DNA from: Haplodiscus bocki
Taxonomy: Eukaryota
Reading direction: 5' to 3'
Length of the DNA stretch: 64,000 nt
Assembly: GCA_965655095.1 (NCBI GenBank)
Contig: OZ296650.1
Span: forward strand, 80,290,001 to 80,354,000
Positions 1 through 64,000 of the stretch are shown here, piece by piece. The notes below the pieces were generated by a model, which was not told where the DNA came from, did no database searches, and saw nothing but the letters and a program-made list of their open reading frames with translations. Numbering within the stretch: the stretch's first letter is position 1; every line of letters begins with the position of its first letter. The position numbers and the translations under genes are program-made.

Positions 1-504
1 GCATTACTTCCTAAAATTAGGAAATTTTTTGTTCACCTGCGGCTCATATTGAATTATTGAAACTGATTCAACTTGTATTTCTATTCAGACGGAGTATTTG
101 AGGCTACGCTGGCTTGGAGAACGCGGAATCAAAAGTCTGACCTATTTTCGAAGAATGTTTTTGATTTTATAATTCGGAAAATTCATCAATGCAAGTTTTT
201 CATTTCAATTGATGTGTTTGTTACCAACAACTTAATTACCCAATTTTATATCTAAATAGAAAAAAAATGGATATCACTGCTGCGAAGTCATTATTTGCTG
301 CTGTATGTCAAATATGATATACTGATATCTTTTCGAAGTTTACTGGTTTCGGAACAAAGAGTCGTCGTGAGTTTTTTGGACCTTCCCAAGTTTGATACCT
401 AGGGCTGAAATGCAGCATTTTTACTGAGACAGTGATGGGTACAAGGGAAACATGCACGCTGTTGATACTTCTAGGGACAGCGACATCTTACAATGATGAA
501 GATG

Positions 505-985
505 TTTTCCTGCGGTTACTAAATTATTCCGGAGCCGAGCTTTGGACCGTAGTAAGTTACTTAAGGGCCCAAGAACGTACACATTGCATAATCGCGTAAA
601 ATTTAAAAAATAATGCATTTCACCAAAAATCAAAAGATATTATCCCTGGAAGGCGGATTTCTTTGAGCAAAGTTTTTCTATTGGAAATATTGCGAAACAA
701 TATGTTTGAAACTTTCAGAAATGAATTGTTTTGGATTGCTTAAAATTTATTTTGGTTCAATTTGTCTGATGAAAGACTCAAAACGAACTTAAATTTTTGC
801 AAACTTTACTTTATCTCGTCCTGTTGAATATTAGCAAAATTGTTGTTCTTCGAACCGATGCGAAAAGCTTGTTTCGAAAACGAATACAGGAGTCTTACAT
901 TATTTCTCTAGTGGAAAATGCAAAACTGAACAGAAAGACAATTTATCTTGAGTTTCTCTTATGGGGCGCAGAGAATTTTTAGTAA
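505..985. repeat. Diverged dispersed repeat (related copy at ~38520-39010)
   Basis: GGAGCCGAGCTTTGGACCGTAGTAAGTTACTTAAG (~531-565) matches GGAGCCCAGCTCTGGGCCTCAGTAAGTTACTTAAG (~38544-38578). Patchy colinear similarity continues for ~400 bp. Boundaries are approximate. Confidence 0.5.
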
Positions 986-1035
986 GGTACATTCCTGGAT
1001 GCAAGGCTTTCTTACTACGGTGTATGTATATCGTA

Positions 1036-1740
1036 ACAAGATGTCTGGAAACGCTAGAGTACCCACTTGAAACACTAGTTAGTTATCCCTGTAGTGGTAA
1101 ACCGGGCTTTCGCCGTTAAGTAAGAAGGCGTTCCTGGCCTGTAATCTTGTTCCTGGGCACTGTATGTAAATTGTAGAATCTTAAAAGTTTAAACAGCTTC
1201 CTAAGTGCCGTACCACAGGAACATTCTTGACTTTTATAATAATCAACGACTAGAAATTTGTTTATTTTCCGTCATATCTATAATATGGAAGGAAAATCAT
1301 CTATCTACTCAACGTTTACTTGCCGAATGATAATGTCCGGACGATTCTGAATTTGAAAATTTTTTCATCAGCAAGTTCTAGCAAATTTGCCGTAGAATGC
1401 AACTGAAACAGTGAGTTTTCTCAAAAAGTACCAAGTTTGTTTTTTTTTGGAAGAATAGATGTGTTTTTTCGAAAAAATACTTGAAAGTTTTCAAAATTGT
1501 TCAAAGCGGCCAATTTGCGGTAGAATGCTTATCAAATGATGTTATTTTTAAAAATTTCTTATCCATTTTAATTGTGAAGTTTTTTCGGTGAAAAATCAGA
1601 AAACTTTCAAAGTTGGAAAAATTAAAAAAAACATGATGAAGAAAGAAAATATTTTGAAAAAAACGCTTTCATCCTTTTAGAAGGCATCTTCAACAAAATT
1701 GGAGGGTAGAAAATATGCCGGTGGTACCCGGGCGTCTTGT
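1036..1740. mobile_element. Putative non-autonomous DNA transposon (MITE-like) with imperfect 13-bp TIRs
   Basis: ACAAGATGTCTGG (1036-1048) versus CCGGGCGTCTTGT (1728-1740; reverse complement ACAAGACGCCCGG). The same right terminus recurs at ~8105-8137 (GAAAATATCTAGTACTAGCCGGGCGTCTTGT). No clear TSD. Confidence 0.4.
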
Positions 1741-4700
1741 GTTATCTTTCTTTGAATTACATCTGGCTTCCTTACAGACTTGATTCAAATTTTATTCAAT
1801 GTTTGTGCGGGAACATATCTTGACTTGCTGCTATGCAAATAATTTCTTCAGTTTTCTCTGTCAATATCAGTTTCCACATACTTTATGATTCTTGACGGAA
1901 GTTGTACGCCAACAAAATTCTCAAAGTTCATGCATCTTTACAATATGAAGTAAAATGTCAGGTAAAGTCACCGGCATAACTTCCTTCACATGTGTTTTTT
2001 CTCTTTCTCGCCAATCGATTCTCCTCGCAGATACTTTTTGCCTTTCAGGTTTTAAAAAAGATTTCGCTTAAATCTCAAATCGAGTTTTTCTCAAAACATA
2101 TTATTGATGTTTGGAACCGTAATGAAACATAGCATAAATGGTTTCAAAAAGGGTCCAAAACTAAACCCCAAGAACTTGAGTAGTTGATCAACAATGTTGT
2201 TGTTGAATGAGATAGGTCCCGATGTCATGGGCTGTTGTTGATTTATGAATCTTTGCCCGTAGCCTATTTATGAGCCACTAAGGCTTGAGGACTGTTAGGA
2301 CTTTTTATAGCTACTAGCCTGCAAACTATGTTACTCCTATCTTTGCATTGGATACAGATAGGATCAAACACAGAACCGTTCGTTTGTGAGTCACGACATT
2401 TACTGCCATGGCAAATACTCCTTCCTAAACATCTAGAGTAAAGGCATTTACTTCACGGCAAAAAATGACGAATTTCTTTTGCCCAAAACATTTTTTTTGC
2501 TTCTGTCAACTGTTCATTTCATTGACAGAGCACGAAGCGGAGTAAAAATACAAAAATTTTCGACACTTCCAAATTTGTATAATCGCTCTGAAAACTTAGT
2601 GATTTTTTATGAGCAAATGTTACTCAACTTCATTGCAATTATTAAATAAAAGACTTAATGTCCTATTTTTTTGGTGAATGCACGCTCTTCTAGTAAATTC
2701 GAACATTTGGAAAAAATACAAAGATGACAATTCGACAACACCGAAACAAAAAAATACTTTTTCCGGAAATTTCATCAAAAAATCATTAAAAATATTGTGA
2801 AATTTCGTCGGAAAATTAGGAAACTCTTTGATGGCCTGTTTGTTAATAACTATTAACATTTAGGTCGAATTAATAGAGCTTACCTCGATTCGAAGGGAAT
2901 TTTTTCTTGTTAAAACGCGGAAAATTGACCGAAGCACTGCAGAAAAGTAGCTCTGAAACATTTTTTTCGAAAAAGGCAAACATATTCAGAAGGGAAATGT
3001 AAAGGAGCCATAACGTTCTCGATTAAATTTTTTTTCTAAAATGATTCCACTTTGTTGAAGTTTTAGAGCAGTGATGTTTCAGTCTATTCATGAGAATCCT
3101 GAAAATACCAAAAGAAAACCAAAATGTTCTCATGACAAACTTCCAATTTTACAATTGATACTGCAAAAGAAGAGTCAGCTTTCAGAAGTTCGGGCAACTT
3201 TAGAGTTGCTGTTTGAAAAACGAGCTGTCTCAAAAAGGGTGCGTTCGGTATTTTGCTGAACTAAAAGTAGTTCCAAAAAAAACAGACTTCTCATCAAATG
3301 CCAAATGCTCAAATCTTTCAAATATAAATCCTCTTTTATAGTTGGACATTTTCTAAAACTCCCTAATGTAGATCATCCCTCTTTTGTAAAACAAAAACAA
3401 CTCGAGACAAAAATCAAGTCGAGAAATTTCCCATTATCCAGTGGAGTGGGGGACTTTGTTTTTGAAAAATTGGGGTTTCTCCAAAAAAAGATTGCGATAA
3501 TCATGTTTTTTTCGTAAAAATTTAATAATTAAATGGCAAAATGCCAAAAAGCATTTTTGTTACTCAATATATTGCCTAAGAAAGTGGTTTGTTGAAGCTT
3601 GATATTCCTGGGAAAATATTGGTATACCCTAGTTGAATTTGCAAGAAACTTTTGTATGGTGCATTAATGAGCACAGGCAAAAAGTTTTTAAAACATAGAC
3701 AATTCAGAGATCTAGCATACGTCTATTTTGAAATTTTCACTGCTGCAGCAAAAGTTCTTTCAAGTTTTCAAAAAATAAATACACCGTGAAATTTCTCGCC
3801 TCCCTTTTGACTCAACCACTACTACTTTAGAGTTGCTAATCTAGTTATATTTGACACTTTCATTGTTAAGGTATTATTTGCTCTGTGCTGTGTTGGCGTG
3901 GGTTGCTATAATTTTAATCTATGTTAATTCTACTGTAATGCGCGATAAAATTGTGAGGCTGTCGGTCATTTGTAAAATTAATTGAGCTGCATCCAAAAAC
4001 CTGCAAAAACTTTTCTTATTTTTCATACGGCAAGTTTTGAAAACAACCTGCAACATCCCGCCTAATTTTATTAGGTTCATTGGAGAAACTTGAAGGATTT
4101 CTCAGCAGTAAACAAAAATTAGGCATTTGAAGTGTAATATCAAGCATCCAGAATCATTCAAAATGTCATTAGGAACATAAAACTTTGAAAAACTTCCAGG
4201 CAATTTCAACTTAGGTATGAAAAATTTTTTTACGCGAGAACATTACCAACCGACAGTTCAAAAATGATTTCCTCATAAGCATGTTGTTTTTTGAGTTCCA
4301 GGGCAAAATTTCTGTTCCTATAACTGAAGGGAGCCTCAAAATTTCAGAAGTTCGGTACGCGGAGAAAAAAATTTCTAAAAAAAAGCATCGACTATTGAGT
4401 AACCGTGCAAGTTTCTATTGGAGAAGTTTTTCGCTCGCTTCCAATCTCCTACGCGGATTGAGGAAAGTTTCGAAAGTGAAACAACGGATTTCCCCGCGAG
4501 AATTTCTTTTAACAGATTTCCTAAGTTAGACATCATTGATAGATATTACAACAAACCTGTTTTTGACGAAAGAAATCATTCGAAAAAAGTTTTGAGAAAG
4601 TGCTTTCCCATATCGGATAAAGTCAGATGTAAATGCACATTTCAGTTTCTTCTCAAATGACGTTTTCGACAAAAAGAACAACACCACAGTTATTGCTATT

Positions 4701-7700
4701 GAAAAATTTTCTGCTAATGGGAAATTGCCGATCAATACTTTATTGGATAAGATCCAACAGACGGTTATACGGCAGATCAAATTCCAACAAAAGTAAACAG
4801 CGATTGGGAAAAAGAGTGCAGGTAGTTTTGCAGTTGTGTTTTTTTGATTAGCGAGAAAAGATCTCACTTTATGACAGCTTTTGGAATAGAAGGCCAATTA
4901 CATTTCCAAAACGAATGACAACACTAAAGATGAACTTTTTCTAAAGCATCCTACAAGTGAAATTTCATCAATGAAGTGAGACCTTCATTGGAAGGATTAA
5001 TGCTGTAAATTTTCGGAATTTCTTTTTTCTGAGCTCAGTTTAGTGAAAAAAACCATAAATTTTTCCACCTTCCAGCATTTTCAGATTACTTCTTTTCGGA
5101 TGCAAGCATTGAAGATGGTTTTCTTCTCTAAAATTTTTTAAAAAGTAAAAAAAATGTCAATTGACACAGCAAAAGAACCATCCAACCCGCAGTTTTAGGA
5201 AATTTTGGAACCGTTTTTCGAAAAAAAATGAAAAGTAAATACAACTTATGTCATATTTGTCCCATCGGGTTTCCAATACATGAAACAAAACCGCAGATAA
5301 CGCTATTGAAAAGACTTTTGCATAGACAAAATCGATGAATACAACTTTGAAAATTTGAAGTAGCTTCATTTTTTGATTATCAAAAAAATCTTTATTTCTA
5401 CCAATTCCAGTCAAGTTTTGTTCTATCAGATAGATATCCAAACAAAACATAACAACAAGAAAAAACCACTGGAAAAACCTTAGCAAGTAGAAGTGCAGCC
5501 GGTATTTATGGGGTGCTAATCAGTCCTAATCCACTGAAAAACCATTTTTTTCATAGGTTTCAGCATATGCGGTTCATATTTTGTTTCGGAAAAAGGCTAT
5601 AAAATTGATGATGTTATTGAATATATTGCAAAAAAAATGAGTTTAGGTCAATTCAAATCTCGATGAAAGAACTTCACTCGGTACCTGTCTGGTTAGGTTA
5701 CTTTGAATCCTGAGAAAATTCGTCAAAATTACACTTTATAGCACTTTCAACCTATCAGTTGTTCAATGGAAGAATCAAAACCAGGAAAAAAACTTTTTAA
5801 GAACCGCTTGCGGAAAAGATTTGTTGATTGAAACATTCATAGAGGAATTCGAGGACTTTGTTTTGGCTGACAGTGCGATTAAATTTCGAAAAAAGTGATA
5901 AAAATAATTTTAATGGCAGTTTTGTCTCGTCAATTTCTCAATGAAATGGGGAGAAGACACAGATTAAATAATTGCAAAGCTTTTTGGTGGTAGAATTTTG
6001 TCAATTCAGATCTTGTTCGATGCAATCCGTGCGATAGTTTTAGAGAAAAGTAAATTCAATTTTCATAAAAATCAAATCTGTTGGAACTTCTTGATAGTTT
6101 TGCTCCATCTTCTCTCCGAGAAACGAAAAGAAATGTGAAAAATACAAACCTATAACCAGTACACTTTTGTTGATTGACACTTGTTGTGAAAAAACCAACC
6201 TATTGTTTTGAAAATAGATGAATTTGAATACCAAGGGAGTTCATTACTATTTTCACTTCCAGGCCTACTCCGTCTTTCATTTTTTGCATACAATGAAAAA
6301 AGACTGCAAATATTACTTTTTGGTTAGCGGCTTTCTGCACGTAAATTTTTGTCGATTTCGGTCACGAAAGAAATTCAACTGGTGGTTTGGGTGGAATTTC
6401 AGTTTGAGTATTGAAGATTTCATTCAATATTTCCCAATTTTTGGCATATTAGGCCTTTGATATATCCAATGCAAATGGCAACACCAAAAAAAGTCAATCA
6501 AAGGCCCACTGAATGTTAAAATCCGTCAATTCGGACTCCCATGGGAAAAACCAACCGTTAGTTTTGGGTGTCATTTGGTTTACATATTCCCAAAAGTCAT
6601 AATTTTGCTTTCTAGTATATTCGGTCCTTCTGCTTCACATACAGTCAACAAAGTCTATGTTTTTGATCAATTAATTTTTAGCAATTGGAAAAGGGTTCCA
6701 TGAGATGATAAATGGAGAGTTTAACAGGTAGCATTGCAGAAAATTGAATTTGAATGTCTACAGAACTCATTTGTATTTGCACGCTTGGCAAGGAAAAAAC
6801 AGAATAAAAAACAATGGAGAACTTTCAGCTTGTGTAACTTTGTAAATTAGAAGGTTGACGGAAAACATCTATCAAATGGATTCTGAGGAAACCGTTTGAA
6901 GTCTCGAGAAGCAATAACATCGTTTTCTTTTTTCGGCATTTCTGGAGGATAGATTTCCTGCAACGATACATTACCGGTGAACTATCTTCCTATTGACGTT
7001 TTGTCTTATTATGAGGCCTCTAGGAGCCGTGTTAAAATTGTTTCAAAGAATAGTTTATACAAGGAACCTATTCGATGAAAATGATGTTTCTGAAAAACTG
7101 AACTTTTGGGACGGTCAATGATTTTCCCCGCTTTTATTTTTGGAAAATGTAGGAAACTGAGTTCTATTCTTTTTTTGAAACGAGAAAGTAAAATATCCGG
7201 GAGAAAAACAACCTACTCAAAAATTTTGAGCATTTATCCAGAAAAAGTCGGTTTTTTCCGCTATACAAGTTGAAAATTTTCTAGAATTACAATTTCGACC
7301 AATCCACAGTTTCCATAGTGCGGAAAAAATAAACAAAAAAGCGAAAGTGAGTTTTTTTGGAAATGAAAAAAATTGAGAAAAAGTAAAATAAACTTAAGTA
7401 GAAGTTGATAAAAAATTAAATATCTCGAAAAAAGTTTGCTAGTTGTGGGGATCTAACCCTGACTTTTGTAGTGAACGAAAGCCGTAAATTTACTGTCACT
7501 GTTGTTCGTCATTGGGCTATAGAGTGTCAAACAGATTCAAAGTCAATCAAAAAGTACTGCTTTGTCATGAAAGCTTTGCCTGTCGAAGGATTTCTGTTAC
7601 AGTTGAAAGAAGTATCAAAAAGAAATTTCTACAATTTATCCGAAAACATCAACTTGCTCTGAATACTTTTGCAGAACTGCTTTATCCAATTTATTCGAGA

Positions 7701-8471
7701 AACTGCGAAAATGCCGGTAAAAATTTTCAACTAAATGAAACTATCGTTGTCAAGACCGAGATTTTTTGTCATTTTTGAGAAAATTCTCAAAAAAAATAAA
7801 ATTTACTTCAAAAATTGGGAATCTGAGCTGACATAAGCCACATTTTAATAAAAAGTCAGTTTATTTTGGAAACTGCTAACAAAGTACTCAAGAAACCCAA
7901 CATGGCTGAAACTTCGTTTTTACTCATGAAGTTAATGGTCAATGAAGCCAAACAGTCAACGTTTCAACAGAAGCTTGCTAATTTGTTTAATTTCACGCAC
8001 AAAGCTTCGGTTTTTAGAGATTTTGCAGAAATTTTGTGGAAAACATTTTAAGAATCAAACCAAAAACTGTGTGAAAATCATTTTTTTTCTTCACAGTTGC
8101 AATGCGGAAAATATCTAGTACTAGCCGGGCGTCTTGTTTCAACTTCAGTCTGAAAGAAGTTGCAATTTTGAATTCACGGATAATACTCCCTGGACAATCT
8201 CTTTCAGTTGATAGGCTTAAGTGGTCATAAAACAGAAGCAGAAATAGGCACAGTGCAGGAAAACTGTTTTGGAGCTGTAAAAATGTGTCACTCGTGGGAG
8301 CCCAATCAAAGACGCTTTTATTGTCTATTATTTTCTCACAAAAAATGGAGATACTTGTGCCAAATGTGGATACCGATTTTTTAAAAATCATCTCAGTAAC
8401 TTCAACATTATGTTTTTTCAGATCTTGACTATTTATTTCGTTAACTTGTACTGCTGCCCATGTTATAACAT

Positions 8472-9029
8472 TTACTGCCTTATGCATCTGTGATGAGTGC
8501 GTGTTTGCCGGTCAAAATGTGTTTCTGGGACCGACAACTCACTTACCTCGTCTGGAATATTATGTCGAGTCTCATCATTCACATTCGATACATCTAGTAT
8601 GTTGTTGTTTCCAGATGCGTTTTCGAAACGGGCATCAATCCCTACATGTTCCCCACGTTCTGAGCTTGCATTCACACTAGCCACATCCCGTCCAGAAGAT
8701 GCACTTATTGACCTAATTGCTAATTCAGTTTTAGGAGCAACAATGTTATCAATAGCAGTCAAAATTGCATTCTGTATCCTGTCTTCAACTGTATCAACAA
8801 TTTTGCTCATTTCCCTGTCAATCCTTTTCACATTCATTGCTTTTTCATTAATAGCGGGGTTATTACTAGAAGCACCAACGGTAAAATCTCGGTCATTAGT
8901 ACCTTCGTTGACCATAGTATTTTCTTGTCTTTCACTAGCATTGTCGCCATTAACCATATCTCGATCAAAGTCATCTAATTGGCTGAGGAGCCTTCTGTTT
9001 GACTGTCTTTCTTTGCGAGTAGAAACCAT
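8472..9029 (-). CDS. 185-aa ORF, probable Gag N-terminal segment encoded within an LTR (MVSTRKERQSNRRLLSQLDDF...RQTRTHH)
   Basis: ATG-initiated intact ORF with a basic N-terminus and a coiled-coil-like middle (RIDREMSKIVDTVEDRIQNAILTAIDNIV). It crosses the putative LTR end at CAC A|, the same codon phase as the gag at 60021. The Gag identity is inferred; no capsid motif is present. Confidence 0.45.
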   Translation of the reverse strand: MVSTRKERQSNRRLLSQLDDFDRDMVNGDNASERQENTMVNEGTNDRDFTVGASSNNPAINEKAMNVKRIDREMSKIVDTVEDRIQNAILTAIDNIVAPKTELAIRSISASSGRDVASVNASSERGEHVGIDARFENASGNNNILDVSNVNDETRHNIPDEVSELSVPETHFDRQTRTHHRCIRQ

Positions 9030-9859
9030 GTTTGTTTTAAAAACTCAATTGTATTAGAGATGATAAAACTAACAGTAACGTAAGAACGTGACGGCAAGTA
9101 ACAAAGCAAAACTTGATGAAAGTTTAAATAATCCAAAATAAAAGATATCAGTTAGGAATGAGTGTTTTATCGAACTGTTTTTTAAATCACAACCTACCTT
9201 CTGTTGGATGTTCCTTAGTCAGTAGTGTGTCACCTTTTCCTTCGTTTTACCTGGCATTCGTCGACCAATTGTGTGGCACGCTCTATTGATGTCATGTTCG
9301 CAATTCTATTTATAATCAAAACATCAAAGTGCTTAATCCACGTTTCACATATCATCATCATGGCATCAATTTAAAAATAGTAACAAAATCAACATCAAAG
9401 GAGGAATACCGAAAAATCATGACAATCGAAAAATGGTTACGGGATCTGAATAAGTGCTAAAGGTTAAGAAAATCATGGTTGTATGTATGGTTTATATCAT
9501 GGAAAGGCTTCATGCACAAGTTTGGCTTCAAACTAATGTATGGTAGTCAAAAGTGTGCATTATGACTGTCTTTTGACCAAATGATAATATTCAATTGGGA
9601 TTTATTAATAATAAGTACTTGGTAATTTAGAAACACATAATAAATAATTATATACTTATATAGTTACGTAGCAACGTCTTTTAACTAAATGTGGTCGTAG
9701 TTTGGAATCTGCGACTCTGTTTGGCCGTAGTTCTCCTTTTGTTCTGAAGCGACCTCTCGCTTTGAGCAACGTGGTCAAAATTAGGTCTTTGTGACCTGTT
9801 TGGACCACTCTCTAGCAGTGCTGCTGTTTGGCTAAAACTTTGAAATTTATACCTTTTCC
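8489..9859 (-). mobile_element. Probable LTR (solo or 3' LTR) of a Gypsy-type element, cut by the assembly gap
   Basis: On the minus strand the segment ends in ...CATCACA at 8489 (TG...CA-type terminus) with an abrupt change of sequence character. It contains an intact ORF interrupted exactly at this end. The other end and the TSD are not visible (gap at 9860). Confidence 0.5.
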
Positions 9860-10059
9860 NNNNNNNNNNNNNNNNNNNNNNNNNNNNNNNNNNNNNNNNN
9901 NNNNNNNNNNNNNNNNNNNNNNNNNNNNNNNNNNNNNNNNNNNNNNNNNNNNNNNNNNNNNNNNNNNNNNNNNNNNNNNNNNNNNNNNNNNNNNNNNNNN
10001 NNNNNNNNNNNNNNNNNNNNNNNNNNNNNNNNNNNNNNNNNNNNNNNNNNNNNNNNNNN
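9860..10059. other. Assembly gap (200 N)
   Basis: Run of exactly 200 N, typical of a fixed-size scaffolding gap. Confidence 0.99.
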
Positions 10060-12199
10060 ACACAGAAGTAAATAGATCTCTTTTTGCTTAGTTTGTTTGC
10101 TTTTTTCCGGTCTCGTAAGTTTCACTTGTTATAGGTACTTATTTCGGCAATTAGATCGGATTTTCGTGAATACTTCTGCTTTTTTTTGAGCTCCTATCAT
10201 TATTTTCTCTTTTGGGACTTTACGTAGTTTAATAAAGTTTCCTTTTCGGTTTATTCAAAATCATGACTCTACATACACAACATGAGGATGCTTCTACTGC
10301 AAGGTCGAAAAAAAAGCAACTTTCGAAGCTGCTCCGCCGGAGAAAAAGATTAAATTTAGGAAGAGGGAACGGGCGGCAAACGGGGCTAACCAGAAATAGA
10401 AGTTTTTAATAGACCCTTAAAACTTGTTAGTTGGTTTTCTTGAAAAGCGTAGTTGAGAAGAATACCAATTTTGAATTTTCCTTGATTTTTTCGAAGCTCA
10501 CAAAAAAGTCCCGTTTAATGGGGTTAGAAATCAAAATTTAAAAAAAAATGAAAAATGGTTTCCTTCAATATGTAAGATCCTCGGAAAGTAACATTTACGC
10601 TTCGTCAACAGTTGTGCAATTACAATTTTAATATTCCAAGTAATAAGCAATGGAATGTACTAGACTATTTTTCCACAATGAACTATTATAAAATGAGATA
10701 CAAGCAACAACGAGATATGTAGATAACAAGTATAGATTACAAGAGCTCTGTAACAATTCGGCATTTCGGACCAAAGCTAAAATTTGACCAGATTATTTCG
10801 ATTTATCTTCAAAACAAAGCCGAAGAAAATTCATTTTACAAAAATTTAATAATGTTGCAAATAGTAAGTACTTCAACAACTGCAACTAGAAAATGTTTGT
10901 TGAAACAAGAGACTGAGAAAACCAAAATCTGCCTTGCCTGGAAGGCTCAGAGTATTTGTGGGGTACCCTTTAGTCCTTCAAAATTTCTGGGATTTTAGGA
11001 TTTTTGTTAGGAAAAAATTTAGCTGATGTGCAGAGGGATCACGACGAACTTTTCTAATTTATGCAAAGGCAAGCGTGACAAAAGCTTTGATTTCTTGCAA
11101 TATTTTTTTCGAAAACTAAATAGAGGTAAGGTTAAATGTTTTATTTTGTGAGGTGGGTGGTGGTATTTTTTCAACTTGAACTCTTTTTCAGAGAGTTGGG
11201 AAAGAAAAAATACACGATTAGTTTTTGGGCCAATGCGAAGAAACTACGAAAAATATGAAAGTCATTGAGTCAGAGCGTCTGTGTAATAAACTTATTAAAG
11301 TGGTGTTGTTATTTTGCTACCACCAATTTCATATAGAGAAAAGTCTTCAATTCATTAGTCTGCTTTCACATTTTATTTACTGTCGTCAAATATTACGGAA
11401 GGAAAATCTTAAATTCATTAGTCTGCTCTATCTTTTTATTATTTACCGCGGCATTCTGCCACTTTATGGAAGCCTGTACCTTGGCGCCTTGTAGAATACA
11501 AAAGTGCTCTTCCACCGTGTTTAGGTAGCCTATAGGTCCGGGTTTGAATCTTTGCATTGCCAAGAAGTTTAATGTTTTTGTTGGAATTCTTCAGAAATTT
11601 CCGTAGCACAGTGGGTAGAACAACAAAGCTCTGAATCGCTAGGTACGGGATCGGAAACCCATCAATTACCTGATAGTTCAAACTTTATTGTTGGGATTTT
11701 GAGAAATAATTTTCTACTCCAAATAAAAACTTCAACATTCGCTGATTTGTTTTCCGCCAAAGAATCGTCAAGGAAATTTATACATTGTTGCATAATTTCA
11801 TTCCCTAAATGCAGGATTTTCCATTCTATTTTCAGCGTTTTTTGACAAATTCTTTTCTGCTTTGCAAATTTTTTTTTCGACCGATAAAAGAAAACAACTC
11901 ACGCTTCTTAAACTCTTCAGAAAAAAAGCAGTAATCTCCATCTTTAGAATTTCTTCGGCTTTCCGAAAACAATATCTTCGTTATAGACAATGATTTCCAA
12001 CCCTAAGAAATCATTTCTCTGTCCCGAAAAACTCTCTCCAGTATCTGCATACCGTTTTTGTCTGGAGAAAGACATTCAACGCCGAACAATTGGGTCAGAA
12101 AAAAATTTGCCTAGAACACGTTGTTTTGTAATCCCAAAAAACCAACTAGGCAATGAAACACCCATTAATGATTCAAATCGAAACTGTTTGTCACTTTCC

Positions 12200-13350
12200 T
12201 TGAAATTTACTGGCTGGATTTTTTCCATCAAATTCTCAATTGACAGTTATATATCTGTCAGAAGCTCTTCAAAAAATTCACATGGGTTCCGTTTTCCTCT
12301 ACTTAATTTCATGGATTGATTATACGAAAATTCCTTGGTTCTGTTCATTCAAGTTTTTCAGACTCAGATTTCTTCAAAAATACCGGCTAGATTCTTTCCA
12401 TGATGGTCTCTATCGGCTACTTGTGTTTGTAGAAAGTCCTTCAGCGAGGAAAGGTTTTTTGATTTAGGTTCATGGATATCGAAGCCCAATCTATCGAATT
12501 TTGTGAGCAATAGAAACAGCTATGGTGCTTTTTCGCAAAAATCGAGTAGAGTTTTCTCCGAATCACTGGCGAAGTTGTATCCATCGACAATTAGTTCGAA
12601 AACTCTCGACCTTGATGATTTCATTCAATAAAAATATGACGCGTTAAGTTTCTGCATCAGAAGCTGTGTGAGCTTAAATTGTCAAAAAGTGGAAACAGCA
12701 TTGGGATTTCCCGAAGTTCAAGCATGTCTACAAAACACTCACCTACTTTTTTAATTGAAGTCCTAATCGACAAACTTTACATGTGTAATTAGATTTTCTT
12801 CCTGTCAAGGTTGGCTTTTGATTCCCTGCAGAGGAACTCGATAGTTCGAAATTGCCCGAGCCAAAACTTGATGACTTGTGTGACTCGTCTCGATCTTCAA
12901 ACTCATCAGTTTTTTGAAAGTTACGTGCGGGATCCGTTCCGTTAAAACCTCAATCGACAGGTTTTTAGTTTCAGAAAAACTAATTTTACTTCTTTGGGCT
13001 AAGCTCAGCTCCTCGAGTCGAAGCTGCTGTAGACCAAAATTGCCAACAATGCAAGCGGCTCTGATAATTTTAAAAAATCAAACAAAATTTTCTCCAAAAT
13101 CGTAAGCTTTCTTAACTCATGAACTTTTCAACCCTCAGTTCTCAACTTTAGGATTACTTTCAGTGAAAAATCACTGCGTTCGGCTCTTTGCATTGGATGA
13201 TCAGTAGGCTGAAACGGGCAAAAGCTGCATATAACGTGGATCATTCCCAGTTTTTAAACTTTTTCCAAAAAACAAGTGGCTAGCTTTTTGCCATCAAAGT
13301 CTCAATCGACAATTATCTGCCTGTAAAAGTTTATATATTCCTTTTTGCAG
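12200..13350. repeat. Old, highly diverged tandem repeat, period ~175-185 bp
   Basis: A motif resembling TTCCATCAAAGTCTCAATCGACA recurs near 12235, 12407, 12582, 12762, 12948 and 13300, with a weak unit near 13130. Confidence 0.5.
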
Positions 13351-13699
13351 TTTTGATTCCTTAAACGAAAACGTGACAAGCGGAAAACGCTAAAACACTG
13401 GATACTATGATTTCTTATACCCGAAGTCATACAGCCGCGACTACCGTTTAAAAGTCTTTCATCAAAATTTCTCTAAACAGTTTTCTACCGGCAGTTAGCA
13501 TCTAGGTAGTCATGATCATGATTCTGTTCTTCATAAGGCGTACTCGAAGGAACGTACTTGCCGGAATTTCAAAGTGGCTCCGTTTTTTTGATTTTCAATT
13601 TCCGTCTTTTTGAAATTCACCACCTAGATTTAGTTATTGAAGGCCTCTTTTGGCGACTATTTACCTTTAAAAACTTTCTTTGGGAAGTCTGTTTTTTCC

Positions 13700-15000
13700 C
13701 TGCCCTGGAAAGGTGATGTACCGAATTGCAAAAGTGCAGAAACAATTTTGATATAACTCAAAAATTAAACTTACTTTTCTCCAAAACTACCAGTTGAAAT
13801 GTTTTGATTAATATCCCAATCGAGAACTTTTTCGTATATAGGATTTTATAGTGCAGACTTTTTCCGACAATTTGTGTGTGGTTTCAAGGCATCATAGGCG
13901 GAAAATGGCATAAATTTCATTTGTAAAAGTGTTTCTGGAAACTAATTCTTCTCTCAAACTAGTGGTCAGATTTCCAGTTCCAATCTTTCAAAAAGTAGTT
14001 CGACTTTTTTAAAAGGTTGTGGTGAAAAACATTTTGAGTTGCTCTTTTTGATGTGGCTGCTGACAAGTTGATACTGCCAGGAAAGGTATGAAAGCAGTTA
14101 TGGAGACGATCTATTCTACTAATGGAAGATGACTATTTTAATCTCGATCAATCAATCCCTTTATCGAGCAAAAAAATAAAAGGTCTTTGCATTTATCGTT
14201 TTATAACATACCGATGCGTTCTAGGATCAATAAAAACAATGTCGCGTAGTCCTTCAAGTGCGGTACACTTTTCGTTTTAGGCTTCGTAGTCTCTCGAATT
14301 AGCGTAGAATCACCGAAGTTCAGTTACTATATAAATCAGGGCTCAAATTTTAGCACTGCAAAATCTTCCATTCATCGGCGTTGTTTTTTCCAACACATCT
14401 TTGGATGTTAATATTGTTTTCTCAAAAGATCATAGTTTTCGATTGTTTTCGTTCATTTGGAATGAAACTTCGAATTAGAGACAACTTCTTTTTGTAGCAA
14501 TTTTCAAATTAACAATCACTTTGGAGCGTATTTAGTCGTTTTTTTTTGATTTCAAAAAATCGGTTTTGGATTCTCGAGTACTGCCTCAATTTTTCTCAGA
14601 TTTTCTGCAAGTCTCGTGGCTAAAAAATCCTGGAAGTGCAACATATATTCTAAATTGACTATCTCTTTGAAGTTACAACAAATTCCACATTGTCACAAGG
14701 TTCCCGAAAATGAAGAGGCTCTGAAAGATCTATGAAGCTTAATTGACGTCGAAGGAGGAAAAAACCGACACCCGGTGTCGTTAGCTGAAAATCTCGAAGA
14801 ACGTGTTAGAACGTGGGAGATTTGTGAGATCAATGCTAGCGTACCTTACTACAAATCTTTGTTAAATCTAGATTGTCAGCCATTATAACGTTAAATGAAG
14901 AGTATTCGAGAAAATTTAAGACAGAGAAATGAAGATTATTGCAATGAGGCTGACTCAACGCGCTCTAAATGAGTGACTGCCAGCAGCATCACAGAAACTC
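13700..15000 (+). pseudogene. Possible very degraded Gypsy pol remnant (RNase H / integrase-like)
   Basis: The + frame near 14064-14175 reads QVDTARKGMKAVME...NGR*LF*SRSINPFIEQK, resembling the RNase H pattern xDASxxGxGAVL...ASRxLNxxE. Near 14950 ADSTRSK*VTA resembles the integrase pattern VDxxSKW. The match is weak. Confidence 0.25.
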
Positions 15001-18000
15001 TAACTTCAACGCTAATTTTTCGCGAAGAATATGACGGATGATCGAAAATGTTTTCGACTAGTGAATGCTACTTTGATTTTGATAATACCGTGAAATTTTC
15101 GTTGAAATCGAAAAAAGTCAAGTTGAAAAACGAATGTTAAAGACTATAAAGGCGTAGGAAAGAGCGATACACCAAAACTGCAGTTCAATAACAACGTTAA
15201 GGCGGACAAAAAAGAAAGGGATGATTTTTCGGCAACACATGCATCCACAACGAATCCGTGCAGTAGCATTTTAATGAACCGTATGTGAAGTTTAGTAACC
15301 CCCCTTGTTTATATGGCAAAAACCAAAGGTCACACTCTCAAAATCGAAACGAGATATCAAAAACGGTTTTCATTTAAAAAATTGGGGAAGGACGAGAACC
15401 TAATTGGGCAACTTGAGCAAAATCGAAAAAAAAACAGTTTAAAGAACTAATGCAGTGATATTTTTGATCGGAATTTAATTTTTTCGTGCAGTTGAAAAGT
15501 TGTTATGTTTGAGCCACGCAACAGAAAAAAGTCAGACTCAAAAATTTTTCGAAATGTGTTTGGTTTAGAATCCCTGAAAAACGGAAGAAAAGTTTTTCAT
15601 CCTTTTTAGAGGAAGAGTGATGCAAAAATTAGAAAACACCTAAAGAACAAGAAAAATGTCGAAAGTTACAGTTTTTAGCGTATTAATCGATGGATGTCCA
15701 ACATATATCAATACGACTGCTGACAATGAAAAAGAAAAAGATTAGGGGAAGCAGGAATCCCAAGAACACAGGTCTAAAAAGTAGAAAATAACGCCCAATC
15801 AATTTACAAATGACCAAATGTAAGGATTCTCTGAAAAACCCACTTGCAAATCGGGTTCTCCCACATGAATTCTTGTTTTTGACTTCGCACCCAAGACTCT
15901 GAACAACTTCCTGTATTATTTTTTGCAAGGAGTTTTGTCAGTATTGTCAAAAGGTGGAGACAATGGAACTTTAAGTCAGACCTGAGGTGTCAAAATAGAC
16001 AAAAAGGAAAACTTTTTGAAAAAACTGCTTTTTTAATCTACTAGAGCGCTGATTAGAGAAGCAATAAACATTTGTACCCTCGGAAGATACTCTAAAATGA
16101 GAGAAGACCTCATAATTCTAGAAAACTGAGTTCTAAAATACGTAGGCTTCAATACCCGTGGAAAATTTTTTTGAACATAAGTTTTCAGTTTTGCAGGAAA
16201 GAAGTATAACATTCCAAAAACAAAATCAAAGACTGCGTGTAATGATGAGCTCAATCTTTACCCTGGGTGTTTGATTAAACATATGATAAATCCAAGAAAC
16301 TTGGATAAATGTAATCTTCTTTCTCGGACAAAGACTTCTGAATGATGTTCATGATGAAGCTAGCCAGGAAAGAACTTGTAGATCCTCAATTGGGATATGT
16401 TCACTTTTTTGGAATGATCAGCAAATCTACTTCCACGAAAGGAACTAGATCGATGAAAAAACAATGACTTGAGTCCACTAACTTTTTTATATGGCAACGA
16501 CCACATTGCACTGAGTCATCGTCTTGAACTTGACTTCAAATCGACGCCTTTCAACCCTGGAAGTAATTGAATGTTATTGAAAACGAGAACAGTGTCTTAA
16601 AGTAAATTTTCCATTGGTAATAGAATATAAACATGGGCAAGGGCGTTGATTTTAACAAAAGAGGAGAAACAAAAGATTAGATTAAAAAACTAAACTAAAA
16701 TACACCTATGGATGAACAATATGGTACGTGTTAGGTGTACAAAGAATGATGAGTTCTGAAGAATGACTTGGTTCTCTGTTGTCACTGATGAAAAAATTTG
16801 GTACCTCAGTCCGGAACTGGAGACAATGCTTTTTCTTGATTCGAATGTTTTTTTTTACGGTGCATTGTAACTCTATATTTCGACCTGAGATCATAACCTG
16901 CTGTTGTTTACTGAATATGGAATTTTTACTTCGCAAGAGTCTGTTCAATATTTTTCTCTGACCCCATGAGACGCAGTTGAAGGATCACTCAGTGCCTCAG
17001 CTGTCGTTGAGCCGTGGATAGCAGTCCGGGACTTTTTTTCGTCACTCCATGGAAGTTAGTGGTTTTTGACGAGTTAGTAATGTGCATTTTTTCTTTCTCT
17101 CATCAATTAGTTGATTGATTTCTCTGTAATTCCTTCTCTGCAGGAAAAGTTCCTGACTAGTAATACTTTTTTGAACCATGTGTGATGTGATTTGTTTCTG
17201 GTTCTGTGATCCTCATATTACTCTTTTTTTTATCAGTATAGAAATTTTAATCAGTTTCAAAGCAATATTCGATGTCTTTGTAATACACTAGTAATTTTGC
17301 TTTATAATGAGCTTTGGGATATTTCCTCACGAGAGAGCCTTTTTCAACAGTTAAGAGTAGCGAGACACCCCTCCAATTAGGAATCAGGGTTGAACTGCGT
17401 TTTTTTTTGCATCTTTCCCGTTCGCCTTGGAATTAGTAGACTTGTCTTTTTTGGAGTTATAAATGGTTTGTGGATTCTCCGCTAGCCCGACCGTCCCGTG
17501 GATCTAGTACGCGTGTTCAATAGAGTAGTAGTGGGGAAATTTTAAAACAGATCAGAAAAATCCTCTGTAATTTGATTGTTCTTTGGCGATTGTTGGAGCT
17601 ACTTTTCAAAATTCTATAAGCTCCAGTATTTGTACAATAGCAGGAACCCCTAAACGTTAGAATTCATTCAGACTTGAGGTCTTCCATGATTATGTAGTAA
17701 AAACGTTCATAGGTGGATGTATTGTCGAAGGGTTAAGCATTTTGATAATTAGAGACTCCTCATGAATTTTTTTTCCCCATTTGTTTTTTTTAAAAGCCAA
17801 ACAGTATACATGTCACTATTCCATTCTTTCGAATGAGAGTTTTACTTTTCTACATCTCGTTGGACGTCCTAGAAAATTCGGTGGAATAGATGAAATGACG
17901 GGGTTAATGTACTTCTGCTTGAATTGCTTTTTGAGGGTTTCTATTTTGATATCGGCGTTTTTGAAGTTATTTCAATTTCAATTGTTTCGACTTTTCTACG

Positions 18001-18320
18001 GTATTCTGACAAGCCTGCAGAAGCCCAAATCGGCGAACTCCGTAAGTGCCAAATTATTCATGCGAGACCCTTTGTTATAGCCTTCTGAAAAAAAGATATG
18101 ATCGCTTTTTTATTGTTGAAATTTTGTGTAGTGACAAAGTTTTATTGGGAGACTCTTCAGCACGATTTGTGCTACCTGAGAAAGTATTAAGATTAAAACA
18201 TCTTTGGTACATATTGTCTCAAAAATATCGAGATCAAAATAAATGGTATCAGGAAAAAAATTTGGACAGGAGATCCCAGTTTTCTGAAAAGACAAAGTGC
18301 AAAGAGACTTCTTGTGCCTG

Positions 18321-20396
18321 CACTGTAAAACTGGCGCGTGCAAAATTGCCTGCAAACGCAGGTAACTTTACATGCAGTTCGCAGGTAAAAAGATCCCTCG
18401 CGCAGTTTACCTGCGTTACATGCAGTTTACCTGTAAATACAGGTAAATTTACCTGCTTCGAGGCGGCAAGCACCTCGCGCAGAACACACGCGAATTGCCT
18501 GCGGGCGCATGTAAATTTACCTCAATACCACAGGCATTTTACACGTAGTTATACATGCGGAACTCATGCAAATTTGCCCGTGACTAGCATGCAAAATTGC
18601 CTGCTTCTGCAGGCAAAAATACATGCAACTTACAGGCAAAAACAATGGAATCGCAGGTAAAAATACCCGCCAAACGCAGGCAAGAATAACTGCAAACGCA
18701 GGAAAAAATACCCGCACAATCGCAGGCAAAAAATCTGCAATTCCACGCAGAATTTCGTGCAATTGCAGGCAATCTGCTATCACACCGCGGGTAAATTCAC
18801 CAGCAAATTGCATGTAAGTTAGCCTGCATCATGCAGGTGAAGTTACCTGCAACTTGCGTGCTTTATCAAGTGCTATCGCGTGTATTCTGCGTGAGGTGCT
18901 TGCCGCGTAGAAGCAGGTATAATTACCTGTTTTTACAGGTAAACTGCATGTAACGCAGGTAAATTGCATGTGGGGCCTTTTTACTTGCGAACTGCAGGTA
19001 CAGTTACCTGCGTTCGCAGGTAATGCAATCTTGTCGAAAATCTATCATTACTTGCGGCAAAGCTAGAAGGGAAGACGCACAAACATAAGAAGTAAAGTTG
19101 CAATGCATTTCTAAAGCTCATCAATTGATATTACAAAATCCTATGGCTAAGAAGTACAAGCATTTTTAAAGAGCAAACCAGAATACCTCTCAAACTAAAC
19201 ATCGAAAAAAATTGATGTCGTCAAAAAAGAATACAAAATGAGCAATTATTGCAGATTTCAGTCCATACAGATATTAAGTCAACGAAAGAAGCCATTTTCC
19301 AACAAAAAAACCCAAAATCAATCAATTCGTGGTCAAATCGCTTTTGGAATCCAATTGCATACGTTTCCGTCTAAGTGCAACACGAGAAAACTTCAATCTA
19401 AAACCTGAAACACAGCTGAAGAAACTCATTCCAATAACGGAAGCAACTATACCCACCAATACAATGAAGTAAAAGAGAAGCTGTAACCAGTTTCCTTCAT
19501 TTATGTCTGAATCATATTTGACCACTAGGTCTAAGACATGTATGCATCTCAAAAGTTCAAGGTTTTTTCTAGTCTTCGCAGGCCAGAAACACATTTCAGG
19601 CACGCACAGGGCCACCTATGAGCATGTGCGTTAACAGGCTCCATTAACATTTTTCAAAGCAGAATGAGAACAGTATACGAAGTAGTATATCATAAGACAG
19701 TTAACTCAAAACTTGGAAAACAGTTTATTTGGTTTTCAGAAGTAATCAAAGACATTTACCACTACTTCCAAGAAAAATAGGCTGGAAGACAAAAAAGACA
19801 GAAATTAAAATTGCATTGCTTTCCTAAAGCTTATTAATCGATATTACAAAATCATATGGCTAAAAAGTATACTGTAAAACTTGTGCCTTTTCTTCACAAA
19901 GTTTAAAATTCAAGTTGCTTTGAATTTTTTTATGTAGCCCGATAAGATCCTTTTTAAAGTTGTTTCCTCTCTAGATTTAGGAGACAACAGCCAGTTCTCG
20001 ATCATTTAGATGGCAGTGAAGACTTTTTCAGCGAGCTGTTTTTTGGGATAACCGTTTGAAGAGCCAGCACGGAACACTTCAACGTTTTTGGAACAAAGTC
20101 AAAATTGAAGGGTTCATCATTGACTTCAAAGGCAACAAAAGGTTACTTTGGTCAAGGTGTTTGGAACTGGATAAGAAGAAACGTCCCAAGGATTGAAAAA
20201 AAGCTCCCGGACGCGAACAAAAAAAATTTCATGTGAATTACCTGCGGGGGCAGGTAAATTTCCGCCAGTTACGCGCAGAAACCGCAGGCAATCGGTACCT
20301 GCGGAGATTTTTGCCTGCATCCGCAGGTATTTTTACCTGCGGATCAGTTTACTTGCGGCCTTCGCAGGTGATTTTGAACGCGCCAGTTTTACAGTG
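18321..20396. mobile_element. CACTG-terminal (CMC/EnSpm-like) non-autonomous element with foldback subterminal repeats
   Basis: CACTGTAAAACTGGCGCGTGCAAAAT (18321-18346) versus ATTTTGAACGCGCCAGTTTTACAGTG (20371-20396): a 25/26 inverted match with TG on both flanks. Dense GCAGGTAA/TTACCTGC repeats at 18321-19024 and 20225-20396; 18345-18495 and 18877-19024 form a long inverted repeat. It could instead be two truncated copies. Confidence 0.7.
19322..19530 (-). CDS. Candidate terminal exon encoding a transmembrane helix and short basic tail
   Basis: A ttag acceptor at 19534-19531 is followed by (D)LVVKYDSDINEGNWLQLLFYFIVLVGIVASVIGMSFFSCVSGFRLKFSRVALRRKRMQLDSKSDLTTN*. No homology recognised. Confidence 0.3.
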
Positions 20397-20875
20397 TGTC
20401 CTCAGCTTGTGTAGTAGCTTGGTGCTATTTCTCACTGTTTCTCAAAACTCAACATTTCATGCAAAAATGTGCCAGAAAAATTTTGAATATTTAAGCACAC
20501 AGTGACAAAAAGCAAAAACCATTTCTCTGTTATGACTGCTTATGGTCTGCTGCGCATCAAGGTTCTGTTACTTGTAGGAAACTCAGTTTGCCGTAGACTA
20601 TTGGCAGTGAAGCATTAAAAGTTTTCTGCTCAGCCACTACGCAGGAGTTTGTTTCTCAAAAAAATGTTAAAGTTGAATGAGTTAGACAAAATCCACAGTT
20701 ATAAAAAAGCACCGAGTTTTAGACAAATGTTTCGAAAACAGCCAAAAACACCTGGCGATTGAGTATTAAAATTTCTCAAATAATAGCCAAGTCTTCAATC
20801 CATGAAAGCTATTCAAAGGCTCAGAATAATTTGTTGCTATGAGATTTTACTCATCAGTCAACTTCAACTAAATCT

Positions 20876-23817
20876 TGTAGAATTTTCAGGAATTTTACTC
20901 CCAACTCGTTGAAAACGTGGTACCACTGTTCACGAGACGGGGAAAGGGCCGAGATCCACAAAAAAAAATTGATCACCAATATCAATCAAAGGGACATACA
21001 ACTTTGGAGGCGGTCGGGTTCTTCTGCAAAATCAATGCCTAATCCTATAAATTTTATCGTTCAACTGAGAATGGTGTCTCGTAGCTCTGGACTGTTGGTT
21101 TGAGAAATCAAAGTAATTTATTGTCTGGGAAAATACTCGAATTAGCTCGGTCAGTTTCTCACAGACAAAGTCTTACGGTTGATAAACCTAATAACAATAG
21201 AACGATAACGGTTAAAAAATCATTAATGGCAGATAATACTATTGGTTGGTGTTCACACATCAAAAAAAATCGAATAAATACTTCAAAAAATACGTTAAAG
21301 TAAATAATAGCATCAATCGATTTTGAGAAAACTTAAGACCACAACCTCACGTTGATAGTCAGAATTTTTCTCACCACTTATCCTGGAATTGGATCGAACA
21401 CCAAAACCACAACTCGAAAATTGTTGAACGTATTTTCTAGTCTCAATAGACTCTTGAATAAAGAACTAATCGAATCCAACAGTCGCGGACTGTTCAACAA
21501 AAACTTCTCAAAACGAACGTTTTCCCAACTTCAGTCCTCGACTAGGTTGAAAAAAACAACAAACAGCTTCAAGCAAAGTAGAAAGTGTACGGCAATTCAA
21601 CTTACTTTTTTTGGCAGCAATTAAGGACGCTCCTTTTGCCTATGGTCCTCTTCGTTTCGTACTTTTACCGCTAGGGCTATTTGCGGCCCTATTATTATTC
21701 ATCCGGTTAATCATATCCAATACTTTGCAGAATCACTTACCGATTTTCGGTGGTTATCTCGCTTATCTCACTTCGGTACAATAATAATCAGTTTTGGTAC
21801 TCCTCCGTGTTTTTTTCTGTGGTCACATCAGATATGGTTAAATGGTTTTGGTCGTATCCACTGGCAAAATGGGGGTGTTAAAAATGATTAGGAAAATTCC
21901 CGTTCGTTTAGATCACTATTCAGATTGACAAACTCTTCAAATTGAGGTGTCAGCTATTCTTTTCGTCGCACGTGACCATGTACTTCCAAAAAGAGTGGTT
22001 AAAATGTCTTCCCCAACCATTCCCATCATAAGATCCATGCAAAAATAATTGTCCGAAAAGAAGTGTGATTTCTGTCTAAAAATCAATGTTTACTTCTGTC
22101 TATAATGAACGTCTTATAAACAAAATTAGCACCCTTACACACAATTTTCAATGTATTTTTTTGAAATTATGATTTTGTCACAGTTGTTTTTACTATTTAT
22201 GTTCGAAAAATGCGATTTTCTGCAAGGACTCAAAATTCCCTATTTTTCCTTTTATTCCCTGAGGGTGGTTGTTTCCTGTTAGCACCTTCAAAGAGGAGTA
22301 TTTTAACGAAAAGATAACCTCTCTAGGCTGTCTCAACAAAAAGTTATTCAATTTCTGTAAAAAGTACCAATTTTTGCCACTTTTGGCTACCTATGTCCTC
22401 ATTTAATTTCGATTTTCTCAACGTACAGGCAGAAAAAAAAATTTTTTGTCAACCTCCAGGGGAGGTTGTTGGAATTATTCTGTTTAAGTTTGAGTTTTCT
22501 ATCTCTTTTGGCCTGCGGGGAGGTACCCGTTTTGCAAGTCGACCTTTTCCAAAAGCCGTGATTTTAGCTAGTTGTAATTTTGTGGTTTGGCCATTTGTTG
22601 CTTGCTACATTTACGCTTTTGTTTATTTTCTTTCCTCCTATTGATATTTTTTTGATTGCTTGTATAGAAGTTGATTTCTTTGGCTATTCTTTGACTAATA
22701 TTCAAAAAAGTTCGATTTTTGACAATTTCAGGCTGTTTTGGTCGTTTTTCGGCCATTTCTTCCTCAGTTCTCCAAAATGACTAAATCTACTCAATTCAGC
22801 TTTTCAGGGACATTAGTCCATTCAAATATTATCGGTTTAGGAAATTTGCGAGCCTTTTTTGTTGTGTGGTTCACTCAGAAAAAATTTTTAACTGAAAAAA
22901 TTCCACCAATTTCCGCAGTACACGTTTCGTTTGCAACATTTTTTTACTATCTTAACTTCGATTTGGCTCAAATTCCAAGCGGAAGCTTTCCTATAGATGT
23001 AATTTACAATGGTGAAAACCGTTTGTGGATATCTTTTTTCTTCTTCGATGAATAAGGAAGCAAACAATGGGGACCATTTAAAAAAGGCTCTAATTTTGAG
23101 CAGCGAAAGCGTAAGTATGCTATTACGTGGGGTGCTGGTGGCCGTGAGCGTGGTCAGGAATCACTCCAAAATCACTTCTATTGTATTTTTTTTGTCTTTA
23201 AAACATTTTATTTCCACTCCGATTTTACTTTTATGCTATCCTAAAGTAGCAACTGAACTGTAAATTCACAATTTTATCAATTTCCGGACCGTAATATATT
23301 TCCTTCTAATTTTTCGACAACTTCGAATTTTCAGACTGCTCTGAAAAACACCTAAATTGTTTGCCCTGCAACCTAATCTTCATTGGTGGAATTCGTTTTG
23401 CTCTATCTATCACGGCCTTTGAAAAAATTGGCGTTAAATTTCGGATTCTGAATAGACCAAGTTTTAAATTTTATGCTGCTGTTACTTTGCTATGTTAATA
23501 CACGTGACAAGGTCGTTCCAAAAAACTAATACCTGTTCCGCGGCTTGATGTTATTCCAACGTAGTGCGTATTCCGTTCAACATTCACTTTTCACGAATCA
23601 TTCTTACTGCTTAGTTTCACACAATTCACGTGCACTAACATAGCGAATACAGTTCTGCAAAAAAGGCAAATATGATTGACTGTTTTTTTTAACTTCTGAC
23701 CATCAACCTATTCTTAACTATTAAATACGTAACTTTAAACAGCAAATGAATGGCAGAAAACATAGATCAATGTTATATTACTATTAAAACAAAAAAATGT
23801 GTGCTATAAAGCCCACA
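20876..23817 (-). repeat. 3' LTR (2942 bp)
   Basis: The + strand reads TGTAGAAT...GCCCACA and is colinear with 32603-35545; it is preceded by TSD AATCT. Confidence 0.95.
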
Positions 23818-23829
23818 TTCCCCCCACCT
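23818..23829 (-). promoter_or_regulatory. Polypurine tract
   Basis: Minus strand AGGTGGGGGGAA lies immediately before the TG of the 3' LTR. Confidence 0.9.
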
Positions 23830-24352
23830 GGACTACTACTCTCCTAAGTAGTTGCTAGGGTCAAAAAAATATTTCCGTCGTTCTAATTCGGTAACGAGTA
23901 TCCACGTAGTAAAATGTTCATCTTATTTCATTTAAATTCACTTCAAAAGGAACCGATTTATATCTACACACTTCTGTACACTTCAACAACCTTTAACGTT
24001 TCTTTTTTAAAAATCTAATTCGTCCAAGTGGGAAAAACTTGATGGTACACGTTAGATTATTGATCAATGCAGGAAATTTTCATACGTCGCCTTTTAGGGA
24101 AGGCAGATAAGTACAGCTCGGATTTTTGTAGCAACATCATACAAAGATTTTATCAACACCATCTCGATCTTACGTTTTATAGCAGGAGTCTGCTGACTAG
24201 TTTTTTGACAGCAACTTTTTGCAACTCGTCTGTCGCTGGGAAGTTTCTGGGCGAACAGACTTCCCTACACGTTTTTGCTGTAGGACACCTTCCTTTTGTG
24301 CTGCGTCAAGGTTACTCAATTGCATGGCGGCGGCAGCGGCGGTCTCGTCATC

Positions 24353-26492
24353 TTAACGTCTGAATCTTTCCATATACTTCCTCACTGCATACAGTTTCAC
24401 CTTTTTAAGGGCCCAGCCTAACAATAGCAATAGCTCCAGAGTAATCAAAGTGGCCCCACACGGCAAAATAACATCTCTCCAGATTTTCTTCCTGATTGTT
24501 GTGTGCACTTCCTCGACCTCTTGCATAAAGGGCTGTACTACTGCTGCTAACTTTTCCTCAGTGATACGGCGATCAGGCGAACCTACTAAATTCAATTGTG
24601 AGTGCAATTACAAATTTTGATGGACATCTCCCATCAGTTCAGGAAGGATAACTTCTAATTCTTTCAACCCTTCGAAAAATGGAAGCAGTAAGGGAGCGGG
24701 TAGAATTCGCACAGTATCAGTGGATTCTTGAATACACGTAAGGGGTTCTGGGGTTAGGAATAAACCAGCGGCCGGGAGTTGTAACCTACCTTTACAGGAG
24801 GGTTTTACTAGGCAACTTTGACCTCTGGGAACGCGAATTTCCCCTTGATCTGTCAAATTTTGCATTGTAAAATCTCCCGTCGCAGATGTCAAATGATACG
24901 TCGAATCAAACAAATACAGGGCCTGCGGATATTGAGTTAACGCGACAACTTCTCGGGCACACATTTTCAGGACGGTAGCGGGAAGATTAAAATATAAGAT
25001 GGTTAAACAAGTCATCTTCTGCGACTTAGTTGTTGAAAACGGTTGTTTAAAAAGTCGTAGCCGGTGCGAACTCCAGCAATGGGTGGAGACTTCTTGCTCA
25101 GTAACTTTCGCAAAATTCGTTTTTTCCCAAGACATGAGTGAGTGCGTTTTTGACACGAGTGAGTGCGTATTGTGCCACACTTTCGGTTGGCGGTATTGCT
25201 TGGGGAATAGGAGTTGCTCCGAATACGTTGTGTACACCGTGTCCCGTGTGGAGTGCAATCTCGATTAGCAAATGCAACCTCTCGTCCGATATAAGAGCGT
25301 CTTTCACAACATCAAAGGAATAAGACGCGGTATTAGAATACTGGGAATCGTCTCAGTCAATCTGTACCCATCAAACATGTCTAAAATTTTCAAAAGGATT
25401 GTCGGAGGATTCAACGCTATTGGTAGGTATCCGTGAACTATCGAAGCCGTCGCGTCTTGCATTAAAGAGGCCATACTGGCCAAAGAAATACGTTGCTGGT
25501 TTACATCGTTTATTAATCGGCGATACTGAATAGTTAAATTTCATAGGGAAGCTGCTATGATAAGTGTGTTGCAATGTCCGTCTTGTATATGTCTAGCGAC
25601 GCCCTATCTTTTTACTACGAAGCCTTCATTCTCTTCAAGTACATCTGTAATTGTCTCATTTAACATATCTACGTTCTCTTGGATGTTCCCTTCCAAGGTG
25701 GGGATCTTTCTCTTCTCAAAGTCGGCCGGCATTCTAACGGTTATTGCTTCCAAAAACTTAGACTTTCGATAAAAAACGATCTGTTCTCAATGTTTAGGTT
25801 GCCTGGCTAGGGCTTCTAATTTCTTCCGCTCGTCTTCCTTACAAAGTGAACCAAAAGGGACTAATTTGTCAAGAAAGCCTAAAAATTCATCTTTTATCGG
25901 GGCCGTAGAAGGTCTGAGGGAACTTCTGGATAATTCACTTCCTAGCGCGGTTCCAACAGTCGGCACTAAGAGAGATCTCTTGTACCTGTTCGGTTTTTCA
26001 AAGGTTCGATCTTGCAAGGAGCTGTTTAGGAACACGATAAGCAGTTGCCTGACAATCTCGAGATCTGACTTGAAAATCTGATGGCTCTGAAAAACTTCCG
26101 GTATTGTATCGCGTAAGAATTGCTTCCAGTAAGATAACAGATGCGTGTCGACGCATTCGTGTTGGAACATTCTAAGTTGTAAATCATTCAGTTCAAACAA
26201 AGCTTGATCCAAGATCTGATTCAAGGGTTTGGGATCAAACTGGAGTATCTTGGGAAAAGGAGTGGAAGTCCATAAAGCTTTGAGAGCTTTTAGTAACACA
26301 ACTGGCGGCTCAGGTGTAAGCGCAGCGCTTGAAATTGAGTGTGATCCGTTACGAATCCCTAAGGTATCTTGTCGTCTCTGGAAGTCCCACTCATCAAAAC
26401 CGTCAACGAGATTAGTAGTTTCTATTGTCGCAAAAACTAAGAAAAACAACAATCTCCACGTCGTAAGAGTTGAAAGAAAAAAATGGAAACAT
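24353..26492 (-). pseudogene. env: env-like class I fusion glycoprotein (disrupted)
   Basis: Signal-peptide-like WRLLFFLVFA; furin-type RYKR (25976-25987) followed by hydrophobic SLLVPTVGTALG; Cys-containing ectodomain (HCWSS...MTCLTILYFNLPATVLKMC...SCLVKPSCKG); C-terminal TM (VILPCGATLITLELLLLLGWAL) followed by basic residues. It lies between IN and the PPT and has several stops and frameshifts. Confidence 0.8.
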
Positions 26493-26819
26493 AAAAGAAA
26501 GGGAAAAATGAGGTTGTTCAGAAATGACTAGTAAGGACCGTGGAGAGTTTAAAGAGACTGTTTACTATTTTGGTCGGCAAGTGAATGACGGGAAGACCGT
26601 TAGTGAATCGCCAATCGATTCCGATCGCGGTGTCTCGTACCACGACAATTGTGGAAAAGGGTTGGTCGAAACGAACCATTTGTAATTCGCTCTATCGGTT
26701 CGCCAAATCAGAATGAATGGTGAGTTTGCATTACTTAGGCGACTCTGCTCACCGGGAACAGTCATGCCCGAAATATTCACTCTGTATTGATTCTGGTTAG
26801 GAAATTCGCATATCCTGAA

Positions 26820-28000
26820 TCACACAAGCGGTCTCCTCACTCTACTTTCAGGGCCTGTCGGGACACCTGAATCTTGTTGCGATTCTTTTCGTGAACCATG
26901 GTCCACGTCTAAAGGTCGTTTGGATTCATAGTTGTCCACGGTTCTCTGTTCGTTCTTGATTTTTTCTGAATCATCGCCAGGTAACGTTTCAAAGGCGGTC
27001 AATTGCGGCAAAGGCTGGCGTTCATTACTCTCATCTCGTGATGCCTTTTCGATTTCCGACTCGGAGTCTTGCTCTACAATCTCTGGTAACTGGTAACGCC
27101 TAATTTCATTCTCGGGTCTCCCGGAGGTTTCGCGACAAACAAATCTATGTGGAGATAGCGCTGCTCTCCCAAAAATCATGGAGTACGGCGTCGCTCCGAT
27201 TGTTCGATGAACGGTGGTGTTTTACACAAAAGTAATTCAAGGCAAATACACAACGCACGCATATGGTTTTTCCGCGCAATAATTTGAAAGCGTACCGGCA
27301 AAAACTCTATCAAATCGGTCAACTTGCCCTATTCCTTGGGTGATACGGCGTAATTTTCGTTTTTCCAGTCATAAATTACGGCAAACGTTTTGCATTAATT
27401 CAGTAAAGAAACGCGACCCTTGATCAGTATGAATCACGTCCGGAGCTCCAAATTCCATTCTCCACTCGTCTATTATGGCGTTTGCCACCATTGCAGCCGT
27501 CATGTCCTGAAGTTCCACCGTTACTGGGTATTTCGAAAACAAATGACTCATAAGTCGGATGTATCTGGCCCTAGATGTTTTGCCTATAGTGACTGGTCCC
27601 AAAGTGTCGGCTGCCATAGTTCTAAACGCCCCATGGACAAAAAAGTTTGCAATTCCGCTTTCCGTTTATTGCCAGCGGTAGACCTGGCTGCACAACAATC
27701 ACAATTAGCTATTTGTTTTTACACTCGTTTCAAGTGTTGGCCACCAAAATATTTGTTTTGTCCCTGCTAAGTCTTTCTCGACGCCAAAATGTCCACCACT
27801 TGTTGGTGAATCAAACGATTGATACAATATCTCGTTTTTCATTTCTTTAGGAATAATTGGTTGGCAGCGTTCATTTACCCGGTTACTAGTTTTCCATTTT
27901 CTGTACAAAACTTCGTTAGATGACGCGAGATCCTCCGAATTACTCCAAAGTTCTAATGCTTCGAGGTTTTTCCAAGATAGGGCTTCCTCCTCGGAAATAG
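26820..28000 (-). pseudogene. Integrase (Zn finger plus DDE core), disrupted
   Basis: SFDSPTSGGHFG...FWWP, CDCC, ADTLGP...SHLFSKY, FGAPDVIHTDQGSRF, YHP, NTTVHRTIGATPYSMIFGR. Confidence 0.93.
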
Positions 28001-28239
28001 GGTTCGTTCCGAAAGTGAAATGGGAACCTTCTAAACTTGCACTATATCGTTCGAATATAAAATTTATCATCTTAAATGCGGAATCAGAAGGCTGTCTTTT
28101 CGCGAGTGTCGAACCGGGTCCACGAAATTCGTTCATTGCGCTTTTGGTCAACAACATTACCTGTGGAGTTATACTGCGCAATGATTTGGTTCGCTTGAGG
28201 TGTTTTCACGAGGATTGGATAAAATCGTGTTCTGTTTTG

Positions 28240-28660
28240 GGAGTAAATACAGTTAAAGTACAGTAAACATGTTAAAAAATCAACTCGAGACAAATAATAA
28301 CGTTTGTTCAATCTAATCGGTCATCTGCAACTCCGATTCGAGGCATTGGTAAACACGAAACAACTTTCAACGCTGCGTGCGCACTCAATTCTCTCAAACA
28401 CGATTTCAAGTCATCATACTTTGCAACAGCAGTGTACTTTTCTTTAGTCATCAATAAAAAGATATCTCACGGTTGCTCTCTGTCCCAATACACTAAAATT
28501 CCTCCGACACGATTGACAGAGTCGTCTCTCGGCCTGAAATGCGAATATCTAACAACAAATTCCGTCATTGGCAACGATTTTAATCGCATGTTGCCTGAGA
28601 CACAAAAAACCAAAGAATTGGACGTTTCCATTAAATTTCGCTTTGCATATTTCACTATTT
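28240..28660 (-). pseudogene. TARG1/OARD1 (Poa1p-like) macrodomain inside pol
   Basis: Single frame: IVKYAKRNLMETSNSLVFCVSGNMRLKSLPMTEFVVRYSHFRPRDDSVNRVGGILVYWDREQP*DIFLLMTKEKYTAVAKYDDLKSCLRELSAHAALKVVSCLPMPRIGVADDRLD*TNVIICLELIF*HVYCTLTVFT. It is colinear with the human OARD1 motifs as I recall them: YVKGDL, SLAHCIS, YYLITK, YENLQKSL, MPRIGCGLDRLQW, ITVYT. Confidence 0.85.
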
Positions 28661-29011
28661 CTCTCGGTGGATGCGGGATGTGCATTCTAGCGTGCACTAT
28701 TACGTCGGCTTCCTTCTTTTTCAAAGAAATACTGCTATTTGAATTGTCTTGAGCATCACCGAACACTTTTTCCGTGGTTTGAATTTCCAGGATTTGACCT
28801 CGCATCTCTTCTTCTTCGCCTCTTTTCCATTTTGGCTTCTCACATTGGGCCTTCTACTAAGTCCTTAGGCGTTACAATGTTTCTCTTCCGGCCTATGAAC
28901 TTTTCGGTATTTATATTCTTGCATCTTCTGAATAATTTGGAACGTCATTCCGTCGGCGTTTTGTCTGAATAGCCACTGAAGACTCGCTTGATTGTTCCTC
29001 ACTATATATTG

Positions 29012-30261
29012 TTATCCATAAATGTAAGGGCGCAACCATTGCATTGCTTGTATGATAGCTAGCGCTTCAGGTTTTGTTGTGGCGTAGTTCACTTCCGTTT
29101 TACTCAAGACTCTGGACTCAAAAGCTATCGGACGCTCTTCCCCATCGACTATTTGCGACAAAACAGCCCCGAGTGCCGTTTCACTTGCGTCTGTGTCAAT
29201 TTCAAAGGAGTGGTGGAAGTTTGGCAACGCTAAAATCGGAGCTTGCAACAATCTTGTTTTCAGGAACAGAAATGCATCTTCATGCTCTTTTTCCAACGTA
29301 AATTTTACTCCTTTCCTTGTCAATCTGTACAAGGCTTTGGCGACTTCTGCAAAAATTTTCACAAACTTTCGATAATAATCACAAAACACTGTGAGAGGTC
29401 TCACTTGGGTCACTGTTTTTGGACCTTCCCAGTCTCTGACTGCTTCCAGTTTCTGCGGATTTGGTCTAATGCCCGTTTTATTTAACACATGACCTTGATA
29501 ATTCACTTGAGTTTGTAACAAATCGCATTTCTTGGGCTTCAACTCTAATCCGGTTGCGCGCAGTTTTCGAAAAACTTTCTCTAGGTGTTCTAATTGTTCC
29601 GCTGGCGTCTCAATATGTACTAACAAATCATTCAAGAAAATTAGAACATGTTTAAAGAGGTCTTCTTTGAGATGTTCATTCATGAGTCGCTGAAAAGTCG
29701 CCGGCTCATTCGTCAATCCTAACGGCATTTTCAAAAATTCGTCAATATCACCCTCCGAGGTACAAAAAGCAGCTTTATTACGGTCCTTTTCCGCTACTGG
29801 CATTCGCCAATAGCCTTTGTCTAAATCAGGTGACGAAAAATATCCTGCGCTTTGCAATGCGTCTATCGTTTGTCCTATCCGCGGAAGAGGATACGTGTCC
29901 TTCGTTGTTATCTCATTCAACTTGCGATAATCAATACACATTCGATTCGTTCCGTCCTTTTTCGGGACCATTACGATTGGACTTCCGTTTGGACTTTTAC
30001 TAGGGACGTTGACCCCTTTGTCTAACTTTTCCTTGATTTCCTCCTGAGCTGCAGGCAATATATATGGAGTAACTTTGTAGGGAGCATTTGTGAAAATGGG
30101 TTGTCATTAGCATCTATAAAATGTTCCGTCTTTATCGCGGTTCGGAGAGTGTCTTCTGCGAGCGCAAAAACGTCGCGGTGTCTACCAATCAAGTTACTCA
30201 ACTTTTCTTTTATTTGACTGTTTGGCAAATCCGAGGCGACTAGCTCAACGATTCCGTTCAC
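29012..30261 (-). pseudogene. pol: Reverse transcriptase plus RNase H (Ty3/Gypsy), disrupted
   Basis: SPIVMVPKKDGTNRMCIDYRKLN, YPLPRI, DLDKGYW, MPLGLTNEPATFQRLM, IFLND (decayed F/YxDD), KPKKC, IDTDASETALGAVLSQ, IAFESRVL, NYATTKPEALAI. Confidence 0.97.
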
Positions 30262-30357
30262 ATCTCTATTATCTTTCTCTAGTACTTTATTAGAGACAAC
30301 TGGCTTTTCAATTTTGTCTCCGGTTTGGAGGACACAAGCCCTTTCGTTGGTCGGCGG

Positions 30358-30786
30358 TTACAAACTGTCTCCTACGTATAAGCGGACTGTCGTTTTGGCT
30401 TGATCTCTTATTCTAATCTTAAGAGTTTCGTTTTCAATGTCTACTCGACACTTAGTATCACACAGAAATTTCAGACCAATCAACACATGTGGGTACAACT
30501 TATCTACTACAATGAGTTCATTCGTACTTCCATGCTTTCCAAACGCAACTTCAGCTATCATTTTTCCATCTATAGGCATCAAATTCCCTATCGGGCCTAA
30601 CAAACGGTGCTGGTTTACGGGTTGTCCGACAAGGGACGCCTTGTGGCGGCTAATTAAACTAGTACTCGCGCCAATGTCTACTATGGCCCAACAGGGCAAG
30701 TCCTCAACTTCGCATTTTACCCATATTCTGGGGCTTTGTCTAAAATTTCCTGTAGCTACAACACTTGGTTGATCTGTACTTTTCAC
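30358..30786 (-). pseudogene. Retropepsin-like aspartic protease
   Basis: AIVDIGASTSLIS (D-T/S-G motif decayed to DIG) and HVLIGLKFL (ILG motif). Confidence 0.9.
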
Positions 30787-31109
30787 TTCAATTACAACGG
30801 GTTCGTTTCTTTGTTGGATCCTAAAGGATCAAGGTTCGGAGTAAACAGTTTGCGTTTCAAAGGAATGGTTTCGCGCAAAGCTTTTGACAGGGGGTTCTTA
30901 TTCAGGAAAAACGCCACTTGGGCCAAAATTTTCGTTCATTTGGTTCCAACTGGTGTTATAAACGTACCTCGACAAAAAAATCCGGCCGTAGCGGTTCTCT
31001 GAAATCTGCGACCTGTTTTTCTTTCGTTACGTGCTCTCGATCAGTAAATTGACTATTTTTTAGGGCTGGTTTTCATTTAGTGTAGCAGTTAGCTACTGTA
31101 GAGTCGGCT

Positions 31110-32520
31110 GAACCCAATTTAAATGATCGCTTTTAATCGTTCGTTTGGGACAGTCAAGCGCAAAATGCCCAACTTTTTTTACTTTCAAAACATTCAGTTC
31201 ACAAGAAAGATGGATTAGTTAGACGGACGCGAACGAATGACTTGTTTGGAGCGAAACGGGTACTCGAGTTTTGAGGTGGCTGATGTTGCGTATGTGTCTG
31301 TGGTAAGTGCCCAGAAGTGCTGCTGCGAGGACCACCAAGGACTCCCACCAACACTGTCTTCAGGTCATTCATCGATGTGGCCATCGCTGTTGTCATCACT
31401 GCCGGCACCTGCGTCATCGCTGCTGTTAGTTGTGAAAATTTGTCATTCATGCTCTTCATCAGCTGTTGAGTAGCGTGTCCCTGTCTTGCTACTGTTGCAT
31501 CCAATTTGTCCAGTCGATTCGCCACGGTGCCCAACGACGTGTCCAGGGCTGAGAAGTTCTATTCTATTTGACCGGGAGAGTTTGGAATGCTAGCTCTACC
31601 ATTTTGTCATGCTCCCAGTCATCGTAGGAAAATCGCACTCTGTCTGCTCGTGTTGTCTTGTCTCGCCGCTGTTCCACATCTCTTGCGTTTATCTGGATCA
31701 ATTCCAGTTCTTGTGAGCGCTGCAAAGTTTCACAAAAATAACAATTTGTTATATCTTCAAACAATTTTTGCTGGAGTCTCGAATCAGAAAGCCCTTCTAA
31801 AAACTGATCACGCCAATCCTTGTCTTTCTCTTCGAGGGTTTCTTCAGAGAGTGCTAAGTCATCTAGGTAACGGACGCTTACAAAATACTGTTTCAGGGAC
31901 CCATTTTTCTTCTGTCTAACTGATTTAAACTCTCTACGGGTTGCCCCAGGACTCCTATACTGTTGCATTTTTGGTTAAGGAATCTCTAACAAAGTTTCAA
32001 AAAATGGGGCTGCTTCCCCTGGTATTTTCTCAAAATATTTGCGTGGAACGGTCTCGAACTGTTCAACCGCTAACGTGGTTAAGCAAGCTGGGAGTGTTGT
32101 TACAGCTTACTCATCTGTCTAGCTGTTCACCTCAGCCACATATTTGTAATGTTTCAGCCATAACTCCCATCTGTTAAAGTCTTTCCCAGGGATTTTCTCT
32201 GGCTTGATAGGAGACTTCTCATAAACTGCTTTCTTTTTCCGGTGCCGCGCGCCTAGAGGTTCTGCAAAAATAGATTCCCCGCCATCGGAGCCACTTGTCG
32301 TACCCAGCTCCCGAAGTATGAACTGCAAAGCTTTCATCTGCATTCTCAAATCATGTGCTGCTGTTCTTTTGTCTTGTTTCTCTGCACACATGGAAGAAAA
32401 ACCAAAACCCAACTTACTCGATCCTGCCCGGGTATGCTTTTTCGAAACGTCATCGGGGTTCCCATTGACACCGGGGGATTCCTCTTGCTTGCAAGTCTGT
32501 GTTTCGTTGTCGTATATCAT
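31110..32520 (-). pseudogene. gag: gag (capsid-like domain plus decayed CCHC knuckle), disrupted
   Basis: PIKPEKIPGKDFNRWELWLKHY, EFKSVRQKKNGSLKQYF, RDQFLEGLSDSRLQQKL. A knuckle remnant CFES-KK-VGHFALDCP lies at ~31145-31195. Confidence 0.88.
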
Positions 32521-32582
32521 TACAATCGTAAAGGGATAAGGGAAGTTTCTCAATAACGGTATTAAATAAATCAAGAGTCAAT

Positions 32583-32601
32583 AGCCCACCTAAGAACGCC
32601 A
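32583..32601 (-). promoter_or_regulatory. Primer-binding site, tRNA-Asn-like
   Basis: Minus strand TGGCGTTCTTAGGTGGGCT lies 1 nt after the 5' LTR. Its complement AGCCCACCTAAGAACGCCA matches 16/19 positions of the vertebrate tRNA-Asn 3' end as I recall it (AGCCCACCCAGGGACGCCA). Confidence 0.75.
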
Positions 32602-32602
32602 C

Positions 32603-35545
32603 TGTAGAATGTTTAGGAATAAAACTTCCAAGTCGTTTAAACCGTGGCACCACTGTTCACGAGACGGGGAACAGGCTGAGATCCACAAAAAATTTATAAC
32701 TCCAAAATCAACCAAAGGGAAATTCAAATTCGGAGGCGGTGGGACTCTTCTGCAATATTTATGCCTAACTCTATAATTTTTAACGTTCAACTGAGAAGGG
32801 TGTCTCGTAGCTCAGGACTGTTGGTTTGAGAAATCAAAGTAATATGTTGTCTGGGAAATTACTCGATTTAGCTCGGTCAGTTTCTCTCAGACATATTTGT
32901 ACGGTTCTTAAATATAATAACAATAGAATGATAACGGTTAAAAAATTAGGAATGGCAAATATTACTATCGGTTCGTGTTCACACATCAAAAATTATCGAA
33001 TAAATATTTCAATAAAAACGTTACAGCAAGTAATAGCAGCAATTGATTTAAAGAAACCTAATACCACAACCTCACTTTGGTAGTCAGAAAATTTCTCACC
33101 ATTTCTCTTGGAATTGGATAAAACACCAAACCCAGAACTCGACATTTTTTGGAGGGATCTTCTAGTCTCACCAAACTCTCGAATAAAGAACTTATCGAAT
33201 CCAACAGTCCCGGACTGTTCAACAAAATTTTCTCAAAATGAACGGTTTCCCAGCTTCAGTCCTTGACTAGGTTGAAGAAAAAACAACAAACGGCTTGAAG
33301 CAAAGTAGAAAGTGCCCGGCAATTCAACTCACTTTTTTGGCAGCAATTAAGGACGCTCCTTTTGCCTATGGTCCTCTTCGTTTCGTACTTTTACCGCTAG
33401 GGCTATTTTCGGCCCTATTCTTATTCATCCGGTTAATCATATCCAATACTTTGCAGAATCACTTACCGATTTTCGTTGGTTATCTCGTTTATCGCACTTC
33501 GGTACAATAATAATCAGTTTTGGTACTCTTCCGTGTTTTTTTGTTTGGTTACATCAGATATGATTAATTGATTTTGGTTGTATCCACTAGCAAAATGGGG
33601 GTGTTAAAAATGATTAAGAAATTTCTCCTTCTTTCCCGTTGGTTTATGTCACCATGTTGGTTGACAGGCTCTTTCGGTCGATGTTTCTACTGTCATTTTG
33701 TGACGCGTGACCAATTACTTTGGAAAAGAGTGGTTAAAACATCTTCCCTATCCATTCCCATCATAATATCCATGCAAAAACATTTGTTCGAAAAAAGTTG
33801 TACTTTTTGTCTAAACTTTAATAGGTAATAGTGTCCATCATGAACGTCATAAAAATGAAATAAGCATGAATTTATACGCAACCTTCATTTTAGTTTTTGG
33901 CAATGTATGTTTTGTCATAGTTATTTTCAATACTCGTGGTCGGAAAATGCGATTTCCTGCAGGTACCCAAAATTCCTTATATTCCCTGTTATTTCCTGGG
34001 GATGGCTATGTCCTGTTAGTAAATCTGAGAAGGAGTCTTTCAACTGAAAGATGATCCCTGTAACTGGTCTCAAAAAAAAGTTATTCAATTTCCTGAAAAA
34101 AGTTCCGACTTTGATCTTTTTTGGCCACCTAGGTCCACCTTTAAAATCGATTTTCTCAACGTACATGTAGAATATCGAAAAATGTTCCGTCGGTTTTCTG
34201 AGGAAGGTTGTTAGGAAGATTTGAGCTTTGTATCTCTTCTTGCGGGGGGTGTAGCCGTTTTGCAAGTCAACTTTTTCCGAAATCCGTGATTTTAGCCAGC
34301 TGTAATTTTGTGGGGCGGCCATTTGTTGCTTGCTACATTTACGCTTTTGTTTATTTTCTTTCCTCCTATTGATATTTTTTTGATTGCTTGTATAGAAGTT
34401 GATTTCTTTGGCTATTCTTTGACTAATAATCAAAAAAGTTCGATTTTTGACAATTTCAGGCTGTTTTGGTCGTTTTTCGGCCATTTCTTCCTCAGTTCTC
34501 CAAAATGACTAAATCTACTCAATTCAGCTTTTCAGGGACATTAGTCCATTCAAATATTATCGGTTTAGGAAATTTGCGAGCCTTTTTTGTTGTGTGGTTC
34601 ACTCAGAAAAAATTTTTAACTGAAAAAATTCCACCAATTTCCGCAGTACACGTTTCGTTTGCAACATTTTTTTACTATCTTAACTTCGATTTGGCTCAAA
34701 TTCCAAGCGGAAGCTTTCCTATAGATGTAATTTACAATGGTGAAAACCGTTTGTGGATATCTTTTTTCTTCTTCGATGAATAAGGAAGCAAACAATGGGG
34801 ACCATTTAAAAAAAGCTCTAATTTTGAGCAGCGAAAGCGTAAGTATGCTATTACGTGGGGTGGTGGTGGCCGTGAGCGTGGTCAGGAATCACTCCAAAAT
34901 CACTTCTATTGTATTTTTTTTGTCTTTAAAACATTTTATTTCCACTCCGATTTTACTTTTATGCTATCCTAAAGTAGCTACTGAACTGTAATTTCACAAT
35001 TTTATCAATTTCCGGACCGTAATATATTTCCTTCTAATTTTTCGACAACTTCGAATTTTCAGACTGCTCTGAAAAACACCTAAATTGTTTGCCCTGCGAC
35101 CTAATCTTCATTGTTGGAATTCGTTTTGCTCTATCTATCACGGCCTTTGAAAAAATTGGCGTTAAATTTCGGATTCTGAATAGACCAAGTTTTAAATTTT
35201 ATGCTGCTGTTACTTTGCTGTGTTAATACACGTGACAAGGTCGTTCCAAAATAACTAATACTCGTTCCGCGGCTTGTTGTTATTCCAACGTAGTGCGTAT
35301 TTAGTTCAATATTCACTTTTCACGTACCCTTCTTACTGCTTAGTTTCACACAATTCACGTGCACTAACATAGCAAATACAGTTCTGCAAAAATGGCAAAT
35401 ATGATTGACTTTTATCTTAATTTCTGACCATCAACCTATTCTTAACTATTAAATACCTAACTTTAAACAGCAAATGAATGGCAGATAACATAGATCAAGG
35501 TTAAAATACTATTAAAACAAAAAAATGTGTGCTACAAATCCCACA
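32603..35545 (-). repeat. 5' LTR (2943 bp)
   Basis: The + strand reads TGTAGAAT...TCCCACA, followed by TSD AATCT; colinear with 20876-23817. Confidence 0.95.
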
Positions 35546-37390
35546 AATCTTCTTTCTGGTGCAACTGCAACTCTTCTTTAGCTTAATGCGCTTGTAAAGA
35601 TTTAAATTGACTGCGACATGTATTTGTATTGTCGTACAGTCAACCCTCGAATATCTCTCACTCTAATGACCTTCATTTTTATGAGCTTGTACTTTTTGCT
35701 CTGGTAAATAGACTCCAATCTCAATTCCACGTTTTCGACATTTAGACTACATTTGTTTTGCTTTCCGGATCATGTTTATAATCACTGATCCCGAAAAAAG
35801 CAAAAAGTGATCTAAGAAGTTTTTTTCGAAGTTTTCGCTAATTTTGGAAAAAATTCTAGCAAAATAATGTAATTTGGAGCTTTAAAGTTGCTGAAAACAG
35901 CCAATGTGTGTGTTTTTTTAGTTTTTTCGCATCTTCCTTTCTTAGCAGTTTTTCAGCGACTAGTTCACACTAAACAGATACAACACGCATTTGATAAAAT
36001 CATGAAAAACTTGAAAAAATTTGCCAGAAATGGGTGTGACGCGCTTATTTGTGAGCAAAAGCATCGGCTTTAGTGATTTTTTTCTTGATTGTCGCTTTCT
36101 TGATTGCCACGTCAGTTTTATGGCAACCAATCTGAGCAAAAATAAATTTTCAAAAAGTCTCTGATTTTTTGACAGTGTTAATAACGAAAATGAAGAACCA
36201 AATATAGTGCTCGTGAAATCAAGAGGTGTCCGTACAAATGATGAAATACACCAATCACGGGACGAAAACATACAAAACAAACAAAAACCAAGAATCACAT
36301 ATTTTCAAAACATCAGGATCGCCCCCTTAGAGTACCTGAGATATAGGGCAGCACCTTTCGGATTGTTTTTAAAGTTGGTATTTGTCTATGAAATTTTGAC
36401 TTAAAATTTGGCTCCTACTGAAACTGAATGGCATCGACGGTCACCTTTTATTGCTTAGTGGTCATCGGGGATCTAAGCTGATACGTACTATTTCCTTGGA
36501 GATTAATAAAAACCACATGACTTCCGAGAACACTCGGAGAAATCTAGAATATTTTCCCCCAACATGTACGTTAATGAACCGTGCATAGCACAATCATTAA
36601 AAGAGACTTCGAACGTGTCTGACTGTGGTCTTCTATGCGTTGAAACTGAAAATTGAATTTTAAAGGCGACCATCGAGAAAATGATGGAAGTTTATGCATT
36701 TTTCTGCAAAGCGTGCAAATTATTTTTCCTGGAAGACCGTGATTTGACAATGCCATGCAAACCTTTACTAATTCGTAATCATTTCTATTGATCAGAATAT
36801 TTGAAGCGATAAAAAAATTGGCCAAGATTAAACTATTTAGGGTTAAACCTTGTTTCATGTTCTACTGCATGCTATCCCGTAGCTAGATAAATTTTGAGTT
36901 TTACTTCAAGACAAATAGCAAATTGTAAGTTATTTATGTATATCAAAATTGCGTCTTATATGTGGTTGCGTGAAACCAAAAGTTTGCTGGTCAAAGCATA
37001 CCGACAAACGTTCAAATTTGAGCGAACACAATCATTCAGTATACATGCATTGATTAAATCGAGCACGCGTGTTTCACAAGAACAACCAGACACCAATTTT
37101 CTGAGAAGTGCGCGATGTCTGTGGAAAAGTGATGCTCTGAAAATATGTCGACAGATTGGACAAAAGCTTCAGTATCAATATCGTTAGTACAAAACTTTAG
37201 TGTAAATTATCTCCACGATAAGACCACAGGGATCTTTTCTCTTAACCCCCCCCCCCACCAATTGTAACGTGATTTTAACTACCCCCCCTCCCACGCAGCA
37301 GCGAACGCGTCTGTGATTGGTTAAAATTCGCTCGTGCCTGAGTTAAAACATTACACCGCTTATTACTTCGCGTATCCATTATGGCGTGCG

Positions 37391-37415
37391 TGTGTGTGTG
37401 TGTGTGTGTGTGTGT
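37391..37415. repeat. (TG)n microsatellite, ~12 units
   Basis: Read directly from the sequence; poly-C at ~37246-37257 and poly-G at ~37418-37425 lie nearby. Confidence 0.95.
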
Positions 37416-37584
37416 TTGGGGGGGGATTGTTAACAGAAAACATCGCACCACAGAAACAGTTTTGGAAGTTATTGAAATCCAATCCAGTTAATTAAAGCTG
37501 TTCTCGCCAAAAGTCAGGTGAAGGTACATTTATTTTTGTTCATTCAGCATCAAATTAAAATACCTCGTGATGAAACTTGGAATT

Positions 37585-37875
37585 TGTTGGGTGAGTTTTG
37601 CGGGGCTCCTGTTTCCCAGTCCAGTAAAGGTCCAGTATGTGGGTGGTGAGCACAAGAACTTGCCGTTGTGGTAGTTTCCGCTGCATTATCGTGAATCAAT
37701 TGGTTGAGCAACTAGGTATGTGTTGAGATCTGCTCATTAAGGGGTTCCAGGTTTGCGCTAATTCTTTCCTCAATAAGTTCGGGTGAGAACCGCTCGTTAT
37801 TTGCGTTGTTCTTTTCGGCGTCAACCTGTTCGGATGCGTTAGTCAAGTTATCTGCTTTTACGGAGATTTTAGCCT
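37585..37875 (-). pseudogene. Possible decayed Gag N-terminal/LTR-end remnant
   Basis: The minus frame reads ...ERFSPELIEERISANLEPLNEQISTHT*LLNQLIHDN...NSPN, a coiled-coil-like stretch with one stop. It ends AAC A| at a possible LTR terminus (TGTTGG on the + strand at 37585). Confidence 0.3.
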
Positions 37876-38439
37876 GTATAGTTTGCTTGTAACTTTCACA
37901 GCTTCCGAGAGTTCTGCTACTATGGGAAAAGCTTATGCAAGTATTGGCTATTTGAATTTTTGGTTTTCGTTGAGTCTTTTAGTATAATGTTAGTTAAAAA
38001 AAACTATGAGCGAAATTGACGTAAAGCGATGCATTCATTCACTGCTGGTGGATTTGATAATGTTTCTAGTTATCGCTGACGAAACTTAAGGTTATCGATG
38101 TAAGTTACAGCTAATGCGTAGGCGAAGTTAAAGAAAATGTACGTTCGTGGACGGATTTTTGTGGTCACGTGACTGATCGTAAGACGCATTTTTCACTATT
38201 CGTGAGCTCCTATTGGCTCGTTTTTTTTCGCGTTAATTAACTACCTGAAGAGTGAAACACAAATCCACAGCAAGATGGTCAAACTCATGAAATTTATGAA
38301 AAACTATTATGCTATTTTATGAAAAAACTGAATATGGTGGAGAATTTGTTTAAACTATGGAAAATAGGCTTTGCATATGGAATAGGAGTTGATTTTTCAA
38401 TTTTTACCTCATGCGGGCATGACCGTTTTCTTGGCAAGC

Positions 38440-39140
38440 CAAAGGTAGGTAGGTCCAAAGATCATAGAAGTAACAAATTACGGCCATCTCAGGGCCGTAT
38501 AAGTCGTCTCTGGACTTAGCTTCGGGCTGTAGTAAGTTATCTCGGAGCCCAGCTCTGGGCCTCAGTAAGTTACTTAAGATTTCTTAACTTTGAATTAATT
38601 GCACGTAGAATTCTTGCATAAGCGTCCGATAAATTACGCAATTCACGAAGTTATCAATCTGCCCAACGCAGGACGCTGGAACTGAACAAAAGCGTCTCCT
38701 TTATAGAAATGTTGACCCAATTTCAATGTGTCGAACTTTCAAACTGTTCAAAAGTATGAAATTTACCCTTCATTTCAAACTTTTCTGACTCATTTTGCCG
38801 GGAAATGGTCTCAAGAAACAATTTCTTTACCTCGTCCTTTTGAAAAAGATCATTTTTTTTCAGAAAACTCAGAAAACAGAAACACTAAGTTCGTCTGAAG
38901 TCTCTAAACAGTTGAGCTCAGAAAAAAATTCGATGAAAAAAGGAAAATTTCTTCTCTTGGTGGATAGAAAGTTACTCAATTTTGACTACGGTACAAAGAT
39001 AACTTAGTATCTGCCAACTCTGGGCCAGAGATGACTTACTAGCTTCTAGCTATGGGACAGAGCATCCTTAGCAAGTTCTTGCAAAGCATTTCATCACTGA
39101 CAGAGCTGGGTCCCTATCTGGACCGTAGTAAGTTTTTTCT
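38440..39140. repeat. Dispersed repeat with internal CGTAGTAAGTTA-like motifs (related to 505-985)
   Basis: GTAGTAAGTT/CAGTAAGTT recurs at ~38529, ~38563 and ~39125; similar to 505-985. Confidence 0.45.
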
Positions 39141-40031
39141 GGGGTGGTCAAACCGGGTATACCACATACAGTACTACCAAGATTGAGGTCTTCAGGAATT
39201 CAAATTTCTTCGCAGGGTTGTTACTTCTCATTTTTGAGTTAATCCTTTCCTTTTTATTTTCCGTGGAAAAAATTTCTTGAATACAAAAAATTCTATTCAG
39301 TAGTTGGATGGTTTTCTTTCTAGTATTGCCCATGACGAACAGACTGTCTGCAGAATCGTTGGCGGCTTGCACAATAAATATGTGCGTTGGCACTGTGTTT
39401 ACGTTGCTCACAAGTAGTGGGTTTGAGTACCATTGTCGATCACCTTCTGAATATTTTTCAAGGTACCCGTGAACGCATTTTTTTAAATAGCAAAAAGCAA
39501 GGTTTTTTCCTCAAACTTCAAGGTTTTTTGATATTTTCGTTAAATGAGATCTTTTTTAGCCAAAAAATTAGCCTTCCGACGTAATTGAAACATACTGTTT
39601 TCTCCCAATACTTTCCCCAAAATTCAGAAAATTGTTTTGGTTATCCCTGAAACACCGGATTTTTTCAAAAATTTATAAAAAATTCAATTCTAAATATCAA
39701 AATTCAATATTTCTTTTCAGTTTTTTTCTTGGCAGCATTTTTCGCTCCCCTAGTTTCCTCGGGGTCAAAGATTTCAGAATTGTTTTGCCAGAACCTATCG
39801 TTTTGTGATACCCAAATTGAAGGAGTGTCGAGAAAACGCAATTAGTATTGAAATTTTTTCGATTTTGCAACTCACTTGTCTCCAAAACACAAGGTTTATA
39901 TTTCCGATTAGGTCACAATCGAAGTTTTTTTACTTGTAATGGAAAATTCCGCCGAAAAATCTGAATTTTTTTGCGTTAGAAACTTGATGGTTTAATAGTA
40001 CGAGAAAACTCCCGATAGTTATGAAAAACTA

Positions 40032-41183
40032 CCCGGGTCGAAATATTGGCCGGAATTTTTCCAGTATGAGGGCGTTAACGGCAGTTCAAAATTAGCCAGA
40101 GAAGCCGTAATTATTCGAGAAAATAGCGGCGTTAACGGCATTCATCCGAAAAAATAGCGATCGTATTTTTGCTGCCATACTAGAAAAGTACCGGCGAAAT
40201 TTTAGCGCTGGTGTACCTGAAAAGTACCGAATACCATTTTTTCCGTCAATATACTTGCAGTTCTAAATATACTTCCCAGCTGAAATCGGCCTCAGTGAAA
40301 AACAACGTCCAAAAACGAAGAAATGTAGCCCAGACCACCAGGATATGAAAATGCAAAGTGAGCGAAATTACTAAAAGAATTAAAACTATCGCAACACTTG
40401 CAAGACACGAACTAAGACGTCGAGTCATTACATTTTCAAGTTTTGCGTACTCGTGGCTGGTCATGACCTGCTCACTGACACTGGCAGGGCTGCTTCGTGC
40501 AGGTGTAACTTCCAAGCTTTATCATTGCACAAAAAACTACAGAAATTTGAAGGGTCATCAGAATATATGGTTCTCACCCCAAAACAATTTCAATATTTCG
40601 GGCACAAAAAAACAATACTTTACTCCTGGCCTTAGAAGACAACGCGGAGGATTAAAAGAGGCTGCAATGTAACAAATAAAAATGGATTTTGTTGCCAGCT
40701 TGAAAAAGAACTAAAGAAAACTTGCATGAAGCTTTCAGATGAAAACTGTTGGATATTTTTAGAAGATACGATCTAAAAAAGGGGATTTTTACATGATCAG
40801 TCTTCGTGTAATCTTGCTTGGCCGTGACATGTTCACTCACACTTGCGCAGCTACCACATTTAGGCCCAGATTCAAAGCCTCCTCGGTTTCCCCACACTTT
40901 CGAGGAAATATTGCTCTGAAAGCTTCGCAACATTTTGAAAGAATTTTGAATGACCAAGACTTTTTGATTCTTCATGATGTAAGTACTTTAGATTTTTCGT
41001 AGAGGCATTTTTTTGGCATAACAGCGTTAACGGCGTTCAACCGGAACGCTGAAGGCATTAACGGCGGTCTTTGTCGGTATAAAGGCGTTAACGGCGTTTT
41101 GCTAGAAAACTTGTGGCGTGGCGGCGTTTACGCCACAATACCGGAAAAAATAGCGGCATATTCCCCAAAAATTTCAACCCGGG
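40032..41183. mobile_element. Non-autonomous TIR element with CCCGGG termini, TA flanks and subterminal repeats
   Basis: TA|CCCGGGTCGAAAT ... ATTTCAACCCGGG|TA. GGCGTTAACGGC-like repeats at 40071, 40128, 41023, 41054 and 41084. Confidence 0.75.
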
Positions 41184-43189
41184 TAGTATCAAAAGGACAA
41201 AAGCTACTCGTTTTCCAAATTTATGGATGCTATTTTGAGAGGAATCTTTAGGGAATCCAACCTTTGACGGCGTTCTGATTGGTTGATTATCCATTTCCTA
41301 ACTGTTGTATTTGTTTGCATTTGGATAAAGCTGTCACGAATTGTGCCCCGTATTAAAATGAGACCACTCCAGTGGTGAAATAATTGTGAACATCATTGGT
41401 TATTTCTAAAAATTGTTCATTATGCAATGCTCAGCACTGGTTGTGAGAAACTTTAAAATGACTAGTCATGCTCAAAGGTGATCAATGATTTTGAGAGATT
41501 CTCATACAACTGAACAATCAGAATCATTGAAAAGCTGCGCTACAAATAGCTGGTAGCGATATACTCTCAGCAAGAACGGAATGTCTATAGAAACTGAAAG
41601 TGGGGTGGGTTATTGAAGCAATAACGGAAATTATTGTTTTATATTTGGGATATTATATCGAAATATACAGTAAATGATATATGCAATGAATGAATTTATT
41701 CGCAGTAGATTTGACAGTACCTCAAGCAACAAAATGTGGGCTTTAAAAGCTTCCGTAAACCTTCTCATAAAAGCTTACACAAAGAATGTCAAAACTGCGT
41801 ATCAATCGGAGTTTCGGTATTTACTGTTTCAAAAAGAAAAAAATCAAAAACAGCAAAGGATTTTAAACTTCAAAAATAGTCTGAGCATATCTTTCGGTTA
41901 TTGCAAGAAGGTGTCAGGAACAACGGTTTTTGGCGTTTTGCAACAAAATGGAACATTCACGTCAAAATTATATACTATGAGAGGTTGAAGGTATCGCAAG
42001 CGGTCGCCTACAATGGCGCAATTTATGACAGCAACTGCGAAATCCCCAGTCGTGACTCCCTCTCCGTACCCCTCCTATTTCAAGACTAAAACAAATTAAA
42101 ATAAACTCTTATTCTGTGTGAATACTTCGAATTTTAGTCCTATGACCTTATAAATTCATTTTTGATGTAAATCCAACTTCAAAAAAGTTTGTTGATATTT
42201 GGAAAAGCACAAAAGTTTGGCAAAACGAATTGAGGAGTGGTGTTTGTTCTCAAACAAAAAGTCTCAACTTTTTTATGATTAAGCGATCGCTGTATTGTGA
42301 TTGATTGTTATATCTAAACAGTGGATAGTACTGTGAAAAAGGTGGGCTTAAAACTAAATGGCTAATAATGTGCTTCAATGCGGTTGAAATAAAGCCGGAT
42401 TGTTCCAAAAATTGACTGTTTTGACTGCTTGATATCAGCGATGCCAAAAAAGTCAAGCAAAAAGTGTCATGCCTTGAAAGCGAACCGCATTACATTAGTT
42501 ACCCCCTATTGTTATCAGCATAAGCTGATGAAACCCTGAATTGAAAACAAATGTTAAGTTCACCAAATACTCGTAACTACTATCTTTGAAATACTGGTAG
42601 GTTTAAACATAAAACATAAGACTCTGTAAATATGAGAACGTTATTTACTATTTCTAAAGAAGAAAAAAATGCAACATTGTTGAGTGTGAAGCCTAACTTT
42701 GATAAGGTATGTGTTTTGATGAAAGATGATGAAAACAATTGTGAAAATGACATTGAACTTGTTTTGTAGTAAGTTGTTTGAATCAGATTACCGAGCTTTG
42801 TTTAAATTACAAGTGAGATATGATTTAAGAACTAAAAATTGAAATCTGCGAGAAGAAACATGGCGAAAATTAGTTGGAATAAAAAAAATATGACTCTCTT
42901 ACGACTGCTGGAGACTTTTTTTTTACAAAACACCGTTGATTTTATATTACTTTTGCAGAACTGTAGAATATTTTCAGAAGACTAAATTATTATTTGAAAA
43001 AAATGCACTTCTACTTTTGTAATATTTACACATTCACATAATTTTATTAGAAGCGACTACATGAAAATTGGACATATTTTATCTTTGAAAAAGAATGGAA
43101 AGTTTCAAAAATTTTCAAGTTTTATCTCTTTGACTAACTGAGATCGTTTTTTTTGACAGTAGAATCAGCATCAAACTCTGAACAAACAG

Positions 43190-43356
43190 ATTCAAACTCA
43201 ATACTAAGTGTATCCAATTAAAAATCATTGTTGAAATTGAGGAAGAAGGAATCAAACAACCCTAAATTAACGCAAACAGAAATAGCAAAAGAAATTGGGT
43301 TTTCTGATTCTTCAATTAAAATTTATAGAAATGATAATATTTTGAACAGCCCGTAG
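43190..43356 (+). pseudogene. Helix-turn-helix DNA-binding protein remnant
   Basis: NPKLTQTEIAKEIGFSDSSIKIYRND (43258-43335) fits the HTH pattern LTQxEIAxxLGxSxSxI. Confidence 0.65.
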
Positions 43357-45039
43357 AAGAAACAATACCAGAAGAACATGGAGCTTTTGGTAAAGAAAAA
43401 AGGATTGGTCAAAGACCTCCCAAAGACCTTTTGAGACCTCCCGTATTGTGAAAGATAGGAGAAAAAAAATTTTACTGGTAGAGATAATAAATACAGCTTT
43501 CAGTTATAATTAATTAACTGATTTTATAAAACCAAAAAATCCAAAAATTCAGAAAAATAAAAGTACTTGTTGATCGAAGTTCAGATGCAAAACATAAAAC
43601 ACAATCACAATCAGGACAAACTGCATTAGTTAATTCAAGTGTAGAATAGTAGTGCAAATATTGGGAAAAACCATTGAAGATTTGGATGAGAAAAATGCAC
43701 TTGAATTTGACAATTTTACTTTTTTACAAATGAAATAGAAATTTCAAGTTCTAGAATTATAGAAGAATTGAGAAAACAAACTTATTTGAAATGTGTAAAC
43801 GATAAAGTTGAACATTAAAGAGATCAAGCGAAACTTTCAAAAAGATAAAGAAATTCAAAAAAAGTTTACAAAAACAAAAACAGGATAAAGGTTAAACACC
43901 AAAAATTTTTGGTTTTGTTTTTACATTGAAAATCATATTTTATTGTGTAAGTTTTTTCTACTTGTTCATCTGTTTTTGTAAGCACGTTCGTTTCTATTTC
44001 AGTTAACAATGTTTTAAAAACTCTGAAAAAAGTGAAGTTCATTATAATGTCGATGGAAAAAATAGACTATAAGGTGAAAGTAAAACTCAAGTAAAACCGG
44101 AAATAAAAAGATTAACAGAAGAAATCAAGGAAGCAATTTCACTTGAAAAGAAGGAAGTTTAGGCGATTTTGATAAAAGAAGGTAACAAAAATTAGCAAAA
44201 TTTTTCGGAAGGAACGGTATACATAGAATCTGAAAAATGTTCTATCAGGTTCAAAAGCATATGATATGACTTCAAATAAAAAAAAACAAAGTTGATCACT
44301 TTTATAATAAACGCATTCAGCTCTGCAATACAACCAGTTTTTAATAAAAGTTAGTTTGATAATTATGGTAATGCTGATGAAACACTAAGAAGCTTTTCAA
44401 CGGCTACGTTAAAAAATAGAGGTAACTTGGATGATAACAATGAAACACCAGACCTCATCTAAAGGATTCATAGAAATCTACCTAATAGGAGGAATTAATG
44501 CAACATCAAATATAGAAACATAGATTTGCTTAAATATTCAGTAATGAACATTATTATTAGCCTGAGGAATTTTAAATGCAAAAAAGGAGATGTAATTTGA
44601 ATCTTTCATTCTTCAATAGGTACAGACTGGGTTACATGCAAAAATGTATGTTACTACTTTCATTCATTTGGGTGTCTTCAACCAAACTTATTAACGGTGT
44701 TTTTTATAAAAGGAAATCAAAAATTCATATTTTTCGAGTGAGTTTAATACCCAATAAAAAGACAGTTTTTGTGCTACCCAATGTTCATGAAGAGTATACT
44801 TAACAAAAGTTTTGGAAGTGGATTTCAAATTTGCTGTATTAAATTTAACTTTCAATCAATATTGACAAACAGAAGCACTGCGATAGTTAATTGCGTCAGG
44901 TTTTTAATGAACAAAAAGGGCCGCAAAGAGAGCCAGATTCACTTCACAAGAGGTGAAGATTTAAGAGTTTTTCTCCTAATTATTGAAAAAATGTTCTCAT
45001 AAAAGGTTCAAAATTTTTTTTTCAAATTTTGAATTTTAA

Positions 45040-46090
45040 GTAACCATGATGACAACTAACAAACCATACTTTTTCTCGATTCTGATTAAGAGACAAACAG
45101 ATGTACTCAATGAAAAAAAGAAAAAGTTTAGAGTTCTAACAAAAAAGCCCAATTGAACTTTCTTTTTCAATACTCTTTTAAAAGCGGAAAAAGGAAATGG
45201 ATCTTGATTGTGAGTAGATTGGAAGTTTACTATAGTTTTCCTCAAGAAAAAGAGGAAACCCATGAATTTTCATCTGATTGTCCTGGGCATTCGAAAAGTC
45301 CAGAAACAATTACAAAGTAAATAGTTTTTTTAATTGTTTAGATATTAGTGGGAAGATTTTTTGCGGCGGAATTGGAAAGCAGAGGAGAAGAAACAGAAAA
45401 TCAGACGGGGAAGTTGGTAACTTTTATTATTTGTCAGATCGTGATTAAGTTATACCTAACAAAATCTAGAAAAAGGATAAATATTAGACGAGAAATTCAG
45501 CATACTAATCAGATGAAGAACGTTCCTGAACGCAAAATAAAGTAGTTAGAAGGAAATTAACTTATGGAGAATTGTCATATCCATTAGATATAAAGTGTAT
45601 AGAACCTACGGAAGGTCTTCAGTAAATTACCAGCAGGTATCTTTGCTTCGGCAAGTTTCGATATTTTTTTCGAAAAAAACCTTTTACCATGAATTAGAAG
45701 TTTTTATGCTACAACTGATAGTGTTACAATGAAAACGAATCTGGTTATACACGTCTTAGTAAAGGAAAAATAACATTGTTTTAAGAAATCGTCTTTTGAA
45801 AACATTACTAGGATTTCTAGGGAGAGATTTTGCTGAAGGATTTATTAAACTTGGTGAACCTAATAAAGTTACAGAAAGTAAGGAAACGGCTCCTAGAATG
45901 TGATTGCTTTGATGGAAGTACCTTTAGATACAGTTTGCTTAGTTTTCCATTCGATAAACCACCAGGTTAAAAAACCCTAACACTGGGTTCTATAAAAGAA
46001 ACTTCTTCCAAAATGAATATCATTTTACTTCGAAGATTTCAAGATAAAAACCCAATTTTTTACGGGGAAACGTTTACAGTCACAGTATGA
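45040..46090 (+). pseudogene. Minor capsid/penton-like remnant
   Basis: N-terminal KWILIVSRLEVYYS; C-terminal CDCFDGS...LSFPFDKPPG*K...FYFED...FYGETFTVTV. These resemble Polinton minor-capsid patterns. Many frameshifts. Confidence 0.55.
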
Positions 46091-46429
46091 AATTGAAGAA
46101 AAGTTTGATACAGATGAACCTAAATACGTTTACGCCCAAAAACGGTTGTAAAGTTTTTTGAAACTGATACAAATTTTAGACAAACTGAAATAAAACCACA
46201 AGAAGCGTCAGAACATAAGTTAACAACAGCAATGGAGACTTTATCAGTTTTACCCCATTGAAAGTAGAAGAAGATGAAAGGATGTTAGGATTAACTAGCT
46301 AAGAAATAAGCAATTCTAATTCCAAAATAAATCAGGCAAACGATTAAATTGAATTTTGTTTTGACGATGATATGGAGGAAACTGCCGGCTGCATCGATAA
46401 TGCACATTTTGGAAGCTCAGTGAAATCAA

Positions 46430-46680
46430 ATTTAATTGGGTAAGTATCTGTAAGACATTTATCAAAAACGCGATTCTAGTGGTAGACATGTGAACTTTAC
46501 GTTTCCAGAAGTAAACATGAAAAATTCAAATTAATGTACCAACTTTTTGTGTAAGATCATAGGTATAATTTAAAACTTTGACAAAAGATTTTGAGGTAAT
46601 AAACTTCAAAATTAATTGATAGTACAACATGGTGTGTTTATGGCCTCTACTTCATTTTTTTAAGAAATGAAAGTGCAAGC
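46430..46680 (+). pseudogene. Possible adenain-like cysteine protease remnant
   Basis: DSSGRHV (compare GxHW) at ~46473, and LQN...IDSTTWCVYGLYFI (compare QxxxSxxCGxYCLYF) at ~46605-46660. Confidence 0.35.
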
Positions 46681-48199
46681 AAGCTTGTGAGTTTTAAGTA
46701 TCTTTATCGATCAGTTTCTATAGAATCTGCTTCTGACCAAGCCGTCAAAATCGGAAAATTATTTAATATGGCGTTTTGAAACCGAACCCGCGTTTCCGCA
46801 GGTATTAGATTTTGTTGACGTGATTGGAGAAAATCGATGTTTACAATTTTGCCATAAATTTATACCAGCAAACTTAAAGAATTCATTGACTAAGAATCAC
46901 CTTGAATTCAAATTCCAAATTACGTAGTATGACAAGTGAGAAACTTTTCTTGTTGCGTTGGTGGTTGTTCTTAGTCACTCCTAAGAGAATTGAAAATGAT
47001 ATGGAGAAAACAGCTCGAAAATCTTAGATTGGCAATTGTGTTAAATGTCGGAGAGTAAAATCGAGGACTCCCAATCATAATACTAAGGATGCCGAAGTAT
47101 TGGGTCAAATTTTCAAAAAGTTAGGATTACTTTTTGCTGAATCTGCTAACGATATGGCAGCATAGGTCACACAATATTTCTGGAGGGGCTTTGGCATTGG
47201 GGTCAAAAGTTAAGGTTTTGGATCTTTTCAAAAATCCTAAAGCATCTTTACCGGGTGTCCCAGGTGAAACAATTTTTCTTCATACTGGGAATGAAATTCA
47301 TCCTGGAATCTTTGTCTCAAAACAATTCTAAAATTGACTTTTCAATTGAATATTTGACTTAAAGCAAGTTAAATTGATACACCTTTGGAACCGATTAAGA
47401 AAATTGAGAAAAAAAATTAAAAAGAAAGTGTTTGATACTAAGGTATTCAGAAACACAATTGCGAGTCTTTGCGAAATGATTACCTATTCCAAAGACGAAA
47501 ACACTGATTTAAAGAAGAATTTTCAAAAATATAAAAATAACAAACGATATCTACAAGAAATTTTATGAATGCTACCTTTGTAAAAACAGTTCCAATATCA
47601 ACTTCTGTCACATAATCCATTAAAGGATCTGTTTTGAAAGTAATACCATTTTCAGCTGGAAAAACGTTTTATCTGAAGTCATTTCAAATAACGATAAAAC
47701 TTTTTGGAAAATCCTTTTTTAAAACTTACTAAACCGTTAACTAAACGGATGAAATACTGAAAGAAATTTTTGCAGATGATCTGATTTACAATAAAGAGTA
47801 TGAAACTTTTTGTAGTATTTTTACAAAACTTGTCAATGAAAATAAAATGTTTTTCTGTAGAAACGAAATAAAAATAAAAAAAATAATTTTTTAAATAAAA
47901 CTATTTCAATTCTCGAAATTCCCAGAAGTAAGTCTAGAGGTAAAGCGTTCGCTGAGAAACAACTCCCACAAATGAGTGCCAATGGATTTTTTTTTCGAAA
48001 TTTATTTTTTTTAACTGTTTTTCGAGGCCGATAACTAACGTTTAGAGTGAGATAAGAATCATACCAAATTAGAAAACAATTAGATGGGTTGATTGAAATA
48101 AAGATCAGTTGATACAATTGTGAAAAAATTTTCGTGATGAAAAGACTGTTTTTTTATACTGAACGAATCCCATCACAAGAGACCTAAAATTAAATAGAT

Positions 48200-48400
48200 A
48201 TTGACAGAATGTTGATTTTAGGTCCATCTGTTTCGACTAAAATGTTTTTGAAAGAAAAAGAATTGAAGGAAAAATAAGGATAGAGAAGTCTCTCTGAATA
48301 CCAAGTCTCCAAGTCTGCTGAGCAGTCTCAGAGTTTGAGAAAGCCACTAATCGGCAAAGTGAAAAATTTAATATACAAGAAGAATTTTGAAAAATGAATG
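48200..48400 (+). pseudogene. Packaging (A32-like) ATPase remnant
   Basis: RMLILGPSVSTKMFL is a decayed Walker A (hhhhGPSGSGKT). Walker B was not found. Confidence 0.5.
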
Positions 48401-49539
48401 AAGATCAAGTTGAAACAAACCCTTTTAAAGAACATAAACGTGATAAAATATTCTATTGAAAAAATGAATAAATATTAGATGCCCTAATAGAATTAGAAAA
48501 TTTCAAGGAGCGAGCCAAATATTACGTTTTCAGGAACAGTTAGATATACAGAATTCTCAAAATGATGCTCATGAATTTTTGATCCATTCACACAAACAGT
48601 TGACATTACAGTTGAAAAACCAATTGTTGAGTATCATTCCATTACTAATACCAAAGAGATACTTCGGGAAATTGTTTGCGAGGATTGTCGTAGTAAAACT
48701 AAATCAAAGAAAAGTTGAGAGCAATTGAAGAAAACAATAAAAAAAATGACAAAAAAAGAAATGATAGAAAAACAATTGAAAAAATAAAATCTTGTAGGGG
48801 TTCTAGAGAAACATCCGTTTTGCATTGGAGTCAGATTCCACTGGAAAAAAAACATGGTTGGCAATCCACTTGAAATTGTCGGAAAATTTTTTATTTAGAA
48901 AAAACTTCTGAATTTTCTGAATTGCAACCAAATGATGAGCTTCTAGAATTGATAACTAATAAAGGTGAGTTCCATCCTCATTCGAAGAGTGATGAATTTG
49001 GAACTATGTATTTTTGCCGAAAGAAATAGAGTCTTTTACAAGAGTAAGACGTGGCAAAAGTCCAGGAGTTACTAGTGATATAATTTAATCAGATTATCCT
49101 AGCAAAAATGACCCAACTGGAAAACATCCTGTGCCAGATTCTACGGAAGCTGATTCCGTGACGGGTGATAAACTTGATGATTGTTAAATTCAGACTGCGT
49201 TTGCATTTGTTGCGGAAACAAACACTGATGGCGAAGATATTGAACGAGTTAATTCTGACCATTACGATGGTGGTATTTGTATTATCCAAGTTGCTCAGTT
49301 TAGCTGGAGTGGTCTGCAAAGAAGATTTTTCGGGAAAGTCCAGATGAAATAAAAACTAAAATGTCAAAATGTTATGGCATGACAAGCCCCATAGAATTGA
49401 TAAAAAGGAATTGATGATGAACTTTGCGGCAAAAGATGGATGATTTAAAAAAATTTGTTTTACCCTCAACCAAGAAAAAGATAGGTTACCTAAACCTATT
49501 GTACATGAAAAGAATTGTTCAATGAAATGATAGACGCAA

Positions 49540-50745
49540 ATCAGATATATCACCCCTGGAATGCGGTTACGTTCGTTTTGCTCCCGACCAGAAATTTTTG
49601 TAAACACTGCTAACTAATATATTATCTATGCTATACCAACAGAAGATACTTTCATCTCTTTTGAAGAGAGTTACCTTGACTTAGTTTTCCAGGCAATGCT
49701 TGAAAAAATTGATACTTTTGCAGATGGAGCTGACATGAGTTTAGTGAGTTTTGGTCCAAACGCTTTTTTCAATGTATCTAAAATATCTACCAGCAGTGAC
49801 AAACATTTGGAAAGTTTTTATTCGCATATTAATTGTTTAAGGAACAATTTTTTTTCTACCATCAGATGCCGGGTTGATTTTCTTGTTTGATTTGATTGAG
49901 ATCGTGGGCGGAGACTAAAAGAGTTTTTGAGTGAAACAGTTCCAGAAAATATTCCAAGAGGAAGTTTCGGAAAAGTTTTTTTTGGATTTGCAGATCATCT
50001 TGAGACTTTTATATACGGGTTAAGAATGAAATAATTGTGCCAAGAAGTTTTCTCACTGAGGTATTAAGTCGTGGTGCTGGATAAATTGGACTTGTTGGTG
50101 TAAAAGTTAACAGTTGGTATGTACCACATTACACAGCAGATAATTTCCAAGATGCAGAAATTTCAACGTATACAAGTTCTAAGCGTCCGATGGAAGTGCC
50201 GTATATCCAAGATCCGGTTTTGTAAAAGATGTAATTACACAGTGTAATTTTATTTCTGATTTTGGGTTTTAAAATGCAAGAGATCTTCCTAGTTACATGA
50301 TAGCGGATATTTAATGGTGGGAAACCTTTGATTTTCCTATTGGAACACAAGGTTGCCTAAATTATGGACCTCCCATTACAAGCGCTCAATGCAATTTCGT
50401 CACAGAAAACTATCCAGATGCAAGTGTGAGGTATGGATTTGGAGATGGCAATTGTTCATAATTTTGTGTAGAGACTGCATCACGGTTGAAATATTAAACA
50501 AACCACAACATTCTTCAATCAGATATAGGAGAAGAAGACTTCAGTTCTGAAGACAATTGCTATAACCTATATGTTTTTGATATAGGTTATCAAGAGAATT
50601 TTCTTCATAAAGACTTGTAAAATTAGAACAGATATTTGTTCTTGACAATTAAGTCCCAGGTGGTACCGTTTGTTACGCTTGCTTGAGGAAAAAGGTTAAT
50701 ACCAATTAGTTTGGAAGACCGAAGACCTTTCCATTTATAGAAAAT
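49540..50745 (+). pseudogene. Double-jelly-roll major capsid protein remnant
   Basis: IYAIPTEDTFISFEESYLDLVF, MSLVSFGPNAFFNVSKISTSSDKHLE, VFFGFADHLETFIYGLRMK, SWYVPHYT (50112-50135), YVFDIGYQ. The SYL, FGF and WxVPH motifs occur in the order seen in Polinton MCPs. Confidence 0.7.
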
Positions 50746-50799
50746 CAATTCTTTCTCCAGAATTTTTACTTGTTTGATCCATCCTTATGATTTCTTTAG

Positions 50800-51525
50800 C
50801 ACAACTTCAACAAACTTCTGAAATATAATATTCAAACGATAATTGAGCTTTGTGTCGAGAAAACTTCTGTAGTTTGTTATTGCTCATAATTCGAATTTGT
50901 TGTAACAACTTTAGAAAAAAAGTCTTTGATACTTTTTGGTTATTCCCATCCAATAAGGTAATATAAACATATTCTCCCTGCGTTTTAAAAGATGCTTCCA
51001 TTGGTGCTAACTTGAATGAAAAATGAACTGTAATAATTTTGTATTTCTGCGTTACTGTACTGTTCCACCTATCCCATTATCATTCCATTTTTCAAAAAGA
51101 GATTATCGAAAGACGTTGCTAACATTTGTGATGAGTCTTCGAGCAATTACTGCTCTTTCTGGGCTATATATTTTTTATCTTTTACTTTTGGTATGATTCA
51201 GGAAGTCTGTTAATGTTTTTCTACTAATTCTTGTCCGTCATCTGTCTCAATTAAATTTGGTTTTTTTCCTACAATCTCCAATTAGTTTTTAAAAACTCCT
51301 ATTGTTTCCACGTTTTTGCTGTTTTATAAAACTGTCGAATCAAAGCTACTGAAGATGTCAATTGCGGCCAAAATATGTGTTTTACTTTTAGTTTTTTGGA
51401 CCAAAATCGATGAGGTCCAATAACTCCACTTTGCAGTTGTCAACATTAAGGGCAACATTAGTCGCCTTGGTAGTACAGATTTTTTCGGAAGGTGTGTATG
51501 GATTCCATTTATGATTTTAGACACA
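50800..51525 (-). pseudogene. Retroviral-like (rve) integrase of Polinton type
   Basis: ELLDLIDFGPKN, THILAAIDIFSSF, RKKPNLIETDDGQEL, RAVIARRLI, HFSFKLAPMEAS. Confidence 0.8.
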
Positions 51526-51559
51526 AATATGGTGAAACTTTTAGTTTTCTAAAAACGTA

Positions 51560-54500
51560 AGATATGACCTTTTTCTTTTGGTAGTTTTGATTTTTTATTT
51601 TACATCTTCAATGATAGCTGTAAGTTGTTTAGTTTACAAGGTTGTAACACTGTGATCAAAATCATTGTCGACTGGTCTGGAACAAATTCCACATTTTTAT
51701 GTGCTTGTTGGTATAACGACTCCGCTTGATAAAGTTGTTAGCCAACATAAAGTCGATTCATCAGTTTTGTGAATCATCAGTTTTTTCGTATGTAATACTC
51801 CGACAACATCTTCAAGTTCTTTGAAGTCTTTTTCTGTTCTTCCATTTTCAAAAACCGTTGGACCTTTTTTGGGTTTAGGTGCTAGTGACAAAGCCTGCAA
51901 TAAACCACCATCTCAATATTCATTTTTTCTTTTTAAATTTTCTTCCTGGAATACTGTTTCACTAAGTTCAACGCACAGTTTTTTTCTCAAAATAAAATGG
52001 GTTTCCTTCTTGATTATAAATACTACTATTCTCGAATCCCTCTGATAGCTTCTTCAAAGATTTTTGATTCTTCAGCTTTTGCTTGACCGATGGCACCTTA
52101 TTGCAGTGGCAATCAGGTCATTTTTGAGATTTTATCTGCCTCAGTTCCTTCATGTTCTTTAGGTTTTACAATTTGACCTCCGTCTTGCAGTGTATGTTTT
52201 TCTTCAACTATATCATCATTTTTTGTTCTCGTCCAGTAGTCATCTTTGTATTGACGTGAAAAATCTATGGATGTGCAAAAATTTTGATCAAATAAACCGC
52301 TCATAAACAAGTTTATCAGTTCTCTAACTATTACGTTCGCTTTCTTCTCCTTAACTAACATAATTTTTTGATGAAACTTCCAAGATATTTTAATCTGAAA
52401 TTTTCAGAGTGATATACTCCTTCATAAATCTCCTTTGCGGTTCCAGCAATTTTTACAAATTCTTGGATGTCAGTTTGTGTTAAGGCATCAGTTTTACCTC
52501 CTTTTTTAAAGCCTATTTACTATTTACTTCTTTACTCTGAGCATTTTCCGTTACAGTACATGTTGTAATTTTTTTACTGGGTAACTATTTTTATTTCAGG
52601 AGGCCCGAATCAGCTGTCAAAAATGAGGTAAATGTGTTTCCAAAATTTTCCCGACAACTTGTTTCACAAGCTCGTCATTTAATTCTTTCGTGTAAACAAA
52701 AGTTGTTTCAGTTCTAGGATACTTTGAATGTATATCAGCCACTGCTCAAAAAGTCAGCGAATTAGCACTGATAAGCTCTGACGCGTCGTGAAGAATCGTT
52801 TTTTTATAGTTTTTTGGAAAGTGTTTTTTTGAAAGCTTTTCGGTAACATCTTTCCCCTTGATTATTATATAGTCATATCTTGGATGTGCGTCAGCTTCGC
52901 CGACTTAAATATATATTTTTTTCGTTGTCTTTTTCGTATTCATCTTTATTTTCCTCTGGGAAGGTTAATTAGGTTCCTAAAAAACCATAGTTTTTTGCGG
53001 CAACAATAATCAGTTCCAATCAAAAAAATTTGAATGAAAAGTTGAGTTTTCATTCTATTAATTTGAATAAAAGCTCCAACTTTATCAACTTAAAACCTCT
53101 GTCAAACGAGTTATTGGAGAAGTTCCCAGGTGTTTGTTTAGATTCCTTTTCTGTTTGCTTTCACATTGAACCAAAAAAAATCTATCCCACAGTAAGGAAG
53201 CGATAGATAGTTTTTCACTCCGAAGCCGGTTTTTTTAACGTTTTCCTTGCCTCAATAACTGACAAAGTCAAAATATGGTTTTTAAATACAGTTTCCGATC
53301 ATCTTTCAGGTCTTCCTATTTTTTTTACAAGTTTTTCTCGATGGTTTTATAATTTCAAGAAATATGGTTTTAATCCACTTGTTTTTTTGTGTGTTTCAAC
53401 TTTTTTTTACTGCAATTGAAGTTTCTATAATGAGGATGCATCTTTATGAACAGCTTTATAATCGCCAGCTCTATTCAATGTTCTTGCAGAAGTGGAACTC
53501 TTAGCAGTTTTCATTGCACTATTTATAGGTAATATACTACTACAGCAGTGGGTAATTTCTTCAAAGTAACCCAACTCTCAAATAATGTTGCCTTCTGGTC
53601 ATTATATTTCACTTCATATTCCACATTTATTTCAAACTTACGTTATGTCTTGAAATTCCCTCGAGAACTTCTTAAGCGTTTGAAACTTTGCGTAAAACGA
53701 TCTTCTGCTTCAATTCGATGACGTCGCATTTACATAAAAAAATCTCCTCAATTGTTAGAACTCTTTTTTGTTTCGTCATGGTTTTTGAAAGGTGAAAGCG
53801 AACTGCAGTTGTTATAGCTCTATCTCCTTAAAAAAGTTTGTGATGCGTAAAATTTTACGCTTCTCAGTTGATTTTCTTTTTTTTGGTTAAATTTCATGTT
53901 TTTCTCGACAACATGGGGTCCCAGTTGTCTTTCATGCATTTCATTTTAATCTACCTCTTCTTTAGTTTTCACAAATATAATCCTTCGCTCTTCCATTTCA
54001 AGCAGATTTGTTCCACAAACAAAAATGACACTTTTTTCTACATTATTTAGGCCTTACTTTGTCCCGTTGAAATAACCTTTAGTTTTTCTGAATTTTTTGA
54101 AAAACTCTCGACTTCTAGTTCTAATCATCGTTGTTGATCTTTATATCGAAATCCTGAAAAAAATCAAAAGATTCCTGAAAAAAATGTTTTCTGGTTCAGT
54201 AAAGGCACAATAAATGGAGCACTTGGCTTTCGCGTGGATACAACAAACTTGTCTTTAAAAATTTCTGAAGTAAAATCGCTTTCTCTGCCATACTTACTAC
54301 GTCTTAATTCCTCAAAAAGAGCATTGTACAGTTCAAACAAATATCTTCAAAATCTTCATCATCTCCGTCGTAACTTCATTGCAAAATCTCAACAAATTAA
54401 TGTAATCTTTAATTTTTCCGGATGGAATTTTTTTTCCAGTTAATGATCGCAGTTTAAGATCACTTGAAATTTCAAAACTTTCCTTTTTTTGAGATCTGTT

Positions 54501-54800
54501 TTACTGGGAAAACAGGCGAAGTTTCTTACGTCTTCTTTTTGAAAAACCTGTATCCAAAAAACATACACATTGTTTTGATGAAACCTCTGTTTGAATTTTT
54601 ATAAAGCTCTTAACTGTTTTCTTTCAATCATTATTCTTTCATTTTCTAACAACTCTTTTGGTATTGATCAGTACAACCATCATGACTGTTTTTGTTCATT
54701 AATTTTTTCTTTCATTTTATCTTGCTTTTCATAGTTCTTTTTGAATTTTATAACTTCTGTTTTCAAACGAAGCGTCTTTTTGTTGTTTCGTATTTCCATT
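51560..54800 (-). pseudogene. Protein-primed family B DNA polymerase (pPolB) remnant
   Basis: In order: GFGVKNYLSLP, KVGAFIQ, SANSLTF...KYPRTET (motif A, DxNSLYP), LTQTDIQEFVKIAG...IYEGV, LINLFMSGLFD (motif B, KxxxNSxYG), IYNQEGNPFYFE (motif C, YxDTDS, decayed), LSLAPKPK. Confidence 0.75.
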
Positions 54801-55799
54801 TCAATTAGTACTGAGATTAATTTTCAAAAAGAGTTGATCAGCCCGTCAACCTAATCGCCATCTTCAACCCCTTCTTGGTTCACACGAGCGAAAAAGCGCC
54901 CAGCAGACCTGAGATCTCTGTCGATCTCGCGAGTGAGGATATGTAGTGGACCTGCGAGCAACCTCGATCACACGGGTGAGTGGGTCTGCAGAAACAAGAC
55001 CAATTTTTGGAATGAAGTTGAGGGGTCTGCGAAAATCAGATTGATCTTGAGACTGAAGGGGGGATTTTTCGCAATTACGGGACTGATCCTGAAAATAAGG
55101 TTCAGGATGTCTGTGAATGTGAGATCATTTTCTCGAAAAAGAGGAAAATTCGGTTGAGTCGAGCTGTTTGTGCAAATCTATAGTCAATAGTAATAAAACT
55201 TCCAAAAATTTAGCCTGTCTTGGAGTTCTGATGTTTTTTTGACCAGATGACAAAGGGGCCATTAGATAAAAGACCAAGTTTGCAAAATTAATAAACATAA
55301 TGTTAAGTCACGCGTTCTACATGATTTTATGTGTAAGACTGATATTGTTAATCCATGAAAATATGAGGTTTTTTGGTTCAGGGATAATTTGTGAGGTGCT
55401 TGGGATTCAGTAGCCTGAGGTTCGGAATCCGCCATGTCTATTTTTCTTTTACTACTGAAAACAAAACCTACTTTTACCCGTTTTAAAAAAATATATTTCT
55501 TCGACCAAGGTGTTATTGGACAACTTCGTAATTATAGAATTTTTTCGGACATAAAAAGTGATTGAAATTGTTTCTTGGGTAGAAATTTAGTTTTTTTCGG
55601 GAACGCCATAGAAAGGCTTTAATATTTTAAATGTTTTCGATATTCCACCAGAAATTTCTCGAAAACTGATTGATTTGGGATCTTGCTTCAATGCTTCAAA
55701 TAACAACATTCTGCTCCTGGTCGACTATGAGACCCAAAAACAGTCCCTGCTTTCGAATAGGGATGTTAGGAAAACTCAGTAGTGGCATTGACAGTAATA

Positions 55800-56430
55800 G
55801 TTCTCTGTTTTGACACTCATGGTACTCGAGAGCAACAGACTTGAGTTTTTTCATCAGTTTGTCAATCGAAAGCACCATATTCTTCCAAAGGAAAATTAAA
55901 CGAAAAAATCGATTTACTATTCCTTGCGTCAGAATTCTGCTACTCGTATCAATTTTGCGCGGTATACCAACAGAAACATCCCCCTAGCTACCAAACTGAA
56001 ATCTTCCATCAAGGCTTCAATCGAAAGTCCGACACTTGTAGAGGAAGCTTCGATTGAAATTTTCTTAATTTGTTCCTTATTTAGAAACCAGTAAATCGGA
56101 AAAATCCAAAATTTGCTAAAAAACATTGTTGCATATGGTTTTTCTAACTTCTATTCCTCAATAATTACAGGCTTCATTTCTCCCTCTGAGATCTCAATCG
56201 AAAGCTCTAAACTTGTAGAAAACGATTGCGTTGAAACGACCTTCAGGTTGAACCCTACGTCCGAACCGTGGTAGTTCAAATGCTCCAGTTTATACTATTC
56301 TAGTGGGTTCATTCCAAGATGGAAATTCACCTTTTTTGTAACTAAATCATTACTTCATTTCATCAGTGTTTCAATCAACAAAGCAACAGTTTTTTAGTTG
56401 TAGAGGAATTATTGATTTGAAAAGTTTTTT
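55800..56430. repeat. Old diverged tandem repeat, period ~155-180 bp, related to 12200-13350
   Basis: A TCATCAG/CCATCAAG...TCAATCGAAAG...CTTGTAGA unit recurs near 55863, 56018, 56195 and 56373. Confidence 0.55.
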
Positions 56431-58554
56431 TTCTTCCCAGAGTTGTCTTTCTGATAATTTGAGACTGCTGAAAAACTGCTAATATTTTTCACTCGTTGTC
56501 GATTTTCCAGTTAATGGTATTCGACAACCGCTTACTTGGTTCCATGCTTCAAGGTGTCAAGTTTTTCGTTTTTTTTGGAAAGGTTGCTTCAAAACTGGTT
56601 GTTATTTGTTCGGTACGATCGAATCCCGAGAGTCCGAGAATGCCAAAATCCTTTTAATGTTGATGAATTTCATATTTCAGAACAAATTTGATCGATGGTT
56701 ACGGGCTCGTTTTCCTCTACCGCAAACGCAATCCAGTTTTTTCTTGTTAATGTGGAATGCTCGATTGAAAAACATTGAGTTACTTTCCGACATTTGAATC
56801 TTGATTTCCGGCAACTGCCAGAAATAGTTCTTCTAGGGGTTCATTTCGAATTTCAAACCATGTCTCTCCAAAGCTTTTGACCTCATTTCTTTTTCATGGT
56901 TGTATTCAAAGCTCTCTACTCGTGTTGGAGTTTTCCATTGTAACTCATTGATTTTTCCCATGCAGCGGAAATTGATCAGAAGTTCTAAAAAGTGCTACTA
57001 ACTGTGATTTGGCTCTGTAGTCTACCTTTTACTGCTTCAGCTTCACCATTCTTCATTCTTCACTGAACGTCTCCATCGACTGCTTTTTACCCGAGACGGA
57101 CTATGTGTTATAGTTGATTAAGTTGTTTTGTACATCTGAATTAGAAGCTTGGTTCGTCAAAAGTGGCAACACTTCCAATGCTATAGACTCATCTTTATTT
57201 TCGGACTGTATCTTTTCAAAAATTACTGCTTTCAATTCTCCTATGAATGTTCGAACTACCAGTTTTATCTTTTCATATAACTCATTTTATATTAAATTTC
57301 TTTTTTTTTTGCTCCTCATATTGGAATCTTTGTACGCCAAAAGTGGGAAGATGTCCAATGAATTTTGGCATTTTGTCGGCATTCAAACTGATAACTCTGT
57401 AAAATTACCGGCTCGGTTTCTGTTTCGACAAGGTCTCTCTGAGAGTTTCTTGAAAATAATGGGCTATTTTGAAGAAATGATTGGCTCTTCGTGTATGATC
57501 ATTTTTTTTGTGTCCACCGTTGACGGAAAAATTTGTTGCAATGCGACTGGGCCTAATATTTGTTTTTTTTACCAGTTGGCAACTCTGATCACTTTCGTAT
57601 ACAACATTTACAGCTTTCTTAAGAAGTTGTCTGAACAAAGCTACACAAGAGAACTTTTTAAATCTTGCTGGCTTTTTAGAAGTTACCAAATAATCCGGCG
57701 TCGAGTTTTCTGCACTGTGAAAGCCTAAATTTGCGGCAAAACAATCCTGTCTCACGCGTCCGCATGCGATGGAACAGCGAATGAGCCCAGAAATTGGAAC
57801 TCTCCCGATATGGCGCTTTTTCAATACTTTTCTCTTTTTCAGGATTAATGCACGGAATATCTTAAATCTATGTTGTATGCGTCTGGCTTTAAAAAAATAG
57901 CACTTTAATCTAAATCCAGGTACTTTTGATATTTTGCAAGTTGCTGAAGTTGCCTAATTTGATTGTCACTGATGGTTTAAAACGAAGTCGACTTAACAGA
58001 GTTGTGTCGAAAGATTATTCGACTCAAATTTTTTACGTTTTGCAAATAAATGCATATGATTCGGATTGGTTGATTGCATTTAATTATAAAATCAGAACTA
58101 GGAAGCGTGCTGAGCGCTGATTGGCTCTTTTAGTGAACAAAAACGATTAGTCAAGATAATAAACATTGCAGTGCGTTGGAACATAAAAAATTTTTCGACA
58201 GATGCGAAAAGGGAGGAAAGGTTTTTCTTGCTGGACGCGTTTCAAAAGGATGCATTAATAGTGTACCAGGGAATTGATGTTGTTTTTCATTAGCAACATT
58301 AATAAAAAAATTGTACCGTTACCGCACGGTTTTTAATGAACTATTTGATCGGTTGGTTTGATATAAACTTTGACAATGGAATGCAAGCTATTCTTAACAT
58401 CAACGTGAAATCAACTCATCATACCTCACTCAAATTGGTCTTCATAATCGTTCAATTTCTTGATTGGACCACGTTGCGCTTTGAAACAGTGCTAATAAAG
58501 TGAAAATTTTTAATGTTTTTATGTGGAGGCAATAGTAGTAAGTAGCACTTAATA

Positions 58555-60408
58555 TGTAATGATTCAAGATGAAAAACACTCTCTACAAGAAATGATGAAT
58601 CTGATTTTCCGGGAACAAACTGTCGCAGCACACCTGCGAAGCCTGCGGGCAGATAATCCCAGCAGCAAAGGACACCCCAGGCCCATCAACTAGAAATTAA
58701 GAACTGTGCCAGAATCAAACTGACTCCTAGAACTTTTAAAACTAACCATTTTATTTAATAATTGATGTACTTTAATTGTGTGCACACATATGGGCACGTA
58801 TATCTACGTACCCCCTCTAATGCACAAAAATATGAATAGTTTACGTAGGTGGCACGTGGCAGCCACGTGCCACCCCACGCTATTCTATTCTTGGAAAGGC
58901 ACGTAGTAACTACGTGCCGCCCCATATTATAAAAGGCACGTGCCCCGTACGTGGAATTCTGGTGAACTGATCCTTATTGGGACGGAATAGATACGGAACA
59001 AACGAATATTCATTGTATTTTTATATTTATTTTAGGTGCTATTATATATATAATCTAACTAATTATTATATAAATCCAGCTTTCTAAATTGATTAGTGCA
59101 GTATGTATTCTATTTAAATTGACAGCTTGTTGAGTTTCAATAGCTTGACTATTAAGAACGGAGCTTGACTTTAAAAGTGAATATTTGTTCCGTATGTGTT
59201 CCGTCGTAACTAATCTGGTGACGTCACTACAATTCTTAACTAATCCGCTGTGCTATTAGGCTGCGCCGCTTTGGTTGGCTACGTGCCGTCTACGTGGCCA
59301 CCAGAATTAATCTCTTCAGTAGTACTGCGGAAGGCAGTGCTACAAGTGGCTACGTGGACGCCACGTGCCACCACAGCCAAAGTAAGCCGTAACCTAGTAG
59401 AAATATGGAATGGGCTAGGATTTATGCCTAGTTTATCCCAGGAAATGATTTTAAATGATGCAACATGTAAACATGAATCTTTCTAGAATGTAAGCCTTTA
59501 TTTTCCATACTTTAGATTATTTTCCAAGTGTATTATTGTATTTATTCCCTGTATGGGAATGACTTTGATCTTATGTCCATATCTTTATTTATTGTGTCGG
59601 CGCGGAAATAACCACTTTGATGTCCATTTCCGACGGATCGGACCGTACTCTTTTCTGTCGAAAGATGGACAGGACGCGGTCCGTGAGGGAAGAAATGGAT
59701 GGAAAGGTGTTTATTTCCCGCCGGAGTCGGCATCTTTTCTTTGATATATAATATGATTAAAGTACTTTTCCCTATTTGTACCTTGATCTGGCGTGTAAAC
59801 AATTATGTTTCCCGCCAAGGAAAGGTATAAATAGGAGAAATGAAAGTACAATTTTTATTATTTAATTTGCTGCCTGCAAGTACTGTACATTTATTGACGT
59901 TTGTGACTGTTTAAATCTTGAAGACTCTTTCCCTCATATTAAAAGAGGAGCATCTTTTGAATAAAGAAAATAAAGTAGAAAATTCAGTCTTCACAGCTGA
60001 AAAGGTTTTCCCCAAGCAAAATGGCAACATTGAGAAATAAAAGAAAGTTAGCAGCAGTTTCAAGAGAAACACCTGAAAGTACCAGAAGTGGGAAAGCACC
60101 AAGCGTTCTAGATCCAGAACTTACTCAGGAGTATATCTCTCAGGTCTCAGAGGAGATTGAAGGGAGAGTTACTAAAAAGCTCTCAAAGGAATTTAGCAGG
60201 ACGGAATCACGTATTTTGGGAGCCTTGTCGAAACTTGACGAGTTTCTCTTGAACCCACAAGTTCGGACTTGTTCCGTAGTTGCCCCCGGAACCTCTAGGA
60301 GCAACAATTTAGAAAACCAGGGAACCAATGAGGATCGTACCTCAGAGGATCCTGGGCCTGAAGTGGAGTTTGCTTCCCCCATCTCAGGGGCAGAAACAAA
60401 TCCTCACA
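58555..60408 (+). repeat. Putative 5' LTR (~1854 bp)
   Basis: Starts TGTAATGATT and ends AATCCTCACA (8/10 inverted match), directly followed by a TGG PBS. TATAAA at 59826; AATAAA at 59960 and 59969. The 3' LTR is outside the window, so the limits are unconfirmed. Confidence 0.65.
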
Positions 60409-61673
60409 TGGTAACAGGAGCTACAGAAGCAAATCCTCTCATGGTGACAGGAGTTACAAGAGAATTTCGCCCCCACATGACAACGGAAACCCAAGAAGAT
60501 ATTCCCTACTGCTCCACGAGTACTTCATCGGGGAAACAAAAGAAGGCGCGCTCTACAAGTCAACCTCAATTTCGCAGTGAGAATACCCCTGCGACACTGG
60601 AGGCAGACCAGATTTTGTTGGCCATTCAACAATTGGCGACGAACTCCAATTCAGCCAATTTCAACAACAACATTAGCCGAATTTCGAAACTGCCGAAATC
60701 TCTAACAACGACAATGCCCACGTTTGATGGAAAATCAGAGAAATTCGAGCTGTTTGAAGACTTATTCCAAACGAGTTTGAAAATTCACAACCAGCTGACA
60801 GAAGAAGACAAGATTAACTACTTCCACTCTCTCATGCGTGGTGATGCTTTGCAGACCTTCAAAAACATCACGAGCCCCAACAGAGAGAATCTGGTAGAAA
60901 TCCTGAATGTGTTTCGTAGGAAATACGTGAAACCTCAGTCAATGGCTACGGCAAAACACAAATTTCAACGACTAGTCTTCAATCCAATAAACCAGAAGTT
61001 AATTGATTTTCTTGACGAACTCCAGAAATTAGCCAAGGACGCATTCGGAGTTGCCGCACAAGCGATTGTAGAACAATTCATCTATGCCAAAATGCCTCCA
61101 CACCTGAAGAAATCAATTAACCAGGCACATTTGGAGAACGGCACATATGAACAGATTGTGTCACATCTTGAAAGGGAGTTGGAACTAAATGGTTTGGAAG
61201 CCCCAGATGAAATGCAAATCAATACTGTGATGCAACAAGACACACGACAAAACTCTGAAAAGCCCAAACCAACTTGCCACCATTGCAAAAAGCCAGGCCA
61301 CTATCGAAATCAATGCCGTCAACTCAAACGAGAGAAAGACCAAGTCCAAAACAATACAGATAGTGCCGCAACTAACAAAAACAACAATGGTAGTGCCCAA
61401 ACAAACTCCAACCCCAACCACAAAGTACCAGTCGCAAACAAGGCGAACAATGCAAATAATCAAAGAGACAGGAAAACTAGACCTGTTTTCCCACCCTGTG
61501 AGACATGTGGCAGAACGAACCACTCCACAGAGAGATGCTACCATGGAGCAAACGCAGCGAACAGACCGCCGCCCAGGAATAGACGGCCGGAAGGACAAAA
61601 CCAAACCCAACAAAGGAATACTCAAAATAACTCGGATGGCAACGTCCAAGCAGCAGCCCAACCTTTAAACTAA
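60021..61673 (+). CDS. gag: Gag polyprotein, 550 aa, two CCHC zinc knuckles
   Basis: Intact ORF with MPTFDGKSEKFELFEDLF, KINYFHSLMRGDA and EQFIYAKMPPHLK; knuckles CHHCKKPGHYRNQC and CETCGRTNHSTERC. Confidence 0.96.
   Translation: MATLRNKRKLAAVSRETPESTRSGKAPSVLDPELTQEYISQVSEEIEGRVTKKLSKEFSRTESRILGALSKLDEFLLNPQVRTCSVVAPGTSRSNNLENQGTNEDRTSEDPGPEVEFASPISGAETNPHMVTGATEANPLMVTGVTREFRPHMTTETQEDIPYCSTSTSSGKQKKARSTSQPQFRSENTPATLEADQILLAIQQLATNSNSANFNNNISRISKLPKSLTTTMPTFDGKSEKFELFEDLFQTSLKIHNQLTEEDKINYFHSLMRGDALQTFKNITSPNRENLVEILNVFRRKYVKPQSMATAKHKFQRLVFNPINQKLIDFLDELQKLAKDAFGVAAQAIVEQFIYAKMPPHLKKSINQAHLENGTYEQIVSHLERELELNGLEAPDEMQINTVMQQDTRQNSEKPKPTCHHCKKPGHYRNQCRQLKREKDQVQNNTDSAATNKNNNGSAQTNSNPNHKVPVANKANNANNQRDRKTRPVFPPCETCGRTNHSTERCYHGANAANRPPPRNRRPEGQNQTQQRNTQNNSDGNVQAAAQPLN
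60409..60420 (+). promoter_or_regulatory. Putative primer-binding site (tRNA-Leu-like) within gag
   Basis: TGGTAACAGGAG directly follows ...CACA; a second copy, TGGTGACAGGAG, is at 60442-60453. Both resemble the TGGTGTCAGGAG complement of a tRNA-Leu 3' end. Confidence 0.6.
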
Positions 61674-61717
61674 ATACGCCACGTCTTCACTCCGGAAATG
61701 CACGTGACATACCGGAG
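61664..61717 (+). promoter_or_regulatory. -1 programmed ribosomal frameshift signal (slippery heptamer plus H-type pseudoknot)
   Basis: In-frame T TTA AAC (61664-61670) directly before the gag stop. Stems CACGT 61680-84 / ACGTG 61702-06 and CTCCGG 61690-95 / CCGGAG 61712-17. The -1 frame is open into the protease. Confidence 0.88.
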
Positions 61718-64000
61718 ACCAATAAAACAACCAAACTTCCACCAATTCCCGAGGCTGTCTGGCAGCAACCTACGGAGACCATTACAAAACAAGATGATGT
61801 TAATAATATTACTAAAGACTCAACTTCAAAGACTGATGTAGCAAGTCAAACTACGCCACCTAAGGGAACCCAACCACAGAAATACGTGGACGCCACGGAA
61901 CCATCTTCAAGAAATAAAACAGGAAACGAACCAGTATCATTCCTCAGTTGCTCCAAAGACTTCTCTACCAATAGCCAAAATACAGAACAGCACAAAACGA
62001 CTACCCCTAACAAGGAGATGACAACTCTACCTCTCAATACTGCAACCCCACTAATTGAGGAAAGGCTAATGAGAGATGAGCAGACAAATGAGTTGTACCT
62101 CCCATTAACGTCTACAGTAGTCCTGAAACGAAAGCAAGAAATGCTCTATGTGCCTCTGGATTTTGAGAACAATCACACGGTAGATGCTCTGGTGGACTCA
62201 GGAGCATTTGTCGGCGCAATCGCCCAAGACGACTTGGAAACAATTAAACAGAAGGCCTCAAATAATATTCTAAAAATTGACGACCCTCCCAATTTCCAAA
62301 TACAAGTAGCAAATGGCCATTTAGAGAAACCACTATCAACAGCCACACTTAAATTTGAAATTGGAGGATAACTCTTTTGCTGAGCATTTCGTAGTAATGA
62401 AGAAATTAACAGGTCCAATAATTGGTTTGCATTTTATGAGGAATAACAGTGTAGTCATTGACACGACACATGGCCTCATACATTTTCCCCACTTGACGAT
62501 GCAGGTGAAAACAGCCTCAAGTGAGTCAACTACCAAACCACAACCAGTCATCATGGACGCAGACCTGACTATACCACCAGCGACAACAAAAACAGTCACA
62601 GCCTTCATTGACCATCCCTCAAAATGGAATACAACGGGGACTGTGACACCACTGGAGAAGTTTACGGAAACAGCAAGTCTGCTGATTTCCCACTCAATGT
62701 CTACAATAACTGACAAGAGAATAGCAGTCAGAGTGACTAATACAACGGAATCACCATATCTTATCAAAAAACACACACAGATTGCAGAATTCTCCGTGGT
62801 TACTCCGGAGCAATCGAAGCATATCAAACCAGTAGATATGGCAATTCTCAGTATGATTCCACAAGATGATCCTGACCTGACTGCTTACTTAAATGAACTT
62901 CTCAGAACGAACAAATCAGAGCAGCAAGACAATACGTTCTGGTTCCCAACCCCTGAAAATCCTGGAAAGCCTGAGGATCATACCCCAATACAGACAAGAA
63001 TCCTCAAGGAATTGATTGAACTTAAGGACAAAGAAAAACTCAATCCACAAGAGAGCACAGAATTTCGACACAAATTTCTCAAACGTTTTGATTGGACTGA
63101 CACACTCCTCACAGAGACGGAAAAACAAGCAATCGAAGATATTCTGGTTGAGTATCATGACATATTCGCCAGACACAGAATGGATATTGGGATGAACACA
63201 GAGTTCAAGGTGAAATTAACCCCTAAAGACGACAAAGCTGTATATAGCCAGAGTCTACCCATGCCAATCCACCTGAAATAAGACCTGATTGTTGAACTGG
63301 CCCTAATGCACAAATATGGAATCATTACAGTACTGCCCTTTTCCAAGTACGCGAGCCCAATATTTGCACAAAGGAAGCCTAACGGAAAATTACGTCTTCT
63401 TGTGGATCTACGAAAAATCAACAGTCTGATTGCAGATGATTACACTAACAACAATCATCCAGTTAGCACGTTGTCAGACGCAGCACAACACTTGGCAGGA
63501 AAGTCACTATTCTGCAAACTGGATTGCTCCCAAGCGTATCACTGTTTGCAGATGGCGGACCAACGCTCAGTGGAGATGCTTGCATTCAATTTTGCCAGCA
63601 GAACCTCTGCATACAAAAGACTCGCACAAGATCTTAGCAGATCTGTGTCTGCTTTTTCAAGTTTCATGCGTGAATACTCGGACCCAGTCGTCAAAGCTGA
63701 CCAATGTGCTCAATACGTAGATGACATTGGAATTGCAGCCAACAATGCCACGGACCTTACTCGAAACATCCGAGCAGTCTTCAAATGCATTCGCCAAGCA
63801 GGATTGAAACTGACAATCGAGAAATGTCATTTTGGAGTCAGACAAGTTGAATTCCTAGGACGAACAATTTCACCAGAAGGAATCTCACCACAAGCCCGGA
63901 AAATCCAAAACTTCCTTGCTAAACTTCGATTCCCCAAATCAAAGAAGGCATTGCAGCGCTATCTGGGATTCGTGAACTATTACAGAAATTATATTCCCAG
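61670..64000 (+). pseudogene. pol: pol (protease, spacer domain, RT) with one frameshift and one premature stop; truncated by the window
   Basis: ALVDSGA (DSG at 62195-62203), PIIGLHF, frameshift at ~62366, TAA at 63279-63281, then YASPIFAQRKPNGKLRLLVDLRKIN, KLDCSQAYH, YVDD (63714-63725), KCHFG, VEFLG, YLGFVNYYRNYIP. Confidence 0.95.

Follow-up and report, generated by a model that had tools for sequence, protein, structure and literature searches.

Macrodomains are a known counter-defense in RNA viruses and phages, and those of alphaviruses belong to a class other than TARG1. Within the ALC1-like class, human TARG1 (also OARD1 or C6orf130) is the described protein closest to the domain analyzed here. 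Its catalytic dyad consists of Lys84 and Asp125 (PMC9411070, PMC7050489), and ADP-ribose binding and catalysis are both abolished by the substitutions G43E, I44E and G123E (PMC5928194). Among LTR retroelements, some epsilon-like endogenous retroviruses of fish code for macro domain proteins, according to a review (PMC4977317, citing Basta et al. 2009); the earlier note mentions macrodomains in pol of some aquatic-vertebrate retroviruses and LTR elements. By that review's description, the teleost epsilon-like viruses resemble the present element in combining a macro domain with an LTR retroelement, but are members of the Retroviridae and encode the macro domain in additional reading frames. The "ancient errantiviruses", as described in the relevant sections of bioRxiv 10.1101/2023.10.26.564294, share with the element the gag-pol-env order, an F-type env, and a single RNase H that is separated from the integrase by a small domain made of a helix and three strands; the macrodomain in the bridge of pol is an addition in our family. 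The bridge section of that paper describes no macrodomain, and in its main text "macro" appears once, for moths.

The window, the whole stretch of 64,000 nucleotides of Haplodiscus bocki contig OZ296650.1 that was analyzed (positions 80,290,001 to 80,354,000), contains an env-bearing LTR retroelement of the Ty3/gypsy type on the minus strand (window positions 35545-20876, to which all coordinates below refer). The element is bounded by two LTRs of approximately 2.9 kb with TG...CA ends, the 5' LTR at 32603..35545 and the 3' LTR at 20876..23817, which are 88% identical to each other, and is flanked by a 5-bp target-site duplication, AGATT (upstream copy, 35546..35550; downstream copy, 20871..20875). 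A TGG stretch adjoining the 5' LTR is a putative primer-binding site (32585..32601), and a polypurine tract adjoins the 3' LTR (23818..23829). The gag gene (31096..32550), interrupted by stops and frameshifts, was delineated by tblastn at 71-82% identity with the Gag of a natural copy that itself contains the Retrotrans_gag and zf-CCHC domains of Pfam. The broken pol (26802..31168) encodes protease, RT, RNase H, macrodomain, a "mini"-like domain and integrase, in this order. The RT and RNase H part covers 28844..30100 (Pfam PF00078/PF17917 at 29012-30103) and the H2C2 zinc finger of the integrase lies at approximately 27717-27854 (PF17921, E 3.9e-8). The env gene (24200..26518) contains seven stops. 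All three genes are interrupted by stops, frameshifts are found in pol as well as in gag, and about 490 bp are missing from the integrase near 27090; this copy is dead. The TG...CA LTRs, the target-site duplication, gag, and the order protease-RT-RNase H-integrase are those of Ty3/gypsy elements (Metaviridae); the RT tree was built without named reference Ty3/gypsy elements and without a reference retrovirus. Elsewhere in the window, a second, unrelated LTR retroelement begins on the plus strand (59979-64000), with a gag-like ORF containing DUF1759, Retrotrans_gag and zf-CCHC, a protease-like ORF and, where the window ends, RT-like sequence. At 18345-19024, two inverted repeats of 149 bp (88%) are spaced 382 bp apart and may represent a MITE.

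After RT and RNase H, and before the H2C2 finger of the integrase as placed by Pfam, translation of positions 28242..28658 on the minus strand yields a TARG1/OARD1-type macrodomain of approximately 140 residues with a remodeled ADP-ribose pocket. The frame, running from 28658 to 28242, reads IVKY...FCVSG...RLKSLPM...LLMTKEK...MPRIGVADDRL...TLTVFT and is interrupted by exactly three in-frame stops (28469-28467, 28310-28308 and 28274-28272), the number given in the earlier note. With X at the stops, the best match in a search of PDB sequences was human TARG1/C6orf130 (query residues 67-204, E 2.3e-8), and TARG1 accounted for five of the six PDB sequences with E<=1. The alignment with the human protein is colinear from the first strand through the last, and human numbering through the PDB alignment confirmed that the equivalents of both Lys84 and Asp125 are present, as previously proposed. 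A Pfam search with the window copy gave no match at E<=0.1. In the PDB sequence search, an unbroken sister copy, P0005, matched TARG1 with an E-value of 6e-16. The first reading of this locus, a TARG1/OARD1-like macrodomain between RNase H and the integrase zinc finger, is thus upheld by the PDB match and the flanking Pfam domains, and the domain is real. The further claim that the glycine-rich RMGAGIA loop of TARG1 reads RLKSLPM stands in part: the loss of the loop glycines is family-wide, but the Leu is a change of this dead copy, most family members having Ser or Thr in its place.

Structure prediction, which the earlier note had proposed as a check, gave the same answer for an unbroken natural copy. 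The AlphaFold model of P0005 (pLDDT 90.5, from an alignment of 95 rows) adopts a macrodomain fold, and its top Foldseek match was TARG1 (4j5q, TM 0.83, E 2e-14); the top eight matches were all TARG1, followed by DarG and Poa1p. The bacterial DarG macrodomain is similar in fold (TM 0.76-0.78) and is matched by the NF048014 profile (E 3e-8), but at 33 bits against a cut-off of 250; identity to DarG is only 16-18%, the C-terminal domain of DarG is lacking, and the domain sits within Pol. A search for DarT gave no match, as it did for the controls. RNA-virus macrodomains such as that of alphavirus nsP3, whose anti-PARP role is the model for the eraser idea, belong to the same superfamily (TM ~0.7), but those of alphaviruses are only 8-12% identical to the domain of this family; TARG1-like folds were found also in arthropod RNA viruses and phages. 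An artefact or a chance match is ruled out by the E-values, by the fold, and by the domain being free of stops in 138 of the 150 scored genomic matches (hand count). Retroviridae, lokiretroviruses among them, have a dual RNase H (tether plus RNase H). In the natural copy, Pfam detects one RNase H region, and the bridge between RNase H and integrase folds as the macrodomain plus a small domain. In the model of the bridge (342 residues, pTM 0.49), the macrodomain stands as a separate unit flanked by linkers of low confidence. After it comes a region of one helix and three strands that, by our reading of the model, may correspond to the "mini" domain of ancient errantiviruses. The bridge model has no fixed packing, and a fold search with it returned macrodomains alone.

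The third ORF of the family, read from sequence, comprises 786 codons and includes a signal-like N-terminus, an RYKR site and, toward the C-terminus, a hydrophobic segment. Its top match in the Atlas was a Baculo_F cluster (0.90), and a profile of four env sequences had as its best PDB match a "fusion protein" (9w4d, E 7e-4); a Pfam search of env gave no match. The support for an F-type fusion protein is good though indirect, and we take this to be the probable identity of the ORF. The description of the retroelement as env-bearing thus holds, and a third ORF for a fusion protein, F- or gB-type, is what characterizes errantiviruses.

A DNA search of the 1.5-Gb genome yielded 358 candidates, of which the 40 scored were 83-84% identical. 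A protein search yielded 4,872 first-look candidates, of which 150 were scored; other families are included, so that these numbers are not a copy number. In about 30 of these 150 matches, the domain lies in an open frame of 1,643 codons. The family copies were collected through the macrodomain. Among the ten copies of the window's family (family A) that were read with flanks, the LTR pairs of nine are 97.7-99.97% identical (>=99.7% in six), and in three the gag, pol and env frames are all unbroken. Near-identical LTRs together with unbroken frames indicate that family A was recently active. In a second subfamily, B, the domain is about 66% identical to that of A, and the LTRs of the two copies read are 99.6-99.8% identical. 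The database proteins P0049, P0051 and P0054 extend the lineage further, at 57-60%; the best match of the P0054 domain in the genome is just 60-63% identical, and this protein therefore probably belongs to another species. In some A and B copies, env and the 3' LTR are separated by a fourth ORF of roughly 300-330 codons (L035:3915-4805 on the minus strand; L095/L096), which had no family match; the window copy lacks it.

Searched with Pfam Macro, the genome yielded 93 matches among 150 scored, and the loci read from this search comprised 18 retroelement domains along with one host gene that, by sequence reading, is MacroD-like and one that is macroH2A-like. Four further env-type families, denoted C, D, E and F, carry TARG1 domains, those of C, E and F in the same slot between RNase H and integrase. 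Their pol genes comprise 1,646-1,660 codons in C, about 1,580 in E and about 1,650 in F; the LTR pairs of C and E are 99.7-100% identical in six of the seven copies read, the env ORFs of C and E are 25-30% identical to those of A and B, and the third ORF of F exceeds 700 codons. The domains of C, E and F all contain Gly43, Ile44, Ala45, Lys84, Gly123 and Asp125, and judging from these motifs are likely still ADP-ribose erasers. In family D, the RT is distant (29-32% identity) and the macrodomain precedes it, following the protease; its pocket is near-canonical, with Phe occupying position 44. By eye, the env of family D (L091-L094, L099/L100) is gB-like, and a segment resembling a degenerate dUTPase precedes the macrodomain; in family C copies (L085/L086, L087/L088), env is followed by a fourth ORF, 321 codons long, that contains a coiled coil and a C-terminal HPD motif, J-domain-like by eye. 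In protein collections, the more distant Pol proteins P0251, P0260 and P0402 carry a canonical TARG1 domain after the integrase. In P0260, a Ty3/gypsy-like Pol, the terminal TARG1-type macrodomain is followed by a Tpt1/KptA RNA 2'-phosphotransferase domain, possibly a writer/eraser pair within a single retroelement. The TARG1-type domains of P0223, P0227, P0252, P0284 and P0333, from other organisms, are fused to DNA ligase and LIG3-BRCT. The three positions of the domain in Pol imply, at minimum, repeated capture or movement.

Selection was estimated by pooled pairwise Nei-Gojobori comparison of unbroken copies (18 of 41 loci used); the pairs are non-independent, so that all values are descriptive. 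In subfamily B, dN/dS of the domain was 0.124 at a dS of 0.26 (eight unbroken copies), compared with 0.07 for RT, 0.02 for RNase H, 0.075 for integrase and 0.128 for the downstream linker/mini region. The corresponding values were 0.075 in family E, from 7 of 8 loci, and 0.15 in family C, from 17 of 25 loci at a dS of only 0.02. The value within family A, 0.32, is based on very few changes and is unreliable because the copies were chosen for domain likeness; the integrase values appear inflated, a single aberrant copy being the probable reason. Synonymous sites are saturated in the comparison of A with B, yet the domain remains 66% identical, and no indels occur among eight aligned representative domains. 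The dN/dS comparison that the earlier note had asked for thus indicates that the macrodomain is under purifying selection, although it is no more constrained than the neighboring linker/mini region. Neutral decay in living members is ruled out by the values for B, E and C.

The pocket of the window's lineage was compared, residue by residue, in the 82 sequences spanning the region among 195 database matches, many of them decayed copies, with 126 outside domains, a few of which are this host's gene or related elements. None of the 82 retains His32, Gly43, Ile44 or Gly123, while 65 retain Lys84 and 74 retain Asp125; Ser35 and Asp37 are likewise mostly kept. The outside domains keep His32 (113 of 126), Gly43 (121), Ala45 (117), Lys84 (122), Gly123 (123) and Asp125 (120), and only two of the 126 lack both Gly43 and Gly123. 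In the lineage, the replacements are themselves fixed: Pro44 in 77 of 82 sequences, Met45 in 70, Val or Ile123 in 75 and Asp124 in 78, and these new residues are near-invariant in four subfamilies. The net charge of A and B domains is -5 to -8 (pI ~5), against an outside median of +4 and +5 to +9 in C and E; in three related domains of the lineage it is -3 to +2, P0049 having +2. The stem branch of the lineage comprises 2.3-2.5 changes per site. Thus, in addition to being part of Pol, the domain differs from human TARG1 in that His32, Gly43, Ile44, Ala45, Gly123 and Leu124 are replaced and the domain is acidic; of the features of a TARG1-type hydrolase, the dyad is present and the Gly43/Ile44/Gly123 pocket is not. 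Such is the pattern of a domain whose job changed before constraint returned, and the kept dyad is what argues most against a fully dead enzyme.

The host has TARG1-like genes of its own (L163 and L166) with canonical motifs, which share 30% identity with the domain of A and 45% with that of E. In L163 (G000:C2:12302000-12311000), the TARG1-like gene is fused to an N-terminal domain of no assigned family, and the neighboring paralogue has a long repetitive tail. In a quick tree, C, E and F formed one group (SH-aLRT 96), separate from the two host genes (98), so that a recent capture of the C, E and F domains from the TARG1 gene of this host is unsupported. For the A/B domain, placement with C/E (p-AU 0.81), with C/E/F (0.61) or with the host genes (0.55) was in no case rejected. 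The comparison with host OARD1 suggested by the earlier note therefore separated the C/E/F group from the host genes but could not place the A/B domain. One old capture is favored by the shared slot and the related env. In a search for host PARP domains, 41 candidates were scored and 31 of them matched, several in long single-exon frames; this set is context rather than evidence of restriction. The PARP-like genes (L143-L157 and G000:C3:80392669), an expanded set, have frames of up to 2,474 codons, and one lies about 39 kb past the window's end.

In the scenario we consider most likely, an ancestor of the env-bearing families would have taken an active TARG1-type hydrolase into Pol, where, being made together with RT and integrase, it would gain access to the complexes of reverse transcription and integration. 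The eraser would have been kept in families C, E and F, where it likely still removes ADP-ribose from element proteins or nucleic-acid ends, whereas the lineage of the window, comprising A, B and two related families that were not found in this genome, would have closed the pocket and fixed Pro, Met, Val/Ile and Asp. We see an even chance that the domain of this lineage is a non-catalytic protein-interaction module rather than an eraser, its ADP-ribose pocket rebuilt and the domain kept under selection; the newly fixed residues would then have taken on another binding role, within the particle or the complex of integration. Several observations count against this reading. The dyad, Ser35 and Asp37 are mostly kept, and one related domain, P0049, is not acidic. 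The human loss-of-function mutations are all to Glu and are harsher than the Ser, Thr and Val of the lineage, ALC1-class hydrolases can use other chemistry, as discussed for SCO6735 (PMC9411070), and, with dN/dS of the domain no lower than that of the linker/mini region, fold constraint alone could explain the conservation. The role advanced in the earlier note, an eraser or decoy, fits C, E, F and D better and is doubtful for the window's lineage with Gly43, Ile44 and Gly123 replaced throughout; a decoy is doubtful too because it would have to bind ADP-ribose. We judge it rather unlikely that the domain, its pocket reshaped, continues to erase ADP-ribose and is delivered along with RT and integrase to counter PARP restriction by the host. 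In favor, subfamilies 57-68% apart share Lys84 and Asp125, selection on the domain is purifying, sister families have canonical pockets, and the host has both PARP-domain matches and TARG1-like genes; against, both diphosphate-loop glycines and His32 are lost in every lineage sequence, a combined glycine loss that is rare outside, and the domain surface is acidic.

The constraint on the domain matches that on the linker/mini region, with dN/dS above those of RT and integrase, and the bridge model depicts an independent domain amid low-confidence linkers, as would be expected of a folded passenger without function that persists since its misfolding or deletion would harm RT/integrase processing. 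This explanation is unlikely, given that simple decay would not yield new pocket residues near-invariant in four subfamilies and that the domain outlasted synonymous saturation without an indel among the aligned representatives. Chromodomains steer integration in other gypsy elements. The macrodomain, which adjoins the integrase, might similarly bind PAR, RNA or modified chromatin without hydrolysis and so steer integration or packaging; TARG1 binds RNA via basic patches, independently of the pocket (PMC5928194), and chromatin readers are often captured by transposons (bioRxiv 2021.11.30.470311). The low pI of the A/B domains and the alteration of the pocket required for PAR binding make such a tether quite improbable. 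Beyond the preferred reading of the window's domain as a protein-interaction module, the elements may be seen more broadly, and tentatively, as party to an arms race of env-bearing elements with expanded host PARPs, in which the domains of at least six families, in two Pol positions, would be mostly active erasers guarding reverse-transcribed DNA or the integration complex, and that of the window's lineage a new binder or an enzyme with a new substrate.

We found no report of a TARG1-type domain in a Ty3/gypsy Pol in the full-text literature, a scope that leaves out most subscription papers and repeat databases; the passages available from the literature on lokiretroviruses, Troyka, ADP-ribosylation (reviews) and chromatin evolution likewise mention none. 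A macrodomain in an LTR retroelement is known as such, whereas a TARG1-type domain in a Ty3/gypsy Pol seems new but may be annotated elsewhere.

That several active Ty3/gypsy families maintain TARG1-type domains by selection, and that across genomes these domains occupy three positions of Pol, suggests that ADP-ribosylation acts on invertebrate LTR retroelements. The genome of H. bocki offers a natural comparison of canonical (C, E, F), near-canonical (D) and rebuilt (A/B) pockets, with unbroken copies of all. If the arms race reading is true, independent captures after the integrase in more distant retroelements would point to a general counter-defense of retrotransposons.
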